64,000 bases of DNA, from positions 32,001 through 96,000 of the forward strand of contig JBOEGF010000032.1 in NCBI GenBank assembly GCA_050633305.1, written 5' to 3'. Below the pieces are notes generated by a model that was given only the letters and a program-made list of their open reading frames with translations, was not told the origin of the DNA and searched no databases. This document shows, in pieces, positions 1 to 64,000 of the stretch. Position numbers and translations under genes: made by a program. Every line of letters begins with the position of its first letter. Position 1 is the stretch's first letter. The DNA comes from Nannocystales bacterium (GTDB taxonomy: Bacteria; Myxococcota_A; Polyangia; Nannocystales; Nannocystaceae).

Positions 1-53
1 TGCTCTTGCGTCCACGCGGCCCATTGAGCCGCCTCGGTGGTCCAACGGCTCAC
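1..53 (-). CDS. Possible 5' end of a gene running off the window edge
   Basis: GTG overlaps the psd stop (GTGA) and the frame stays open to position 1 (MSRWTTEAAQWAAWTQE); too short to identify. Confidence 0.3.
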   Translation of the reverse strand, partial: MSRWTTEAAQWAAWTQE

Positions 54-931
54 GGCTTGGCCCCCTCGAACAGTGCTTCGCCGAGCTTGACCTTGCGCGG
101 CAGTACAGTCCCGCCCTCGGCTGGGCCGACGGGTTTCTCCGTCAGCATGATGACCGTGGATCCGAGATGAAACACGCCCAGTTCCGCGCCTTTACCCACC
201 CGCGAGGGGGGCTCGAGTCGAGCCACCTGGAGTTCCCGAGGATGAGGATCGAAGCGGTGGTACGGACAAGACATGTTTCCAACCCCGAACGCGGCGACCA
301 TGACGACAGCCACCCAGCCGTGCCCAGTCTCGAGCAGGTGGACCATCCGCTCGTTGATCGCGAAGACCCGGGGGTCGTAGTCGACGCTGGCATCGTTGAC
401 CGGCAGCAAACGGCCGGGAATGAGGCTGACGCGATGCGCCAGCGCGTCACACGGTGCGTGGACGCGGTGGTAGTCACGAGGGTGCAGGTAGATGGTACTC
501 GCCGTGCCACCGACGAATCGCTCCGCGAGTTCCTGATCGGCGAGCAGCTCGCCGATGCCGTAGCTGTGCCCTTTTGCGACGACCTCGGTCACGCGTTCGA
601 TGGGCGCCACCTCCCGAAGCTCGCCATCACAAGGCGCCACCAGGATTTCGGGGCTCCGGTCGATGGACCGTGCACCCGCACGAAGCGGGCGCGTGAAGAA
701 TGCGTTCATCGTCTCGAAGCCTTCTTCGAGCACCAAGGGGTCGACATCCCGCAGATTGACGCCGAAGAGTCGAGCGTAGGTCGACACCGCGAAGCGACCG
801 ACACCTGGGGTCATTTTCACACGTGCGGCCGCACCCACCAGCTTGCTGGCCAGAATGGACGACCAGTCCGGTGTGGCGTGCACGATGCGTGCAGCAACCC
901 GTGCCCCGAGGGGAGTGGAGCGGCTCGACAT
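50..931 (-). CDS. psd: Phosphatidylserine decarboxylase proenzyme
   Basis: FFTRPLR, APCDG, YLHPRDYHRVHAP, NER and the autocleavage motif FHLGST. Confidence 0.93.
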   Translation of the reverse strand: MSSRSTPLGARVAARIVHATPDWSSILASKLVGAAARVKMTPGVGRFAVSTYARLFGVNLRDVDPLVLEEGFETMNAFFTRPLRAGARSIDRSPEILVAPCDGELREVAPIERVTEVVAKGHSYGIGELLADQELAERFVGGTASTIYLHPRDYHRVHAPCDALAHRVSLIPGRLLPVNDASVDYDPRVFAINERMVHLLETGHGWVAVVMVAAFGVGNMSCPYHRFDPHPRELQVARLEPPSRVGKGAELGVFHLGSTVIMLTEKPVGPAEGGTVLPRKVKLGEALFEGAKP

Positions 932-1106
932 GAACGCGGCAAGCCTATCTGACCCCTACTGGCCCCGGCAACTGCGCAACCGACCGCCTACCCCCTCAAT
1001 CCGGGCCACAACGCCCCAACCGGGCACCCACCCAGACCGACACCACAGGGATCCTTCTCGAGCACCTCCCAAAACCTCCACACCCCGAGCGATCGCCAGG
1101 CCCCCT

Positions 1107-1197
1107 TCCCCCTCGGGAGCGAAGCGGCGAGCGAGACCGACGGGGGTGCGAAGGGGGCTACGCCCCGCGGCGAAGGGGACCGCGAGGTCCCCCGCAC
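1107..1197. other. GC-rich multi-hairpin element (terminator/REP-like) just downstream of glnA
   Basis: GTGCG (1146-1150) can pair with CGCAC (1193-1197), enclosing hairpins GGGGC-TAC-GCCCC and GGGGACC-GCGA-GGTCCCC. Confidence 0.45.
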
Positions 1198-1198
1198 A

Positions 1199-2632
<1,434 letters not shown>

Positions 2633-2647
2633 CGGTAGCTTCCAGAA

Positions 2648-3995
<1,348 letters not shown>

Positions 3996-3999
<4 letters not shown>

Positions 4000-4811
4000 G
4001 ACCAGCGAACCTCCCGGGCATCAAAGACCGGGCCATCAGAGCAGCAGTATTTGTAGGGTTTGGGTCCACGAACTGGAACCGCGCACCCCAAGCAGACACC
4101 GAATCCGCAGGCCATCTCCTCTTCGAGGCACAGCAGGGTGCGGACCTCGTGCGCCAGACCCATCGTGCGCACAGCCCGAAGCATCGGCGTGGGCCCGCAG
4201 GCGAGCACCTCGACAGCCTCACCGGACGCTTTCGCAGCCCGCAACCGCTCTTCGAGGGCGACGGTGACGAAGCCCTGATGGCCGCGACTGCCGTCCTCGG
4301 TGGCGTACGTTGTCTTCACGCCCCACTCGTCGAGGGCTTCAGTCAACACCAAGTCGTCGGCGTTGCGGCCTCCGTAGAACATCTCGACCGCCTCGGCTCG
4401 GCCCGCCTGGACTGCCCGGTGCGCCTGCAAGTGCAGTGGCGGCAGCCCAACGCCACCGGCGACCAGGAGCTGAGTCGCCTTCTCCGGAGCGCTGAAGCCT
4501 CGGCCGAGGGGACCTGTGATGGTCACCGCATCGCCGGGACGAAGGGCTGAGAGTGCGGCGGTTCCGCGCCCGTAGATCTTGATCAAGATCGAGAACGATC
4601 CATCGGGCTGCGCGTCGAGGACCGAGAAAGCCCTGGGGTTGAGCATCTCCCTCCCCCACTCGCCGCGGACCATGATGAACTGGCCCGGCTCGATGCCGGA
4701 GAGCGGAGCACCGCACGCTGCGTCGGCGTTAAAACGCAGCGTGAAGTACCCCCCGGACAACGCTTGGTTGTCCACCAGTTGCGCGCCGAACTGGGAGGGA
4801 GGCACCTGCAC
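3996..4811 (-). CDS. pyrK: Dihydroorotate dehydrogenase electron-transfer subunit
   Basis: RAFSV, GPLGRGF, AGGVGLPP, CGPTPM, [2Fe-2S] motif MACGFGVCLGC...CSDGPVF. Confidence 0.93.
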
Positions 4812-4878
4812 CTTCTATGTCAATGCGCCACCGGGGACAACAGCGGCCGCACGGCGATTTCTCAGGCCGACACGGACC

Positions 4879-5337
4879 TCATGCCGGGCGCGCCATCACC
4901 ACAGCGTCATCCGGGGGCGCCTTGTAGTACCCCACCCGGCGCCCGATCTCGGCGAAGCCGAGCGCTTCGTACAGCGAACGAGCGGGCCGGTTCGCGGCAC
5001 CGACCTCCAAGAGGACGCGGGTCGCGTGGGCCTCGCCGGCTCTCTCAACCACGGCGGCCAAGAGATCTCTCCCGATGCCCTTCCGCTGCTGCGCGGGGTC
5101 CACGGCGATTCGAAGTAGGTGCGCCTCGGTCTCTCCCGCAGCCACGACGTGCCACGTGCAGGAAAACCCCAAGACGCTCCCCATCGCGTCGACCGCGAGT
5201 TCGACAGTCGCCATCGGACGCTCGATCTCGTCGATGTAGGCCTTCGCGGCCCAAGGATTCCCGAACACGCGCGATTCGATGCGGAGGATGGCCTCCAGAT
5301 CGTCGCAGGTCGCGACGCGCCGGGTCACCTCCGCCAC
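4879..5337 (-). CDS. rimI: Ribosomal protein alanine N-acetyltransferase (GNAT)
   Basis: IAVDPAQQRKGIG, LEVGAAN, LYEALGF, RRVGYY, DAVVM. Confidence 0.88.
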   Translation of the reverse strand: MAEVTRRVATCDDLEAILRIESRVFGNPWAAKAYIDEIERPMATVELAVDAMGSVLGFSCTWHVVAAGETEAHLLRIAVDPAQQRKGIGRDLLAAVVERAGEAHATRVLLEVGAANRPARSLYEALGFAEIGRRVGYYKAPPDDAVVMARPA

Positions 5338-5340
5338 CTC

Positions 5341-6057
5341 TCAGGCCTTCGGTTCGGGCATCGGCTCGGTTTCGGGTTCCCTGTCCGCCTCCGCCGCGGC
5401 GGCCTCCGGCTCGGACCCGGCGAGCACCATCGAGCCGATGTCGGCCGCCAACCCATCGCGGCCGTGGATCCCGGTGGAGGAGAGCGTGGACGTCAGCAGG
5501 ACGTCCCGGGCTGAGATTCCGATCGACTCCGCCAGCTTGCGACGCGCGAGCCCCCGCTTGGATGCGCCGAGCTTGTCGGACTTGGTCGCGACCAGCAGTG
5601 TGGGCAGGCGCCGAGCGGCCAAGAACGCCATCATCCCGCGGTCGAGGTCCCCCACCCCGCGGCGGATATCGACAAGCAACACCAAGCCGCGCAGGTTTTC
5701 GCGCTTCTCAAGATACCCCTCGATCATGGGGGCAAACCCCTCTCGCACGGACTTCCCGGCGGCGGCGAACCCGTACCCGGGGAGGTCACAGAAGCGTAAC
5801 GGGAGTTTGTCGTGCCCGGGGCCGCGCAACGTCAGCGAGAAAAAGTTGAGCAGTTGGGTCCGCCCCGGAGTCCGGCTCACGCGAGCCAGACCACGCCGAT
5901 TGCACAACGCGTTGAGAAGGCTGGACTTGCCCACGTTGGAGCGTCCCGCCACCGCGATCTCGGGGAGGTCGGGGGGCGGGCACTGAAACACCTTCGAGGC
6001 GCTCTGCTCGAACGCGGACGTGAGGACGTGCCATCCATCTTCAGGTCGTTGCGCCAC
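5341..6057 (-). CDS. engB: Ribosome-biogenesis GTPase YihA/YsxC
   Basis: GRSNVGKSS, SRTPGRTQ, DLPGYG, TKSDK. Confidence 0.93.
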   Translation of the reverse strand: MAQRPEDGWHVLTSAFEQSASKVFQCPPPDLPEIAVAGRSNVGKSSLLNALCNRRGLARVSRTPGRTQLLNFFSLTLRGPGHDKLPLRFCDLPGYGFAAAGKSVREGFAPMIEGYLEKRENLRGLVLLVDIRRGVGDLDRGMMAFLAARRLPTLLVATKSDKLGASKRGLARRKLAESIGISARDVLLTSTLSSTGIHGRDGLAADIGSMVLAGSEPEAAAAEADREPETEPMPEPKA

Positions 6058-6132
6058 GGCGACGGACTATACAGGAGCACCGCGCGCGCCGTACTCTCGC
6101 TCCTACCCGTCGCGGGCGCGGGTTTGACCAAC

Positions 6133-7149
6133 ATGGACGTGTACGGACTCACGGGTGGCATCGGCAGCGGCAAGTCGAGTGTCGCGGAGTTTCTCGAAGA
6201 CTTCGGGGTTCCCGTGGTCTCCGCGGACGAACTGTCGCGCGTGGTGGTGACCGCGGGAAGCGAGGGTTTGGCGGAAGTCGTTCGCGCGTTCGGCAGCGAC
6301 GTCGTCGACGAACGGGGGGAGCTCGACCGCCGCAAGATGGCGTCGATCGTGTTCCGCGAGCCCGCACGCCGCCAACAGCTGGAAGCCATCCTCCACCCGC
6401 GGATCCGCGAGCGCTTTGAGCAAGTCTTGGACGCCCTCGAGAAGGCCGGACATCCGATCACCGTCTACGAGGTTCCGCTCCTCTTTGAGAAGAACCTTCA
6501 GTCGGACATGAAGGCCACGATCCTGGTGACCGCGACCGAAGAGACCCGGATCACACGGGTGATGGAACGGGACCAGACGACGAAAACCGAGGTCCGGGAC
6601 CGGATCGCCTCGCAGATGCCAGAGTCCCTCAAGCGCAAGCGCGCCGACTACATCATCGAGAACGATGGCTCGGTCGATGAGCTTCGTCGCGAGGTGCGAT
6701 TCCTGCTGGAGCGATTCCTCAGGCTCGACGCTCGAGGCCCTCACGTCGTGCCCGTGCAGACGCCTCAACCTCCAGAGGCCCCGTCCTCCACGGTGACGCA
6801 GGTTCCGACAACCCCAGCCGACACGCCCAGCCGGACTCCAACCCAGGTACCCGGCGAGCAGCACCAGCCCCCGTCGTCGGTGGGGACGCAGCCCCAAATC
6901 CCCCCAGCGGAGTCGACGCAGATCGCCCCTCCTCCGGCGCCACCGGGCGCGCGCGTGCCGACTCCGAGCGGGGCACCCCCGCCGCCGCCAGGCCTCCACG
7001 TGCCCGTCCCGACGCCCGTGCCGGGCACCCACGCCCCGATCACGCCGCAGCCAAGCGCGACTCCAGCCCCGCCCCCCGCGGACCCCGCCGCCCTGCCGCC
7101 CACGACGACCCAACGGGCTCCGGTCGTCAAACCCGGCAAGCCCAGCTAG
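6133..7149 (+). CDS. coaE: Dephospho-CoA kinase with long Pro/Thr-rich C-terminal tail
   Basis: ATG 6133; GLTGGIGSGKS, LEAILHP, EVPLLFE, RIASQM, ADYIIEN, then a low-complexity tail. Confidence 0.9.
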   Translation: MDVYGLTGGIGSGKSSVAEFLEDFGVPVVSADELSRVVVTAGSEGLAEVVRAFGSDVVDERGELDRRKMASIVFREPARRQQLEAILHPRIRERFEQVLDALEKAGHPITVYEVPLLFEKNLQSDMKATILVTATEETRITRVMERDQTTKTEVRDRIASQMPESLKRKRADYIIENDGSVDELRREVRFLLERFLRLDARGPHVVPVQTPQPPEAPSSTVTQVPTTPADTPSRTPTQVPGEQHQPPSSVGTQPQIPPAESTQIAPPPAPPGARVPTPSGAPPPPPGLHVPVPTPVPGTHAPITPQPSATPAPPPADPAALPPTTTQRAPVVKPGKPS

Positions 7150-7191
7150 AGCCCAGTTCGCCGGGTTCCGCCGGGTTTCGCCGCGGCCGGA

Positions 7192-8274
7192 TCAGACCCC
7201 GAGAACCCCTTCGATGGCGTCCATCATCTGCACGCGGCGCTGGGTGATCGGGCTCGTTCCATCCACCAACGCGTCGCTCTCGGCAAGCACACGCTCCAGT
7301 GGGAATCGGAAGACCGAGGGATCCGAGGTCTCCTCTCCCCCTTCAACCAGCGGCTGCCACGCGACCATCGTGTCGGTATGGCCACGCAAGACCGAGTCGA
7401 CCGCAACCATCCCCAGTCGGCCGGCCACCATCCGATCGCGGAACGACGGAGCGCCGCCGCGGACGAGATGGCCCAACACGGTCGCCCGGACATCGACATC
7501 CCGGAGGTCCGACAACCGGTCGGCGACGAGCCGGACCAGACGCGTGCAAGGCGTCTTCACCCCTTCGGCCTTCAAGATCAGCACCCGCCGCTTGCCGCGT
7601 TCGGAGAACGCCTGACGGATCGCGGACTCCACCGCGACCACGAGGTCGTCCTCGTCCCGGCCCTGTTCGCGGAACAGCACCGCCTCCGCCCCCATCGCGA
7701 CCGCGGCCGCCATCGCCAGGTAGCCGCAGTCGCGCCCCATCACCTCCACCACAAACGCGCGATGGTGAGCGCGGGCGGTGTCGCAGATTCGGTCACAGCT
7801 ACTCACAATCGTATTGAGGGCCGTGTCCACACCGATCGACAGACCGGTACATCCAACATCGTGATCGATGGACGCGGGGACACCCACGATGGGAATGCCC
7901 GATTCTCTCGCCAAGGCGTGAGCACCCCGCAGCGAGCCGTTGCCACCGACCACGACCAGACCACGCAGCGAGTTCAAGGCTGTAAGCGCGGGCGCGCGGC
8001 CTTCGGCGGTGAGGAATCGCGGCTCGCGAGCCGAACCGAGAATGGTCCCACCGACGGCCCCCAGGAGATCGATATCAGCATCGACCCCGAGCCCACGAGC
8101 ACCGGCGGCCTCGGTCAGAGGCCGCAAGCGGCCCTCGAGGAGACCGGTGTAACCATTCTCCACACCGACGACCGGCACGCCGCGAGTCACCGCCAGCTTG
8201 GTCATCACACGCAACACCGCATTCATCCCTGGGGCGTCGCCGCCGGAGGTCAGGAGCCCGATAGGCAGAGACAT
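7192..8274 (-). CDS. pfkA: 6-phosphofructokinase
   Basis: TSGGDAPGMN, GGTILGSAR, GGNGS, PASIDHD, VEVMGR, LGHLVRGG; start taken at ATG 8274. Confidence 0.92.
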   Translation of the reverse strand: MSLPIGLLTSGGDAPGMNAVLRVMTKLAVTRGVPVVGVENGYTGLLEGRLRPLTEAAGARGLGVDADIDLLGAVGGTILGSAREPRFLTAEGRAPALTALNSLRGLVVVGGNGSLRGAHALARESGIPIVGVPASIDHDVGCTGLSIGVDTALNTIVSSCDRICDTARAHHRAFVVEVMGRDCGYLAMAAAVAMGAEAVLFREQGRDEDDLVVAVESAIRQAFSERGKRRVLILKAEGVKTPCTRLVRLVADRLSDLRDVDVRATVLGHLVRGGAPSFRDRMVAGRLGMVAVDSVLRGHTDTMVAWQPLVEGGEETSDPSVFRFPLERVLAESDALVDGTSPITQRRVQMMDAIEGVLGV

Positions 8275-8409
8275 CGCGCGCAGCATAGCTGCGACCGGCC
8301 GCAAACCCACCGAGACTTGCGTAGCCAAGCGCACGATTGTGTCGCGGAGCGAACCTCCCACGAACAGCCTGGCAACCCGGACATCTGCCGCGTACCCTGA
8401 TCTCCCACG

Positions 8410-9684
8410 ATGGCGTCGGATGGTCCTCCAAAACGCCCCGGTCCCAGCTCCCGGGCACCTCGCGTCCCACCCCCTCCCAAGCTCAGCTTCATGGAGGAGC
8501 CGGTGTTCGAGCCGATCGGCGAGCCCGCCGATGCGACTCCCCCCGACGCCGAGGCACCCGCCGAGCCGTCTGTCGGCGCCGACACGCTCGAGGCCTCGGA
8601 GCAGCCCGAACCGAAGTCCGGGCCGACCCGCCGCGGGGTCCTGCCGCCACCCAAATCGGGTGGCAAACGGGTGCAACCACTCGCGGCCCGGCACCCACGC
8701 TCCCGTGACCCCCAGAGGCGACCGTCGGCCAGCGGCCTCCCCTCGGGCATGCGCGCGCCGGGGATCCCAGACAAGACCGAGTCTGCGGACACAGACATCC
8801 TGATCGCGAGCGCGGTCGCCGTTCTCACCGAGGGCGAGGACCCGGCCGACAACAGTTCAGCGTTGCTGACGACGCCCGATCCGCAACCTGCCGCCGCGAC
8901 CTCGGTGTCGACCCTTCCCGTCTCGGCACCCGCCGAAGACCCCCCGAGCGAACCCCACAAACGCGGTGGGCTGATCTGGTTCGGCGTGGCGGCAGTCGCT
9001 GCCCTCGCGGTCGGGGTGCTCGCATTCTCGGGCGGAGGCGACGTTCAACCCGAAGCCGCATCTGCCGCAGCCGTGCTCACCCAGGATGGACAGGCCGCGG
9101 CTCCGGAGCGTGTCGCGGCGGTGGTGGCAGAACCGGCGGTGGCCACCCCGGATCCGCCGCCTCCCGTCCCCGAAGCTGCGCTGGATGTTGGCGATGCCTG
9201 GGTTGAACTCGAAGACTCGGCCGACCTGGGCGGCGAGCTCGCTCTCGACCTCGGATCGCCCGAACCCGCCGACTCTGACGCACTCATCGAGGATGCCGAG
9301 GACGTGGCGGTCGTCGCGGCCGCCGAACCCCACCCGAAGAAGTCGGCGCGCAACCGAAAACGCCAGAGGAAAGCCAAGCAGGTGCCCACAAGCGCCCCTC
9401 GGCCAGCGCCCGCCGCCCCCGCGAAACAGCCCGAAGATGCGGCCGCGTTGCTTGCCAGCGCGCGCAAGGCCCTCGCCGCCGGACAAGCCCGAAAAGCATA
9501 CTCCCTCGCGTCCAAGAGCCGCAGCGCCAAGCGGAGCTCAGCCGCACTCGTCGTCATGGCCAAGGCCGCGTGCCGCTTCGGTGGCTCGGCGCAGGCCAAG
9601 TCTGCCTTCAACCAGCTCTCGGTCAGCAACCGTCGGGGCCTGCGCGCCGAGTGCCGCAACCACGGCGTCCGCCTCGGCATCTGA
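8410..9684 (+). CDS. Single-pass membrane protein with disordered Pro/acidic regions and C-terminal TPR-like domain
   Basis: TM segment GLIWFGVAAVAALAVGVLAF; C-terminal helical Ala/Lys-rich region with two Cys (AACRFG...AECRNHG). Confidence 0.65.
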   Translation: MASDGPPKRPGPSSRAPRVPPPPKLSFMEEPVFEPIGEPADATPPDAEAPAEPSVGADTLEASEQPEPKSGPTRRGVLPPPKSGGKRVQPLAARHPRSRDPQRRPSASGLPSGMRAPGIPDKTESADTDILIASAVAVLTEGEDPADNSSALLTTPDPQPAAATSVSTLPVSAPAEDPPSEPHKRGGLIWFGVAAVAALAVGVLAFSGGGDVQPEAASAAAVLTQDGQAAAPERVAAVVAEPAVATPDPPPPVPEAALDVGDAWVELEDSADLGGELALDLGSPEPADSDALIEDAEDVAVVAAAEPHPKKSARNRKRQRKAKQVPTSAPRPAPAAPAKQPEDAAALLASARKALAAGQARKAYSLASKSRSAKRSSAALVVMAKAACRFGGSAQAKSAFNQLSVSNRRGLRAECRNHGVRLGI

Positions 9685-9744
9685 TCCGAGCCGGTCGTCC
9701 GTCCTCCTCGAACGACCGGGGCACCGCGGAGACGCGGCGGCGGT

Positions 9745-10497
9745 CTAGCCGTCGATGCGGTGACGCACCGCCCACAACACCACGAGCACGGGAAGCACGA
9801 CTGTTGCGTGCCCGGCCCACAGGTGCTCCGGGTGCGTGATCGGGCAGTGGAAGTACAGCGCCACCAAGCCGATGAGACCCGCCGCCCACACCCCGAGGGC
9901 GCCTGGGAGCCAGCGCTTGGCTCCGTTGCGACTGAGGAGCCCCATCCCCACGGTGGCCACCGCAGCGAAGGCGAGCCCGAAGCCAAAGCATCCCCCGGCC
10001 CGATGGGCGAAGGCGTCTCCGGTCCCTTCCATGGACGCGGGGTGCAGCGAGTGCGCCATCGGAAGTCCGACCAGAAGCCCGACTCCGAGCAGCCCCGCGA
10101 TGACTGCCAGCAGCCGATACGAACTCGGCACCGCGCGGCGCGACAGCGGACGCAACGAGAGCAGCATCGCAACGGAAAGCGGGCCGAGCACGAGCAGCAG
10201 GTCGAGCACCAATCGCCCGCGTGGGTACACCTCCAAGTCCGGGCGACGCGTCGCGACCAAGACGACCGCGACCAGCCCCACCAGCAACGACACCCCCAAC
10301 AGCCCTCGCACTCGCGTGGACAACACCGCCGCACGATCGAGCGGACCCTCGGCGTCGAGCGCCGCGTGCAGGGCCGCCAATTCCGGACCAGGGTCGGAGG
10401 ATGCAGGAAGTCTCCCCACATCCGCACCAGGTTCGGCCGGACTCCAGGCCTCGGCGAGGTCCGCGGGGACCCCTTCGTGTTCGAACGCGTCGGTCAT
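9745..10497 (-). CDS. Membrane anti-sigma factor, NrsF/DUF1109-like
   Basis: About 6 TM helices, conserved-looking GC and HCP...H...H; start overlaps the ECF sigma stop. Confidence 0.72.
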   Translation of the reverse strand: MTDAFEHEGVPADLAEAWSPAEPGADVGRLPASSDPGPELAALHAALDAEGPLDRAAVLSTRVRGLLGVSLLVGLVAVVLVATRRPDLEVYPRGRLVLDLLLVLGPLSVAMLLSLRPLSRRAVPSSYRLLAVIAGLLGVGLLVGLPMAHSLHPASMEGTGDAFAHRAGGCFGFGLAFAAVATVGMGLLSRNGAKRWLPGALGVWAAGLIGLVALYFHCPITHPEHLWAGHATVVLPVLVVLWAVRHRIDG

Positions 10498-11078
10498 TGC
10501 GTCGTCCTTCCATAGCCCCGCCCACCAGCTTTGGTTACAGCGGGATCGACAAGACGGGTGCGAAGCTTCTCGTAGCCGCGGTGCGCCCGCACTTTAACCG
10601 CCGATTCACTTGCCCCGACCACCTGTGCAACCTCCTTGAACGGTAGCCCCTCGAACCAGTGGAGCTCGATCACCTCGCGCTGCGCGGCAGGGAGTTCCGC
10701 CAGGGCCTCCCGGAGCTCGCGGGCGACCGCCGGCCGCTCCGGGTCCCCCTCCTGGCCACGCTCTGCCGGCTCGACATCCCCAAGGCCGGTCTCCGGACGA
10801 CGCCCCTTCCGCCGGAAATACTGACGCGCGAGGTTGAGCGCGATCGTGTACAGCCACGGTCGCAGTTTCGCACCCTCGCGAAAGTCCGCGCGGGCGCGAT
10901 GGAGCTGAAGAAACGTCTGCTGAACCAGGTCCGCCACGTCGTCGCGACGCTGGATTCGCCGGCCCAACGTCTGCCGCAGCCGCGGCGCGTAGCGAGAGAA
11001 GAGAGCATCGAACGCTGTGCGGTCGCCGGCCTGATACGCCGCCATCAGCACCTCGTCGGATCGCTCTTGATCGGTCAC
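10494..11078 (-). CDS. ECF RNA polymerase sigma factor
   Basis: SDEVLM, AFDALFSRY, DLVQQTFLQLHR, WLYTIALN, LPAAQREVI, VKVRAHRG; GTG 11078 overlaps the sirtuin stop. Confidence 0.92.
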   Translation of the reverse strand: MTDQERSDEVLMAAYQAGDRTAFDALFSRYAPRLRQTLGRRIQRRDDVADLVQQTFLQLHRARADFREGAKLRPWLYTIALNLARQYFRRKGRRPETGLGDVEPAERGQEGDPERPAVARELREALAELPAAQREVIELHWFEGLPFKEVAQVVGASESAVKVRAHRGYEKLRTRLVDPAVTKAGGRGYGRTTQ

Positions 11079-11902
11079 AGCGCCAGTACCCGTGACAGCG
11101 CGTCGAACGTTGCCGCCGCGGTAGCCCGGATCCGCAAGTCGACCACCGACGACACATCGGTCGTGCCCGGGTTGATCTCGACCGTCGGCTTGCCCGCCTG
11201 CTTCGCGATCATGACCGGCGCCGCGATGTAAGGGAACGCGCTGGTGGTCCCGATCGAGACGACCGCATCGAACCCTGCCACCAACTCCCGCTCCAGTGCG
11301 GCGACCGCCGCCGTTGGCAGCATCTCGCCGAACAAGACGACCTCGGGACGGATGAGAGACCCACACTTGGGGCAGCACGGAGTCGTGGGCGCGTGAGCCG
11401 TCCCCAGCTCGGGCTCCAGGGTCCGGAAGTCGTCCACACGCGAGGTCCAAGAGCAGGCCAGGCAGTGCAGCTTCTGCAGGTTGCCGTGGATCTCGATCAT
11501 CGGGTCCGACCCCGCGCGTCGATGCAGCCCATCGACGTTCTGCGTCAGCAACCAGCCGCGTTCGCTCCGTGCTTGCAGAGCGGAGATCACATCATGGGCC
11601 CGGTTGGGTTCGGCACCCCGACACGCGCGCTCGATCTGCAGCATGTACTTCCAGCAGACCTCGGGCCGAGCGCTCAGCATCTGGCCGCTGAGCGCGGCCT
11701 CGATCGGGACGCCCTCGTCCGTCGTCTCAGCCTCGTACAGGCCACCCACGCCGCGATACGTCGGCAACCCCGAGTCCGCCGACACTCCGGCTCCGGTGAT
11801 GAACAGAACGGAATGCGCGGCGGAGAGCGTCTCCGCCAGCTGCTCGATGAGCAGGGGATCGACCGGCACCGAGGCGGCCTTCGAAGGCAGTCGCTCGCTC
11901 AC
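11075..11902 (-). CDS. cobB: NAD-dependent protein deacylase (sirtuin)
   Basis: TGAGVSADSGLPTYRG, TQNVDGLH, EIHG, two CxxC motifs, RPEVVLFGE, IGTT, EINP. Confidence 0.92.
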   Translation of the reverse strand: MSERLPSKAASVPVDPLLIEQLAETLSAAHSVLFITGAGVSADSGLPTYRGVGGLYEAETTDEGVPIEAALSGQMLSARPEVCWKYMLQIERACRGAEPNRAHDVISALQARSERGWLLTQNVDGLHRRAGSDPMIEIHGNLQKLHCLACSWTSRVDDFRTLEPELGTAHAPTTPCCPKCGSLIRPEVVLFGEMLPTAAVAALERELVAGFDAVVSIGTTSAFPYIAAPVMIAKQAGKPTVEINPGTTDVSSVVDLRIRATAAATFDALSRVLAL

Positions 11903-11923
11903 CCGCGCCTCCCCGCCCTCGCC

Positions 11924-13753
<1,830 letters not shown>

Positions 13754-13822
13754 GAGTGTTCCGGTCGGACCCGGCGGTCGAAGCGGCAAGCCGCGTTCGC
13801 GCCAGCTGTCCCGTGACAGAGG

Positions 13823-15265
13823 CTACTTTGCTTTGCACGCCTTGAGAAGGGCACGAACGTCAGCGTCTTCAGGCTTAAGCTTGAACGCCTGATCCACCTG
13901 ATGCTTTGCAGTGCTCACTTGTCCCGCGGCCAGGAACGCGTACCCGATCCAAACGTGCAGCCGTACGGCGTCGGCGGGCCGGACCTTGGTCCCTGTGGCC
14001 TGGGAGACCCGAAGCGCCTCTAGAGCCCGCATCGCCAGGTCCCGGCCCATGCTGGAATCCCCCTGACGGACCGCAAACGCAGCGTGCGCCAAGTGTTCAG
14101 CGGTCGGCATCGCGTCGGCGGCTTCGAGAAGCCAGGGGAGCGCCTCCGCCAGCTGTCCCAGATCGAGTCGCTGTTGGGCGCGGGCGTAGGCCTCCGTCCC
14201 GCGCTTCTCCCGCGCGGCGAGGCGCACAGCATCCCACTTGGCGGCGAGCTGTTCGTTGCCGGGATCGGCCCGCTTGGCGAGGAGGTAGAGGTTTGCCGCT
14301 TTGGCGAGGTTGCCCTCCTTCTCGGCTGCTTCAGCCGCGTGAAGCATCGCCCCCGCCTCGGCCTGCATCTTCTCCTGCATGGCGACGCGCTGCCGCTTCG
14401 CACGGGCCCGAGTCCGGTCTTCACGACGAACGGCGGCGGCGGCCTCCCGAGCCTCACGAGCTTCGGCGGCCTCGGCCTCGAACTGAAGGCGCGCGCGAGC
14501 ATCGTCCTCGATTCGGCGGTCGACCCAGGGCGCGCGGACGTCCTCTCGTCTGAGCTCCGCGTATGCGGCCTTCGCCTCACGGAACAACGAAGCCAGAATC
14601 GGCCGGAACGAGCCGAGATCTCGACCGTGATACGCGTCCGGGTGCAGGGCGCGGCTCGTGTCGTGAAACGCCCGCTTGATCGCTTTCGTATCGTGCGTCG
14701 GCAGGATCCCGAGGATCTCGAACTGAGACATCGACTCATGGCCGTCGGCCATGGCCAGAATCCAACGCTGCCGTTGCGCATCGATCGGCCCGGACGGGTC
14801 CAGCCGCGGATCGTCGCGGCCCACCATCTGACGCTCGATCCGCTCCAGTGAGTCGGTGCCTTGTGCGGAGCTCTCGTCGTCCTCAGGCTGCCCCTGCGGG
14901 ACAGGCTCAGGCTCGGATCGCACTGTGTTCTGCGGGGCTCGGCCCCCGTTGCGGAGCCTGTCCGTCAGCGCCTTCAACTTGCGGGTCTGCGCGGCCGTCC
15001 GCAGCCCTTTCTTGCCCTGAGCCGAAGAGGCTGCAGCAACCGGCGCCGAGGGCCGGGCGGAGCAAGGCTCGAGTGCGCCAGCCCGGACGAGTTTTGCGAC
15101 GCTCTTCGAGGCCTCACCCGACGGCAGGCCGCACGCTCGCACGAGATCGCCGACCTTGACGGGCCCCTCGACGCGACTGAGGACGAAGTAGTCCTGCGGT
15201 GTCAGGTCGAGGTTGGCCGGGAGCGGACTGCTCTGCCGAACGTGCTGCGCGGGGTCGAGGTCCAT
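13823..15265 (-). CDS. J-domain protein with N-terminal wHTH-like and C-terminal TPR regions
   Basis: FEILGI...IKRAF...LHPD J-domain; TPR-like helices; directly upstream of dnaK. Confidence 0.85.
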   Translation of the reverse strand: MDLDPAQHVRQSSPLPANLDLTPQDYFVLSRVEGPVKVGDLVRACGLPSGEASKSVAKLVRAGALEPCSARPSAPVAAASSAQGKKGLRTAAQTRKLKALTDRLRNGGRAPQNTVRSEPEPVPQGQPEDDESSAQGTDSLERIERQMVGRDDPRLDPSGPIDAQRQRWILAMADGHESMSQFEILGILPTHDTKAIKRAFHDTSRALHPDAYHGRDLGSFRPILASLFREAKAAYAELRREDVRAPWVDRRIEDDARARLQFEAEAAEAREAREAAAAVRREDRTRARAKRQRVAMQEKMQAEAGAMLHAAEAAEKEGNLAKAANLYLLAKRADPGNEQLAAKWDAVRLAAREKRGTEAYARAQQRLDLGQLAEALPWLLEAADAMPTAEHLAHAAFAVRQGDSSMGRDLAMRALEALRVSQATGTKVRPADAVRLHVWIGYAFLAAGQVSTAKHQVDQAFKLKPEDADVRALLKACKAK

Positions 15266-15338
15266 CGGCGGCCCCCGATTGTAGCCCACATGCGGTCACA
15301 TCTGGCGTCATGTCCGCCGGAACGTCCGGTCAGTCCGG

Positions 15339-16121
15339 TCAGTCCGGCACGGTGCCGTCGACTCGGTACCGCGCCATATCCAAGTGGAAGTGATTGCGAT
15401 GCAGGCGGTCGAACGCGGGCGTGAGGACGACCGAGAAGATGTCCTCGTCGACCGCCCGTCGCGCGATCCCCTGCAGGAAGCGCTCGGACGGCGTGTCGGG
15501 AGCGCCTGGTTCACCGTAGTGCCCCAGGACAGGGATCTCCTTGCCACCCTTGAGCGTGAAGCTCCGGATGTCGATCGCGTTGGCGTAGCTATGCTCGCTG
15601 ACCCAACCCGGGTACGCGGCCATCTCGCGGCAGTTGTAGGTGCCCATGTGACGGATCTTCGCCACGGGCCGGCCCAGGTGCTTGCGCGCCTCCTCCTGCA
15701 CCACGACCTCGAACCTCGACAGCGCCAGGGCAACCGGGCACGACACCTTGGGCTTGCCGGTCCACCGGATCGCTCCGGGTCCGGACCTGAAGCGCACGGC
15801 CTGAGGCGCGCCGCAGGTGATGCCCGACTTGTTCTCGTGGACCGGCAGTCGGCTGGAATCGAACTTGACCCCGGCAGACTCGAGCCGTTCTTCACAGGCA
15901 GCGATGACCTCCGGCGGCCCGACGATCCCGTCGTCCTCCGTATCCTCGGTCGAGGGCGCTCGGAAGACACCGTCGTCCGGCTCGAGCTGCTCGCCCGGTT
16001 GGACCTGCTCGGGTGTGTCCGCGGGCGCCTGTTCCTGTTCCCGCTCCGGGGGTTCGGCGGCTCTCAGCGCGGCCAATGCCGCCACGAACGCCGGGCCAAA
16101 CCAGATCTTCAGGGGAACCAT
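15339..16121 (-). CDS. Extensin-like C-terminal domain protein (exported, peptidase M15-like)
   Basis: Signal-like N-terminus, GTYNCR, SEHSYANAIDI, HRNHFHLD. Confidence 0.8.
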   Translation of the reverse strand: MVPLKIWFGPAFVAALAALRAAEPPEREQEQAPADTPEQVQPGEQLEPDDGVFRAPSTEDTEDDGIVGPPEVIAACEERLESAGVKFDSSRLPVHENKSGITCGAPQAVRFRSGPGAIRWTGKPKVSCPVALALSRFEVVVQEEARKHLGRPVAKIRHMGTYNCREMAAYPGWVSEHSYANAIDIRSFTLKGGKEIPVLGHYGEPGAPDTPSERFLQGIARRAVDEDIFSVVLTPAFDRLHRNHFHLDMARYRVDGTVPD

Positions 16122-16192
16122 CCAACGTCAGCATACGTCCCAGGGACGCACTCCGATCTAATCGGCCGCCGCGAGCGTCGAATTGGGGCACG

Positions 16193-17329
16193 ATGTCGAG
16201 GATGACGCGTGCGTCCGTCGTGCTCCTGCTCGCCCTGACCGCTTGCCGGCCCTCGACTTCGCCCACGGCGCCCGCAGCGCAAGGCTCCACGGGCCCCCAA
16301 GTGTCGTCGCTCTCGCATGTGGATGCCGAGCGCGCCGAGGCCATGCACCGCCTGCTCGAGGCCGCAAAGACGAACGCCGTCGCGCCCGTGCTCGACAACG
16401 CCTCCCCTCGCCTGACGGACGAACTGACCGCCGCGACACTCCAGGCGTCGTTGGTCGAGCTCACGACGAAACTCGGTTCGCCGTTGGGCATCGTGGAGGA
16501 GCAGGTGTTCTCCGAGGGAGACGCCCGCTGGTACTCCGGGCTGGCCTTGCATGGCCAGCCCAGCGGCGGCGGAGTGCTGACCCCCGTCCTGTATCAGTTC
16601 TCGCTCGACACCCAGGGTCGCCTCGACACGTTGCTCGTCCGTGAGCACTGGTTCATCGAGAACGTCCGGCATCCCGCCGAGGCGTACCTTCCGGTCTCCC
16701 GCTTCCGCCTGCCTTCAAAGGGCACGTGGTACGTCCTTCATGGCGGCCGCGCCCGTGCGACGAACTACCACCACGGCAACACGCACCAACGCTGGGCCTT
16801 CGACCTGGTCGTCAAGCGTGACGGACGACAACGAGAGCGCGGCAGCGACCGCCACCGCAACGAGAGCTACTTCGCCCACGGCCAAGACCTCCTCGCCCCG
16901 GCTGCCGGCACCGTCATTCACGTCGTCGACGGCATCCCGGAGAATCGCCCGCCCGAGCGTGGCCGAGCCGGGGGCAACGGACTGATCATCGACCACGGGT
17001 TTGGGGAATACTCCGCCCTGTGGCACGCCATCCCAGGCTCCCTCGAAGTCGAGGTCGGTGACCGCGTCGAGACGGGGCAGCGTGTCGCCAAGGTCGGGAA
17101 CAGCGGCCGCTCGACGGGCCCCCATATCCACTGGCATGTCTCCTACCGGCTTCCGGGGGAGACCACAGAGGTTTTTGGTCTCCCCGCCGACATGACCAAC
17201 ATCGTGGTCGACAACACCTGGCACGAGCACAAGATGCCCGTCCGTGGGCAATACATCCGCGCCGCGGGGCGACCGAAGATCGAGATCAAACCGGTCGCGC
17301 GCGCTCCGGTGGTCTTCGTCGACCTCTAG
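16193..17329 (+). CDS. M23-family metallopeptidase lipoprotein
   Basis: Lipobox LTAC; APAAGTV, GNGLIIDHG, GNSGRSTGPHIH. Confidence 0.85.
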   Translation: MSRMTRASVVLLLALTACRPSTSPTAPAAQGSTGPQVSSLSHVDAERAEAMHRLLEAAKTNAVAPVLDNASPRLTDELTAATLQASLVELTTKLGSPLGIVEEQVFSEGDARWYSGLALHGQPSGGGVLTPVLYQFSLDTQGRLDTLLVREHWFIENVRHPAEAYLPVSRFRLPSKGTWYVLHGGRARATNYHHGNTHQRWAFDLVVKRDGRQRERGSDRHRNESYFAHGQDLLAPAAGTVIHVVDGIPENRPPERGRAGGNGLIIDHGFGEYSALWHAIPGSLEVEVGDRVETGQRVAKVGNSGRSTGPHIHWHVSYRLPGETTEVFGLPADMTNIVVDNTWHEHKMPVRGQYIRAAGRPKIEIKPVARAPVVFVDL

Positions 17330-17380
17330 CGGCCGCCCCGGGACGCCCCCGGCCTCACAGACTCGGGGAGCAGCGCTGGA

Positions 17381-18298
17381 TTAGCGGGGCTCGTTCTTCT
17401 TGGCCCGGGGGTGGGCTGACTCGTACACATCGAGCAGCTTGCCCAGGCTCAGGTGGGTGTAGCGCTGGGTGGTCGACAGGCTCGCATGACCGAGCATGGA
17501 CTGAATGGTCCGCAGGTCCGCACCGCTCTCGAGCAGGTGGGTCGCAAAGCTGTGCCGCAGCCCGTGCGGTCCGACCCGCGCCCGCGCACCCGTCTGCTCG
17601 CATCGGCGGTACACCAAGCCGCGAATCGAGCGAGGACCCATCCGCCCCCCCCGATCGCCGAGGAACAGCGCATGCGCTGGAGATTTGGGCCGCACCAGCG
17701 CCGCACGAACATCGAGGTAGCTGCGCAGTGCATCCGCGGCCCGAGTTCCCAGCGGCACAAGTCGCTCCTTGCCGCCTTTGCCACGGACCACCCGCACCTT
17801 CGGATTCGCATCACGCAGCTCTACGTCGCCGATGTCGAGCTGCGAACACTCCGAAACCCGGAGCCCTGCCCCGTAGAGCACCTCGAGGATCGCCCGATCT
17901 CGAACACCTCGCGGACCGGGGCGATGCGCTTGGTCGATCATGTCGCCGACGTCTTCGACCGGGAGTGCGACGGGCAGCTTGTGGCGTCGCTTCGGGCTGC
18001 TGACCAGCACGACCTCGTTCTCTTCGAGCTCCCCGCGACGTAGGAGGAACTCCCCAAAACTACGAAGCGCAGACAGTTTGCGCGCGATCGTCGACGACGC
18101 GGTCTTGCCGTGGAGGTCCGCCAAATGCGCTCGAACGTTCCGCGCACTCAGATCGCGCAGGGTTGGCTCGCACTCCCGCCGCTCCTCCACCGACGACGCG
18201 AACGCGTTGAGATCCCCACGGTAGGCGCGCAACGTGTGCTTGGACGCCCGGACTTCTGCCCGGAGGTGTTCCAAGAATCGTTCGATCGCTGCACGCAC
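17381..18298 (-). CDS. xerC: Tyrosine recombinase XerC
   Basis: SKHTLRAY, ARKLSALRSF, LYGAGLRVSE, GKGGKER, PHGLRHSFATHLLESGADLR, LGHASLSTTQRYTH. Confidence 0.92.
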   Translation of the reverse strand: MRAAIERFLEHLRAEVRASKHTLRAYRGDLNAFASSVEERRECEPTLRDLSARNVRAHLADLHGKTASSTIARKLSALRSFGEFLLRRGELEENEVVLVSSPKRRHKLPVALPVEDVGDMIDQAHRPGPRGVRDRAILEVLYGAGLRVSECSQLDIGDVELRDANPKVRVVRGKGGKERLVPLGTRAADALRSYLDVRAALVRPKSPAHALFLGDRGGRMGPRSIRGLVYRRCEQTGARARVGPHGLRHSFATHLLESGADLRTIQSMLGHASLSTTQRYTHLSLGKLLDVYESAHPRAKKNEPR

Positions 18299-18335
18299 GC
18301 TCCGATCCTAGCAACTCCAGTCGCCAGGACGAAGT

Positions 18336-18974
18336 TCAGCGCGCATCGAAGGGCGCGAACGCGTCGTCGCGGCGAAGCTTCGCCAACAGCGCCAATCTGG
18401 AGCTGAACCCCAGCTTCCGCAGAAGGTTGGCGACATGGAACTTCACCGTTCGAGGGGTCACTTGCAGGGCTTCGGCCATCCCGATGGTTTGTCGGCCGTC
18501 CAACAGAAGGCGGAGGATTTCGCCCTCGCGCGGCGTCAGCTCTGAGATATCCAACCCCGGCGCCCGGCGCTGCGGCTGGGACTCCCCGACCGCATCCAAA
18601 CACCGCCTCATCACCGCCGTGCCCTCCGCGGCGCGATGCAAGGCGCCGCGAATCGCGGCGGCGGAGACCGGCTTTCGCAGGCAGGCGTAGACCCCGACGA
18701 AGAACGCCTCTCGGACGACGTCGGTCGAAAGATCGTGACCGACCACCACCGCCCGGCACGGGCGTTGCGCCTCGTGCAGCTGCAGCAGCACGTCGTACGC
18801 CTGCGGGTCCTCGTCGACGTCGAGCAGGACGGCATCCGGTTCTTCGGATGCCAGCAACGAGGCGGCCTCGACCGCCGCATGCGGACCCCGGACGTTGAAG
18901 TCGAACTCACCCAGGTTGCCGCCGGGGAATTCCGCGCCGGCGTGAGCGATGAACAGGATCTTCGGTCCGGACAT
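18336..18974 (-). CDS. LuxR/NarL-family regulator with atypical receiver domain
   Basis: HTH LTPREGEILRLLLDG...TVKFHVANLLRKLG; REC-like LLD...KP lacking the N-terminal acidic pair; ATG overlaps the hydrolase stop. Confidence 0.87.
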   Translation of the reverse strand: MSGPKILFIAHAGAEFPGGNLGEFDFNVRGPHAAVEAASLLASEEPDAVLLDVDEDPQAYDVLLQLHEAQRPCRAVVVGHDLSTDVVREAFFVGVYACLRKPVSAAAIRGALHRAAEGTAVMRRCLDAVGESQPQRRAPGLDISELTPREGEILRLLLDGRQTIGMAEALQVTPRTVKFHVANLLRKLGFSSRLALLAKLRRDDAFAPFDAR

Positions 18975-20059
18975 CAGGGGTCTGATTCTACCGCGGGCTC
19001 GCACGCAAAGTAGTACGAGGATCCGTAGTCGAAGAACTCGAACATTTCCCCGTAGACCGCGTCGACCGTGTCAGGGTCTCCGATGTACGGCGCATGGCCA
19101 GCCCCGGGGAGGACGCGTAGCTCGTGGGGGCCTCCGTAGTCGGCCGCCAGTGCCTGGACATCCTCGTACGGCGTAATGGGGTCTGCATCCCCCCACAACT
19201 GGAGCAGAGGACGAACACCTGCTTCCGCGGGGAGGACGGGGAGCTCAAATCCCTCGAGCGTCGGGCCGGTCGCGTACACCTCGGGGAACGTGCTGAACCC
19301 GACTTCCGCAGCCGCCGGATCGGCACCAGCCAGAATCAGCCCGTAGGCCGCCGGATCGGTTTCGACATACCCATCGGGAGCGGATTCGAATAATGCCAGT
19401 ACCTCGGGGCTGAAGAACACCGATTCGAACAATGGTGTGACCGACTCGTACACCATTGCCTGGACTGCCACCCGACCAATGTGCGATGGGGACGTTGGGC
19501 TTTGTGTACCGGCCAGCCCGACGGCAAGCGACGCTCCGAAGCTTGTTCCGAAGAGATCGACACGAGGCACCCCGCGTGCGTACCGAATACGCTCGACGAT
19601 CTCTGCGGCGTGTACCAAGGAACGCTCGGTCGTCACATCTGCGCCGTCCTCGGGAATCGAGCTGCCTGGATACCCTTCGTACGTGACCGCGTAGGCGAAG
19701 AACCCAGCCTCTGCGACCTCGTCGAGCGCATTGAGCCGGCTCTGCGGATCGACGTCCAGGTCATACATTCCTCCGGTGACCAACGTTCCGGGCAACATCA
19801 CGACCGCACGCCGCGGAAACCGTAGCGCGGCCGCCGGGGTGAAGCGCTCGGTCACATGCAGGACCGCACCGTCCTCGAGTTCGACGTCGTGCTCGATCGT
19901 CCACGATTGTTCACAGAACGCACCGCCGCGATGCACGGCTTCTTCCGCGAGGCCTTCATCAATCCACTGTTCCGGCACCAGGGCCGCATTCGTGCCGGCC
20001 GGCTCGCAACCAGCCAGGCAAAGGAGGAGAGGAAGAAACGAGCGTGAAGTTTTCGACAT
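18974..20059 (-). CDS. Alpha/beta-hydrolase lipoprotein
   Basis: Lipobox LAGC; nucleophile elbow GTSFG, GDAD acid, GAGH histidine. Confidence 0.82.
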   Translation of the reverse strand: MSKTSRSFLPLLLCLAGCEPAGTNAALVPEQWIDEGLAEEAVHRGGAFCEQSWTIEHDVELEDGAVLHVTERFTPAAALRFPRRAVVMLPGTLVTGGMYDLDVDPQSRLNALDEVAEAGFFAYAVTYEGYPGSSIPEDGADVTTERSLVHAAEIVERIRYARGVPRVDLFGTSFGASLAVGLAGTQSPTSPSHIGRVAVQAMVYESVTPLFESVFFSPEVLALFESAPDGYVETDPAAYGLILAGADPAAAEVGFSTFPEVYATGPTLEGFELPVLPAEAGVRPLLQLWGDADPITPYEDVQALAADYGGPHELRVLPGAGHAPYIGDPDTVDAVYGEMFEFFDYGSSYYFACEPAVESDP

Positions 20060-20064
20060 ATTGA

Positions 20065-20080
20065 TGTATCCCCGGATACA
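20065..20080. promoter_or_regulatory. Perfect inverted repeat, probable transcription-factor operator
   Basis: TGTATCC-CC-GGATACA in the AT-richer divergent intergenic region. Confidence 0.55.
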
Positions 20081-20176
20081 CACAATGAACCGCCCAATCG
20101 TCGGCCGCCATGGTCTTCACAATTCAGTTCGCGCGGGCCGGTGCGGTCCGAGGCTGCGCGAGCGCCCCTCGCCTCC

Positions 20177-20605
20177 GTGATCGTCTCCGAGCTGATCTCA
20201 CCGGTCCTGTTCGTACGCTGGCAGTCTCGCTGCGATGTCGCCGACGTCGACCGCATTACGCAGGCGATCGAGTCCGCGTACAAGAGCGTCGGAGAGGACC
20301 TCGTGTACATCGCGTCGATCCCCATCGGCGTGCCTCCGCCGGAAGCCGATGCCCGTGCAGCGATGCGTCAGGGAGCGGAACACGCGAGCCAGCGCTGCGG
20401 TTCGGTCCACGTCGTCATCGAGGGGCACGGCCTCCGTCGGGCGATCATCCGAAGTGTCTCCGCAGGACTTCTTCTTGCGACACGTGCGTCATTCTCCATC
20501 CACACGGACGCAGAAGAGGCTCTTCAAGCGGCGAGTCAAAACATCCCGTTCGAACTCCCGCACGTTCTGGCCGTTGCAAAAGAAAAGGGACTGGTGGCTG
20601 CATGA
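20177..20605 (+). CDS. Uncharacterised small protein (STAS/SEC14-like), paralogue of 27284..27742
   Basis: Shares FVRW, VxPPxxDxRAxM and CxxVHxVIEGxGxRRAxxRS with the 27284 protein; start uncertain (20141 or 20177). Confidence 0.72.
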   Translation: MIVSELISPVLFVRWQSRCDVADVDRITQAIESAYKSVGEDLVYIASIPIGVPPPEADARAAMRQGAEHASQRCGSVHVVIEGHGLRRAIIRSVSAGLLLATRASFSIHTDAEEALQAASQNIPFELPHVLAVAKEKGLVAA

Positions 20606-21600
20606 CTCAACACGACGACCCCGCTGCGCATCTGGCGACGATGCTCGACGGATTCCGGATTCCTCAATGCCTGTATGTTGCGTGCCAGCTCAACCTGGCG
20701 GCGCTCGTGCCACCGACGGGCCTCGAGACCGACGCTCTAGCGCAACTCGCCAGTGTTCACCCCGACGCGCTTCGGAGGCTGCTTCGCGCGCTCGCTACGG
20801 TGGGCGTTTTTCGTCCGACCGGAGACGATGCGTGGCTCCACACGCCCGCGAGCGAAGCGCTCGACCCCGAACACCCCGCAGGCCTCCACGACCGTGCAAT
20901 CGGGTTGGGTTCACTCGCCTGGGCATCATGGGGAGACTTGCTCAGCGCCGTGCAGACCGGCAAACCTTCGTTCGACTCGGTTCACGGGGCGCCATTCTTC
21001 GACCTACTGGGAGCCCAGCCTGAACTCGCAGCGGCATTTGGCCGAACGATGTCCTCGTGGACCCGTCAGACCGCGCGCGATGTCATTTCGACGTTCGACT
21101 TCGGCGCCTACGGACACGTGGTCGACATCGGGGGCGGCCACGGCATCCTGCTGGACGCGATCCTGGCTGCCGCTCCGAGCGTGAAAGGGACGCTGGTGGA
21201 TCGCCCCGAAGTCATCGGCACCAACGCCCCCGCCATGGGCGATGCACAGCGCTCGCGAGCGACCCTGAGCGCACTCGATGCGTTCAGCGACCCCCTCCCC
21301 TCCGCGGACGCCTACGTGTTGTCTTGGATTCTGCACGATTGGGACGACCAACGGTGCGTACAGTTGCTGTCTCGTTGTGCCCAGGCCAACCCGAGCGCCG
21401 ACATCGTCGTCGTGGAGATGTTGGTCGATGGCCCGGGGCCCGCGGCCACGTGGTTCGACCTGGAGATGCTCGTTCAGACCGGCGGTCGGGAACGAACGAC
21501 CGCCGAGTACCAATCACTGTTCCGCGCGGCAGGCAGAGAGGACGCGGAGGTCCTGCACACACCCGGAACCCACGCGGTGTTGTGCTCACGGGGAAGCTGA
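20602..21600 (+). CDS. SAM-dependent O-methyltransferase (COMT-like, with dimerisation domain)
   Basis: VVDIGGGHG, ILHDWDD, DLEMLVQTGGRERT; N-terminal LRRLLRALATVGVF. Confidence 0.9.
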   Translation: MTQHDDPAAHLATMLDGFRIPQCLYVACQLNLAALVPPTGLETDALAQLASVHPDALRRLLRALATVGVFRPTGDDAWLHTPASEALDPEHPAGLHDRAIGLGSLAWASWGDLLSAVQTGKPSFDSVHGAPFFDLLGAQPELAAAFGRTMSSWTRQTARDVISTFDFGAYGHVVDIGGGHGILLDAILAAAPSVKGTLVDRPEVIGTNAPAMGDAQRSRATLSALDAFSDPLPSADAYVLSWILHDWDDQRCVQLLSRCAQANPSADIVVVEMLVDGPGPAATWFDLEMLVQTGGRERTTAEYQSLFRAAGREDAEVLHTPGTHAVLCSRGS

Positions 21601-22653
21601 GAGCGCCACGTCGCCCCAACGCAACACCATCGCCATCGCGGTCGAAGCGCTTCCGACCGAATAGATCAGCACGAGTTCGCCCGGCTTGATTCGACCCTGC
21701 GACGCGGCGTGGTGAAGGTTCGCCATCATGAGCGCCGGACCGATGTTCGTCGTCCGCGGATAGACCGAAACCGTCTTTGACCGCTCGACACCGAGCACGT
21801 CCGCACAGAAGTCGGCATACCAAGCCGTCGGTGTGTTGAAGACAAATAGCGCGATGTCTGAGACCGAGACACCGGCGTCGGAGAGCGCGCCGTCGCACGC
21901 CGTTCGAAGGTAAGGTTCGGCCGTTTCGTGCAAGATGGCGCCAGCCCCTCGGGTGGTACGCATCTGCATTCGCGGCTCGCCTTGCTCGACGACGAGTTCG
22001 TGCACGAACGCGCCGCAGGTCTCGCGCGTGGAGATTCGGTGGGCACCCAGCGGGATCGCGACCCGATCCCCTCGCTCTACGACGAACGCGCCTGCACCAT
22101 CGCCGAGAAACCAGGACAACGAGTTCGTTTCCTCGACGTCGCGCGCGTAAGTACACGAGACCGACACGAGCACTCGGTTGGCGCGACCGCTCTCGACCAG
22201 GCCGCAGGCGAGGTCCACCCCCATCACGGCGCTGGAACACGCGGTCTCCAGGTTGATCGCGGGACACCTCAAGTCGAGCCGACGTCCGAGCCACGACGCG
22301 TCTCCGACGGCGATCGTGTCGGGGCGCATGGACGAGACGATCGCGAAGTCGCAGTCCTCGAGCCGACCCGACCACCCTTGTGCCAGGGCTTCGATCGCCT
22401 TCACGTGCAAATCGACACTCGCCGTTTCGCTGAGTTCGACCCGGCGCTCGACGCTCCCCTTGAACGGGTCCGCGCCGTAGGGCGCCATCGCCCGCTCGAA
22501 CAAGCTTCCCTTGCCCTCAGTCGCCCACAGGCGAGCCAGCGCATGCTGCTCGGCGTCGGCCACCATCTGCGGATGATGCTCCCGCCAGTAGTCGTTGGTG
22601 CGAAGGGTCGCTGGGAGCGCGACGGAGAGTGCGGATAGACCAACTTTTTTCAT
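21586..22653 (-). CDS. 3-oxoacyl-ACP synthase III-like condensing enzyme (furanolide-synthase-like)
   Basis: Catalytic Cys in ETACSS, GDGAGA, FNTPT in place of FabH HQAN, TNIGP; coupled to the ThDP enzyme. Confidence 0.85.
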   Translation of the reverse strand: MKKVGLSALSVALPATLRTNDYWREHHPQMVADAEQHALARLWATEGKGSLFERAMAPYGADPFKGSVERRVELSETASVDLHVKAIEALAQGWSGRLEDCDFAIVSSMRPDTIAVGDASWLGRRLDLRCPAINLETACSSAVMGVDLACGLVESGRANRVLVSVSCTYARDVEETNSLSWFLGDGAGAFVVERGDRVAIPLGAHRISTRETCGAFVHELVVEQGEPRMQMRTTRGAGAILHETAEPYLRTACDGALSDAGVSVSDIALFVFNTPTAWYADFCADVLGVERSKTVSVYPRTTNIGPALMMANLHHAASQGRIKPGELVLIYSVGSASTAMAMVLRWGDVALSASP

Positions 22654-24350
22654 GCGTCCCTCTGCGCAGCCAGGCTGCGATTGCGCGCGCCAAACGGCGC
22701 GGTTTCGTCGGAGTCGACAAGCACGTCGACCAAACATGGACCCCCACACCGCAGCGCCTCGCGCAGCGCCTCGTCGAGCAAGCTGGGGTCCCGCACGGTG
22801 ATGGCGTGGGCTCCCATGGCCCGCGCGATCGCAGCAAAGTCGACCGCCGGAATGTCGAGGCCGTGCGGGGTGTGCCCCAAGCCCTGCATGCCATCGGCGA
22901 CGAGTCCGTATCGGCCGTCATTGAGTACGACCCAAACCGCCGGCGCCCCCTGCTGAACCGCCGTGGTGATCTCGTTGTTCATCAGCATGGAACCGTCTCC
23001 AACGATGGCGACCGCAGGACCACCAACCCCCATCGCGGTGCCCACCACGCCGGCCGCCATGTGCCCCATGGAGCCGAACCCCATGCTGACGCGAAACCTT
23101 CCGGGGTGCTCGAAGCGAAGGGCATGGGTCGCCCACACAAACGCGTTCCCAGCCTCGGCGAGGACCTTGGCTCGCGTGCCGTCCACCACCACCCGCTGGA
23201 CGCTCTGCATCACGGCCCGGCATGGGACGCCGCGGCCAGTCGATCGCGCGTAGGTCGGCGAAACCGCGCGCATCGTGCCTCCGCCCCGCGGTGCATCGGA
23301 GGCTGGCAACACCTCGAGCAGTCGTGACAGGAGTCCCCGGATCTCAGCGGTCACGCCGACCGTTTCGACGTCGGAGTACGCGGCGCCGAAGACCGTCGAG
23401 TCGACGTCGACATGAACGATTCGAGTTCCCTCCACCAGTCGGGGATCCCAAAACGATGTGAACTCACCGAGCCGACTGCCCAACACCAAGGTCGTATCTG
23501 GTGCGAACCTTGTTCGGCGTTCGAACACGCGCTCATGTCCCCCAAAGCCAGTCACACCGAGGAACCTCGAGTCGGAAGCGGGGAAGATGCCCTTGCCACG
23601 CGGAGAACAGATCACCCGAGCGTCCAGCCGGTCGACTAAGGCACGTACCTGGGCCGATGCTTCGCGTGCTCCGTGTCCGACCCAGACCACCACTCGCTCG
23701 CCCAACGCAGCGCGAACGGCACGCGCTCCCTCCACCGAAATATCTGCATCGATATGGACGGGTGCCGGGCCAAGCGCCAAGGACGGCGCGTTCTGAATCT
23801 GTAGCGGAACCGCGATGTGGGCGACGAATCCCTGCGGCCGCCGCAGCCCCTCGAGGAGCCGGGCTCGAACGCGGGGGAGTTGCTCCGCAGACTCGAGTGC
23901 GATCGCGTCGTCGAACCACCCTCCTGCGCCGTAGAGGCCACAATGAGCGTAGTTCTCTGCATCACTGGCTTGGAACGAATATCGCCCCCGCAGCGGTGCG
24001 CCAGTCAACGCAGACACCAATATGACGCGACCGCCTTCGGACCGCGCTGCCGCGAGGCCGGTGATCGCGTTGGTCATCCCCGGGCCGGTTGTCGTGAACA
24101 CCAACCCTGGGCCGCCACCGGCGAGGTCGTGTTCAAGCGCCATGAAGGCCGCGCCGGCCTCATGCCGCGTGTGGATGGGATCGAGACCCGATTCCACCAA
24201 CGCGGAGAACATGGGGACCGCGGCCCCGCCGAGGATCCCGAACGCACGTCGGCATCCGATGTCCACCAGTGTCCTTGCGAGTTCCGACGACACCGTCGTC
24301 ATTCGCCCGTCGTCCACATCCACGGAAGGCTGGGCTTGTTGTTTAACCAT
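22650..24350 (-). CDS. ThDP-dependent enzyme (acetolactate synthase/ScyA-like acyloin synthase)
   Basis: RHEAGAAFMA, TTGPGMTNA, GSMGH, GDGSMLMN...LNDG; start uncertain (24302-24437). Confidence 0.88.
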   Translation of the reverse strand: MVKQQAQPSVDVDDGRMTTVSSELARTLVDIGCRRAFGILGGAAVPMFSALVESGLDPIHTRHEAGAAFMALEHDLAGGGPGLVFTTTGPGMTNAITGLAAARSEGGRVILVSALTGAPLRGRYSFQASDAENYAHCGLYGAGGWFDDAIALESAEQLPRVRARLLEGLRRPQGFVAHIAVPLQIQNAPSLALGPAPVHIDADISVEGARAVRAALGERVVVWVGHGAREASAQVRALVDRLDARVICSPRGKGIFPASDSRFLGVTGFGGHERVFERRTRFAPDTTLVLGSRLGEFTSFWDPRLVEGTRIVHVDVDSTVFGAAYSDVETVGVTAEIRGLLSRLLEVLPASDAPRGGGTMRAVSPTYARSTGRGVPCRAVMQSVQRVVVDGTRAKVLAEAGNAFVWATHALRFEHPGRFRVSMGFGSMGHMAAGVVGTAMGVGGPAVAIVGDGSMLMNNEITTAVQQGAPAVWVVLNDGRYGLVADGMQGLGHTPHGLDIPAVDFAAIARAMGAHAITVRDPSLLDEALREALRCGGPCLVDVLVDSDETAPFGARNRSLAAQRDA

Positions 24351-24480
24351 CATCATCCTTGACGGCGTCATGCCGTTTCGACCAGCATGGATCGGCGCGG
24401 CTTGTTTCGCACTGTATGCAACACGGATTGACTGCAATGAGCGCCCACACTGCCCCGGGATGTCGCACCTTTTTCATGCT

Positions 24481-24500
24481 ACCTGTCCCTTAGGACAGCT
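24481..24500. promoter_or_regulatory. Lux-box-like 20-bp palindrome
   Basis: ACCTGTCCCTTAGGACAGCT (arms CTGTCC/GGACAG); TACCGT -10-like hexamer at 24522-24527. Confidence 0.6.
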
Positions 24501-24536
24501 CCCCTTCAACGGCTTCATTGCTACCGTATTTTATCG

Positions 24537-24959
24537 ATGCAGGATGCGGATGAACGCGCACAATTGCGTGTATTGGTCCGCCACAGAGCGGACGCCTTTG
24601 CCGCCGCGGCAATGGTCAAAGCACTCGCTCACGGGGTGGGCTCCAGTGCCGTGCAGGCTTCCATGATCGCCACCGCGACCACCGAGCTAGCCCAGAACAT
24701 CGTCTCGCATGCCGGGGGAGATGGTGAGGTGATGGTTTGGCTCGAGGGCGAGAACATCGTCGTGCAAGCGCGGAGCGTTGGGGTCGGTGATGGCGGTCGC
24801 GAGGCCCCTGCTGCACCGACGCGCGGAGGGCTCGGTCAGGGGCAGGCAGCCGTGCGCCGCATGATGGATTCGGTGGTGTTCGAGTCCGCAAGTGACGGTG
24901 GGCTGGTGGTCACCGCCCGCGTTCGCATCACCCCGCTCGAGAGGTCCGTATGCTGGTGA
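24537..24959 (+). CDS. RsbT-like GHKL protein, probably degenerate
   Basis: TELAQNI N-box and GLGQG present; G1 box DxGxG reads SVGVG. Confidence 0.75.
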   Translation: MQDADERAQLRVLVRHRADAFAAAAMVKALAHGVGSSAVQASMIATATTELAQNIVSHAGGDGEVMVWLEGENIVVQARSVGVGDGGREAPAAPTRGGLGQGQAAVRRMMDSVVFESASDGGLVVTARVRITPLERSVCW

Positions 24960-25585
24960 ACGAACTGCTCGAGGAGCGCCTCTTCGGCATGCTGGTCCGG
25001 TACACGTCCGAACCCACCGCGCGCGGCATTCTTCAGCGGGCGCGGCGGGGACAGAACGCAAAACGTGGAGACGCCAAGGCGTACTTCGACATGGTGATGT
25101 TCGGCGCAAAGCTGTTCGTCGAAAATACGCGCCACGCCGACCTGACCGAGTCTCTGCAGCAGGTGTGCTTCGGGGCGATTCGCATCGAGCCCCCGCGCAC
25201 AAGTCCGCACGAGGTCGAGATCGAGGACGAGCACTCCTCTCGACGCGCCCGACTCCTGGTTCGCAGGCTGGTGCGGGCCGCAGGCGGTCGGGAGCTCACC
25301 GCGGTACGAGCCGCCACGGCACTGAGCGAGCTCACTCGCAACGCGCTGATGTACGCAGGTGGCGGGTCGGTACGGGTCGAGATGAACGACCGAGACCGGA
25401 AGCTGCGCGTGGTGGTGCGCGACGACGGGCCGGGCATCAGCGACCTCGACCGAATCATGGCGGGAAACTACCGCAGCAAGACGGGGCTGGGCCGCGGACT
25501 CCTTGGCGTCCGAAAACTCGCCGACCACTTCAACGTCCAGACGTCGGAGTCCGGCACGACGATCTGCTTTGAGATGCTCGTATGA
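24950..25585 (+). CDS. rsbT: RsbT-like Ser/Thr kinase with N-terminal extension
   Basis: SELTRNALMYAGGG, DDGPGI, GLGRGL. Confidence 0.85.
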   Translation: MLVNELLEERLFGMLVRYTSEPTARGILQRARRGQNAKRGDAKAYFDMVMFGAKLFVENTRHADLTESLQQVCFGAIRIEPPRTSPHEVEIEDEHSSRRARLLVRRLVRAAGGRELTAVRAATALSELTRNALMYAGGGSVRVEMNDRDRKLRVVVRDDGPGISDLDRIMAGNYRSKTGLGRGLLGVRKLADHFNVQTSESGTTICFEMLV

Positions 25586-26148
25586 GGCTCACGACCGCAC
25601 AACGCATGCGGCCCTACCCCGGGTTCAGCTCGTCCGGTGACCTGGTCGTCGTTCGGCAGGGTCGCTCTTGCACGATGCTCGCCGTCATCGACGTGCTCGG
25701 TCATGGACCCGACGCTGCCCAGGTTGCAACTCAGGCCGGCGAGTACCTCGGCCGGGCAGACCTCGACGCGGATGTAGAGGCGTGGATGCACGGCTTGCAC
25801 GAAGCACTAGCTCGGACCCGGGGCGCCGCGGCAGGATTGGGGCGAGCCGAAGACGGCGCGCTGCAGGTCACCGTTGTCGGCAACATCGAGGTCCGCTGCT
25901 GCGGCACGCGTGTCGGGGTCATCGCGACGCCGGGAATCGTGGGGCGGCGGATGCGACGACTCCGCTCCTTCTCGTTTCCCATGCAGGCCGGGGACCGTCT
26001 CGCCATGCACAGCGACGGCCTCCGCCACCTAGACCTCGCGCCGACGCGCGAGTTGCCCCTAGAAAACGCCTGCGACCACCTGATGCGCGAGTTCGCCGTC
26101 GCGATCGACGACGCTTCGCTTCTCCTGACCGACTTTCACGATGCTTGA
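25582..26148 (+). CDS. rsbX: PP2C/SpoIIE-type phosphatase, RsbX-like
   Basis: SGD, AVIDVLGHG, VGNI, PGIVG, SDGL, DDASL. Confidence 0.8.
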   Translation: MRLTTAQRMRPYPGFSSSGDLVVVRQGRSCTMLAVIDVLGHGPDAAQVATQAGEYLGRADLDADVEAWMHGLHEALARTRGAAAGLGRAEDGALQVTVVGNIEVRCCGTRVGVIATPGIVGRRMRRLRSFSFPMQAGDRLAMHSDGLRHLDLAPTRELPLENACDHLMREFAVAIDDASLLLTDFHDA

Positions 26149-26581
26149 CCACCTCGACGACGACCTCGAGTCCCCCCTGCCGATTATCTGGCTGTGGGAC
26201 TGCATGCTCGTACCCTTGCAGGGCGAGCTCAGCGACGCCCAAGCCGCTCGCTTGAGCCAAGACGCCCTCGACGGGATCCGAGCCCGCGGGTGCGTCGGCC
26301 TGATCATCGACGTGTCCGGGCTGTGGTTGGTCGACAGCCATCTGTGCGCGGTCCTGGCCGACATCGCCCGCGCGGCACGACTGATGGGGACCCGCACCAT
26401 GCTCTCCGGGCTTCGGCCCGAGGTCGCGCTCACCCTCCTGGCGATGGACATCTCGTTCAGCGGATTCGAGACGGCACTCAACCTCGAGCAGGCCCTCGAG
26501 GCTCTGAACATTCGCCGCGCCGAGGACCCCTCCGACAACCCCTTCGACGGCAACGTCCCCAAGCTGCAACGCGATGACTGA
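26141..26581 (+). CDS. rsbS: Stressosome STAS protein RsbS
   Basis: LVPLQGEL, IIDVSGLWLVDS (phospho-Ser position), LMGTRTMLSGLRPEVALTL, TALNLEQAL. Confidence 0.88.
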   Translation: MLDHLDDDLESPLPIIWLWDCMLVPLQGELSDAQAARLSQDALDGIRARGCVGLIIDVSGLWLVDSHLCAVLADIARAARLMGTRTMLSGLRPEVALTLLAMDISFSGFETALNLEQALEALNIRRAEDPSDNPFDGNVPKLQRDD

Positions 26582-27287
26582 CGCTTCACCACCCATTCAA
26601 ATCGAGCCGCCTCGCGTCGCGGCGCTGCTCGATGTGCTCTCCATGATCGCAGTTGGCGAGCTGGACATGGAGGCCATCAACCTCAAGCTTCCTCCCAATA
26701 CCGACGCGTTTGGTGAGGTCGAGACGATGCTGCGCACGCTCGCGGCCGACCTTGGCGAGGTGCTGCAAGCCAACGAGCACTACACCCAGCAGATCGAAGC
26801 GACGGCCCGGGAGCTCCAGGCCAAGCTCGATACGATCGAGCGTCAGCAGCTTGCGATCGCCGACCTGTCCACGCCTGTCCTCGAGATCTGGACCGACGTG
26901 CTGGCCCTCCCCATCGTGGGTATCGTGGACACCCAGCGCTCGGTCGAGATGACGGAGCGACTGCTTCAGGCGATCGTCATCCGACAAGCCCGCTGCGTCA
27001 TCATCGACATCACAGGTGTGGATGTCGTCGACACCGCGACGGCCGACCACTTCGTGAAGATGGTCCGCGCGGCGGCGATGCTTGGTGCTCACTGCGTCGT
27101 CTGTGGCATCAGCCCCGATGTCGCCCAAACCCTCGCGCGCATCGACGTCGAGCTCACCGACGTCACCACGATGCGCAGCCTCAAGGACGCGCTTCATCAC
27201 TGCCTGGCACACATCGAGAACATGGAGAGACCCCGTGCCCGCCACCGCCGGGCAGCGCTCGCCCGAAACGAGGAGAACGAACCGTGA
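26574..27287 (+). CDS. rsbR: Stressosome STAS protein RsbR with HAMP-like N-terminus
   Basis: LSTPVLEIW, LPIVGIVDTQR, IDITGVDVVDT, GISPDVAQTL. Confidence 0.9.
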   Translation: MTDASPPIQIEPPRVAALLDVLSMIAVGELDMEAINLKLPPNTDAFGEVETMLRTLAADLGEVLQANEHYTQQIEATARELQAKLDTIERQQLAIADLSTPVLEIWTDVLALPIVGIVDTQRSVEMTERLLQAIVIRQARCVIIDITGVDVVDTATADHFVKMVRAAAMLGAHCVVCGISPDVAQTLARIDVELTDVTTMRSLKDALHHCLAHIENMERPRARHRRAALARNEENEP

Positions 27288-27742
27288 CATGTACCCGTGG
27301 AAACATCGACAATCTCTACTTCGTGCGCTGGATTCAACCTGAGGTCTCCGATGCCGTCGCGATCGTGGACGACATCCGAGCCTTGCGACGGTCCTCGGAG
27401 CAGGCTCTGCACTACTTCGCGATCATCGGCCCCGACGTCGACCCTCCGGGCGACGACGTGCGGGCCTCCATGAAGGAGAGCATCGACGACTTGCTTCAGC
27501 ACTGCGCCACGGTGCACCTCGTGATCGAAGGCAAAGGGTTTCGCAGGGCGATGGCACGAAGTATCGGGACGGGCATCTTCTTGCTCTCCAAAAACCGGGG
27601 TCGCACGTTCGCCCACGACCGCGTCGAAGATGCGCTCGCGCGCGCAGGGCTTTCGAGCACGGAGGTCGAGTCGGTCCGCGCCAAGGCGGCGAGCCGGGGC
27701 CTGCTCAACGATGCCGCGGCCGAAGCGGCGCCGCCCAACTAA
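27284..27742 (+). CDS. Uncharacterised small protein (STAS/SEC14-like), paralogue of 20177..20605
   Basis: GTG overlaps the rsbR stop; shares motifs with the 20177 protein. Confidence 0.75.
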   Translation: MTCTRGNIDNLYFVRWIQPEVSDAVAIVDDIRALRRSSEQALHYFAIIGPDVDPPGDDVRASMKESIDDLLQHCATVHLVIEGKGFRRAMARSIGTGIFLLSKNRGRTFAHDRVEDALARAGLSSTEVESVRAKAASRGLLNDAAAEAAPPN

Positions 27743-27810
27743 TCCAGCATCCACGCCCCGCGCCATCTCGCGGCACCCGGGGCAAGACATGGTGCAGGAC
27801 AGCAGTAGGC

Positions 27811-29505
27811 TCAACCGCAGTCGACGTCGACATCCGCCAGGCCGCCACGACTCCGGATGACGAGAATGTCGGTGCAGTCGTCCGCGTCCAAGGCCGTGTT
27901 CTTGGCCCGCAGCCGATCGTTGTTGCGGAACGTCTCGTTGTTGGCCAGCCCCTCGACGTTGCGAAGCTCTGACCCGCGCGCATCGACGTCGGTCAGGACC
28001 TCGTGCAACTCGAGTCCATCGAGGTTTCGGACGCCGGAGTCCTCAAGCGTGAGCGACGTCAGGCGCTCCCACGTTGCCACGAACGCGACGCTGCGCAGCG
28101 GGTTCCCCGAGACATCGATCGACTCCATGTCCGTGAGACTGGCCAAGGGGGAGAGGTCCTCGACGCCCGTATTGGCTAGCGCGAGGCTCTGAAGCCGTGC
28201 TCCAGCGGCGATCTGCTCGACGTTCTCTGCCGACACGGGCGTTCCGGACAAGTCGAGCGCTTCGAGCGTCGGAAGCTCGGCGACCACGGCGAGCGAGGTC
28301 TGCCCCGCATCTGCGTAGATGATCCTGCGCAACACCTCTCGTCCCGCGAGACCGGAGAGGTCGAGCGTTTGCCCTGCCCCTCCCGCCGCAAGCTGCCCCA
28401 GCAGCGGCAACGTCGCGACCGCATCCACGGAGGTCACCGACGGGTTCTGACGCAGGTCCAAGTTGCGCAGCTCCGGTAGGCCCTCGACCGCCGAGATATC
28501 CGAGAGTTCGTTCTGAGCGACGGTGAGCCGGCGCAGACTCACCAGAGTCTCCACGCCTGCGAGCGAGACCAGGCGGTTATTCCCCAGAGACAGGGTCACC
28601 AAGTTCAGCAAGCCCGCGACCTCGGCCGTCGTGCTGACCTGGTTGTCGTTGGCGGAGATCTCAATGAGCCCTGGTTTGTCCTGGACGCCGTCGAGAGTGG
28701 TCAACGCGTTTCCACTGACTTCGAGTTCGACCAGTCCCGTCGCGCTTCGTAGCGGCACGAGAGACGTGATCTCGTTGGCATCGAGATCGAGATAGCGGAG
28801 CTCGCTTAGACCATCGAGGCCGTCGATGTTCGACAGCGCGTTGTCGGCCAGCGACAAAGAGACGAGCTGGTCCAAGCTCCCCAGCGCGGACACATCCGTG
28901 ATCTCGTTGCGCGACAGCATGAGGTTGGTCAGTCCGCTCAGCCCGGCCAACGGAGAAAGGTCGCTAACCGCGTTGCTCGACGCGTCGAGTCCTGTCAGCG
29001 TCTGAATCGAAGCGAGCGGTGACAGGTCGGAGATACCGTTCCCGTCAATTGCGACAACCTCGAGCCTCTCGAAGCCCTGCAACGCGGTGAGGTCGGTGAG
29101 TTCGTTGTTCGACAGCTCGAGCTGCCGGATTCCCGAGAGGTCCTCGAGCGGTGAGAGGTCCGTGATGGCGTTGCCGGAGAGGCCGAGGGTTTCCAGGCGT
29201 AGCCCGCACTCCAGACCGCGAAGGTCTGTGATGCCAAGGTCGGTGGCCCGCAGACCGGTGAGTTTCTGGAGTTCCTGCGCGAGCACGACGGGCGGCGGCT
29301 CTTCCTCGGCGTCCTCGGGTGGCTCGGGCTGCGGGAGGACTGATTCGAGCAACGCACGAAGGGCGGGATCGGGGACCTCGACCTCCCCGACGCACAACGC
29401 GACCTCGTCGTCGTTCGAAAGGATGTAGCCATCGCCGGGCACCTCCTCGGCGCAACCGACCGATGCGAGCAACAAGCAAACAGCCGCACAAAGCCCCCCT
29501 CTCAT
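27811..29505 (-). CDS. Internalin-like leucine-rich-repeat lipoprotein
   Basis: Lipobox SVGC; DPALR cap; many 22-aa LxxLxLxxNxIxDLSPL repeats. Confidence 0.9.
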   Translation of the reverse strand: MRGGLCAAVCLLLASVGCAEEVPGDGYILSNDDEVALCVGEVEVPDPALRALLESVLPQPEPPEDAEEEPPPVVLAQELQKLTGLRATDLGITDLRGLECGLRLETLGLSGNAITDLSPLEDLSGIRQLELSNNELTDLTALQGFERLEVVAIDGNGISDLSPLASIQTLTGLDASSNAVSDLSPLAGLSGLTNLMLSRNEITDVSALGSLDQLVSLSLADNALSNIDGLDGLSELRYLDLDANEITSLVPLRSATGLVELEVSGNALTTLDGVQDKPGLIEISANDNQVSTTAEVAGLLNLVTLSLGNNRLVSLAGVETLVSLRRLTVAQNELSDISAVEGLPELRNLDLRQNPSVTSVDAVATLPLLGQLAAGGAGQTLDLSGLAGREVLRRIIYADAGQTSLAVVAELPTLEALDLSGTPVSAENVEQIAAGARLQSLALANTGVEDLSPLASLTDMESIDVSGNPLRSVAFVATWERLTSLTLEDSGVRNLDGLELHEVLTDVDARGSELRNVEGLANNETFRNNDRLRAKNTALDADDCTDILVIRSRGGLADVDVDCG

Positions 29506-29724
29506 CGCAAGGACGCTACCACGCGTCGTATCCGGAGCTCACTGCGGTCCTCGCCAAGCGGCGCGCAAAGAGCCCCCGCGCCAGCGTCGGTTCGCGGGGC
29601 GGCGGCCCGGCCCGACGGAGCGAGACCGTGGCACAACGAAAAGAGGCCTGCGACACTCGCAGACCTCTCGGTTCGGCCCCTCATTGGCCGTGCGGCGCCC
29701 GAGCACCGCCACATCGTCGTCCCC

Positions 29725-31059
29725 TCAGCCTTCGGCCGCCGGGGGTGCCAACGCCTTGAACAGCTCCGTGCGCTCCTTGTGGACCTGCTTGAAGCTTGCG
29801 TCCGAGATCACATAGAACCATTTGTCGAACCGAAGACGCAGCTTCGCAGCCTTCTCCGCGCCCAGGCGAGCGGCCTCTTCATCGATCACGGGAGCGGGTG
29901 CAGGCGGCTCCCCTTCGGCCGCAGGCTCGGCGGGCGGGGCCGCGGTTGTGGCGGCCTGGTCGAGCGTCCCGTCGTAGCGAACGTCCACGAACATGTAGCG
30001 ATTCGCGGTCTTGCCCTCCTCCCCTTCTCCTCCGCCAGCGGCGCCTTCATCCGGACCCCCTGCGGTGAGAGCGGTTCCGGAGTCGAACGTGACCTCACCG
30101 AAGTACAGCGTGTACACGATGCCGCCCTTGGTGATGATCGACGCCTGGCCTTCGTTGCCAAACAGCTGACGTCCGTCGGGCGTGACAAAGAAGCCCTTGG
30201 ACTGTAGCGCCGGAAGCGTCAGGACCTCAGGTCGAGGGCGGACACCGACGATCTTGACGTTGGCCGCCGAGGTGACCATCTGTCGAACCTTGCTGGCGTC
30301 GAGTTCCGTGCCCTCAGGCGCGAGCGTGGGCGCGACCGCAGCCCAGGCGTCTTTCCCGTCGGCGCCCGGCTTCAGCGCGGCCACGACCGGGTTGGAACCC
30401 ATGACCTTGCCTTGCGCCTCGTCGACCGAGTACGGGTCGTAGACGACCTGCACGATGTCGTCTTTCTCGACGTGCAACAGGTCCTTTTCGATCCAGTCGC
30501 CGAAGTCGGTCGACACATCGAGGGTCAGCTTCGCGCCGTAGACCCGCTTTTCCTCGGGCAGGCGAACGTAGTAGACGCCCTGTTTGCCCTCAGGCTGCTT
30601 GCCGACGATCACATCGACCAAGACCGTGCCCGAAGCATCCTTGATGGTGATGCGCTGGCCTTTCTCGTCGCCCTTGCCCTCGGTCCCCTCGGGATCGAGC
30701 ACACCAAAGTTGGCGTGCTCCTCCACCTTGTCGCCGTAGTAGACGTCCTTTTTGACGTCGATGAACGATGCGGCAGCCTTGCCCATGCGTTCCGTACCGT
30801 CCGCCGGGTAGTCGTTGTGGCTGGGGATCACCCACAAGCCGGCCTTTTGCTCGACGGCAAACCGGGCCACGGTCGCCTGGTCCTCGTCCCACGACACCAC
30901 GGACAACGACGTCGCGAGGGCGGGGTCCGAGAACGCTGAGAAGAGCACCTCACCGGTGTCTTCGAACTGCGCCTGGGGCAGGTTCTTGGGCCGCATCGAC
31001 CACGCACCGCCTGCGGTACCCAGCGCGATGGCGACCACCATGATGGTTGCGCGGTTCAT
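29725..31059 (-). CDS. DUF4340-like membrane-anchored protein of Gld-type ABC operon
   Basis: N-terminal anchor, WVIPSHNDYPAD, YYVR; last gene of the ABC operon. Confidence 0.7.
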   Translation of the reverse strand: MNRATIMVVAIALGTAGGAWSMRPKNLPQAQFEDTGEVLFSAFSDPALATSLSVVSWDEDQATVARFAVEQKAGLWVIPSHNDYPADGTERMGKAAASFIDVKKDVYYGDKVEEHANFGVLDPEGTEGKGDEKGQRITIKDASGTVLVDVIVGKQPEGKQGVYYVRLPEEKRVYGAKLTLDVSTDFGDWIEKDLLHVEKDDIVQVVYDPYSVDEAQGKVMGSNPVVAALKPGADGKDAWAAVAPTLAPEGTELDASKVRQMVTSAANVKIVGVRPRPEVLTLPALQSKGFFVTPDGRQLFGNEGQASIITKGGIVYTLYFGEVTFDSGTALTAGGPDEGAAGGGEGEEGKTANRYMFVDVRYDGTLDQAATTAAPPAEPAAEGEPPAPAPVIDEEAARLGAEKAAKLRLRFDKWFYVISDASFKQVHKERTELFKALAPPAAEG

Positions 31060-33053
31060 GCTTTACCTGCTTTCGATGCCGAAGCCCCATGCCGCCGCGC
31101 CGCGGGGATGTTGTCCCGCTCTCTGAGGCGTTTGCGCATGAAGATGAAGATGCCCATCAACAGGGCCGGGATTGGAGGAAGCAGCAGCGACCAGATCCGA
31201 ATGCGGTTTTGGATCTCGTCGACGCTTCGTCGGTGCTCCGTCTCCGTCCGGGCGACCGCGCGCTGTTTGTCGCGCTCGATCGTTTCGGTCTTGGCGATGA
31301 GGCGGCGGTTCTCCGTCTCCTCAGCGCTCTTGAGCAACACCTGTTTGGTGGTCTCGTCGAGGTCTGCTCGCTCCTTGACCGCCGCGACCGCAGCTTCGAG
31401 GGCGGTCTTGGCTTCTTCGAGTTCGGCGTCCGCGGCCTTGTTGGCAGCGTCGATCTGCGCCTGCCGTTGCTCCCGAGCATCCTTGGTCTCTTCGTCGAGC
31501 TTCGTCAACCGACGGAAGGTCTGTCGCCGCCTACGGAGTTCGACGAACCGGTCGTCCCCGGCCAGCGAATCGACGGCGTTGAGTAAGAAGGACACGTTGT
31601 CGAAGCGCACGTCATCCAGACCATCGCCATCGACGTCGCCGCCACGGGAGTGCATCTGGAAGAAGAGGTCACCGAACAAGTCGAGGTCGGCCAACACGAT
31701 CAGGTTACGATCGGCGTGGCCCCCTGCCCCGTCCTCGCCCTCTCCGGCGACCGCTCCGCCCTTGATCCGTGCGCCCATCACGTAGCTCTCCGCTGTCGCC
31801 TCACCCAGCGCGCGCGGAGGAATGGGACCCTGCATGCCGAACAGCGGGTGACGCTGCACCATGTCGTCGAACACGTTGACGCCGGAGGCCTTGGACGTGG
31901 TCAGCAGCGGCGTGAACTTGTCCTGATACCCGTCGGCAGCCTTGATGGCGCCGGGGTAGAGCAGCACCACTTGGCTGAGCCCATCCACAGTGGCGTCGAT
32001 ACCGTCGAACTCGGTGACGCCGCTACCGTCCGAGCGATGCGCGAAGACGATCTGCGGCTGGATCCCCGCGAACACGGGGTTGGGGTTCGTGCGGTCGTAG
32101 ACGATCTGGTCGTCTGCCCACTCGACACCGAAGTCGCGCAGCAGGCCCAGGTAGTCACCTTTGGGCTCCGAGGGCGGGCCGCCGCCGAACATGTTGTTCT
32201 GCTGCTGGCCCGGCGGAGGAAGCTTGTCCTCGCGGGGCGAGAGCCGAACGTCGAACAACGGCATGGGGTCGGCGGTCAGGAGCGCGGGCCGACCGGCGTC
32301 CACGTAGACGCGCACCGTGTCGAGCTCTTCCTGGGAGCAGCTCGCAAGCTGCGGGACCAGCAGAACATCGACGTCTTCGGGGATCTCCGCCTTGGGGTTG
32401 AGGCTACGAACCTCGTACTGCTTCTTCAGCTCGGCGATGATCTGCCACGCCGGCTGCTGGCGCTTGGCCTGCAGATCGAAGTTGCCCATGATCGTCGCGT
32501 CGTTGCGCAACACGCCGACCACGCGCTTTTTCTCTTGCGTGACGACTCGAAGCGCGCGGGCCACCTCGTACTCGACGGACAGACCGCGATCGAGGAACGG
32601 CACGACCTCTTCGCGCGGTCCCGAGACGAAGGCGAGGCCCATGAAGACCTCCATCGCGTCGACCCGGCCCGCCGAACGATCGGCGAGCTGGCGCGGCACG
32701 ATACCGAAGTTCTCCATCGCGTCTTCGGCCTCGAGCGAGAACGGCTCGGGCTCGACGATGCGAACGATGAGTCCCTCTCCCCCCTGCGCTTCCATGGTGC
32801 GCAGGATGTTGAGCAGGCGCGTGCGCGCGGTGACGTACTCGCGGGGCACCTCCTTGGAGATGAACGCATGCACGGTGACCGGACGCTCGACACCGATGCC
32901 TTGGATCACCCCGAGCGAGTCGGGCGTGATCTCAGAGAGGTGTTCTTCGGTGACGTCGGCGAACGAGTTCGCGCGCGCCCCCATGTATCCGACCGACGCT
33001 GCGGCGGCGACCAAGGAGAAGAAACGGACCAGCTGATGGTTGCGGCGGGTCAT
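31056..33053 (-). CDS. GldG-like ABC auxiliary component
   Basis: DVTEEHLSEITP, EYEVARAL, FLLNAVDSLAGD, C-terminal TM. Confidence 0.8.
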   Translation of the reverse strand: MTRRNHQLVRFFSLVAAAASVGYMGARANSFADVTEEHLSEITPDSLGVIQGIGVERPVTVHAFISKEVPREYVTARTRLLNILRTMEAQGGEGLIVRIVEPEPFSLEAEDAMENFGIVPRQLADRSAGRVDAMEVFMGLAFVSGPREEVVPFLDRGLSVEYEVARALRVVTQEKKRVVGVLRNDATIMGNFDLQAKRQQPAWQIIAELKKQYEVRSLNPKAEIPEDVDVLLVPQLASCSQEELDTVRVYVDAGRPALLTADPMPLFDVRLSPREDKLPPPGQQQNNMFGGGPPSEPKGDYLGLLRDFGVEWADDQIVYDRTNPNPVFAGIQPQIVFAHRSDGSGVTEFDGIDATVDGLSQVVLLYPGAIKAADGYQDKFTPLLTTSKASGVNVFDDMVQRHPLFGMQGPIPPRALGEATAESYVMGARIKGGAVAGEGEDGAGGHADRNLIVLADLDLFGDLFFQMHSRGGDVDGDGLDDVRFDNVSFLLNAVDSLAGDDRFVELRRRRQTFRRLTKLDEETKDAREQRQAQIDAANKAADAELEEAKTALEAAVAAVKERADLDETTKQVLLKSAEETENRRLIAKTETIERDKQRAVARTETEHRRSVDEIQNRIRIWSLLLPPIPALLMGIFIFMRKRLRERDNIPAARRHGASASKAGKA

Positions 33054-33055
33054 GA

Positions 33056-34003
33056 CTACCAGTGCCTCCGGCCAAGCAAGAACGAAGCGAGATACAGAAG
33101 GACGGCGATGCCGCCCGCGAAGTACAGGACGTCTCCGAGCCGGACGACGCCTTCGCCGAAGCTTGCGACGTGGTCGGTGACCGACAAGGCATCGAACACA
33201 TCGACAAAGCCGTTGCCGTCGCGAAGCGCCGCGGCGCCGGCCTCAGAAGCAGCCTCAGAAGCAGCCTCAGAGTCGGACGCCGGAGCGCTCTGTGAGCCGC
33301 GCCCGGCGAGCAGCCACGCGAACGTCGCCGCCAAACCGCCCACAAGACCCCCGATACCGGCAGCCGAGCCCTTGTTGGTGAGCGTGAAGGTGGTCAGCGC
33401 CGCTGCGGCACCGATGAGTGCCGCGCCGAGCAACCCGCTGGCCCACGGCTGCGTCCCTGCGAACACCAGACCTGCACAGCCCAGAGCGCCCAGGATGAAC
33501 GCAACGGTGGCGTTCTTGGTCAGCATGGACGCCACCAGCCCAATGGCGCAGAACAGCGCCCCCATGAGCAAGTAGCCCAGGTAGGTCGAGACCATCAGCC
33601 CCATGTCGGGGTCGCCCAGGTACATCAGCACCCCGACGTTGGACAGCGAGAACGCCAGCGAGATGGCGTACATGCCCAGCACTCCAAAGTACTTTCCGAG
33701 AACAACCTCGACATCGCGGACCGGCATGGTCAACAGCAGTTCGTCGGTCCCACCGCGACGCTCCTCGGCCCACGCGCCCATCGTGATGGCGGGGACGAAG
33801 AACATGAGGATCGCCGGCATCATCGCGTTGAGTTCGGCGAGGTCGGCGAGGTTGCGTGCGAAGAAGCCGTCCTGAAGGAACGCCGCTGCGGCGGTCGTCG
33901 CGATGAACAGCGTGAGGAAGACGTACCCGGTGGGATTGCCGAGGTACTGGCGCATGTCCTTTCGGAACACGGCCGAGACGACACCAAAGTCGATACCCAT
34001 CAT
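33056..34003 (-). CDS. ABC-2 permease, GldF-like
   Basis: PAITMGAWAEERRGGTDELLLTMP, VVLGKY, SMLTKN. Confidence 0.88.
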   Translation of the reverse strand: MMGIDFGVVSAVFRKDMRQYLGNPTGYVFLTLFIATTAAAAFLQDGFFARNLADLAELNAMMPAILMFFVPAITMGAWAEERRGGTDELLLTMPVRDVEVVLGKYFGVLGMYAISLAFSLSNVGVLMYLGDPDMGLMVSTYLGYLLMGALFCAIGLVASMLTKNATVAFILGALGCAGLVFAGTQPWASGLLGAALIGAAAALTTFTLTNKGSAAGIGGLVGGLAATFAWLLAGRGSQSAPASDSEAASEAASEAGAAALRDGNGFVDVFDALSVTDHVASFGEGVVRLGDVLYFAGGIAVLLYLASFLLGRRHW

Positions 34004-34803
34004 GCAGCCCCTTTCTTGTTCTGTGGCTTTTTCTGTGACTTGTCCTGGTTCTTGCCCTCGGTGAGGTCATAGAACCGGTCTTCGATCGAGCCAGCCTTGA
34101 GCAACTCGTCCTTGGACCCGGTGAAGGCGATCTTGCCGTTGTAGACGAAGACCACATCGTCGGCCACGGCCTCCACCTCTTGAAGGATGTGGGTCGAAAG
34201 CAGGATGGTCTTCTCTTGACCCAGCTCTCGGATGAGCGCTCGCACCTCCCTGATCTGGAGCGGATCCAGGCCTGAGGTGGGCTCATCGAGGATCAAGACC
34301 TCCGGGTCGTGGAGCAGGGCCTGCGCCATGCCGACCCGCTGCCGAAAGCCCTTGGAGAGCTTGTCGATCGGCTTGTGAAGAACCTCCCCGATCGCACACC
34401 GCGAGACGACGTCGCGGATCCGCTTGGCCGAACCGTCCAGCTTGCGGATCGAAGAGACGAACTCCAGCGACTCCTGCGGGGTCATGTCCCGGTACAACGG
34501 GCCCGACTCGGGCAGATAGCCCAGTCGCCGCGCCAGCTCGATGCGGGTGTCCGCATCGGAGGGGTCGAACCCCAGCACCTCGGCTCGACCCGAGGTGGGC
34601 GAGGAGAAGCCGGTGAGGATCTTCATCGTGGTCGACTTGCCGGCACCGTTGGGGCCCAAGAACGCGGCCACGGTGCCCTTGCGGACCTCGAAGGAGACGT
34701 CGTGAAGCGCGGCAAACTGGCCGTAGATTTTACTCAGTCGGTCGGCCCGGATGGTGACCGGCCGATCGCTTGGCGTCCGGTAGGGGCTGTCTTTTTCGCT
34801 CAT
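34000..34803 (-). CDS. ABC transporter ATP-binding protein, GldA-like
   Basis: GPNGAGKST, LSKGFRQR, ILDEPTSGLD, STHIL. Confidence 0.93.
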   Translation of the reverse strand: MSEKDSPYRTPSDRPVTIRADRLSKIYGQFAALHDVSFEVRKGTVAAFLGPNGAGKSTTMKILTGFSSPTSGRAEVLGFDPSDADTRIELARRLGYLPESGPLYRDMTPQESLEFVSSIRKLDGSAKRIRDVVSRCAIGEVLHKPIDKLSKGFRQRVGMAQALLHDPEVLILDEPTSGLDPLQIREVRALIRELGQEKTILLSTHILQEVEAVADDVVFVYNGKIAFTGSKDELLKAGSIEDRFYDLTEGKNQDKSQKKPQNKKGAA

Positions 34804-35003
34804 GGAAAGCGGTTCCTCCTGCATCAAAGAACGGTCGAGAACGGTGTCTGGCCGAGCATGGCTTGACGTTTGGACCGCGTGCCCGGCGCGGCGCACATGG
34901 TAAAGCCCGGTGCTCCAACGTCAACCGACAACCGACAAAAAGGGCACCTCAGGCTCCTGGCCGAAATTCCGTCTGGAACGTCGCGTGGCCTACCATTCAC
35001 GCG

Positions 35004-36173
35004 ATGCCCAACGTCCGGACGCGCATTGCCATCGCCACGCTTCTTGCCGTTGGCGCCTGCGACAAGGGGGCGTCTGAAGAAACGCGTGGATCGCAGACCC
35101 CCGAGGAGCCGGCCGCACAGCCCGCTCCGGATGACGCTCTCGACGCCGCTGCGCGTGATGCAGCAACCGAACCGGAACCGGGGCCGGAGCCAACACCCCC
35201 ACCCGAGCCCGAACCGACGTTTGGCCCCGCGGCGCTCACCGCCCTGACCGACACCCAGCGCCAAACGCTGGCGATCGGGAAAGAAGATCCGCCGCTCCCG
35301 GTCGACATCCACTACGTCCAGAGCAACGAGAAGCGCCACGACCTGTTCTTCCCCTACATCGAGGACGTCGGCGGCTGCGCCATCGGAGTCGGCTCGGACC
35401 AGACGTTCACCGCAGCGGCCAAGGCCCGCTCCACCCTCCTGTTCATGATGGATATCGACCGCCGCATCGTCGACCTCCACCTCATGCACCGGGTTTTCGT
35501 GCTGGCCTCGGAAACCCCAGCGGAGAACTGGGCCTGGTGGGATGCGAAGAACGCGGATGAGGCGAAGGCGCTGCTGGAGGAGAAGCTCCCCGACGGCGGC
35601 GCCACCGAGGCTACCGTCAGACGGACGCTCCGCGGCTACCATGCCTATCGAGAGACCGTCTATCGCCACCTGCGACGCGTCATCGAGCGGGAGCGCAACG
35701 GGGCCCAAGTCACCTGGCTCTCCGACCCCGAAAGCTACGCCCACATTCGTGCGCTGTACCAGACGGGTCGAGTCCGGATCATGCAGGGCAACCTCGCGGG
35801 AGCGCACAGCATGCGGACCGCGGCCGCAGCCTGCGAGGCTCTCGGCGAGACGATGCGCGTCGTCTACATGAGCAACGCCGAGGAGTACTTCACGTACACC
35901 CCTGACTTCGTCGCCAACGTGCAGGCGCAGCCCACCGACGCCAAGAGCGTCCTGCTACGCACGATCTACTCCAAGAAGTGGGAGCACGCCGATCTGTGGG
36001 CATACCAGGTCCACAAGCTGTCGGACTTCAAGGAGCGGTTGAGCGACCGAAAGAACCGCAAGCGCACCGCGATGCTCCGCTACGCCAAGAAGGACGGCGG
36101 GCTCGAGCGGGAGTCACTGAGCATCAAGGGCTTCTCACGCATCGGCTACGTCGGGGACGACGACGCGCCCTAG
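35004..36173 (+). CDS. Uncharacterised lipoprotein, possible methyltransferase-like fold
   Basis: Lipobox VGAC, Pro/Glu linker, then SNE, IGVGSDQ, MDID, YMSNAEEY. Confidence 0.6.
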   Translation: MPNVRTRIAIATLLAVGACDKGASEETRGSQTPEEPAAQPAPDDALDAAARDAATEPEPGPEPTPPPEPEPTFGPAALTALTDTQRQTLAIGKEDPPLPVDIHYVQSNEKRHDLFFPYIEDVGGCAIGVGSDQTFTAAAKARSTLLFMMDIDRRIVDLHLMHRVFVLASETPAENWAWWDAKNADEAKALLEEKLPDGGATEATVRRTLRGYHAYRETVYRHLRRVIERERNGAQVTWLSDPESYAHIRALYQTGRVRIMQGNLAGAHSMRTAAAACEALGETMRVVYMSNAEEYFTYTPDFVANVQAQPTDAKSVLLRTIYSKKWEHADLWAYQVHKLSDFKERLSDRKNRKRTAMLRYAKKDGGLERESLSIKGFSRIGYVGDDDAP

Positions 36174-36190
36174 CATACTGTCCCTGGGGG

Positions 36191-37510
36191 TCACAGATCT
36201 TGGACCGCGTGTCCGCGCAGCGGATCCTCGAGCGGACCCACCGGCGGCCCCAAGACTTCGGGCTCTCCGCTCGTCACCGCGACGATGTCTTCGATGCGGA
36301 CCCCGAATGCCCCCGGAACGTAGATGCCGGGTTCGTTGGACATGGTCATGCCCGGGCGGAGGACCAGCGCGTTCTCCGGACGGAGGTACGGCGGCTCATG
36401 GACTTGCAGTCCAATACCGTGACCCAGGCGGTGGGTGAAGTGCTCGTAGCCACCGCCGTGCCCCGCGGCATCGATGACCGCACGAGCAGCGGCATCCGCA
36501 GCACGACACGGGACGCCATCTCGGAGCTCCAGGAGCGCCGCAGCTTGAGCCCGAGCGACAGCAGTCCACGCCTCGACGAAGGCGGGCACCGCAGCCCCGA
36601 CCGCCCAGGTTCGGCTCACGTCACTGCGGTAGCCGTGCAGCCCTCCCCCCGTGTCCACGAGGACAACGTCGTCTTCTGCCAGGACGCGGTCGTCCTGCGT
36701 CCCGTGGGGAAAGGACGCGGCGGGTCCGAAGAGTGCGAGACACCACACTTGCTGCAGCCCCGCGGCTTCCTGCGCTGCCGTGACCTCCGCCGCAAACGCG
36801 CTCTGGGTCATCCCCGGTTGCAGGGTCTCCGCGGCAGCCGCGATCGCTGCCTTCGTCGCCTCGTTGGCGCGACGAAGGCGGTCGAGTTCGGCCGAGGTCT
36901 TCCGCAGCCGAACGCTCCCGATCGGCGTCGCGTCGACCACCGTCCGGGCCACGTGAGTCCGCATTCCGGCGTAGATGAACCCCCGCGCGTCCGAGTCGAC
37001 CGCGAGCTTCGACCGCTTGCCGACGAAGCCCGTCGCGACCGCGAATGGATCCTCGTGCTCTTGCCACAACAGCACCTCAGCCCCCGGCGGCAGCCGCTCG
37101 TCTGCAGAGCGCCGCTCGAACGCGGGACAAACCCAGGCCATGGCCCCGTCCGATTTCAGCAGGCACAAGAACGGACGCTCGCTCCGACCCCAGCGCACTC
37201 CGGCGAGGTACTGCATGTTCGGGCCCGGCTCGAGAAGCAGCGCGTCGAGTCCCACGGTCTGCAGCGCCGCCGCCACGTTCCGAACCCGCGCGGCGTACTC
37301 GTCAGGGCCGACCGCCTCGATGCCATCACAGAACCCGTGAAGCATCGCGTAGCGCTCTGGCGTCGTGGAGGTGTCCGTGGGCTTGGCCCGGGGCCCCGCG
37401 ACTGCCGAGGGCGTCGCGATCACACCTGCGACGCCCGCCGGTCCGCGACGGCAGCCCGACAGAACCGAAGCCATCGTCATCGAGGAGAACGCGCGCCTGG
37501 AGAGCCTCAT
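36191..37510 (-). CDS. Xaa-Pro peptidase (M24), Tat-exported lipoprotein
   Basis: SRRAF plus LSGC; DTGG, SDVSRT, HRLGHGIGLQVHEPP, NEPGIY, GVRIED. Confidence 0.9.
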   Translation of the reverse strand: MRLSRRAFSSMTMASVLSGCRRGPAGVAGVIATPSAVAGPRAKPTDTSTTPERYAMLHGFCDGIEAVGPDEYAARVRNVAAALQTVGLDALLLEPGPNMQYLAGVRWGRSERPFLCLLKSDGAMAWVCPAFERRSADERLPPGAEVLLWQEHEDPFAVATGFVGKRSKLAVDSDARGFIYAGMRTHVARTVVDATPIGSVRLRKTSAELDRLRRANEATKAAIAAAAETLQPGMTQSAFAAEVTAAQEAAGLQQVWCLALFGPAASFPHGTQDDRVLAEDDVVLVDTGGGLHGYRSDVSRTWAVGAAVPAFVEAWTAVARAQAAALLELRDGVPCRAADAAARAVIDAAGHGGGYEHFTHRLGHGIGLQVHEPPYLRPENALVLRPGMTMSNEPGIYVPGAFGVRIEDIVAVTSGEPEVLGPPVGPLEDPLRGHAVQDL

Positions 37511-37542
37511 CCCGCTGACGGTCGCGCCACAGCGCGCCGGCG

Positions 37543-38562
37543 TCAACGTCCGCCGAGGATGTCTTGCGCTCGGGCGACCGCAACGACCGCGGGAGGCTGT
37601 CCCAGCCGGACCGAGGTTTCAAGCACCTCGAGCGTCGTGGCTTCGATGCGGTCGATCGCCGCCGCAACAGCGTCGCGGTCCGGCTCAGGAGCGCCCGTCA
37701 CGGTCAGCACGCCTTCGATCACCGCGCCCGCGCTGACGATCACGTCCGGGGCGTGTGCGATGCCAGCGGCGTGCAGCAGCAGGCCGACCTCCGCGGTCCG
37801 AAGCTGATTGTTGGCCGAGCCGCAGATCGCTCGACAACGCAGTCGTGGGACCAACTCCGCCGAGATGATGCCTCCGACCGCGCACGGGATGAGCACGTCG
37901 CACGGCGTCTCCAGGATCCGACTCGGCGCCACGATCTGCGCGCCCGCATCCTTCGCGGCACGAACAGCGGCGGCCGACGTGTCGGCCGCGACCACGCGAA
38001 CCCGCAATGCTCGCAACGTGCGAATGAGCGCCAGGCCAACTGCTCCACAGCCCTGAATCGCGACCGAGCTCCCTCGCCCCTCGATGTCGAGGAACGACCA
38101 CACCGCGCGAAGACCCGCCATCACACCGCGCGCCGTCGCACGCCCCGCATCGTTGTCGAGCGGATTGACGTGCTCGGTCGCGGTTCGGATCCACCCGAGT
38201 TCCCGGTCGCCAGTCCCCAGGTCGGGTCCGCAGACATACCGTCCGCCCAGGTGCTCGATCGCGCTCCCCAAGCGACGGTAGACCTCGGGAAGGTCGAGCC
38301 CTTCTCGACCGATGACCACGGTCTTCGCGCCGCCGGCCGGAAGCCCCGCGAGCGCGGTCTTGAAGGTCATCGCCGAAGCGAGTGCGAGCGCGTCCGACAA
38401 GGCTAGCCCTTCCGAGCCGTACGCGAGTCGTCGCACGCCACCGAACGCGGGTCCTCGACGGGTGCTGTCGATCGCGATGATCGCATGCAGTCCCAGCGCC
38501 CGGTCGTTGAGGACGACGAGTTCTTCGTAGTTCCAACCGGGACCGGAGCGGTCGAACAGCAT
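37543..38562 (-). CDS. Glu/Leu/Phe/Val dehydrogenase
   Basis: GPAFGGVR, MTFK, GGAKTV, GPDLGT, QGCGAVG, GSANNQL. Confidence 0.88.
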   Translation of the reverse strand: MLFDRSGPGWNYEELVVLNDRALGLHAIIAIDSTRRGPAFGGVRRLAYGSEGLALSDALALASAMTFKTALAGLPAGGAKTVVIGREGLDLPEVYRRLGSAIEHLGGRYVCGPDLGTGDRELGWIRTATEHVNPLDNDAGRATARGVMAGLRAVWSFLDIEGRGSSVAIQGCGAVGLALIRTLRALRVRVVAADTSAAAVRAAKDAGAQIVAPSRILETPCDVLIPCAVGGIISAELVPRLRCRAICGSANNQLRTAEVGLLLHAAGIAHAPDVIVSAGAVIEGVLTVTGAPEPDRDAVAAAIDRIEATTLEVLETSVRLGQPPAVVAVARAQDILGGR

Positions 38563-38623
38563 GGCGGGAACCTACCCCGAAAACCCCCGAAGGTGCGAGA
38601 GGGGCACAGGTTCTCAGGAGGCC

Positions 38624-39139
38624 TCAGACTTGGCCGAGGATCCGAGCTTTCTGCTGGTTGAATTCCTCTTCGCTCAGGAGTCCAGCAATGCGGAGTTCGT
38701 TGAGTTTTTCGAGTTTCTTGGCGAGGTCCTCAGGGGACAGGCTCGCCGCTGGCGGTGCAGCAGGGCCCAAGGCCGGCTGTGGGGGGTAACCGGGGGCGCC
38801 GTGAGGGGGCGGCGGGTAGCCACCATGCATGTTCGGCTGCGGCGGATACCCCGGCGCGCCGTAGGGCGTTGGCGGATACCCCGGCATGTACCCTGCGGGT
38901 GGCAGCATGTTGACCACTACCTGCGGCAACATGTTCGCGCCATTGAACCGACGATTGAACTCGTCGGTGTCCATCAGCGCGAGGACGAAGAAATCGATCA
39001 CGGCCAGCAACGCTGGGATCATCGTGAGCGAGAAGAGCAGGTACATCAGTCCGGCCCCGGTCCGCCCGAGGTAAAATTTGTGGACCCCGATCCCGCCGAG
39101 GAACAGCGCGAGGATTGCCGCGACGTTCTTGTCCTTCAT
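38624..39139 (-). CDS. TM2/NINE-domain membrane protein with C-terminal SHOCT
   Basis: LALFLGGIGVHKFYLG; Pro/Gly/Tyr linker; LEKLNELRIAGLLSEEEFNQQKARIL. Confidence 0.85.
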   Translation of the reverse strand: MKDKNVAAILALFLGGIGVHKFYLGRTGAGLMYLLFSLTMIPALLAVIDFFVLALMDTDEFNRRFNGANMLPQVVVNMLPPAGYMPGYPPTPYGAPGYPPQPNMHGGYPPPPHGAPGYPPQPALGPAAPPAASLSPEDLAKKLEKLNELRIAGLLSEEEFNQQKARILGQV

Positions 39140-39178
39140 CCGTGGTCTTTCGCCATTTTGGTTCGTCGAGTCTCGGAG

Positions 39179-39796
39179 TCAGCCGTTGCGAGCGTCACGC
39201 TCGGACAACATCAAGGACGCCGCGGTGCCCGTCTCGGTTGCAGTCTGCATACGATAGACCCACTGACCGGTGTCGAGGTCGAGATCTTCCTCAACAACGC
39301 CGGCCTGTTTCATATGCAGCAACGTCTCGACGAGCGCCGATTCGGTCCACCGCAGCGCCTGGGCCAACTCCTCGAACGTCGCCTGACGACGCTCCTGGAG
39401 CCAGCCTTGGACCCGTCGGCCGCGTTCGGCGAGCACGGTCGGGCTCACTGTGGGCGCAGGTGGTAGCGCCTGGGTTTGAGCGGCTTCGAGCTGAGACTTC
39501 CGTTTGAGCGCACCGAGAAATGCGACGCCGCCCCCGAACGTGACCATCCCCCCGAACAGCGTCGCGGTGCCCAGGGTCAACGGCAGCGCGAGGCCAAGTC
39601 CAAGGCCCACCATTGCCAGCCCCACGCCGCCGAGCAGGAGGCCGCCAGGCGGCAACGGTGACTTTTCGACCCAGCTGCGGAGGTCTCCGGTGCCTTGGGT
39701 GCGCACCGGAGCATTCCCGGCACTTGGTTCGATGCGCTGAAGTGCACCCGCCGGTCGCATCTGCGTGCGGAGTTCTTCCACCGGGAGGTGCGCCAT
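39179..39796 (-). CDS. Hypothetical two-TM protein with C-terminal wHTH-like region
   Basis: Two Gly/Leu-rich hydrophobic helices; TFEELAQAL...EEDLDLDTGQWVY. Confidence 0.6.
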   Translation of the reverse strand: MAHLPVEELRTQMRPAGALQRIEPSAGNAPVRTQGTGDLRSWVEKSPLPPGGLLLGGVGLAMVGLGLGLALPLTLGTATLFGGMVTFGGGVAFLGALKRKSQLEAAQTQALPPAPTVSPTVLAERGRRVQGWLQERRQATFEELAQALRWTESALVETLLHMKQAGVVEEDLDLDTGQWVYRMQTATETGTAASLMLSERDARNG

Positions 39797-39946
39797 CGAC
39801 GTCAGGCTAGCAGCCCCTGCGTCCCGCGACCATGACTGCACACAACGGTGTCAGGTTCGGCCCCCAAGGTGCGGTACGTCGCCCCCCGGGTCCCGCCTTG
39901 GTTTGAGCCGCGTGCGCTGCATCTGTTAGCGTGCCCCGGCCTGCCC

Positions 39947-40711
39947 ATGCGCTTGCGATTGCCCTTGATTCTCCTTCTCGCCGCTGCGCCCGGTTGTCTC
40001 GATACTGGCAAAGGTGAGCTCATCACGATCTTCGCAACGCATCACGCATCGCCCGAAGACGACAGTTTCCCGTTCCGCGGTGACGACTTGCAGCCGCGAG
40101 TGTTCGACCTGGAAGACGGTTGGGAGCTCACCCTCGCCGAGTCGTACGTCACCATCGCCTCGACGACGCTGGTCAGTTGTTCGGGGAGCGAGCACGAGTT
40201 GCAGATGTTCTGGGGTCCTTGCCCGGAGGATCTGCGGCGGGCAGACCTCGAGGCGCTGACCGTCTCCGGTCTAAAGGTTCCCCCCGGCGACTACTGCGGT
40301 CTCGAGATCCAATACGCCCCGTACGAGACCCCGGTCATCGAGGACGACGCCGAGACCCGGCACGTTGTCCCCACCCTGGAGGACGTCGAAGGCGACAGCG
40401 TGTTCCTACGGGGTATCGCCCGCCGCGGCGAGGACGAAAGCGTCCCCTTCCAGCTCGAAAACGGCGAAGACTTCACGGTCATGCTCGATCTGAGCGAGCT
40501 CGAAGGTCCGGGCAACCCGCTGACCGTGAGCCGAGGGCAAGCGTTCCCCACCGAGGTGACAGTCACCAAGACCTACGACCGATTCTTCGACGAAGTCGAC
40601 TGGGAGAACTTCGACGAGCAGCTGCTCGAAGACTCGATCGACGAGGTCCTGGCCGACCAAACCCGGGTCACACGCGGCCTGACCATTCCCCCTGATCTCT
40701 ACGACGAGTAG
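39947..40711 (+). CDS. Hypothetical acidic lipoprotein
   Basis: Signal LILLLAAAPGC; beta-rich acidic mature part. Confidence 0.65.
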   Translation: MRLRLPLILLLAAAPGCLDTGKGELITIFATHHASPEDDSFPFRGDDLQPRVFDLEDGWELTLAESYVTIASTTLVSCSGSEHELQMFWGPCPEDLRRADLEALTVSGLKVPPGDYCGLEIQYAPYETPVIEDDAETRHVVPTLEDVEGDSVFLRGIARRGEDESVPFQLENGEDFTVMLDLSELEGPGNPLTVSRGQAFPTEVTVTKTYDRFFDEVDWENFDEQLLEDSIDEVLADQTRVTRGLTIPPDLYDE

Positions 40712-40765
40712 TCCCTCCCCCGGCGCCCTGCCCGTTTGCACACATGGAGCGCGAACGGAGCGAGC

Positions 40766-43111
40766 CTACGGCGGGTCGGCGGCGGCGGACTCTTCGTCCT
40801 CGTCGGGGAGTTCGTCGTACAGACCGAGCAGCACATCCCCCTTGGGGAGCGCTGCAGGAACAGCCTCCTCGATGGGCTCGCTTCCTTCGAGGAAGTACTC
40901 GTCGAGCGTCTTCCCCTCGTAGCCCTCCGCCGCTGAGCCGGTCGGCACGAGCAGGCCGGATTCCGCATCGATGGTGCGCACGCTGACCGACGCGGGCGGC
41001 ACGAAACTCTTGGCCGGTCCAACCGAGACCGCTTTCATCGCGCCCAGCCAGATCGGAAGTGCCGCCTTGCCGCCGGTCTCCCCTTTGCCAACCCGCTTGG
41101 GCTGATCGAAGCCGACCCACGCCACGGTCACATGGTCGGGGGTGTAGCCGGCGAACCAGGCGTCGCGGCTCTCGTTGGAGGTCCCCGTCTTGCCCACTGC
41201 GTCTCGTCCCAACGCGCCCGCCTTCCGGCCGGTCCCTTCGGTCACCACACTTCGCATCATGCTGGTGAGCAGAAACGCGGGGCCTTCCTCGAGCACACGT
41301 CGCTTCGGCTGTTCCGGCACCCAGTCCTCTGCGCCAACGGCCTCGACTCGAGTCACGATCCGCGGCTCGATGCGCTCGCCGCCGCGGGCAAACGTCGTGT
41401 ACGCGTGCGCCATCTCGAACGGCGAGACTTCGCCGGTGCCCAGCGCGAGCGAGAGGTTCTCCGGCAGTGTGGAGTCGATGCCCATCTCGTGGGCGAACTC
41501 GACGACGGTCTTGGGGGTGAGTTCGTCGATCAGTTTGACCGGAATCGTATTGACCGACTTCGCCAGCGCGACACGAGCCCGGACCTTTCCAAGGTAGCGG
41601 TCCCGTTTGTAGTTGGTCGGCTTCCAGTCCTTGTAAACCTCGGGGCTGTCATCGAGCAGCGTCGCGGGGGAGATCGTGTTCTGTGCCAACGCAGCGCCGT
41701 ACACGAAGGGTTTGAAGGACGAGCCGGGCTGCCGCTTCGCATCCATCGCACGGTTGAAGTCACCGCGGTCGTGCGAGCTCCCGCCAACCATCGCGAGTAC
41801 GTCACCGGTGGCAACATCGAGGACGATCACCGCGGCCTGCGGGCCCGCATCGATGCGGGCCTGCGCGGGGGCATCCTTCGTCGCGGGTTTCGTAATGCGA
41901 ACCGGGACGACCGCGCCGACGGGGAACTCGGGGAGTTCGTCATCGGCGTCCGGCGTCCGCTCTCGATCCGTCAGCGCCACCGTGAGGGAGACCGCACCCG
42001 CCTTGGCCTGCAGCGTCTCCGCGCCCACCTCGGCGATCACCACTTCGAGATGTCGACCGGCCACCAGCGCGCCGGAGGCTTCTGATGCGACCCTCGCCAA
42101 CGCCTCCTCGTCCGCCACCTTCAGACCGCGGGCATACCCATTGCGTCCGTCGATCGCGACGAGCCCCGCGATCGCAGCGCGACGAACCTCGCCCTGAGTC
42201 CGCATCGAGACCGTGGTGTGAACGGCAGCGCCCACGGTCATGAGGTCGTCCCCGTAGTGCTCCCGGAGGATCGCAAGCGTGGCATCGACGAACTCCTCGG
42301 CGCCGCCCACGACGACGTCGCGTTCCTGCGGCGTTGCGAGGTCCAAGGGAGCGTCGATGTAGCGCTGCGCGTCGTCGGAGGTGGCAAACCCATGCTTGAC
42401 CATCTGCCGCAGGACGTAGACCTGCCGGGTCTTGGCCTTTTCGGGGTTTTGCAGCGGGGAGTCACGGCCCGGGGCCTTGGGCAACGTCGCAAGCAATGCA
42501 GCCTGCCCCATGTCGATGTCCGAGATGCTCTTGCCGAAGTAGAACCGACTGGCTTCCTCGATGCCGTAGCGGCCATGCCCGAGATAGATCTCGTTGAGGT
42601 ACAGCTGAAGAATTTCGGTCTTGGAGAACGCCTGCTCAAGCCGTCGCGCCAGCAGCAGCTCCTGCACCTTCCGCTCGAGACTTCGCTCCGGGCTGAGCAT
42701 GAAGGTCTTGACCACCTGCTGGGTGATCGTGGACGCACCCTGGGTCACCTTCCCTGCCCGAACGTTGGCGATGAGCGCCCGGACCATGCCCGCGTAGTCC
42801 ATCCCCTCGTGCCGATAGAAGTCGGCATCCTCCGCGGCCAAGAATGCGTTCTCGACGTGACTGGGGACCTGTTCGTACCGAATGATGGTTCGGCGCTGCT
42901 CGAACACCTCGCCGATCACCTCGCCGTCGCGCGCGTAGATCCGCGTGACCTGCGGGGGCGCGTAGTTCTTGAGCCCGTCCTCGTCGAGCGCTTCGAGGTC
43001 CTGCCCGTAGTACCAGAACATCCCGACCACCCCGCCCACGCCCGCGACCACGCCGAAGACGCATAGCGAAACGAACGAGATGATGATCCGGCGGACCCAG
43101 ACGTTCTTCAC
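40766..43111 (-). CDS. mrcA: Class A penicillin-binding protein (PBP1A family)
   Basis: GT51 AEDADFYRHEG, GASTITQQVVK, RKVQE; transpeptidase SSFK, SVN, KTG. Confidence 0.93.
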   Translation of the reverse strand: MKNVWVRRIIISFVSLCVFGVVAGVGGVVGMFWYYGQDLEALDEDGLKNYAPPQVTRIYARDGEVIGEVFEQRRTIIRYEQVPSHVENAFLAAEDADFYRHEGMDYAGMVRALIANVRAGKVTQGASTITQQVVKTFMLSPERSLERKVQELLLARRLEQAFSKTEILQLYLNEIYLGHGRYGIEEASRFYFGKSISDIDMGQAALLATLPKAPGRDSPLQNPEKAKTRQVYVLRQMVKHGFATSDDAQRYIDAPLDLATPQERDVVVGGAEEFVDATLAILREHYGDDLMTVGAAVHTTVSMRTQGEVRRAAIAGLVAIDGRNGYARGLKVADEEALARVASEASGALVAGRHLEVVIAEVGAETLQAKAGAVSLTVALTDRERTPDADDELPEFPVGAVVPVRITKPATKDAPAQARIDAGPQAAVIVLDVATGDVLAMVGGSSHDRGDFNRAMDAKRQPGSSFKPFVYGAALAQNTISPATLLDDSPEVYKDWKPTNYKRDRYLGKVRARVALAKSVNTIPVKLIDELTPKTVVEFAHEMGIDSTLPENLSLALGTGEVSPFEMAHAYTTFARGGERIEPRIVTRVEAVGAEDWVPEQPKRRVLEEGPAFLLTSMMRSVVTEGTGRKAGALGRDAVGKTGTSNESRDAWFAGYTPDHVTVAWVGFDQPKRVGKGETGGKAALPIWLGAMKAVSVGPAKSFVPPASVSVRTIDAESGLLVPTGSAAEGYEGKTLDEYFLEGSEPIEEAVPAALPKGDVLLGLYDELPDEDEESAAADPP

Positions 43112-43800
43112 GAAGACTCCATCGGGATGCCGAGCAACGAGGACCACAACCGCTCGTCCACGCTGTCCATGTAGTGGCGCGCCCGCAGCTGGTCGCGTTG
43201 CTGCGCATCGAGGCCAACCGCCCCGGCCGCACGATGCCGGGAGGTCAGGTTGTACAGCGTGATCGCGGCGCTCACCGACAGGTTGAGGCTCTCACTCATG
43301 CCGAACATGGGGATGCGGAAGCCACCCGTACATGCCGCTCGCGCCTCGGCCGAGAGTCCGCGCGTCTCGTTGCCGAACACCACGCAGATCGGGCGGTCGA
43401 CGGGAAGCTCTTCCACCGTCCGCTCGGCGTCCATCCATGCGCCAAATATCGACACCCCGTTCAGCGTGTCCTGGCCCAGGAAATCCGAGAGATGGTCATG
43501 GTGGTGCGTACGCACCCAGCGGAACGCGCCCTGCGTTGTGTTCTTGGCATGAAGTGCTCTGCGCTCGCTTGCCACGAGGTGGACGTCCAACACCCCCAAC
43601 GCTTCAGCAGTCCGCACGACGGCCGCCGCGTTGTGAGGGTCGCTTGGGGCCTCGATTGCGACCTGAATCTGGGGCAGACGTCGGTCGAGGAGCCGCTCGA
43701 TCTTCTCCCGCCGGACCTCGGTCACGTAGGGGGTCAGCGTCTGAGCAATGTGCGTTGCGGTGTGGGCCTGAGTGAGGCGCGCAAAGGTGCGATCGTCCAT
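43108..43800 (-). CDS. TrmH/SpoU-family RNA methyltransferase
   Basis: DPHNAAAVVRTAEALG, FGNETRGLS, IPMFGMSESLNLSVS; start uncertain (43800-43839). Confidence 0.88.
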   Translation of the reverse strand: MDDRTFARLTQAHTATHIAQTLTPYVTEVRREKIERLLDRRLPQIQVAIEAPSDPHNAAAVVRTAEALGVLDVHLVASERRALHAKNTTQGAFRWVRTHHHDHLSDFLGQDTLNGVSIFGAWMDAERTVEELPVDRPICVVFGNETRGLSAEARAACTGGFRIPMFGMSESLNLSVSAAITLYNLTSRHRAAGAVGLDAQQRDQLRARHYMDSVDERLWSSLLGIPMESS

Positions 43801-43914
43801 CGAACGCCGAGACAATGGCATGCGTAGCGCGGGTTGCACACCCCACCAACGCGCGAGCGAGCCGTTGTCATCCCGCGCCGCCGACCCCCGCCGCGCATGC
43901 CGCAGAACCCGGCC

Positions 43915-46296
43915 CTAGCCGTCCATGGCGGGACTTCCGAGATCGTCGACGTTCGCGGGATCCTCGCTCCCAGGAAGGTCTTCGAGGCTCGGCAGCCCGT
44001 CATACCCGTCCGCCGGATCGAGGTCGAGATCGAGGTCGGAGGGGACCTCCGGTGGTGGGTCATCGAGCACGGCCGCGCTGCTCAGCAGTCCGGAGAGCGG
44101 CATCTGGGTGAACGTGCCTGCGCGCATCCGCTTGATTCGGGCCTGGCACGTCTTGACCGATCCCCGACGGCGGAGATCGAACACCACGGGCTGCTCCTTC
44201 CAGAGTTCATACTCGAGGTCGGACAACCGGCCGCGCTCGTTCATCAGTCGCAGGATCCGCTGCACCTTGATGTTAAAGCGCTCGGACAGCTCCCCGTTGC
44301 AGTAGTAGACGCTGCGCTTGACCGGGCTGGGCAGCATCAGCGCCAGGAACACCGCCTCTGGAGGATCGAGGTCACCGGGGTGTTTTCCGAAGTAGTAACT
44401 CGACGCATCGACGATCCCATAGATGCCTGGGCCGTACTCGATCCCGTTGAGGTACAGCTCCATGATCCGGTCCTTGCTGAGGACCTTTTCGACGTACCAA
44501 GTCAGGAACATCTCTTGGAACTTCCGAGACAACGTCCGCTCGTGCCCGAGCAGCACGTTCTTGACCATCTGCATGGTGATCGTCGAGGCACCGAGCCGCA
44601 CCCGTCCCGCCGCGAGGTTTCGACGCAGCGCCACCTCGAACTGTGAGGGCATGAAGCCGTTGTGCTTCCAGAATCCTCCGTCCTCCGTCGTACGGATCGC
44701 CGCGGTCACCACCGGAGAGATCTGACGGATCGAAGCGAACCCGCGAGCGCCGGGGAACATCTGCACCGAAGAGGTCCCACCGTCGTTCAGCAGCACGCGG
44801 TGCGTGAACCCGCTGGCGAGACGATCGCGGTCCGCGACGATCGGCGTGGCTCGAACCTCGCACCCCTCCATGTCGACGAGTCCGCCCAGAGCGAGCGTCT
44901 CGAGGTCGGCGTAGTCGACTTGCAAGGTGACATGCGCGCCAAACTCTCCGCCCAACCGGAACCCGTCGAGCCCAGGGGCGAAGCCGTCGGGCACCGCGTC
45001 GAGCACCGACTGGCAGGCCACGTGCGGCAGATCAGCCACAACATCGTAGCGACGCCCCCGCTTGCGTTCGGGGTGTTCCAACACCGCAGAGGCCGTCAGC
45101 TTCACGCCCCGACGCTCCACATCGACGTAGTGCAGGATCGCGCGCCGGCCGACGGGGTCGACCTCTGCGGCGAAGGACACATCCATCCCGAGGTCGCGGA
45201 CCGTCTGCCGCGCCAGAGTTGGGGACGAAACCCCAAAGCCCTGCAGCGAAAGATCTCCTTCGAGGGCGGCCACCCCATCGCCGAACACGACCGCGAGGTG
45301 GCCCCCGACGGTGGCCTCATCCGACTCCACCAGCGGCAGTTTTGCGATGACGTCTTGGGGGACGCGGGCGACCTCGAAGGCGTCCATGTCGAGCCGTAGG
45401 ACACCTTCGGAGAGATCGCGGCGAACGCGGCCCGCGACCGACCACAGCTTTTCGACAGCCGACTGGGTCTTGGCGTCGCCGAACGCCCCCGCAAGGTCGA
45501 GCGAGATCTCGGTCCCGTTCGCATCCGAGGCCTGCACCCACCCGTCGACTCCAGCCACCGCGATCCCCTCCTCGATCGGGGCGGCGACACCTCGGACCTC
45601 GACGCGTTGCGGAAAGCGGATCGCGTAGCCCTCTTCGGTCTTGTCCGCCTGAACCGTCGCGCTGAGTGACCTCGCGAGAATCTCCGCCCCCTCGCCGTTG
45701 TCGAGTTGGATCTCCGAGGCCGAGCTCACCACGCGCAGCGCAGCCACGTCGATGTTCGCGTCGAGCGTCGCTCGAACCCGGCGCGCACCCCGAGTCACAT
45801 CCAGCTTGAGGCCCTCGATGCGGAGCTGCTCTGGCCGCATTTTCACGCGGCCGGTCGAGACCTTGGCGCCCGGCTTGCGCCCGGAGCGAATGCGTCGGAC
45901 GAGATCCTGGAAGCTCTCGACCGTCCCGCTTGCGAGGCCACCGTGGACTCGCGCCGCCGTGACTTGTGCGACCCCGGACCACAGCGCGTCCTCATCGAGG
46001 CTGACCTCGACGCGGTCGAGTGTGATCGTGGGCTCTCCGTCCCCGCCCCCGACTCGAACCGACGCCAACGAGACTTGTCCCCACTCGACGGTGACCTTCT
46101 CGACCTCAAATCCGACCTTGAGTCGGCGCCGAATCCGTTCCTCGATCTGGGCTTCAGCATAGGGAACCGCGAGCAGCGGGATGGCGGCCGCGCTCAGGCC
46201 CAGAGCCACGACCAACGCGACCAACAACACCCCGACGACGACCGGCCAGCGGCGTCGTTTGGGTTTGGGGGCAGGTGATCGCGCGGGGGGCATCAT
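43915..46296 (-). CDS. Large monofunctional peptidoglycan transglycosylase
   Basis: N-terminal TM, long beta-rich region, C-terminal GT51 motifs EDGGFWKHNG, GASTITMQMVKN, RKFQE; no transpeptidase motifs. Confidence 0.85.
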   Translation of the reverse strand: MMPPARSPAPKPKRRRWPVVVGVLLVALVVALGLSAAAIPLLAVPYAEAQIEERIRRRLKVGFEVEKVTVEWGQVSLASVRVGGGDGEPTITLDRVEVSLDEDALWSGVAQVTAARVHGGLASGTVESFQDLVRRIRSGRKPGAKVSTGRVKMRPEQLRIEGLKLDVTRGARRVRATLDANIDVAALRVVSSASEIQLDNGEGAEILARSLSATVQADKTEEGYAIRFPQRVEVRGVAAPIEEGIAVAGVDGWVQASDANGTEISLDLAGAFGDAKTQSAVEKLWSVAGRVRRDLSEGVLRLDMDAFEVARVPQDVIAKLPLVESDEATVGGHLAVVFGDGVAALEGDLSLQGFGVSSPTLARQTVRDLGMDVSFAAEVDPVGRRAILHYVDVERRGVKLTASAVLEHPERKRGRRYDVVADLPHVACQSVLDAVPDGFAPGLDGFRLGGEFGAHVTLQVDYADLETLALGGLVDMEGCEVRATPIVADRDRLASGFTHRVLLNDGGTSSVQMFPGARGFASIRQISPVVTAAIRTTEDGGFWKHNGFMPSQFEVALRRNLAAGRVRLGASTITMQMVKNVLLGHERTLSRKFQEMFLTWYVEKVLSKDRIMELYLNGIEYGPGIYGIVDASSYYFGKHPGDLDPPEAVFLALMLPSPVKRSVYYCNGELSERFNIKVQRILRLMNERGRLSDLEYELWKEQPVVFDLRRRGSVKTCQARIKRMRAGTFTQMPLSGLLSSAAVLDDPPPEVPSDLDLDLDPADGYDGLPSLEDLPGSEDPANVDDLGSPAMDG

Positions 46297-46436
46297 CGGT
46301 GGGCCGTTCCTCGTACGCGGGCTGCAAGCCCGGGATTCCGCGGCCAGGCCGGATGGTAGACGAAGCCGAACCAAAAGAAACGCCGCGCTCAACGAGCACG
46401 GCGAGTCTGGCTACTTCGTGGCGAGGACTGGAGGGC

Positions 46437-47003
46437 TCAGCGACGGGCGCACTGGATGGCCCAGAAGATCCGTCCTGTCACCTCACCGGACTTGTGCTCG
46501 CCGCCCTGGACAAAGAACAAACCGTTGTCTTCGATGCTGTAGTCCATCGCGACGAGGTTCTTCTTGCCGTCGCGGTGGGTCAGATCCAGGTGCAGCTTGA
46601 GCTTCTTCTCGTCTCCACCGAGAAGGCTCAGCTTCATCTTGTGCCCGGTCTTGAACTCGGCTGCCGTGGCCTTGCTGACCTTGAGTTCGACCTTCTTGGA
46701 CCCCAGGAGGTGGAACGACTTGTAGCGGTCGTACGGCTCGTCCGTGAGCCACTCCTTCATGAACTCGAGGTTCTTGGGAATCTTACCGTCGCCCTCCTTG
46801 GAGGCGAGGACCGCGTGGACCTTGCAGACGGCTTTTTCGGCGTTGGTGCTGGCCTTCGGTTTGGCCTTCGGACTGGCCGGCTTCTTCGCCGGCGCCGCGT
46901 GGGCGCTCGTGGAAACCGAGGCGACTGCCGCGAGTGCAGCAGCAGGCACGAGGAGGGAGCTGAGGGCCAGGGAGAGCAAGCTCTTGGTGCGTCGGGGCTT
47001 CAT
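46437..47003 (-). CDS. Hypothetical secreted Lys-rich protein in ECF operon
   Basis: Signal peptide; start overlaps the anti-sigma stop. Confidence 0.7.
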   Translation of the reverse strand: MKPRRTKSLLSLALSSLLVPAAALAAVASVSTSAHAAPAKKPASPKAKPKASTNAEKAVCKVHAVLASKEGDGKIPKNLEFMKEWLTDEPYDRYKSFHLLGSKKVELKVSKATAAEFKTGHKMKLSLLGGDEKKLKLHLDLTHRDGKKNLVAMDYSIEDNGLFFVQGGEHKSGEVTGRIFWAIQCARR

Positions 47004-47740
47004 AGCGAACGCTCGGTGTCTTTGGGCTGGGCCTCTTCTTCGAGGTAGAGGACGGTGACGGTCCCGGTCTTGGAGATGCGGCCGGTGTGTCCCGAGAACT
47101 CGACCCCGTGAATCTCTGCCTCGACCTTCTTGGGGCTGGGCAGGTCATCCTCGGCACCCAGTGCAGGGTCCGGGTTGGGAAGATCTTGGGCGGCGGCCAT
47201 GCGTTCTCCGAGTGGGAGAGCCGAAGGAGCATCCTTCGTCTCGGCGCCCGGAGCGACAGCCGTGTCCGGCTCCTGATTCGCTGCGGGCTCCTGTGCAGAC
47301 GCGACAGCGCCGGGATTATTCTCGGCGTCCGGCCCTTTGTTGGGGTCCGGGTTCGGAGTCGACACCACCACCAGTGTCACAGCCGCGGCAGCCGCCGCCG
47401 CCGCGAGCGGGAGACGTGCCGGCCGGAGCGCAGTCCAGACTCTGGACCACAGCGAGCCCGCGGAAGACGGAGCCGCAGCAGCCGCCTCGCGGTCGAGCTG
47501 ACGGTCGATGTCATCCCAGATCTGCTCAAACCGGGCCTGCGGGATCTCTGCCGCCTTGGTTTTGAGCGTCTCTTGTACGAGACCGCGAACAATCCCCATC
47601 TGCGCGAGTTCATCGCGCAGGTCGGGATCGGCGTCGATCTGGGCGGCGAGCTCGTGGGCCTCGGCCCCGGTGCTTTCGCCGTCGAAGTGAAGCGCGAGTT
47701 CGTCACGCGACACGCCGGAGGTTCCAACTTGGTTGGTCAT
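47000..47740 (-). CDS. Anti-sigma factor (single TM)
   Basis: LALHFDGE (ZAS-like without Cys), TM PLAAAAAAAAVTLVVV; coupled to the ECF sigma. Confidence 0.75.
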   Translation of the reverse strand: MTNQVGTSGVSRDELALHFDGESTGAEAHELAAQIDADPDLRDELAQMGIVRGLVQETLKTKAAEIPQARFEQIWDDIDRQLDREAAAAAPSSAGSLWSRVWTALRPARLPLAAAAAAAAVTLVVVSTPNPDPNKGPDAENNPGAVASAQEPAANQEPDTAVAPGAETKDAPSALPLGERMAAAQDLPNPDPALGAEDDLPSPKKVEAEIHGVEFSGHTGRISKTGTVTVLYLEEEAQPKDTERSL

Positions 47741-48456
47741 GATGCAGCCTCCTGTGAGACGGACCCGGATGCCCCGGTGTTCGATTTGGACTCAGGTTTA
47801 TTTCCGGCCTTCGCCTTTTTCGGTTTGGGACTCCCATCCGGGTCGTCCTCGGTCGTGCTCGGGACGTGCTCTAGGCGCGTCTTGAGCTGCTTTTGCATGT
47901 TCCGGCGGGCGTGGAACAGCCGGCTCATGATCGTGCCCTTGGAGCAGTTCATCGCCTTGGCCATGTCCGCATAGGAGAGGCCTTGCAGCTCGCGCATGAC
48001 GATCACCATCCGATGCTTCTCGCTGAGTTCGTCCAAGCTGTTCTCGACCGCATCGAGGATCTCCTTGTTGCGGACGGCCTTGGAGGGGTCCCCCAGCGTG
48101 GAGGCTGGAAGACGGTCGGACGATGCATCGGTCTCGCCGTCATGGCGCAGCTTGTCGTCGAACTCGACGTCCTTCTTGCGGCCGGCGCGCCGGAGGTGGT
48201 CGATGCAGAGGTTGGCGACGATTCGATACAGCCACGTGTAGAAGCTGGATTGACCCTCGAACTTCGGCAGGTAGCGGTGGACCTTGATGAAGGCCTCTTG
48301 GGTGACGTCCAGCGCATCTTCCTGGTTCCGGAGGAATCCATACGCAACGGCGTAGACCTTGCGCTCATAGCGCTTAAACAGGATCTGGAACGCACGACGA
48401 TCCCCACCCTTGCAGGCTTCGACCAGCTCGTGGTCGTCGGCTTCGTTGGAAACCAC
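47737..48456 (-). CDS. ECF RNA polymerase sigma factor (RpoE-like)
   Basis: DALDVTQEAFIKV, SSFYTWLYRI, GLSYADMA, GTIMSRLFHAR. Confidence 0.93.
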   Translation of the reverse strand: MVSNEADDHELVEACKGGDRRAFQILFKRYERKVYAVAYGFLRNQEDALDVTQEAFIKVHRYLPKFEGQSSFYTWLYRIVANLCIDHLRRAGRKKDVEFDDKLRHDGETDASSDRLPASTLGDPSKAVRNKEILDAVENSLDELSEKHRMVIVMRELQGLSYADMAKAMNCSKGTIMSRLFHARRNMQKQLKTRLEHVPSTTEDDPDGSPKPKKAKAGNKPESKSNTGASGSVSQEAAS

Positions 48457-48641
48457 GTGTTGCTCGCGCTTCGACGGCCGGCGATGGGGACTATTCAGGG
48501 GCGAATGTCTGTCCCGTTAGAACCCGGCCCCGGAACGGGGCGGTGGGGTCGCGGCAGCCCGGCCAGTGACTGCGTGGCGAAGCGCGGTTATACCTTTCCT
48601 CGCCCCCCGCGCGCCAACCCCTGGCCAGCGCGAGGCGCAAT

Positions 48642-51600
48642 GTGGAGCTCCGCTTGGCTGTCCCGCCCTCGAATACCGTTGCGCCGCTGACGCGGTTTTT
48701 GGTCTCAGCGTCCCGCATCGCGGCTCTACGCACCGCTGGCGCGGGGCTGTTCGATGCCGCCCTGATCGCCTGTGCATGCGCGGGAGCCGGCGCTTGGCTC
48801 GCAGGATGGACACTTCGCGGCGACATCGTGGCCCCGGTCGCGCTCGGGGCGGCCAGCGTCAGCCTGCTCGTCTGGGTAGGGCGCCACGCACTCCATGCCT
48901 GGCGGGCCCACGGGCGCCCGATGCGAACCGCAGCTTCGATCGCCCGCCACCGTGGGCCGCTCGGCGAGGACGGTCCCGGGCACGTCGCGGCCGATCGGAG
49001 CCTCCGTCATGAAGTGATGGGGGCGATGGAGCTGGCCAGCGGCGCCGAGGTCCGCTCGCCCGATCTCGCCGCGGCCTACATCGACGACGTCGCGCGCCGC
49101 GTCCGCCAACCGAGAATCGACGCGGCCCTCGCCCTGCCCAGTCCGCGCTGGCGAGCCCGCGCCGCGGCTTCGATGCTCGTCGGGGCACTCGCGGTGTCCT
49201 GCGTGGTGGCCCCCACGGCCGTCGGTGGTCTGGCCCTGTTGCTCTCCGGTCACGACGGTCGCCCCCCTGCCCCTCCCGAGCCCGCGTGGTCATCGCTGAC
49301 CCTGGAGCTTCGGTATCCGGAGCACACGCGCCGGCCGCCTCGGGTCGTCCCCAACCCCAGCGGCGCCCTTCGAGTGGTCGCTGGAACCGAGGTCATGCTG
49401 ACTCTAGAAGCGTGGCGACCCGCAGCACAGGCCCGCGCGGTCCTCAACTACGACCCAAGCGCGGAGCTCGAGCACCCCGAGCCCGAGGTCGTTGAGCTCA
49501 CCGCCCTCCCCCCCGACCCCGACAACCCCGAGGCGAAACCTGGCCTCCGCTTCGAGGGCACCTTCGTCGCACGTGGCGCCGGCACATGGACCGTCGTCCT
49601 GCTCGACGAACCCGACGCCGAGGACGACGCCCGGCATTCGCCACCGATGCCGCTCGTGCTCGAAGACGACCGCGCTCCGGATGTCGAGCTGCTGCCGCTG
49701 CCCGCGGCACAGCGGGAAGTCAGCGAGCAACAGAGCGTCGATGTGCGCTTCGTCGCCCGGGATGATTTCGGCGTGGCCTCGGCGGAGCTCGTCTATCAGA
49801 TGCCCGACGGGACCACGCACCGACTCAGTGCGGGGACTCCAACCGCGTCCAACCGCGCCTGGCGACAACGCTACACCTGGGACCTCTCCTCGGTCCCCAT
49901 CGAGCAGCGCAGCGAGGTCCTGTACTGGGTCGAGGTCCGCGACAACGACCCGGGATTGGGCCTGATCGCCCTCGCCGACCCACCGGGAAAGATGACGCGC
50001 TCGGCCACAATGTCGCTGGTCGTCCAAGACGATGAAGCCGAGCACGCGGCCAACATCGTCAAGCTCGCGGAGCTCCGCGATCGCGCCGTGGACCTTCTGG
50101 CCGCCCGTATGACCACGCGGGCGTTCGAGGAGGCCCCAACCGACCCCGCGGGCTTCGAGATCCCGCTCCCTGTCCAAGCCGCCGGCGCTCGTGAGCTGCT
50201 GGGGGGCAGCGGACAGCTCCTGGCGATGCTCGCGCTGGCGATCGACTCACTCAGCGTCGACACGCTCACCCACGAGCGCGACGTCGCGATTCTGACCAAG
50301 GTTCATAAGCGCCTCAAGGGTCTGCACGACGAGGCGCTGAAGCTGCACGTCAAGATGCCGACCGGACTCGAACGGCGAGACCCCGATGCCACCGACGCGG
50401 CGCTCGACAAGCTCGGGAAACACAACGAAGAAGAAATCACCCAGCTCGAGGACGAGATCATCCGTATCGACGACCTCGTCGACGGTCAGGTCATCGAGCG
50501 GCTCGAAGCGCTGGTCGCCCGGCTCGAGGCAACACAGCGCAAACTCGTCGACCTGCTCGAGCAGCTCAAGGCCGGCGATTCGTCCGCACGCGCGCAGATC
50601 GAACAACTCGAGCAGCGGCGGAGGGACGACCTGCGCCGGATCGCCGAAGCGCGCGCCATGCTCCGCGAGGAGCTCGATCCCGAGTTCATGAACCTCGACG
50701 CATTCAAGGCGTTGGAGGACATGAAGAAGCAAGAGCAGCTCTCCGAGATGCTTCGCCAAGGCAAGACGGACGAGGCCCTCGAAGCCGCCAAGGGGCAGCT
50801 GGGCGAGGTTCAGCAGCTGCGCGATGCCGTCCAGGAGAAGCTCGGTCAGCCCCAGGGTGAAGCGCCTGCCCTCTCGGAGGAGGAGCGTCAGCGCATGGAG
50901 CTGCTGCGTGAACTCAGCCGACTGCAGGACGAGGAGTCGAGCGTTCGCTCCAAGACCCAGGAACTCGAAGAGGCCTACCGGTCCAAGGTCAAGTCACAGG
51001 CCGCGCAGGAGGATGACCGGAAGGATGCTGGTGCACAGGCGCAGGCGCTTCGAAAGTCGCTCGAGGAGATCAATGACGCCCGCCTGGGACGCGACGCCCG
51101 GCGCGGACTGGAAGATGCACGCGCGGCCCTCGAACGCCTCGAGGACACCGCTGAGCGCGAAGACGCGACGCAGCTGCAACTCGATGATGCGGCTCGGGCC
51201 GCCGCGGAGGGGTTGCAACGCGCGCAGGCGGGCTCCGAGACCACGGAGCGGGAGGGCAAGGCGCTGAAGAAGGCTGGGAAGAAGGCTCAGGCGCTGCGCA
51301 CCCAGACACGCAAGCCGCTCCCGGGCACGTCCGATGTCTTGGATGCGACCCAACAAGCCAAACTCGAGGAGCTCGAGGGCCGGCAAGAAGGACTGCGGAC
51401 GAGAGCCTCGACGCTGATGGAGTCGGACAACGCGAAGCTGCTCCCCAAGGAAGGCCGCGGCGCGATGCGAGACGCCGACGGCTCGATGGAGCGAAGCGCG
51501 GACGAGCTCGGCAAGGACGGAACAGAACGGGCTCTCCAAGCCCAGAACGGGGCCTGGAACGCGCTGCAGCGCGCGATTGACAGTCTCCGGGAAGGTCCCC

Positions 51601-51755
51601 CTCCGCCCCCTCCGCAGGGCGGTTCCCACGATGCCAGCACCGAGGCCGAACGCGACCGCAGCCTCCGGGACGCGCTCATGGAGGCGATGAAGGAGAAGTC
51701 GCCCGATGGATACGATGCGCCCGTGAAGCGTTACTACGAGGAGTTGCTCCGATGA
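48642..51755 (+). CDS. DUF4175-like large membrane-anchored coiled-coil protein
   Basis: N-terminal TMs, YPEHT, DDRAP, DDFGV, DND motifs, long coiled coil, C-terminal VKRYYEELLR; start uncertain. Confidence 0.7.
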   Translation: MELRLAVPPSNTVAPLTRFLVSASRIAALRTAGAGLFDAALIACACAGAGAWLAGWTLRGDIVAPVALGAASVSLLVWVGRHALHAWRAHGRPMRTAASIARHRGPLGEDGPGHVAADRSLRHEVMGAMELASGAEVRSPDLAAAYIDDVARRVRQPRIDAALALPSPRWRARAAASMLVGALAVSCVVAPTAVGGLALLLSGHDGRPPAPPEPAWSSLTLELRYPEHTRRPPRVVPNPSGALRVVAGTEVMLTLEAWRPAAQARAVLNYDPSAELEHPEPEVVELTALPPDPDNPEAKPGLRFEGTFVARGAGTWTVVLLDEPDAEDDARHSPPMPLVLEDDRAPDVELLPLPAAQREVSEQQSVDVRFVARDDFGVASAELVYQMPDGTTHRLSAGTPTASNRAWRQRYTWDLSSVPIEQRSEVLYWVEVRDNDPGLGLIALADPPGKMTRSATMSLVVQDDEAEHAANIVKLAELRDRAVDLLAARMTTRAFEEAPTDPAGFEIPLPVQAAGARELLGGSGQLLAMLALAIDSLSVDTLTHERDVAILTKVHKRLKGLHDEALKLHVKMPTGLERRDPDATDAALDKLGKHNEEEITQLEDEIIRIDDLVDGQVIERLEALVARLEATQRKLVDLLEQLKAGDSSARAQIEQLEQRRRDDLRRIAEARAMLREELDPEFMNLDAFKALEDMKKQEQLSEMLRQGKTDEALEAAKGQLGEVQQLRDAVQEKLGQPQGEAPALSEEERQRMELLRELSRLQDEESSVRSKTQELEEAYRSKVKSQAAQEDDRKDAGAQAQALRKSLEEINDARLGRDARRGLEDARAALERLEDTAEREDATQLQLDDAARAAAEGLQRAQAGSETTEREGKALKKAGKKAQALRTQTRKPLPGTSDVLDATQQAKLEELEGRQEGLRTRASTLMESDNAKLLPKEGRGAMRDADGSMERSADELGKDGTERALQAQNGAWNALQRAIDSLREGPPPPPPQGGSHDASTEAERDRSLRDALMEAMKEKSPDGYDAPVKRYYEELLR

Positions 51756-53413
51756 TCCGCGCACGAACGCTTCGCCCCCTTCGCTCGACGATCGCCGCAG
51801 GTCTCGTTGCCGCGCTCGCCGTCATGCCATCGTCGTCCGCGCACGCCACCGTCGGTCCGGCCGCAACCAGCCCAGCGCTGATCGCCGCGCAACCCCTGGC
51901 TCTGCTGGCCTCCGACGCGCTCGACGACGTCGACGCCGCCCTCCTCGCGTGGGACCTGCCTGCCGCACGTGCTGCGATGAAGCGAGCACCAGATACACCG
52001 CAGGCCAAGGTGAAGCGCGGCGTCGTCAAGCTGTATGAGGCCGAGTACACCGAGGCCGAAGCCTTGCTCGCAGAGGTCATCGCCGCGGGCACCCTGCCCG
52101 AGGGCAGCGCGGCGCTCGAGGAGGCCACACACTACCTGGGCTTGTCCCGCGGCGCCCAGACGGCGCTCGATCAGGCGATCGTCGTTCGAAGCGAAGATGG
52201 CAACTTTGAAGCGGTGTTCGCCAGCGATGAAGACGCGCTGTTGGCCCCCTACCTCTTCGACGCCATGAAGGACGCCCGAGAGCGCATCGGGGCGATCATC
52301 GGGGTCGTCCCCGCGCACACGGTCCGGTTCGAGTTCCTCGACTTGGCCACCAAGCTCGCCCTTGTCACCCCGCTCTCCGTCGAGAACATTCGGACCACCG
52401 GCACCGTCGGGGTGACCAAGTACCGCCGCGTCATGATGATCTCGCCGCGGATCATGGTGTACGGCTACGGATGGCTGGACACGGCAGTCCACGAGTACGT
52501 GCACTACGTACTAACAATGCGCACCGACAACCTCGCCCCGGTCTGGCTGCAAGAAGGCCTCGCCAAGCTGCTGGAGACACGATGGCGGCGGACCGATCCC
52601 GAGCCGTTGAGCCCCACCATCGCCTACCGGCTCCATCGGGCGATCGTTGACGATGACCTGGTGACGCTCTCCGAGATGTATCCCTCCGTCGCGATGCTTC
52701 CCAGCGCGGAACGGGCCGCCCTCGCCTACGCCGAGGTCGAAACGATGCTGGGCCTGCTTCACGAGCGTAAGGGCAACGAAGGGATTGCGCGGCTGCTCGA
52801 CAAAGTCGCTGCGGGTGAGGACGCCGAGGCAGCCTTGGCGCACGCGTGGGGAGACGACTTCGAAGCGTTCATGTCGGAGTGGAAGCGCGTCACCAAGGCG
52901 CGCACCGCCAGCGGGGAAGACGGCGAGCTGTCCACGCCCGAGTTCAAGGACGGCAAGCCTGCACCCGAGCAATTCGGAGACGTCTTCTCCGAGCTTGGCG
53001 GGGGCGTCGCCCGCCAGCACGCTCGTTTGGGCGCGCTGCTCCAGGCCCGCGACCACGACCACGCCGCCGCCGCACAGTACGAAAAGGCGCGCAAAGCCGA
53101 CAAGCGGGCCCGCAAGGACCCAACACTGGCGCGGCGACTGGGGCGTCTGTACGTCGACCTCGAGCGATTCGCGGAGGCGGTGCCGCTGTTGGACATCGCC
53201 GCCGCGCTCGACCCCGAGAACGCCAACCTCGCCGCTGCCCAGGGGCGGGCGAGACTTCGCAGCGGAGATCGGGATGGGGCGAGCGAGGCCCTGGACCGGG
53301 CCATCCGCAACAACCCATTCATCCCCACCCTGCACTGCGACCTTGCAGCGCTCGCGCCCACGGAAGCGCGGAAGCTGGCCGAGCAGAAGCTCTGCGATCC
53401 CAAGGCCCGCTGA
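51752..53413 (+). CDS. Exported MA-clan metallopeptidase-like protein with TPRs
   Basis: Signal peptide; HEYVH...PVWLQEGLA; TPR helices. Confidence 0.8.
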   Translation: MIRARTLRPLRSTIAAGLVAALAVMPSSSAHATVGPAATSPALIAAQPLALLASDALDDVDAALLAWDLPAARAAMKRAPDTPQAKVKRGVVKLYEAEYTEAEALLAEVIAAGTLPEGSAALEEATHYLGLSRGAQTALDQAIVVRSEDGNFEAVFASDEDALLAPYLFDAMKDARERIGAIIGVVPAHTVRFEFLDLATKLALVTPLSVENIRTTGTVGVTKYRRVMMISPRIMVYGYGWLDTAVHEYVHYVLTMRTDNLAPVWLQEGLAKLLETRWRRTDPEPLSPTIAYRLHRAIVDDDLVTLSEMYPSVAMLPSAERAALAYAEVETMLGLLHERKGNEGIARLLDKVAAGEDAEAALAHAWGDDFEAFMSEWKRVTKARTASGEDGELSTPEFKDGKPAPEQFGDVFSELGGGVARQHARLGALLQARDHDHAAAAQYEKARKADKRARKDPTLARRLGRLYVDLERFAEAVPLLDIAAALDPENANLAAAQGRARLRSGDRDGASEALDRAIRNNPFIPTLHCDLAALAPTEARKLAEQKLCDPKAR

Positions 53414-53518
53414 GAGGCCCGCAGTTCGTACCCAGACCTACGGCGAGATCGTCAGACGCCCGGCGGAGCGAGGTCCGTCGGGCGTCTGTCGTGAGTCGGT
53501 GTCGAACGCGACCGGGCG

Positions 53519-54703
53519 CTAGGCGACGCCCACGGAACCGTGCGGGGAGTTCACCGCATCCAAGGTGGGGTCCGCACCTGAAACACGGCGCTTCTTCGCC
53601 GCGCGCTGGAAGGTGCCATCGATCTGGCGGAGCAGTCGCCGAAGGCTCTTGCACACGGGTGCCGCCTGCCGGACCAGCACCCCAACCTGAAAGCCGATCT
53701 CGGGGGGTCCGATCCGGTCGATGACCAGCCGGACAGTCCCGACCACGGCTTGAATCTCCCGCCCCGCATCCTCCGTCGGCTGAGCGTCGACGTCAAAGAA
53801 CACGTGCGCCAGTCGGCAAAGAGCTCGAGCCGCGAGGGCTTCGTCGACATCCGACGTGCAGCGACCGGTCACGACTTCGGCATGACGCAGTAAGAACGCG
53901 CCGAGCACGTCCGGTGTCTGGGAGAGGCGCGAGAGTTTCTCCACCACCTCGGGGTATGCGACCGCCACGACCTCCTCGACCGGCTCCGCGTTCCCCCCCG
54001 GGCGCGCCGTGAATCCACGCGCCAACAGACCCTCCCATCGACCCACGATCGTTCGGGCGCACCGGGTCTTGCCCGGCAGCCACGTGGCCTCAGCGTCCAG
54101 CCAACCGAGCATTCCGTGAACCGCCTGCGAGCCGACCAGCTCCCCTGCGGTGGCGTGGATCGGCTGTCCACCATCGAGGTAGATCGTTCCGAAGCGCTCC
54201 GGTCGGTTCGCCGTTTCCGCGCAACGCAGGTGTAGGGCGCCGTGGGCTCCCGCTGCGCAGTGCAGGGTCAACAGCATCGGCGTGGGCACACCGGTCGTCG
54301 TGCCCGAGAACCCCGCATCCGGAGCCGGCTGCCGGAGCAGCTCCTGAAGCTGCTTGGCGCCGAACGGACGTGCGAGCAGTCCGGCGGCACCAAGGTGGCA
54401 GGCGGTGGCGACCCGGTCGTCGTCCAACCGCTCGGCATAGGCGATGACCGGAAGACCAGGAAACCGCGTCTCGATCTCCGCCACGAGTTCGGTCGCAGCA
54501 TCCGACCCGAGGTCCAGGTTCACGACCACAGCGTCGAGCGCTCCTCCTGCCTCAAACACCGAGATGGCCGCCGCGACGCTTGGCACCACCTGGATTGCGA
54601 GCGGTTCGGGGAGCGCCGCGCCGTCCGCACGAAGGCCTTCTACGGACCCTGGGGAGGGGTCGACCAGCAGGATTGGGGTATGGGCGGAGCTGACGTCGTT
54701 CAT
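53519..54703 (-). CDS. Pseudo-receiver + DUF4388 + roadblock-like protein
   Basis: ILLVDP...DAVVVNL...ARPF; GFSG...GTIYLDGGQPIHA; C-terminal PDVLGAFLL...VGVLV. Confidence 0.72.
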   Translation of the reverse strand: MNDVSSAHTPILLVDPSPGSVEGLRADGAALPEPLAIQVVPSVAAAISVFEAGGALDAVVVNLDLGSDAATELVAEIETRFPGLPVIAYAERLDDDRVATACHLGAAGLLARPFGAKQLQELLRQPAPDAGFSGTTTGVPTPMLLTLHCAAGAHGALHLRCAETANRPERFGTIYLDGGQPIHATAGELVGSQAVHGMLGWLDAEATWLPGKTRCARTIVGRWEGLLARGFTARPGGNAEPVEEVVAVAYPEVVEKLSRLSQTPDVLGAFLLRHAEVVTGRCTSDVDEALAARALCRLAHVFFDVDAQPTEDAGREIQAVVGTVRLVIDRIGPPEIGFQVGVLVRQAAPVCKSLRRLLRQIDGTFQRAAKKRRVSGADPTLDAVNSPHGSVGVA

Positions 54704-54876
54704 GGAGCGGCCTTCGACTCCGTGTATCGGCAGACGGCGCGATCGGTTGAGGCGCTGGGGCGTCCCGACCTCGGCCGTCCCTCAGCACCGGGTTCCGACC
54801 GCGCAGGACCACATCCACATACCCGTTCCCAACGGCCAACCCGCCAACGAACCGAAACGGGACGCAGAGACTGGGC

Positions 54877-54914
54877 GTCAGAGGATTGACCCCAGTGGTC
54901 CAGAGTCGAATGAT
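54877..54914 (+). promoter_or_regulatory. FleQ-box-like palindrome overlapping a sigma70-like promoter of the activator gene
   Basis: GTCAGAGGATTGAC (54877-54890); TTGACC-N17-AATGAT (54886-54914). Confidence 0.45.
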
Positions 54915-54920
54915 CGGTGT

Positions 54921-56513
54921 GTGATTGCGGCCGATGATTCGATCCTTCCGGGGAGCTCCGTCCTTATCGTGGACGACCACGAGCCCCATCGGACGCTTTT
55001 GCAGAACTACCTGACCGCCGTCGGGTGCCAATGCATCGGCGCCGGCGGAGGAACCGAGGCGCTCGAGCAGCTGGGTAAACACGAGTTCGACATCGTGTTG
55101 TTGGACCTGCGCATGGATGACCTCGATGGCATGGAGGTTCTCAAGCGCGCTCGGGCGAAAGGACACACCGCGCCAACGATCATGATGTCCGCTGAGGGCA
55201 CGATCTCCCACGCGGTCGACGCCATTCGGCTCGGCGCGAAGGACTTCCTGGTCAAACCGTTCGAGCTCGAGCAGCTCCACGACACCGTGACCCGTGTCCT
55301 GGGGAGCGGGCGTGGTGGTGCGGCGTCCGGGCCCGACCCGCGAGCGTTGTGGCGAGATGCCCACGCCCCCGGCCTGATCGGGGACCACCCGAACCTGTTG
55401 GAGATATTCCTCGTCCTGGAGCGGATCTCAGGCACGGACTGCACGGTCCTGATCACCGGTGAGTCCGGCACGGGCAAGGAGCTCATCGCCCGGGCGATCC
55501 ACCACGCCTCGGGACGCGCGAAGAACCCCTTTGTCCCGGTCAACTGCGGGGCCATCCCGGAGACGCTCATCGAGAGCGAGCTGTTTGGGCACGCCAAAGG
55601 GGCGTTCTCGGGCGCGACCCAGGCCCGGGAGGGACGGTTTGCGGTGGCCGATGGAGGCACCTTGTTTCTCGACGAGATCGGGGAGATGTCCCTGTCGGTC
55701 CAGGTGAAGTTCCTGCGCGTCTTGCAGGAGCAGGAGTTCGTGCCCGTGGGGGAAACGCGACCGCGGAAGTGCGATGTCCGGATTCTGGCCGCCACGAACA
55801 AGGACCTCGAACAGATGTCCGCCGAGGGGTCCTTCCGCGAGGACCTGTTCTATCGACTGAACCTCATCCCGATCCACCTGCCGCCCCTGCGCGAGCGCTC
55901 GACCGACATCCCCTTGTTGGTCCGCTACTTCCTCGACCGTGATGCGCCCAAACGCCCCCGCCGCGTCGACGAGATCAGCGAGCGCGCGCTTTCGCTGATG
56001 GAGTCCTACCCCTGGCCTGGCAACGTCCGAGAGCTGGAAAACACCATCGAACGCATGGTGTTGCTGCACCAAGGCACCGGCACCCTCGACGTGGGCGACC
56101 TGCCGCCCAAGGTCCGCCAAGGGGCTGCGACCCCTCAGGCTCCGACCAGCCCTCCGGTGGCGGATCGCCCCACCCCGTCCGCGGCCCGCAGCGTGTTGTC
56201 CTTTCCGCTCTCCGCCCCCGCACCCGAGGCCCCGCCGCCGGCCGCCGCCCAAAGCGGCGAATACACCCTCGTACCCGACCCGTCCGAGTCCGTGGTGGCA
56301 CGCCGCGTCGCGACGACGCCGGATGGTTTCTTGCTCCCCGAGAAGGGCCTGAACCTCCGCGAAGCCGTGGAAGCGTTTGAGATGAGCCTGATCCAGCAGG
56401 CACTCGAACGCACGGGCGGCAACAAGAACCAAGCATCGATCCTCTTAGGCATGAACCGAACCACGCTGGTCGAGAAGCTCCGCAAGCGAAAACGAAAAGC
56501 TGGCGGTTCGTGA
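54921..56513 (+). CDS. Sigma54-dependent response regulator, FleQ/FlrA-like
   Basis: REC (VDD, LDLRM, KPF), GESGTGKE, ESELFGH-GAFSGA, LFLDEIG, WPGNVREL, HTH LGMNRTTLVEKLRK; start uncertain. Confidence 0.9.
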   Translation: MIAADDSILPGSSVLIVDDHEPHRTLLQNYLTAVGCQCIGAGGGTEALEQLGKHEFDIVLLDLRMDDLDGMEVLKRARAKGHTAPTIMMSAEGTISHAVDAIRLGAKDFLVKPFELEQLHDTVTRVLGSGRGGAASGPDPRALWRDAHAPGLIGDHPNLLEIFLVLERISGTDCTVLITGESGTGKELIARAIHHASGRAKNPFVPVNCGAIPETLIESELFGHAKGAFSGATQAREGRFAVADGGTLFLDEIGEMSLSVQVKFLRVLQEQEFVPVGETRPRKCDVRILAATNKDLEQMSAEGSFREDLFYRLNLIPIHLPPLRERSTDIPLLVRYFLDRDAPKRPRRVDEISERALSLMESYPWPGNVRELENTIERMVLLHQGTGTLDVGDLPPKVRQGAATPQAPTSPPVADRPTPSAARSVLSFPLSAPAPEAPPPAAAQSGEYTLVPDPSESVVARRVATTPDGFLLPEKGLNLREAVEAFEMSLIQQALERTGGNKNQASILLGMNRTTLVEKLRKRKRKAGGS

Positions 56514-56739
56514 CGGTCAGCGGGCTCCCGGCCGAGAACGGGACACAGGACCGCCGACCGCAACCGGCGCTTTGACGCTGCGGCAGTTCGCCGGCGTCCC
56601 TCCCCAGGGCCGCCGGTTTTCTCGTTCCGGCGCACGCGCAGGAGCACTGGTCCGGTCGGCGAGATCGGAGGCCACGGGTCGGGCCCGGAGTGCATGTGCG
56701 GCGGCCCGCGTGAGGGCCACCGTCGTTGGCTCTTGGGTC

Positions 56740-56756
56740 CTGGCCCACGGTTTGCA
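56740..56756 (+). promoter_or_regulatory. Sigma54 -24/-12 promoter of flhG-fliA
   Basis: CTGGCCCACGGTTTGCA: GG-N10-GC with TGGC and TTGCA, 36 nt before the flhG ATG. Confidence 0.72.
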
Positions 56757-56792
56757 CAAGCTGTGGGGTGCGGAACAACCCGCCCCCTCGCG

Positions 56793-57689
56793 ATGAGCCA
56801 AGAAGTCCCCCAGTCCGTCTCCGCGACACAAGACGCCCCCGTCATCCCACTGCATGGTCGGCCTCAGCCCGCCCAAGCACGGGTCGTGGCAATCGCTTCG
56901 GGTAAGGGCGGCGTCGGCAAAACCAACCTCGCCGCCAACTTTGCCCTCGCGCTCGGCCGCCTCGGCGCTCGGGTGCTGGCCGTCGATGCCGACCTTGGGC
57001 TCGCCAACCTCGACATCGTGTTGGGCCTCGCGCCCTCGCATACCTCGCTCGACATCCTCACTGGAGATGTCGACATCGAAGATGTCTTGGTCCCGGCCAA
57101 GAACGACGTCTGGCTGCTGCCCGGATCCCCGGGCAACTACGACGCGAGCAACATCGAGGAACTTCGGCGATACGAACTCATGACCGCGATCGACACCCTG
57201 GACTCCCGGTTCGACACGGTCGTCATCGACACGGGATCCGGGCTGGGTCCGGGGACTCTGGGCTTCTGTGCCGCCGCCGAAGAGGTGTTGCTGGTGATCA
57301 CCCCCGAACCGACTGGGCTTTCCGACGGGCTTGGCATGCTTCGAGCGCTGCAAGCGAAACACGGCGTGCAGCACGTGAAGGTCGTCGCGAACATGGTCGG
57401 CAGTCCCGCCGAAGGTGAAGTGGCGTTTGAGCAACTCCAGACCATGTGCAACAGGTCCCTGGACGTACGCCTCGAGTATCTCGGCGCCGTCCCCTACGAC
57501 CCCAACGTTGGACGCGCCATCATGCGGGGCCAGCCGACGAACGAGGCGTACCCCGACAGTCCTTTTTGCCAGGGCATCGCCCACGTTGCGGACACGTTCC
57601 TGGCATCGACCCAACGCGGAGCGCGACCGGGCGCCTCGCAGATCTTCTGGCGCAGACTGTTGCGCCAGCGAAACCACGGAGGCGAATGA
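56793..57689 (+). CDS. flhG: MinD-like ATPase FlhG/FleN
   Basis: SGKGGVGKTN, DADLGLANLD, IDTGSG, ITPEPT, C-terminal amphipathic IFWRRLL; directly before fliA. Confidence 0.88.
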   Translation: MSQEVPQSVSATQDAPVIPLHGRPQPAQARVVAIASGKGGVGKTNLAANFALALGRLGARVLAVDADLGLANLDIVLGLAPSHTSLDILTGDVDIEDVLVPAKNDVWLLPGSPGNYDASNIEELRRYELMTAIDTLDSRFDTVVIDTGSGLGPGTLGFCAAAEEVLLVITPEPTGLSDGLGMLRALQAKHGVQHVKVVANMVGSPAEGEVAFEQLQTMCNRSLDVRLEYLGAVPYDPNVGRAIMRGQPTNEAYPDSPFCQGIAHVADTFLASTQRGARPGASQIFWRRLLRQRNHGGE

Positions 57690-58519
57690 TGAGTGCAGCA
57701 GTCGAGAAACTGATCCCCCGTTCGAGCCAGCCTGCGAGCAATCCTGCCGCACAGGCGGCCAACACGGCACCTGCAGGCTTGCACCGGGTCGACGACGGCG
57801 CTGCGCCAGCCAACGAACGTCCGCCCGCGGTCGACCCCGCGCAGTACATGGAGTTCGTCCGTCGGCTCGCCCGCCGCCTCGCCCGCAATCTCCCCAGTCA
57901 CGTCTCGTTCGACGACCTGGTCGGCGCGGGCATGCTTGGGCTGATCGATGCCAGTCGCCGCTTCGATCCGTCCAAGTCCGACCGCTTCGAGACCTTCGCC
58001 GAGTTCCGGGTCAAAGGCGCGATCCTCGACGAGTTGCGTCGCTACGATCTGATGGCCCGCAACGCGCGACTCGCGACGAAGCGGATCGCCCGGAAAACCC
58101 AAGAACTGACCGCCAAGCTCGGCCGGCCTCCCGTCGAGGAAGAGCTCGCGGCAGGCCTTGGCATGACCGTCGGGGACTACCGAGAACTCGTCGCGCGCGT
58201 AGGCAGCGTACGGATGCTCAGCCTCGACGAGATGAGTCGCAACGACGACGACGGGGGCCGCGGCATGGAGCTTCCGTCTCCGAGCCCCCGACCCGACGAG
58301 CTGAGCATGAAGCGGGAGATGGTCCGGCGGCTCGGTCGTGCCATCGGGAACCTTCCGCCGCGGAAACAGCGCGTGCTCGAGATGTACTATCAGCGGGAGA
58401 TGACGCTGCGCGAGATCGGGCTGGAGCTTGGGGTCACGGAATCCCGAATCTGTCAGATCATGGGCGAGGCCACGGCGAAGCTGCGCACCATGCTCCGCTC
58501 CGACAGTTCACCGCGCTGA
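57686..58519 (+). CDS. fliA: Sigma-28 factor FliA/WhiG
   Basis: DDLVGAGMLGLIDA, FETFAEFRVKGAILDELR, LGVTESRICQI. Confidence 0.93.
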   Translation: MMSAAVEKLIPRSSQPASNPAAQAANTAPAGLHRVDDGAAPANERPPAVDPAQYMEFVRRLARRLARNLPSHVSFDDLVGAGMLGLIDASRRFDPSKSDRFETFAEFRVKGAILDELRRYDLMARNARLATKRIARKTQELTAKLGRPPVEEELAAGLGMTVGDYRELVARVGSVRMLSLDEMSRNDDDGGRGMELPSPSPRPDELSMKREMVRRLGRAIGNLPPRKQRVLEMYYQREMTLREIGLELGVTESRICQIMGEATAKLRTMLRSDSSPR

Positions 58520-58553
58520 GACCTGCGCGACGGAGCGATGTCACAGTCAAACG

Positions 58554-58573
58554 CGGCCTTCGGGCCGTTTTTT
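58554..58573 (+). terminator. Rho-independent terminator after fliA
   Basis: CGGCC-TTCG-GGCCG followed by TTTTTT. Confidence 0.75.
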
Positions 58574-58794
58574 CAATGCGCATTTCCCGACTACCGCATC
58601 GAGCCTGTGTCATACTTGTGGAACCACTCCCTCCCACGACCCGTCCGGCCCCGTTCAACTGCGGGACTTCATCCGGCGACGATGGGATACGGCGATGGCG
58701 CCGGCCTGAAAAGGTCGCGAGAACCGACGGACCTGAACCAAGATGAGCAAACGGGAGAAGCCGAATCCTTCGACCGACCCCTCGGGAGACGCAA

Positions 58795-59040
58795 ATGCTG
58801 ACACTCACGCGGAAGATCGGACAGAAGATACTCATCGGCAACGGAATCGAGATCGTCGTCCGGGAGGTCCGGGGACGGCAGGTCCGGCTGGGAATCTCGG
58901 CGCCGGCGGGACTGCCGGTGTACCGGGAGGAGCTGTACCAGGGCATCGCGGACGAGAACATCAAGGCGTCGAAGACGCCGACTCCGGACGAGCTGTCGCG
59001 CCTCTTCGCGCAGTGGAAAGTACTCGCTTCGGGCGAATAG
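58795..59040 (+). CDS. csrA: Carbon storage regulator CsrA (long, FliW-regulated type)
   Basis: MLTLTRKIGQ, VRLGISAP, VYREE (R44), N55 and C-terminal extension. Confidence 0.93.
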   Translation: MLTLTRKIGQKILIGNGIEIVVREVRGRQVRLGISAPAGLPVYREELYQGIADENIKASKTPTPDELSRLFAQWKVLASGE

Positions 59041-59450
59041 AAGTTCCGCAGGCGCAGCTCATCACACTCCCGATGGGCTTGCCCGGCTTCCCGGAAGCCA
59101 AGACGTTCGTCCTCATCGACGGACACAGCGACAACCCGTTCCGATGGCTTCAGGCCTTCGAACGGCCCGACCTCGCGCTGATCGTCATCGATCCGCTCGA
59201 AGTCGCGCCCGACTTCCCGCTCGACCTCGTCCGGCGCTCGGCGTCTTTCGCTGGGATCGATCCTGACGAGGACCTGGTCGTGCTCGTCGTCTGCACGGTC
59301 GCGCAAACCGAAGAGCCCACCGCAAACTTCCTCTCGCCGATCGGCATTGGGAAACGATCGCGGCTCGGAGCGCAGGTCGTCGTCCACGAATCCGGCTTTG
59401 GCTCGCAGGAGAGATTTCTTCACCTGCTCGCAGCCCCAGACCGCGCGTAG
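59013..59450 (+). CDS. fliW: Flagellar assembly factor FliW
   Basis: STRFG, GLPGFPE, PFRWLQ, LIVIDP, TANFLSPI; GTG 59013 overlaps csrA. Confidence 0.9.
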   Translation: MESTRFGRIEVPQAQLITLPMGLPGFPEAKTFVLIDGHSDNPFRWLQAFERPDLALIVIDPLEVAPDFPLDLVRRSASFAGIDPDEDLVVLVVCTVAQTEEPTANFLSPIGIGKRSRLGAQVVVHESGFGSQERFLHLLAAPDRA

Positions 59451-59844
59451 TCGCGGTCCAAACCCGGACGTGCCCACCCGCGGCCGCCGAGCCCACGACA
59501 GTCGCAGCACCAATGTGCTGGCGGTTGTCGCGGGATCTTGCCGTCCGGCCGACCGTCAAATGCACCGGTCAACCGGATCGCCATGAATTCGGCGATCGTC
59601 AGCGTCCCGGGGGCCCGATCGCCATCGTCTCGTCGATCGTCGAGCTGATGGCGTCCGACGTCCAACCACCGCAACGCCGAGGACTCGACACGTGTGTACC
59701 TGTCGGTGTCGCAAGCGCCAGTGGCCCAGGATCGGCGCGTAGCCCAGTCAAGGACGCCTTCACAGGCAGTTCGTCCCCTCCCAGCGAGCAAAAGACGAAA
59801 CGGAGCCCACGTCAAATAATCGGCTCGTTCGCGCGAGCGCAGGG

Positions 59845-59862
59845 TTGGCACGCTTCGAGCAA
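59845..59862 (+). promoter_or_regulatory. Candidate sigma54 promoter of the HATPase-DGC operon
   Basis: TTGGCACGCTTCGAGCAA: strong -24 (TGGCACG), GG-N10-GC spacing, weaker -12. Confidence 0.5.
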
Positions 59863-59898
59863 CTAGTGTTCTCGCCTACCGATTCTTCGAGGACCGCC

Positions 59899-60498
59899 AT
59901 GCATCTCGTAACTACTCCCTCCGTCACCACTCCCGTCCGCGTCCTTCCCTTCAACGGTGCTTGTCGAGGTGAATCCGCGAACGACTCTGGATTGATGACA
60001 CCGCAGACCCGTACCCATCAGGTGAACATGCTCGTCGCCGGGTTGGTCGGTCGGGTCGCGGCTCGTGTGCAGTCCAAGAGCGTCAACATCGCCCTACGGC
60101 TTGCGCCCGGCGACCCGGCGGTGACGACCGACCCCGGCGAGCTCTCCTTCGTCATCGGAGCCGTCCTGGGTGCTGCCCTGCGGATCGTCGAAGAGGAGCG
60201 CGGTGAATACGTGGGAGTGCATGTCTCCGCGGCCCGCTCGAAGGTTCGTATCTCGATCACGACCGACGGCGTCCCACCGCTGCGCTTCGTTCGAGCACTC
60301 GACCCCCGTGGCACCAGCGGCGATGTCGACCCCACCCTCGCCCACTGCCGCCGGCTCGTCGAAGCACGCGGCGGTGCGTTGGTGCTGACCGAAGAAGATG
60401 GACGCCTCGGCTTCGCACTCGAGCTTCCCCGCGCCGTCCTCTCCCCCGGAATCCGACTCGTCCCCGGGCTCGCCGAATCTGTCCGCGAAGCTGCGTGA
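59899..60498 (+). CDS. Stand-alone degenerate histidine-kinase-like ATPase domain
   Basis: GAGGA RBS; LAHCRRLVEARGG...FALELP C-terminus; N and G boxes eroded; no HisKA. Confidence 0.6.
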   Translation: MHLVTTPSVTTPVRVLPFNGACRGESANDSGLMTPQTRTHQVNMLVAGLVGRVAARVQSKSVNIALRLAPGDPAVTTDPGELSFVIGAVLGAALRIVEEERGEYVGVHVSAARSKVRISITTDGVPPLRFVRALDPRGTSGDVDPTLAHCRRLVEARGGALVLTEEDGRLGFALELPRAVLSPGIRLVPGLAESVREAA

Positions 60499-60505
60499 AC
60501 GAACC

Positions 60506-61459
60506 GTGATCCCTCCAAGCGCCAACGGACCGCCGGCGCACGTCCTACTCGTCGATGACGAGCCGGTCGTCGCGCGAGAGCTGCGTGACCTCGTCCAGTC
60601 CTACGGCCATCGAGTGACGGCCTGCAACAGTTGGACCGAGGCCTTACGCGCCTTCGGAAAAGGAGACGTCGACCTCATCTTGATGGACGCCGTCATGCCC
60701 ACCGTTGACGGCTTCAAGCTCACCCGGATCATCCGGTCCCGAGCGAAGACCTACGTCCCCATCGTTTTTCTCACCGGCCTCGCCGACGACAAGGCGCGCG
60801 CCAACGGTATCGAAGCGGGCGGCGATGATTTCCTGACCAAGCCGATCGATCCGCTCGAGCTGCAGGTCCGCATCAAAGCGATGCTTCGGATCCGCTCGCT
60901 GACAAAGGCCCTCGAAGAGAAGTCGCGCACCCTGAGCCGACTTGTCGCGATGGATGCGTTGACGGGGATCGGAAACCGTCGGTCGTTTGACGAGCGAATG
61001 CAGACCGAACTGGGCGAGACGAGTGCTTCGAACGAATCGGTGTCGGTTCTGCTTCTCGACCTCGACCACTTCAAGTCGGTCAACGACACCTTTGGTCACA
61101 CGGTCGGTGACGACCTCCTTCGTGTGTTCGGTCGACTCCTCGCAGACAACACCCGCGCTCGTGACCTTCCGTATCGATACGGAGGAGAAGAGTTCGCGGT
61201 CGTCTGTCCCAGCTCGACGACCGATGACGCGTGCACCCTCGCGGAGCGCATTCGAGCCGCGTTCATGCGGATCAGTCCGCACGCGACTGCCGCAGGGGCC
61301 CGCACGTGTTCGATTGGCGTCGCGGGAACCGACATCTTGCCCGGAGCGACCAAGGAGGTCCTGCTGCAAGCCGCCGATGCGGCGCTGTACCGGGCCAAGG
61401 ACTCAGGGCGCAACTGCGTCTGTAAGTTCGACCCGATGTTCGACCAGAAGGTCGCCTAG
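60506..61459 (+). CDS. REC-GGDEF diguanylate cyclase
   Basis: LVDDE, MDAVMP, TKP; DALTG, DLDHFKSVNDTFGH, I-site RARD, RYGGEEF, ADAALYRAK. Confidence 0.93.
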   Translation: MIPPSANGPPAHVLLVDDEPVVARELRDLVQSYGHRVTACNSWTEALRAFGKGDVDLILMDAVMPTVDGFKLTRIIRSRAKTYVPIVFLTGLADDKARANGIEAGGDDFLTKPIDPLELQVRIKAMLRIRSLTKALEEKSRTLSRLVAMDALTGIGNRRSFDERMQTELGETSASNESVSVLLLDLDHFKSVNDTFGHTVGDDLLRVFGRLLADNTRARDLPYRYGGEEFAVVCPSSTTDDACTLAERIRAAFMRISPHATAAGARTCSIGVAGTDILPGATKEVLLQAADAALYRAKDSGRNCVCKFDPMFDQKVA

Positions 61460-61494
61460 CACGGTGGCAGGACGCCCGTCCTGTTCCGCCCCAA

Positions 61495-61548
61495 CGTCAA
61501 CGTCGGGCGTCAACGTCGGGCGTCAACGTCGGTCGTCAACGTCGGGCG
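61495..61548. repeat. 13-bp tandem repeat, 4 copies
   Basis: CGTCAACGTCGGG at 61495, 61508, 61521 (last base T) and 61534. Confidence 0.9.
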
Positions 61549-61552
61549 CCGC

Positions 61553-62749
61553 CTAAAAGTCGTGTCGTGACCAGCCGTCGGCCTCTTGCGCGAACCAAAT
61601 TCCAGCGTGGACGGCGAGCCACTGCTCGGCGCGACGAGTCCCGGAGGTTCCGAGCAGGACGCGTTGGGCACCAGGCGCGGTGCGAGCCCGAGTCTGCACC
61701 ACCACCGTCGACCCTTCTTCGAGCCGACGAAGAATCCATCCGAGCACCAGGCTTGGATCTTCAAGTCTCACCGCGAACCGGCTGCCGGGTTCCAACTCGG
61801 CCGCCGCAAGCAGCACGCCATCGGGTGCGGGGTCGTCGATCAGCGCATAGTCCCCCTGGGGCAGCGCTGTCGCGAGGGCCTCCGCCCCGCCCTCTCCCTG
61901 AACGATGCACAGCGTCCCCATCGCGACATCCTCGGCAAACGCTTCCAGTGAGTCCCGAACCTCGAGCGGGCGAGGCTCATCGGAGTCATGGGATTCGTCC
62001 GAACGCGGCGGGACCACGAGCTCGGCGAGATCGATGCTGTCCTCGTCGTCCTGGACATCGACACCCAGATCGTTCGGGGCACGTGGGCCGGCCGGTTGCC
62101 CGCCACGTTGCCTGTCTTCGAGGTCATTTCCGCGCGACGAGATGTCGTGCGCGTCGACCAGGTTGGCCGGCTGCTCTCCGGTCGGAGTCCGAAGTTCGAA
62201 GTCCGATCCTTCTTCCCCATCCATCTGCTTTGACCAGCTTGGCTTCGATGGCGGAGGCGTTGGGGCTCGAGGTGGCGGTACCGGAGCTTCCGGGACACCG
62301 ATGTCCCACGCGGTGCGGCGCTTGGTCGGCCGGAGGATCGACTTCCCGGTGGACGGGACGGACGGCTGGCGGTCGGGCTCAGCCGTGTCGAGCTTGGGCA
62401 GGTCGAGTCCGCGAGTCGAGGGCACCGGACTCTCGGTCTCACCCGAGCCCGCAGCACCCACCCGTCCGCGAACGACGATGCCTTCGGGCGCAGGCTCGGC
62501 GAGGAGCGTCCAATGCTCGCTCCCAACGTCCACGCCAAATGAAACGACGTTGCCCAACGCGAGTTCGGCTTGCTGGTCAGGACCGAGCACCATCGACAGC
62601 GCATCGAACAGCTCTGACTCGGAGAGTGGGTCGCCCACCGTCACGGAACCGGCGTCCGTCTTCACCATCGGATGCTGGTCCGATTCAAGCGTGACCTCGG
62701 TTGCGCCGCGAAGGCTCGCCTCGTGCAGCACCTGGGGGAGGGAGGGCAT
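61553..62749 (-). CDS. Degenerate PilT-like protein with long disordered insertion
   Basis: N-terminus patterned like the PilT N-domain; C-terminal eroded ATPase elements; start taken at ATG 62749. Confidence 0.55.
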   Translation of the reverse strand: MPSLPQVLHEASLRGATEVTLESDQHPMVKTDAGSVTVGDPLSESELFDALSMVLGPDQQAELALGNVVSFGVDVGSEHWTLLAEPAPEGIVVRGRVGAAGSGETESPVPSTRGLDLPKLDTAEPDRQPSVPSTGKSILRPTKRRTAWDIGVPEAPVPPPRAPTPPPSKPSWSKQMDGEEGSDFELRTPTGEQPANLVDAHDISSRGNDLEDRQRGGQPAGPRAPNDLGVDVQDDEDSIDLAELVVPPRSDESHDSDEPRPLEVRDSLEAFAEDVAMGTLCIVQGEGGAEALATALPQGDYALIDDPAPDGVLLAAAELEPGSRFAVRLEDPSLVLGWILRRLEEGSTVVVQTRARTAPGAQRVLLGTSGTRRAEQWLAVHAGIWFAQEADGWSRHDF

Positions 62750-62853
62750 CCAAGCAGAATCTAACAGGCTCCTCGCCGTCGGGTTCGGCTTCCCGCTTTC
62801 GCGCGCAGAGCGCTCATCCGGCTGATCCTGACACAAGCGTTTCGTGTGACGTC

Positions 62854-62882
62854 CTAAACTCTGGGTGGCCGGCGTCCGATGG
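62854..62882 (+). promoter_or_regulatory. Weak sigma28-like promoter candidate
   Basis: CTAAA-N16-TCCGATGG upstream of ATG 62919; spacer 1 nt longer than optimal. Confidence 0.3.
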
Positions 62883-62918
62883 TCCCTGTGAAGCCCCCCT
62901 CGAGGAGTTCGACCACCC

Positions 62919-63500
62919 ATGATGCGCGCACTGACCCTGTGTTCCCTGCTCCTGTTACCCATGAGCGCCTGCGACGACGCAGCGTTCGATCTGGTCGAGT
63001 CGGCCGAGCGACCCTCGCCGATCCCGGATCCGCCAGATGCGTCGGTGCTCGACACCTGCGAGCTCTACTGCTCCGAGTACCGAGTCGCCTGTGGGAGCGA
63101 GCACTTTGGTTACGCCTCGCTCTCCGAGTGCGAGAGCTTGTGCGGGTACTGGGAGGCTGAGGAGGACTCGGACTGCCGTCTCGAGGCGCTCCACGAGATC
63201 GCAGGAGGCACCGTGAAATCCCTCGCAGAGACCTGCGCCGATGCCGGGCCCGACTCGGACACCTGTGGCTCGGCCTACGTGGTGACCTGCCCCCGCTACT
63301 GCGACGAGTTCCGCGCCACCTGCGGCGGCGAAGGCAGCTTCGACGACGCCTTCGAGTCCCGGGAGAAGTGCCTGGCGTGGTGTGACGGCGAGCCACTGCA
63401 CCGAGATGACGACTCGATCTCGTGCCGCCTGGGCGCGTTGGAGTCGGTCGCGGCACCACCCGACTGCGTGGCCGCCTCGCCGGACACCTCCTGTAAGTAG
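62919..63500 (+). CDS. Cys-rich lipoprotein with two internal repeats
   Basis: Lipobox MSAC; two copies of CxxYCxE...CG...SxxxCxxxC...CRL...CxxAxPD. Confidence 0.75.
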   Translation: MMRALTLCSLLLLPMSACDDAAFDLVESAERPSPIPDPPDASVLDTCELYCSEYRVACGSEHFGYASLSECESLCGYWEAEEDSDCRLEALHEIAGGTVKSLAETCADAGPDSDTCGSAYVVTCPRYCDEFRATCGGEGSFDDAFESREKCLAWCDGEPLHRDDDSISCRLGALESVAAPPDCVAASPDTSCK

Positions 63501-63551
63501 GCCGCAGCAAGCTCGGCCGCCCCCACGGAGCCGGTATAGTCCACCGACTCC

Positions 63552-64000
63552 GTGGAGTTTATCGAGCAGATCCCACGCTGGGTCCTCGAACTAGGATTCG
63601 TCGTCTACGCGGTGGCGGTCTCGGTCGTTGTCCTGCTGGAGCGTCGGCGTCCGACAGCCACGCTCGCGTTGGTCCTGTCGATGTTGTTCGTGCCGGTCCT
63701 CGGACTGCTGACCTATGCGTTCTTCTCGCAACGGAAGGTCCGACGAAAACGGAAGAACCGGCGGCGCCGCGTGATCGACCCGGTCGCCGGAACGGAGTCG
63801 CTGGCGACCCTGGACGCGCTCCCGCAGGGGCTGTCGGTCCACAAGCGCGGCTTGGTCCGCCTGGCCCTACACGCCACCGCTGCCCCGCTGCGGCGCGCCA
63901 GTGACGTCCGCCTCCTCATCACCGCGGACGACGCACGAGAGGCCGTGCTCGCAGCCATCGCCAGTGCGACCCGCTGCGTGCACGCGGAGTTCTACATCTG
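63552..64000 (+). CDS. cls: Cardiolipin synthase (5' part, truncated by window end)
   Basis: Own translation from GTG 63552: LLERRRPTATLALVLSMLFVPVLGLLTYAFF (PLDc_N) ... AIASATRCVHAEFYI. Confidence 0.85.
   Translation, partial: MEFIEQIPRWVLELGFVVYAVAVSVVVLLERRRPTATLALVLSMLFVPVLGLLTYAFFSQRKVRRKRKNRRRRVIDPVAGTESLATLDALPQGLSVHKRGLVRLALHATAAPLRRASDVRLLITADDAREAVLAAIASATRCVHAEFYI

Follow-up and report, generated by a model that had tools for sequence, protein, structure and literature searches.

A CybE/CybF-family enzyme pair of a Nannocystales bacterium lies within a conserved module of hydrolase, LuxR-type regulator and Rsb genes

The closest described counterparts of the enzymes considered here belong to the cyanobacterial cyb, ncl and mac clusters (CybBCEF; PMC12395478, PMC13288894, PMC9324945), which encode homologous ThDP and KAS III-like enzymes, and to two myxobacteria, Plesiocystis pacifica and Enhygromyxa salina, in which co-localised cybE and cybF homologues occur without the rest of the operon (PMC8777810). 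The Plesiocystis/Enhygromyxa pairs are associated with deoxyenhygrolides and enhygrolides, and the P. pacifica pair has no genetic link to its compounds (PMC8777810). Nostoclides have been described as cell-density mediators (PMC9324945). Carbazole biosynthesis likewise employs a ThDP acyloin synthase and, after it, a KAS III-like enzyme that acylates (NzsH/NzsJ and CqsB3/CqsB1; PMC7466098), where the clusters need an ACP and the NzsI/CqsB2 cyclase. Among signalling systems, RsbRST-X stressosome modules combine RsbR and RsbS STAS proteins with RsbT and RsbX (PMC4976288), Bacillus RsbQ is an α/β-hydrolase that acts in Rsb signalling as both hydrolase and receptor of butenolides (10.1101/2023.12.05.570042), and the canonical lux box has outer arms ACCTG...CAGGT (PMC2568817).

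The window analysed here is a 64,000-nucleotide stretch from a Nannocystales bacterium (GCA_050633305.1, JBOEGF010000032.1:32001-96000), of which 13 ORFs between 18.3 and 29.5 kb were scanned for gene families with Pfam and NCBIfam. The features of the locus are as follows.

18336..18974, minus strand: response regulator with receiver and LuxR/GerE HTH (domain matches)
18974..20059, minus strand: α/β-hydrolase, inferred lipoprotein (Pfam Abhydrolase, LAGC lipobox-like motif, model)
20141..20605, plus strand: small protein h154, without Pfam or NCBIfam match (start perhaps ~20177)
20602..21600, plus strand: class I SAM-dependent O-methyltransferase, convergent (Pfam Methyltransf_2 and dimerisation domain)
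21586..22653, minus strand: KAS III-like CybF-family enzyme, 355 aa, Cys139/Asn273/Asn303 (Pfam, motif alignment, P. pacifica homologue, model)
22650..24350, minus strand: ThDP-dependent acyloin synthase, ScyA/CybE-like, 566 aa (Pfam, NCBIfam, PDB match, tree)
24408..24420, unstranded: second conserved promoter element, TGCAYACAGTGC on the minus strand (alignment, matrix scan)
24481..24500, unstranded: conserved 20-bp palindrome ACCTGTCCCTTAGGACAGCT with lux-box-like outer arms (alignment, matrix scan)
24537..24959, plus strand: RsbT-like small kinase, HATPase (Pfam, NCBIfam)
24950..25585, plus strand: two-domain RsbT-like kinase (Pfam, NCBIfam)
25582..26148, plus strand: RsbX-like SpoIIE/PP2C phosphatase (Pfam)
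26141..26581, plus strand: RsbS-like STAS protein (Pfam, NCBIfam)
26574..27287, plus strand: RsbR-like protein, short N-terminal region plus STAS (Pfam, PDB matches)
27284..27742, plus strand: small protein h152 of a myxobacterial family, weak SpoIIAA-like lead, without Pfam match

The preliminary description of this DNA had reported a translationally coupled ThDP/KAS III-like pair, and its particulars are borne out: positions 22650-22653 read TCAT (ATGA on the minus strand), ETACSS (Cys139), NTPT (273-276) and TNIGP (Asn303) are all found in the KAS III-like protein, the convergent O-methyltransferase gene and the end of the KAS gene share 15 bp (21586-21600), and no lyase, CoA ligase or ACP lies among the 13 ORFs. 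It did not mention what lies on either side of the pair: the hydrolase, the LuxR-type regulator, the Rsb operon and the palindrome in the promoter. Of three in-frame ATGs, the last (24350), which follows AAGGA, is the most likely start of the ThDP gene, and the ATGATG run at this start is kept in aligned relatives.

The Pfam domains of the pair (TPP_enzyme N, M and C in the ThDP protein) are common to IlvB and FabH and would accommodate a housekeeping acetolactate synthase and FabH, a reading that we regard as very improbable: the ThDP protein scores ~570 bits with ScyA-type models vs 175 for biosynthetic acetolactate synthase (acolac_lg, cut-off 538), the KAS III-like protein reaches 65 bits with the fabH model (cut-off 292), the genome encodes two separate FabH-like proteins carrying HQAN, ketol-acid reductoisomerase gave weak partial matches only, none full-length, in 4/4 genomes, and the distribution is patchy (32/72 family genomes). 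An IlvB/FabH identity is thus rejected on profile scores, motifs and distribution. The best NCBIfam matches of the ThDP protein are the ScyA-related and ScyA models (E 1e-170, under their cut-offs; acetolactate synthase, 3e-51), and its best PDB matches are BbmA and CsmA. Phylogeny agrees, with KAS and ThDP trees placing the window's clade within the CybE/F-like family, adjoining the Plesiocystis/Enhygromyxa pairs as sister clade in both trees with weak to moderate support (SH-aLRT 81, or 93 including locus L012), and separate from the FabH-like proteins encoded elsewhere in the genome (support 100); the KAS tree is a quick tree that leaves out 21 near-redundant Nostoc loci.

These sister pairs resemble the window in having adjacent ThDP and KAS III-like genes with the Cys/NTPT/Asn motifs and no lyase or ligase at the locus. 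The KAS III-like and ThDP proteins are 49% and 42% identical, respectively, to those of L016, the P. pacifica locus with the published CybF homologue; the contig, 368-aa length and position of L016 fit PPSIR1_40635/40640 of PMC8777810, whereas L057 is on a different contig from the SWB007 pair of that report. Unlike the window, L016, L057 and L072 lack the hydrolase, Rsb operon and O-methyltransferase within 8 kb. Assignment to the CybF type rests on the P. pacifica homologue together with uncharacterised lyase+ligase+ThDP+KAS clusters (L068, L073, L075, L078 and L080), the KAS proteins of which are 43-45% identical and have NTPTAW. The locus itself is not a four-gene CybBCEF-type furanolide cluster, because it is without ammonia lyase and acyl-CoA ligase; DAHP synthase and halogenase genes are also absent, with signalling genes there instead. 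The carbazole clusters probably differ too: no ACP or NzsI/CqsB2-type cyclase is annotated among the 13 ORFs, h152 and h154 being unannotated.

NTPT aligns with the HQAN of FabH (PDB 1ub7 and 2ebd, and the genome's own two FabH-like proteins), such that Asn273 occupies the FabH His position and the Cys-His-Asn triad is absent. The non-canonical triad in the preliminary description therefore stands as a substitution but is not special to this copy, for NTP[TV] replaces the FabH His in 120/120 top homologues, a count made on the homologue proteins (a separate scan with NTPTAWYA as pattern is biased and was not relied on). The NTPT-type motif is shared by the CybF homologue published from Plesiocystis and by the cyanobacterial lyase+ligase clusters, and a His-retaining HTPV/HTPT subclade (L025, L028, L030, L033 and L036) bears the same module as the window, for which reason we reject a special status of the motif. 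Nor does NTPT imply ring closure, because the NTPT family includes ThDP-less members that adjoin salicylate synthase/benzoate ligase/NRPS or ACP genes. Around Cys, CTY, WFLGDGA, NTPTAW and the second Asn, the window's KAS III-like protein has the residues of the P. pacifica homologue and of the lyase+ligase clusters from cyanobacteria; the ThDP-less members deviate at CTY and WFL. A structural model of the KAS III-like protein (pLDDT 89) has the thiolase fold; a fold search with it returned no CybF structure, only PqsC/FabH-type folds at ~20% identity.

The observation in the preliminary description is thus upheld, but most of its claimed novelty is not. Bare cybE/cybF pairs had already been published (PMC8777810), and among 42 pairs from outside the cyanobacteria with 5 kb of flank at either end, a lyase lies within 8 kb in one and a ligase in three. 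O-methylation, taken there to indicate an unusual product, is not supported as such an indication: cyanobacterin analogues bear methoxy groups (PMC12481558), and ThDP-KAS-methyltransferase triplets are also present on a Gloeothece plasmid and in L103.

The suggestion that the acyl donor is something other than cinnamoyl- or coumaroyl-CoA remains likely. A tblastn search of the window with four queries, one cyanobacterial lyase and three ligases, gave no match. A single ammonia lyase was found in the genome (92% complete), and its SH motif is one that we take to mark the histidine type; two are found in genomes G480 and G481. The second, FH-motif aromatic lyase of the Plesiocystis/Enhygromyxa genomes was not found in this genome. 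With no lyase found but this histidine-type one, the donor is probably not cinnamoyl-CoA. G359, a genome bearing the module, has a second lyase (L200). Enoyl-CoAs are generally available from amino-acid and fatty-acid breakdown; to our knowledge, saturated acyl-CoAs cannot undergo a Morita-Baylis-Hillman (MBH) step. In the accessible part of PMC12395478, CybF was assayed with cinnamate-type donors only.

The pair travels with the hydrolase, an RsbT/X/S/R operon, small proteins of the h152/h154 type and the LuxR-type response regulator. The hydrolase N-terminus has a hydrophobic stretch and an LAGC lipobox-like motif, suggesting a lipoprotein, and its Ser-Asp-His residues (S152/D272/H301, A3 numbering) are invariant in 30/30 alignment rows. 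In its model (pLDDT 92) the best fold match is StnA (Z 29.2), followed by lipases. RsbQ ranks 29th (Z 23.5), no closer than many esterases, and although the α/β-hydrolase beside Rsb genes and the butenolide theme are shared with Bacillus, an RsbQ orthologue (RsbQ/KAI2/D14 type) is rejected by this ranking and by the lipobox-like N-terminus of the predicted lipoprotein. The hydrolase gene is single copy in the genome, its stop is overlapped by the response regulator gene, and strong regulator matches in the family occur only next to the hydrolase. RsbR and RsbS STAS proteins, RsbT kinases and an RsbX phosphatase, the gene set of a stressosome module, form one operon, the only Rsb operon found in the genome; in the PDB, the RsbR-like protein matches RsbR chains best (E 1e-28 to 1e-22). 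This module differs from described stressosomes in its small-molecule synthase neighbour and in an RsbR with a short N-terminal region without globin domain match. The h154 gene is ATGA-coupled to the O-methyltransferase, which is confined to the window's clade of the module, and h154 is a paralogue of h152 (36% identity). In Atlas clusters h152 is unnamed; the nearest named family, PF11964, is on 18% of members (score 0.87).

Strong hydrolase matches occur in 10/72 family genomes, with KAS in 10/10 (eight adjacent on one contig, two split at contig ends), and strong two-domain RsbT matches in 8/72, all eight within 4 kb of KAS. A hydrolase-first metagenome scan gave a ThDP or KAS gene in 17/27 loci, and ThDP, KAS and Rsb in 7/7 of those longer than 11 kb. 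The 42 well-flanked pairs divide into 12 with hydrolase and Rsb, 2 with hydrolase only, none with Rsb only and 28 with neither, the Plesiocystis/Enhygromyxa pairs included; L025 is counted here as Rsb-negative (RsbT below the tblastn threshold), yet Rsb genes are seen at the locus. Three gene orders, in three separate KAS clades, are represented: the window type, an operon type (L025/28/30/33/36/159/162) and L158/L160. The co-occurrence is not statistically independent, because there are only two independent pairs (sign test p 1, no power), a single origin is not rejected (p-AU 0.08 for the KAS tree and 0.30 for the Rsb tree, the latter with long-branch L129 dropped and L025 absent), and hydrolase-positive loci were partly gathered by searching for the hydrolase itself. 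The hydrolase also stands alone in L188 and L191.

The ThDP gene and the Rsb operon share a divergent promoter with the conserved palindrome ACCTGTCCCTTAGGACAGCT. As in LuxI/LuxR cassettes, a 20-bp palindrome with ACCTG...CAGGT arms lies at a synthase promoter with a LuxR-family HTH nearby; unlike in them, there is no LuxI among the neighbours, and the regulator has a receiver rather than an acyl-homoserine-lactone-binding domain. Genome-wide, 14 palindrome matches score at least 15 bits, of which 11 are non-coding (the genome is 14.5% non-coding), vs a mean of 7.4 sites and 1.0 non-coding (maximum 4) for 25 shuffled matrices. The palindrome also precedes hydrolase-regulator genes in L148, L194 and, weakly, L012, and a matrix scan found none in the operon-type and L158/L160 loci. 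Its binder is not established, because family genomes without this regulator carry it (L126, L129, L138 and L139) and there are 14 GerE/LuxR-domain matches genome-wide; it looks like the mark of a wider regulon. Scans for sigma-70 promoters and terminators were at chance level.

We propose, with a probability of roughly 0.45, that the CybE/CybF-family pair makes a furanolide-type lactone within a conserved hydrolase/Rsb/LuxR-type regulator module that ties the molecule to signalling. By analogy with the CybE/CybF biochemistry of PMC12395478, the ThDP enzyme would form an acyloin acid from a pair of 2-oxo acids, one likely an arylpyruvate and the other aliphatic, both supplied by transamination of amino acids. 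The KAS III-like enzyme would O-acylate this acid with an enoyl-CoA via Cys139 and then close the ring, in a formal MBH step and hydride shift, to give a 2(5H)-furanone. The KAS III-like enzyme would need no FabH-type His, which serves malonyl decarboxylation. Judging from the genome, the enoyl-CoA is likely non-cinnamoyl and drawn from amino-acid or fatty-acid breakdown, and the O-methyltransferase may cap a phenol, in the window's clade only. The neighbourhood of the pair suggests that the lipoprotein hydrolase may open or trim the ester or lactone outside the cytoplasm, that the regulator may bind the palindrome and drive the synthase and Rsb operons together, and that the Rsb module may set or relay the response. 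No product has been observed for any member of the clade. A full furanolide cell-cell signalling system, in which CybE/CybF-type synthesis from primary metabolites is joined to a surface hydrolase, a stressosome relay and LuxR-type autoinduction through the palindrome, which would also mark some ten other promoters, seems to us unlikely.

A plausible alternative, although rather less than probable, is that an acyloin is made and acylated without ring closure, giving an acyloin ester or a linear C-acylated diol or ketol for which the hydrolase is the matching esterase. The missing cinnamoyl source, the unsuitability of saturated acyl-CoAs and the StnA and lipase fold matches would all fit such a product, and the ThDP-less NTPT members suggest plain acyl transfer. 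Pairs with linear products are also known, such as CqsB1/NzsJ before the cyclase (PMC7466098). However, the closest named relatives are pairs of furanolide producers, with which the motif residues agree where the ThDP-less proteins differ, and suitable enoyl-CoAs are at hand.

Alternatively, the product of the pair could be an ordinary furanolide of the enhygrolide kind, used in defence or competition, with the Rsb genes and hydrolase as inherited neighbours, or as upstream controllers and self-protection, and no signal loop; we consider this possible but somewhat doubtful. It would account for the 28 pairs without hydrolase and Rsb, for a linkage of perhaps single origin, for the wider-regulon character of the palindrome and for Rsb modules being common and mostly unlinked (RsbT matches in 38/72 family genomes, only 8 linked to KAS). 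Against it, the linkage persists through three gene orders and at KAS identities of about 45-48%; genes for precursor supply and tailoring are absent; and response regulators, kinases and h152-type proteins are found repeatedly next to pairs that have the hydrolase, h152/h154 being present in 11/14 well-flanked hydrolase-positive vs 0/28 negative loci.

Among titles and abstract openings, largely from outside the subscription journals, no report connected a furanolide pair with either a stressosome or a hydrolase. Should the signalling link fail, the locus would be one further uncharacterised CybE/CybF pair. The neighbours conserved across several distant myxobacterial lineages nonetheless suggest that the lactone may be a signal and not just a natural product. 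The activating signals of most stressosomes, and the outputs of Gram-negative ones, are open questions (PMC4976288), and a stressosome operon kept with a two-enzyme synthase and a hydrolase offers a candidate ligand or output that could be made in vitro. If the signalling reading is true, no earlier signal synthase would have had such a genetic link to a stressosome; the locus would extend furanolide synthases, which are natural MBH catalysts, beyond cinnamate donors, and would provide a candidate for a chemical signal among myxobacteria of sea and soil.

In the window, the gene for a ThDP enzyme is joined by an ATGA overlap to a gene for a KAS III-like protein carrying ETACSS, NTPT and TNIGP, with NTPT aligned onto the HQAN of solved FabH proteins, and a convergent O-methyltransferase gene overlaps the end of the latter by 15 bp. 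This agrees with the preliminary description, as does the lack of nearby lyase, ligase and ACP genes: none was found in a domain and family profile scan of 13 ORFs around the pair, and tblastn with one cyanobacterial lyase and three ligases as queries found no lyase or ligase near it.

24350 (likely start) to 22650 (stop), minus strand: ThDP-enzyme gene (ORF reading)
22653-21586, minus strand: KAS III-like gene, 355 aa, coupled to the ThDP gene by ATGA
20602-21600, convergent to the KAS gene: O-methyltransferase gene
24481-24500, ThDP/Rsb divergent promoter: 20-mer containing the palindrome CTGTCC-N4-GGACAG (locus alignment)

A 65-codon piece with 85% identity to the methyltransferase lies on another contig of the same genome, with transposase-like ORFs close by (G000:C30:22091-22285; L102:4092-4286).

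The ThDP enzyme scores ∼570 bits on two ScyA-type NCBIfam models, below their cut-offs of 1000 and 1020, versus 175 bits on biosynthetic acetolactate synthase, and BbmA and CsmA are its best matches among solved proteins; on the fabH model the KAS reaches 65 bits (cut-off, 292). These scores lead us to reject the reading as housekeeping acetolactate synthase and FabH, against which genome comparison also speaks. In a phylogeny of the kind proposed as a check, the window's clade stands beside the Plesiocystis/Enhygromyxa pairs in trees of both enzymes (SH-aLRT 81 and 93), and the genome's own FabH-like proteins lie far away. A protein search with the KAS gave 725 matches in 8000 candidates, those with names being myxobacterial, and scanning species-representative genomes brought up 80 loci in Myxococcota, cyanobacteria, and a few others. 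Among 120 matches listed of the 725 (query included), every sequence has Cys139 and Asn303, and the motif at 273-276 is NTPT in 117 of them and NTPV in the other 3. NTPTAW is also carried by the KAS of P. pacifica (L016, contig ABCS01000004; 49% identity), whose 368-aa length and ThDP-gene position match the cybF/cybE homologues in the PMC8777810 supplement, and by cyanobacterial clusters in which the ThDP and KAS genes are joined by those for DAHP synthase, lyase, and ligase (L068, L073, L075, L078, and L080). With the motif present throughout these homologues, the triad, earlier singled out as special to this KAS, reads as a family signature, and the family includes a His-retaining subclade.

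The minimal layout had likewise been presented as new. However, PMC8777810 describes two co-localised cybE/cybF homologues, as putative furanolide genes, in P. pacifica and E. salina, with the rest of the operon absent. Within 8 kb of the 42 non-cyanobacterial pairs having 5 kb on both sides, a lyase occurs at one and a ligase at three; both are present in 10 of 43 mostly cyanobacterial pairs, the others being dominated by one Nostoc clade. The bare pair is thus the rule among the loci gathered, and the window's pair is a further case of an already described two-gene type. O-methylation need not mark an unusual product, as had been supposed, since cyanobacterin analogues bear methoxy groups (PMC12481558). 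ThDP-KAS-methyltransferase triplets also occur at other loci. In the window's genome (92% complete), as in G402, a single aromatic lyase is seen, bearing an SH motif that we take to be of the histidine type; a further lyase, with an FH motif, is present in the genomes that carry L016 and L057. Because CybF was assayed with cinnamate-type donors (PMC12395478) and only the SH-motif lyase is seen here, the acyl donor is likely different, as proposed, or else imported.

Downstream of the pair are a hydrolase gene (lipobox-like N-terminus, invariant Ser-Asp-His) and a receiver-LuxR regulator gene; upstream and divergent is an operon encoding two RsbT-like kinases, RsbX, RsbS, RsbR, and a small uncharacterised protein. 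Hydrolase and Rsb genes each have a single match in this genome. Of 72 family genomes, 32 have the KAS, 10 have strong hydrolase matches (eight adjoining KAS, two split at contig ends), and 8 have strong RsbT matches, all adjoining KAS; weaker RsbT matches in 30 more never adjoin it. Outside the family, an operon type runs hydrolase-ThDP-KAS-RsbT-X-S-(190 aa)-R-T' with a kinase and a regulator (L025, L028, L030, L033, L036, L159, and L162), and in L158 and L160 KAS-ThDP diverges from hydrolase-RsbT'-T-X-S-R. Hydrolase-first metagenome searching gave a ThDP or KAS gene in 17 of 27 loci, with pair and Rsb in all seven loci >11 kb, the other 20 being <8.5 kb; 16 of 399 genomes matched the hydrolase class-wide, and at two loci fetched from these (L188 and L191) the hydrolase stands by itself. 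The 42 well-flanked pairs divide into hydrolase plus Rsb (12), hydrolase only (2), Rsb only (0), and neither (28), linkage counts that take in close relatives and loci found via the hydrolase. The three arrangements belong to three separate KAS clades; a single origin of the linkage is not rejected (p-AU 0.08, KAS tree; 0.30, Rsb tree), and an independent-pairs test is without power on this sample. A fair statement is that the linkage was long kept through rearrangement, rather than proven repeated recruitment. No report of this module appeared in the literature searched, of which supplements may list such clusters.

Several other loci are noted. An internalin-like LRR lipoprotein gene (27811-29505) follows the Rsb operon, and a gliding-motility-type ABC/DUF4340 set lies at 29725-34896; for both, synteny is confined to close relatives. 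The genome has another ThDP-enzyme gene, a divergent one (27% to that of the pair; G000:C18:791809-794966, L100:7926-12051), which sits right behind a distinctive histidine kinase, of a type also adjoining operon-type modules L025, L028, L030, L033, and L036. No KAS follows it, and its orthologue in G359 precedes a KAS keeping His (L104). A second example of a bare pair accompanied by a hydrolase, of another fold, is the widespread Nostoc-type pair (27 loci; L037-L070 and L079): it lacks lyase and ligase and is followed by a GDSL hydrolase, often along with an SDR and a WD40 protein. In a myxobacterial clade (L008, L011, L013, L018, L021, and L022), luciferase-like monooxygenases precede the pair and a convergent hybrid histidine kinase follows. 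On one contig (G461:C234:113067 and 133762; L130 and L131), a pair and an Rsb module of a different subtype are ∼20 kb apart, which may be chance. Four CybF-family KAS genes of Nannocystaceae (L010, L014, L017, and L020) lack a ThDP gene within the fetched flanks. Cyanobacterial members of ∼490-530 aa without a ThDP partner (L081, L083, L084, and L076) adjoin salicylate synthase, benzoate-CoA ligase, and NRPS/PKS genes and are likely aryl-starter transfer enzymes; in plasmids of Streptomyces microflavus and Mycetohabitans rhizoxinica (L086 and L087), a CybF-family KAS gene precedes genes for ACP, adenylation, and acyl-CoA dehydrogenase.

The ThDP and Rsb starts are 186 bases apart. The palindrome between them hardly varies across 10 of the 11 loci aligned (it is degenerate in L006), and the promoter has a second conserved element. 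With a matrix built from nine sites, 14 sites in the genome score ≥15 bits, training site included, of which 11 are non-coding, versus a mean of 1.0 and maximum of 4 non-coding sites for 25 shuffled matrices; several are close to genes for protein kinases or regulators, judged by N-terminal sequences. Non-coding sites forming a candidate regulon include C13:89879, C10:636733, C65:6291, C14:459332, C65:52866, C20:182500, C8:12669, and C43:101747. The palindrome also precedes hydrolase-regulator genes in L148, L194, and, weakly, L012, and it shares its outer arms with the canonical lux box as given in PMC2568817. Because operon-type loci, where another regulator is present, lack it, and family genomes without the window's regulator have it, naming its binder among the genome's 14 GerE-domain matches would be a guess. 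Five copies of this palindrome class surround a ThDP/KAS locus in G448, which lacks that regulator (L138:2522, 13200, 15311, 16310, and 16400).

By analogy with CybE/CybF, the ThDP enzyme would most likely join two 2-oxo acids into an acyloin acid, and the KAS III-like enzyme would O-acylate it with an enoyl-CoA and then close the ring, with O-methylation probably optional in the window's clade. A rival product is a linear acyloin ester, for which family members without a ThDP partner adjoining aryl-CoA ligase/NRPS or ACP genes, and carbazole enzymes as a parallel (PMC7466098), can be cited; the analogy with CybE/CybF favors the ring-closed product. Alternatively, the product may be an ordinary defensive furanolide with inherited neighbours. 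The neighbours themselves suggest that the hydrolase would break or trim the product, and that synthesis would be co-regulated with the Rsb module, through which the product is perhaps sensed. Nostoclides are described as cell-density mediators (PMC9324945), and RsbQ, which takes part in Rsb signalling, as a hydrolase of butenolides (10.1101/2023.12.05.570042). The hydrolase model (pLDDT 92) best matches StnA (Z 29.2), with RsbQ only at rank 29, and we reject an RsbQ orthologue on this predicted fold. Stressosome outputs in Gram-negative bacteria are still open (PMC4976288), and the module adds a testable signalling hypothesis to the known two-gene type.

Follow-up and report, generated by a model that had tools for sequence, protein, structure and literature searches.

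An apparent regulatory remnant of the native flagellar cluster in a Nannocystaceae genome, with csrA probably nested in the fliW reading frame

The window analyzed here, a stretch of 64,000 nucleotides from a genome of the Nannocystaceae, carries a cassette of five genes, coding for a sigma54 activator, FlhG, FliA, CsrA and FliW, which appears to be what is left of the native flagellar cluster of the family, the regulators having stayed while the structural blocks were deleted. The remnant is intact and probably forms a cascade that leads from a sigma54 promoter through flhG-fliA to c-di-GMP and chemosensory genes, rather than to the flagellum encoded elsewhere in the genome (contig C15). Underlying this reading are the observed synteny, gene order, separate ancestry of both systems, purifying selection and conserved promoter boxes. 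A broader scenario is put forward more tentatively, in which a myxobacterial lineage swapped its flagella and kept the native cascade, rewired to c-di-GMP and chemosensory functions, next to a foreign flagellum under separate controls, with csrA lying within fliW throughout the family, a design that would couple the repressor CsrA to its antagonist.

Genes and DNA elements of the cassette

The first gene (54921..56513, plus strand) codes for a REC-AAA+-HTH sigma54 activator that is orthologous to the one at the head of the native (type A) flagellar cluster in relatives, with 61-68% identity to such proteins. Divergent from it, on the left flank, is a gene for a receiver-domain protein (53519..54703, minus strand). 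The earlier note described the activator as FleQ/FlrA-like, and this holds for its AAA+ domain (PF00158), Walker A motif (GESGTGKE), loop (GAFSGA) and Fis-type HTH (PF02954), as well as for RTTLVEK, which the note labelled a hallmark and which is presumably one of FleQ. The description fails at the N-terminus, where a canonical PF00072 receiver with its acceptor Asp (LLDLRM) is present and a Pfam search did not find the FleQ N-terminal domain without phospho-acceptor; the solved FleQ structure aligns to residues 152-400 only. By its position the protein thus resembles a master activator of flagellar genes, yet it is not classed as FleQ.

The MinD-family ATPase gene flhG (56793..57689, plus strand) keeps SGKGGVGKT and DADLGLAN, and its product is 46-54% identical to type A FlhG (the gene between flhF and fliA), compared to 38% for the C15 FlhG. 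No flhF adjoins it, the sole flhF of the genome being the C15 copy. The start of fliA (57689..58519, plus strand) overlaps the flhG stop; this type A sigma28 contains regions 2, 3 and 4 and scores 227.8 bits against the TIGR02479 cut-off of 189.6. The genome's only full-length csrA (58795..59040, plus strand; 81 aa, PF02599, I14 and N55 kept) lies entirely within the long fliW ORF (58743..59450, plus strand; 235 aa, PF02623), which comprises an N-terminal extension of about 85 residues followed by the FliW domain. On the right flank, a HATPase-like gene and a REC-GGDEF diguanylate cyclase gene (59845..61459, plus strand) come after fliS in type A clusters.

A sigma54 -24/-12 element, TGGC-N7-TTGC (56741..56755, plus strand), stands upstream of flhG and is retained in 6/6 aligned congeners amid diverging surrounding DNA. 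About 170 nt upstream of it, an imperfect palindrome, TTGAC-N5-G(A/G)CA (56572..56586), is a candidate activator-binding site, which aligns in all six congeners and matches the strict pattern in G000-G003 and G006, not in G004. A search upstream of C15 genes did not reveal the palindrome; genome-wide, 3 of 468 sigma54 sites are paired with it, and only the pair in the window sits at a known promoter. Downstream of fliA, a terminator-like hairpin with a U run (58549..58573, plus strand) has a folding energy of -11.8 kcal/mol (z -1.9, equalled by 9 of 200 shuffles); it is the weakest of the named elements, as it is seen in G003 and G004 but not in G001 and G002. An extended -10-like element, TGTGTCATACT (58606..58616, plus strand), kept in 5/5 aligned congeners, is a candidate separate promoter for fliW/csrA. 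The inventory of the earlier note (activator, sigma54 promoter, flhG, fliA, terminator, csrA and fliW, all intact) was thus correct: every element lies in its place and each gene is confirmed and uninterrupted.

The arrangement is similar to that of the FleQ-FleN and FlrA-FlhG circuits, in which a MinD-family partner and sigma28 likewise come after a sigma54 activator, and differs from them in the canonical, non-FleQ-type receiver. The activator would drive the sigma54 promoter of flhG-fliA, with phosphorylation of its receiver as the putative input. FleN exerts negative feedback on FleQ, and by analogy FlhG may restrain the activator, which would explain why flhG was kept without flhF. CsrA-FliW would act as a separately transcribed post-transcriptional switch.

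Comparison with native clusters of the family

In flagellated relatives, the same flanks enclose a native type A cluster of about 45 kb in the order activator-flgB..flhA-flhF-flhG-fliA-flgF..flgL-csrA-fliW-fliC-fliD-fliS, contiguous between both flanks in G062, G065 and G067 and with one flank in 8 more genomes. The window retains the type A regulators alone, in their ancestral order; no export gate, basal body, hook or filament genes occur at the locus. As the earlier note had maintained, no structural gene is present: tblastn with all C15 flagellar proteins and one relative's whole type A cluster gave 0 structural matches on this contig, the ORF listing covering 48-64 kb. In type A genomes, a similar sigma54 element directly follows the activator and precedes a TPR-like gene and the flgB operon; at the first deletion junction it now adjoins flhG. 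At the second, coinciding with the hairpin, flgF..flgL were removed, and at the third, between fliW and the right flank, fliC..fliS. A MinD/ParA-like gene and one more, between the left-flank receiver gene and the activator in type A genomes, are also deleted.

Synteny and the type A junctions therefore uphold the proposal that structural genes were stripped and regulators kept in order, with the exception of flgM, which had been included. No anti-sigma factor is seen in the cassette, and PF04316 FlgM matches occur in type B clusters (the C15 type) only, in 5 of 72 genomes, which leaves a native flgM either missing or diverged beyond detection. Loss of the structural genes in an assembly gap might be suspected in a genome that is 92% complete, yet the same three clean junctions recur within contigs in 5 genomes that were assembled independently, and tblastn located no native flagellins or type A structural genes elsewhere in this genome; the idea is scarcely credible.

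Other genera have smaller remnants at the same locus, consisting of activator-csrA-fliW, the activator only or csrA only. Labels on the tree were assigned per genus, although G045 has the activator only and csrA was not found in G034; the species tree is poorly resolved at depth. At one locus in one family, every stage can thus be followed between the complete flagellar cluster and a solitary csrA. Two matters become testable on aligned DNA in this way, the myxobacterial loss of an ancestral flagellum and which of the regulators persist once the machine is gone. According to the report on the Anaeromyxobacter flagellar cluster, flagellar genes are ancestral in Myxococcota and were lost in most myxobacteria (PMC2330069). 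That cluster and the flagellar genes of Geobacter sulfurreducens, with its flgJKLMN-csrA-fliW operon (PMC13407953), show the deltaproteobacterial gene order of type A in whole clusters, unlike the window.

The second flagellar system of the genome

The earlier note took a complete flagellar gene set elsewhere in the genome to speak against its reading, and such a set is indeed present at C15:198486-237482, with a third flagellin on contig C16, so that the genome is not a non-flagellated one, all three flagellins of the genome being of type B. The C15 cluster has its own activator, flhG, fliA and flgM, and Pfam matches cover flhAB, fliPQRO, fliFGMN, fliHIJ, flgBCFG, flgAIJ, flgDE, fliK, flgKL, fliC, fliD, fliS, motAB and flgMN, those of fliJ, fliK, flgJ and flgN being below the gathering cut-off. 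Its flgH has no Pfam match and was called by position and 38-53% tblastn identity to relatives. Neither csrA nor fliW occurs in the cluster.

In a tree of 40 FliA sequences, the window FliA falls within the type A clade (support 100/99), and the C15 FliA groups with another family (100/99). In a tree of 33 FlhA sequences, the C15 type is nested among proteins labelled Haliangiales/Kofleriaceae, and a clade uniting types A and B is rejected (p-AU 2.5e-6). On these phylogenies, the window cassette and the C15 cluster are unrelated in ancestry, and the C15 flagellum was likely acquired from a Haliangiales-like lineage. Derivation of the cassette as a duplicate or satellite of C15 could be argued from the occurrence of flhG-fliA at both places and the lack of csrA-fliW in C15; it is refuted by the different clades and by identities of 35% for FliA and 38% for FlhG, and deserves as little credence as an assembly gap.

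Another explanation is that the remnant was retained mainly as a rewired controller of the C15 flagellum, its activator and second sigma28 transcribing C15 genes and CsrA-FliW serving as a flagellin checkpoint. The absence of csrA/fliW from C15 accords with this, as does RTTLVEK, shared by two activators only in the whole genome, that of the window and that of C15. Type B flagellins all retain the C-terminal stretch LAQANQ, with a putative role in FliW binding, and the leader of the C16 flagellin holds two ACGGA words. Against it, C15 owns an activator, FliA and FlgM, and type B systems exist without FliW: the family closest to the C15 system yielded it in 0/44 genomes, and in G031 (71% complete), type B is present and FliW and CsrA were not found. 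The explanation is unlikely, also in view of the selection and promoter data given below.

Selection on the retained genes

All 7 genomes of the window's genus contain FliW and csrA, and 4 of the 7 contain FlgI. With 40 kb of C15 DNA as query, near full-length matches appear in G001, one type B flagellin in G003 and nothing flagellar in G002 and G006, although at completeness values of 84% (G002), 90% (G003) and 72% (G006) such a cluster might have been missed in assembly or placed in a wrong bin. Between G002 and G006, NG86 dN/dS is 0.033 for the activator, 0.069 for flhG, 0.028 for fliA, 0.12 for csrA and 0.066 for fliW; the flanks give 0.026-0.088. For the five genes in 7 within-genus pairings, dN/dS is 0.03-0.26, with dS up to about 1, and 6/6 complete cassette copies are without stop or frameshift. 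Of the two comparisons with relatives that the earlier note suggested, dN/dS shows the genes to be constrained, and synteny shows the same flanks around the type A cluster.

By these estimates, the cassette is under purifying selection in congeners without a detected flagellar gene. That it has lost its function and is being eliminated, as the smaller remnants of sister genera might suggest, is largely refuted by this constraint, by the uninterrupted copies and by the conserved promoter boxes, and is very improbable. With regard to control of C15, the equal constraint in G002-G006 argues against it; in its favor, G003 retains a type B flagellin, and FliW is more constrained in the window's genus (dN/dS 0.03-0.11) than in the flagellin-free genus g15 (0.31-0.40).

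A comparable case is that of Clostridioides difficile clade 5, in which non-motile strains keep fliC-fliW-csrA, and regulators that survive structural loss act on other physiology (PMC11898703). Those strains keep the flagellin, and the genes are shown to be expressed, whereas the genome studied here has lost its native flagellin, retains the activator, flhG and sigma28 as well, and has an unrelated flagellar cluster.

Predicted targets of the type A sigma28

FliA likely reads promoters of c-di-GMP and chemosensory genes, not those of C15. The type A sigma28-like motif, CTCAAG-N16/17-CGATG, derived from the leaders of type A fliD and from conservation, stands before PilZ, EAL, HDOD and CheB/MshEN genes, with FIST and kinase genes as further putative targets, and before no C15 gene, another point against control of C15. 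Ahead of fliD it occurs in 8/8 type A and 0/2 type B cases. In this genome, a gene start follows 11 of 50 motif matches; for wrong spacings the figure is 7 of 249, and for a shuffled -35 box 11 of 507. Four targets were followed into G002, G003 and G006, and before the EAL, CheB/MshEN and PilZ orthologs both boxes are conserved and the spacers changed (9/9 by eye allowing CTCA(A/G)N, 3/9 by the strict pattern, the motif having been refined after conserved sites had been seen). In the genome of the window, these three promoters lie at C24:239880 for EAL, C43:215637 for CheB/MshEN and C4:214947 for PilZ. The MshEN-ATPase target has no close ortholog in these three genomes, and its site is absent in G001 and G064. 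Genome-wide counts of TCAAG-N14-GYCGATRY are not in excess over a reversed-pattern control in most of 72 genomes, so that only start-relative position and orthologous conservation carry weight. A sigma28-like site at C25:17513, conserved in 6 genomes of the genus, was dropped, as it lies within an antisense gene.

The co-option for another process suggested in the earlier note thus gains indirect support from purifying selection in congeners where no flagellum was found and from the predicted targets, and is likely. Alongside a cascade directed to c-di-GMP and chemosensory genes, cross-talk with C15 is plausible, because two activators share RTTLVEK, the C15 fliC_a promoter (CTAAAG-N16-CGATT) is two letters off the type A motif, the C16 leader has its ACGGA words, C15 lacks csrA/fliW and FliW is better conserved than in g15.

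The sigma28 WhiG2 of Actinomycetota is likewise located off the flagellar cluster, with chemotaxis, type IV pili and c-di-GMP metabolism as predicted targets (PMC12871210). WhiG2 is regulated by RsiG and c-di-GMP, in contrast to the cassette with no anti-sigma seen, and the window sigma28 remains at the ancestral locus under the ancestral sigma54 activator. To the graded series of the family, the window's genus adds a case in which an unrelated flagellum took over, together with a few predicted sigma28 targets that are not flagellar. A search of the open-access literature revealed no description of a remnant with control genes after flagellum replacement, nor of csrA nested in fliW.

csrA within the fliW reading frame

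The earlier note missed that the open frame of fliW begins ahead of csrA and continues through the whole of it. Its ATG is at 58743, and the N-terminal extension, read in the -1 frame relative to csrA, is predicted to be disordered. The frame spans csrA in 24/24 loci, each with an in-frame start 52-73 nt ahead of csrA. Stops in the spanning frame occur in 0/23 loci compared to 18/36 controls, and T at stop-making sites in 0/177 compared to 81/869 other sites; G067 (frameshift in csrA) was left out of this test, and both groups likewise omit the unrelated G010 csrA and the second csrA-fliW pairs in G061/G066. The second frame is thus open, with its own start and selection against stops, as in a nested gene pair. 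On this evidence csrA likely lies entirely within the fliW reading frame, and translation of FliW probably begins at the upstream ATG and passes through csrA completely. Structure prediction on 23 sequences gave a pLDDT mostly >85 for the FliW domain and <50 for residues 1-82, which fits disorder and is silent on translation; prediction on 4 sequences (mean pLDDT 45) was uninformative.

It is rather doubtful that the overlap is incidental, with FliW starting at GTG 59013 or at a near-cognate codon, or arising through -1 frameshifting as a fusion with CsrA. GTG 59013 is conserved in 6/6 of the window's genus, and four close FliW proteins in public gene calls, all 141-143 aa, match its length; most loci have no clear Shine-Dalgarno before the upstream ATG; in-frame CsrA-FliW fusions are present in two other families; and T is somewhat depleted at stop-making sites in controls as well (22/306 vs 168/1238). 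However, none of the 18 type A loci has an ATG, GTG or TTG between the csrA start and the FliW RFG motif, the GTG codes for the Val of a conserved hydrophobic position, and no near-cognate start is consistent. A late frameshift needs no open -1 frame over csrA codons 1-60, yet no T occurs at the 177 sites, and the upstream start is present in every locus. Beyond the family, 15/16 csrA-fliW loci show fliW with a separate start codon in the customary place.

Nesting of csrA in fliW, if translated, would place one well-studied gene fully inside another on the same strand, a rare arrangement that gene callers miss, and would offer another way of solving the FliW:CsrA stoichiometry problem. In Bacillus subtilis, fliW and csrA are translationally coupled, fliW starting upstream and overlapping csrA, which fixes stoichiometry (PMC6529632, bioRxiv 2020.07.02.184341). 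In that species the genes overlap at their ends; in the window, csrA is wholly within the fliW frame and the FliW domain follows it. The contact residues of the CsrA-FliW partner switch described for B. subtilis, CsrA N55 and FliW N108 and Q124, are kept, N195 and Q211 of the long FliW aligning to the latter two in 5DMB, and the K123-D41 pair is replaced by A/P. CsrA N55 is present in 28/28 FliW-bearing loci and 0/31 csrA-only loci, this residue being lost exactly where fliW was lost.

The cassette and its ancestry

The five intact flagellar regulator genes that the earlier note had described in the window are all confirmed by gene and domain calls. On the forward strand lie, each uninterrupted, a REC-AAA-HTH sigma54 activator (54921-56513), a MinD-family flhG (56793-57689), fliA (57689-58519, scoring above the TIGR02479 cut-off), csrA (58795-59040) and fliW (ending at 59450). 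A sigma54 element at 56741-56755 of the same strand is conserved in all six aligned congeners, and the terminator-like hairpin is modest and missing in some of them. The csrA and fliW genes are the sole full copies in the genome, which codes for two FliA proteins.

This cassette is the stripped cluster of a flagellum different from the one encoded elsewhere in the genome, on contig C15. In three relatives (G062, G065 and G067) its flanks surround the family's native flagellar cluster, type A, of about 45 kb; the shared left flank comprises an ECF sigma factor, a 1037-aa protein, an MA-peptidase/TPR protein and a receiver protein, and the right flank a HATPase-like protein, a REC-GGDEF protein and a 500-aa protein. 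One flank is attached to a type A cluster in eight further genomes. The type A order is activator, TPR-like gene, flgB..flhA-flhF-flhG-fliA-flgF..flgL-csrA-fliW-fliC(x4)-fliD-fliS, and the order in the window (activator, flhG-fliA, csrA-fliW) is the same minus three blocks. Identical deletion junctions lie inside contigs of the congeners G001-G004, and a whole-genome search found no type A structural genes elsewhere in the genome of the window (G000). In a tree of 40 FliA proteins, that of the window belongs to the type A clade (100/99), and that of C15 groups with another family (100/99). The Geobacter gene order cited in the earlier note is confirmed for csrA-fliW (PMC13407953).

In the window, the ECF sigma factor is divergent from the 1037-aa protein, which has no Pfam match, and the MA-peptidase/TPR protein (47737-53413 for the group). 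The latter, found in 68 of the 72 family genomes, serves as a marker of the locus. A type A FliA also occurs off-locus in G011 (L072, 2804-3469), and a sigma54-type site lies 81 nt ahead of it; this genome is 71% complete and has no flagellin.

A second flagellum on C15

For the locus, the idea of a stripped flagellar hierarchy stands on the flanks, gene order, junctions and FliA tree, but the genome has a complete flagellar gene set on C15, the finding that the earlier note had named as refuting its reading. In the 11.0-Mb assembly (90 contigs, 92% complete), a genome-wide profile search returned four flagellin-N matches and a full FlhA. The cluster at C15:198486-237482, type B, codes for the export gate, basal body, hook, fliD and fliS, with two motAB pairs, two flagellins, and its own activator, flhF-flhG-fliA and flgM; neither csrA nor fliW lies within it. 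A third flagellin is located on C16.

Type B is present in a single clade (G000, G001, G004 and G005) and, in another genus, in G031; G003 has one type B flagellin only. This lone gene (L073, 8506-9330) has a sigma28-like box and lies beside repeated elements; G003 has no flagellar cluster. In an FlhA tree of 33 proteins the C15 type nests among proteins source-labelled Haliangiales and Kofleriaceae, and this quick tree rejects a single Nannocystaceae FlhA clade (p-AU 2.5e-6). The type B flagellum was likely gained by transfer, in either one event followed by losses or two events. A second, shorter FlhA/SctV-like gene of G000 (C5:280772-282511, L013) and a FliP-like gene (C43:19063) probably represent a reduced set of type III secretion genes.

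Graded remnants across the family

Among the 72 family genomes, flagellin occurs in 25, FlgI in 24, FliA in 27, FliW in 31 and CsrA in 62. Genus g15 retains activator-csrA-fliW at the locus in five of six genomes, and flagellin, FliA and FlgI were found in none of the six, four of which are at least 92% complete. Genera g2 and g5 keep the activator alone, and g10, g11, g14 and g16 keep csrA (11 of 12 loci fetched). CsrA residue N55, on which the binding of FliW depends in B. subtilis (bioRxiv 2020.07.02.184341), is present in 28/28 FliW-bearing loci as against 0/31 csrA-only loci, the latter representing about two independent losses rather than 31.

The csrA leaders of g4, g7-g11, g14, g16 and g17 (e.g. 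L058, L096, L099) carry GCCA(A/C)GGAGG over the csrA ribosome-binding site, which persists even where fliW is lost; this overlap is suggestive of CsrA autoregulation. The window's genus has CTCGGGAGAC or CACGGAGAC instead. Additional csrA-fliW or fliW copies, with fliW separate from csrA, lie beyond the flagellar cluster in G061 (L055) and G066 (L056, L057).

Work on Anaeromyxobacter proposed that flagellar clusters existed in Myxococcota and were lost from most myxobacteria (PMC2330069). As with the cassette, regulators outlast flagella in C. difficile clade 5 (PMC11898703) and in the case of WhiG2 (PMC12871210). The main texts of PMC10576062, PMC11937823, PMC11821767 and PMC10746217, in the portions available, do not describe the cassette locus; their supplements may list Myxococcota flagellar genes. 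No description of the remnant series, the flagellum replacement or the csrA-fliW nesting was found in searches of mostly open-access literature.

csrA inside the fliW frame

Relative to csrA, fliW lies in the -1 frame, which stays open from an ATG at 58743 across the entire csrA, giving 235 aa. Such a spanning frame occurs in 24/24 loci of the window's genus and the type A genera; in every one an ATG or GTG stands in frame 52-73 nt upstream of the csrA start. The conserved FliW RFG motif sits within the 3' end of csrA, and none of the 18 type A loci has an ATG, GTG or TTG between the csrA start and this motif. Over csrA codons 1-60, stops in the -1 frame occur in 0/23 overlap loci versus 18/36 controls, in which fliW is lost or separate. 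Third-position T fills 0 of 177 stop-making sites versus 81 of 869 others in overlap loci, and 22 of 306 versus 168 of 1238 in controls; kin are non-independent, so that Fisher values are overstated. Measured against a flanking gene, csrA also diverges less at synonymous sites where the frames overlap: the median ratios of the five overlap genera (0.32-0.86) all lie below those of the five control genera (0.93-1.19).

Structure prediction gives a confident FliW domain, with residues 1-82 unstructured. Considering the GTG at 59013, a possible start of a normal FliW in the window's genus, and public calls of 141-143 aa, translation of the long FliW is probable in type A and somewhat favoured in the window's genus. 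The nesting would couple production of CsrA and FliW, perhaps its purpose, by analogy with B. subtilis, where a fliW-csrA overlap sets stoichiometry (PMC6529632).

Beyond the family, fliW has its own start in the usual place in 15 of 16 csrA-fliW loci. The remaining one, L225 (G478, 1501-2145, minus strand), is an apparently nested csrA-in-fliW whose upstream ATG is preceded by a clear Shine-Dalgarno. Two other families encode CsrA and FliW as a single-frame fusion (L178 of G130, 3573-4166; L183 of G124, from 19385).

Selection and possible cross-wiring

The cassette is under purifying selection: NG86 dN/dS between the congeners G002 and G006 is 0.033 for the activator, 0.069 for flhG, 0.028 for fliA, 0.12 for csrA and 0.066 for fliW, similar to flanking genes (0.026-0.088). 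Family searches and a 40-kb query of C15 DNA found no flagellar genes in G002 or G006; as G002, G006 and G003 are incomplete (84%, 72% and 90% complete), flagellar absence is likely, not proven. FliW was found in none of 44 genomes from the family closest to type B.

Partial cross-wiring with the C15 flagellum, chiefly of CsrA-FliW to type B flagellin, is plausible. The activators of the window and C15 both carry RTTLVEK, the C15 fliC_a promoter differs from the type A motif by two letters, and two ACGGA words occur in the leader of the C16 flagellin. FliW is under much tighter constraint in the window's genus (dN/dS 0.03-0.11) than in flagellin-free g15 (0.31-0.40).

Type A flagellin leaders (e.g. 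L058, L063, L075) mostly carry a GGGCACG-N2-4-GCCC hairpin and CCACGAAGGA upstream of the start, replaced by a sigma54-type site in the first flagellin of each array; ANGGA occurs in 25 of 36 leaders.

Predicted sigma28 regulon and proposed mechanism

The motif CTCAAG-N16/17-CGATG lies upstream of type A fliD in 8/8 cases (one as TTCAAG) and of type B fliD in 0/2; type B flagellins have TAAA-type boxes in its place, and the scan of G000 found no CTCAAG-N16/17-CGATG motif before C15 genes. In G000 a gene start follows 4-17 nt after 11 of 50 matches (10 of 61 for an earlier form of the motif), compared with 7 of 249 wrong-spacing matches and 11 of 507 matches to a motif whose -35 box was shuffled. 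The motif was adjusted once sites had been inspected, and its raw counts show no enrichment, so that the regulon is a prediction.

Strict and looser scans gave as candidate targets two PilZ proteins, EAL, HDOD, CheB/MshEN, MshEN-ATPase and FIST, with two Ser/Thr kinases and several unknowns. In G002, G003 and G006, both boxes before EAL, CheB/MshEN and PilZ are kept around altered spacers (9/9 by eye, 3/9 by strict pattern), and the MshEN-ATPase site does not persist. G044, which lacks FliA, has no match to the EAL, CheB/MshEN and PilZ targets, and G062 has at most a partial one; this comparison, of one genome each, hints that the three entered the regulon within the window's genus.

Ancestry, junctions, selection, conserved boxes and the open nested frame are established from the sequences; the mechanism built on them is a proposal. 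In it, the phosphorylated activator would bind a palindrome at 56572-56586 and activate the sigma54 promoter left from the type A cluster, which is now joined to flhG-fliA. FlhG may dampen the activator, by analogy with FleN-FleQ, in which a MinD-type partner damps a sigma54 activator. FliA would switch on signalling genes, and csrA/fliW would be transcribed from their own promoter near 58606-58616. The observation in the earlier note is confirmed and its interpretation partly supported. Constraint without detected flagellar genes in G002 and G006 and the predicted signalling targets lend indirect support to co-option for another process; the plausible cross-wiring speaks against independence from the C15 flagellum.

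Candidate target start codons lie 4-17 nt past the -10 box (e.g. C24:239880, C4:214947, C43:215637), so that many transcripts would be leaderless or nearly so. G000 has three chemosensory clusters (C13:152423-162554, C18:626342-632402 and C11:294345-298450), of which that on C13, with CheX and a PAS-containing MCP, adjoins a candidate sigma28 target.
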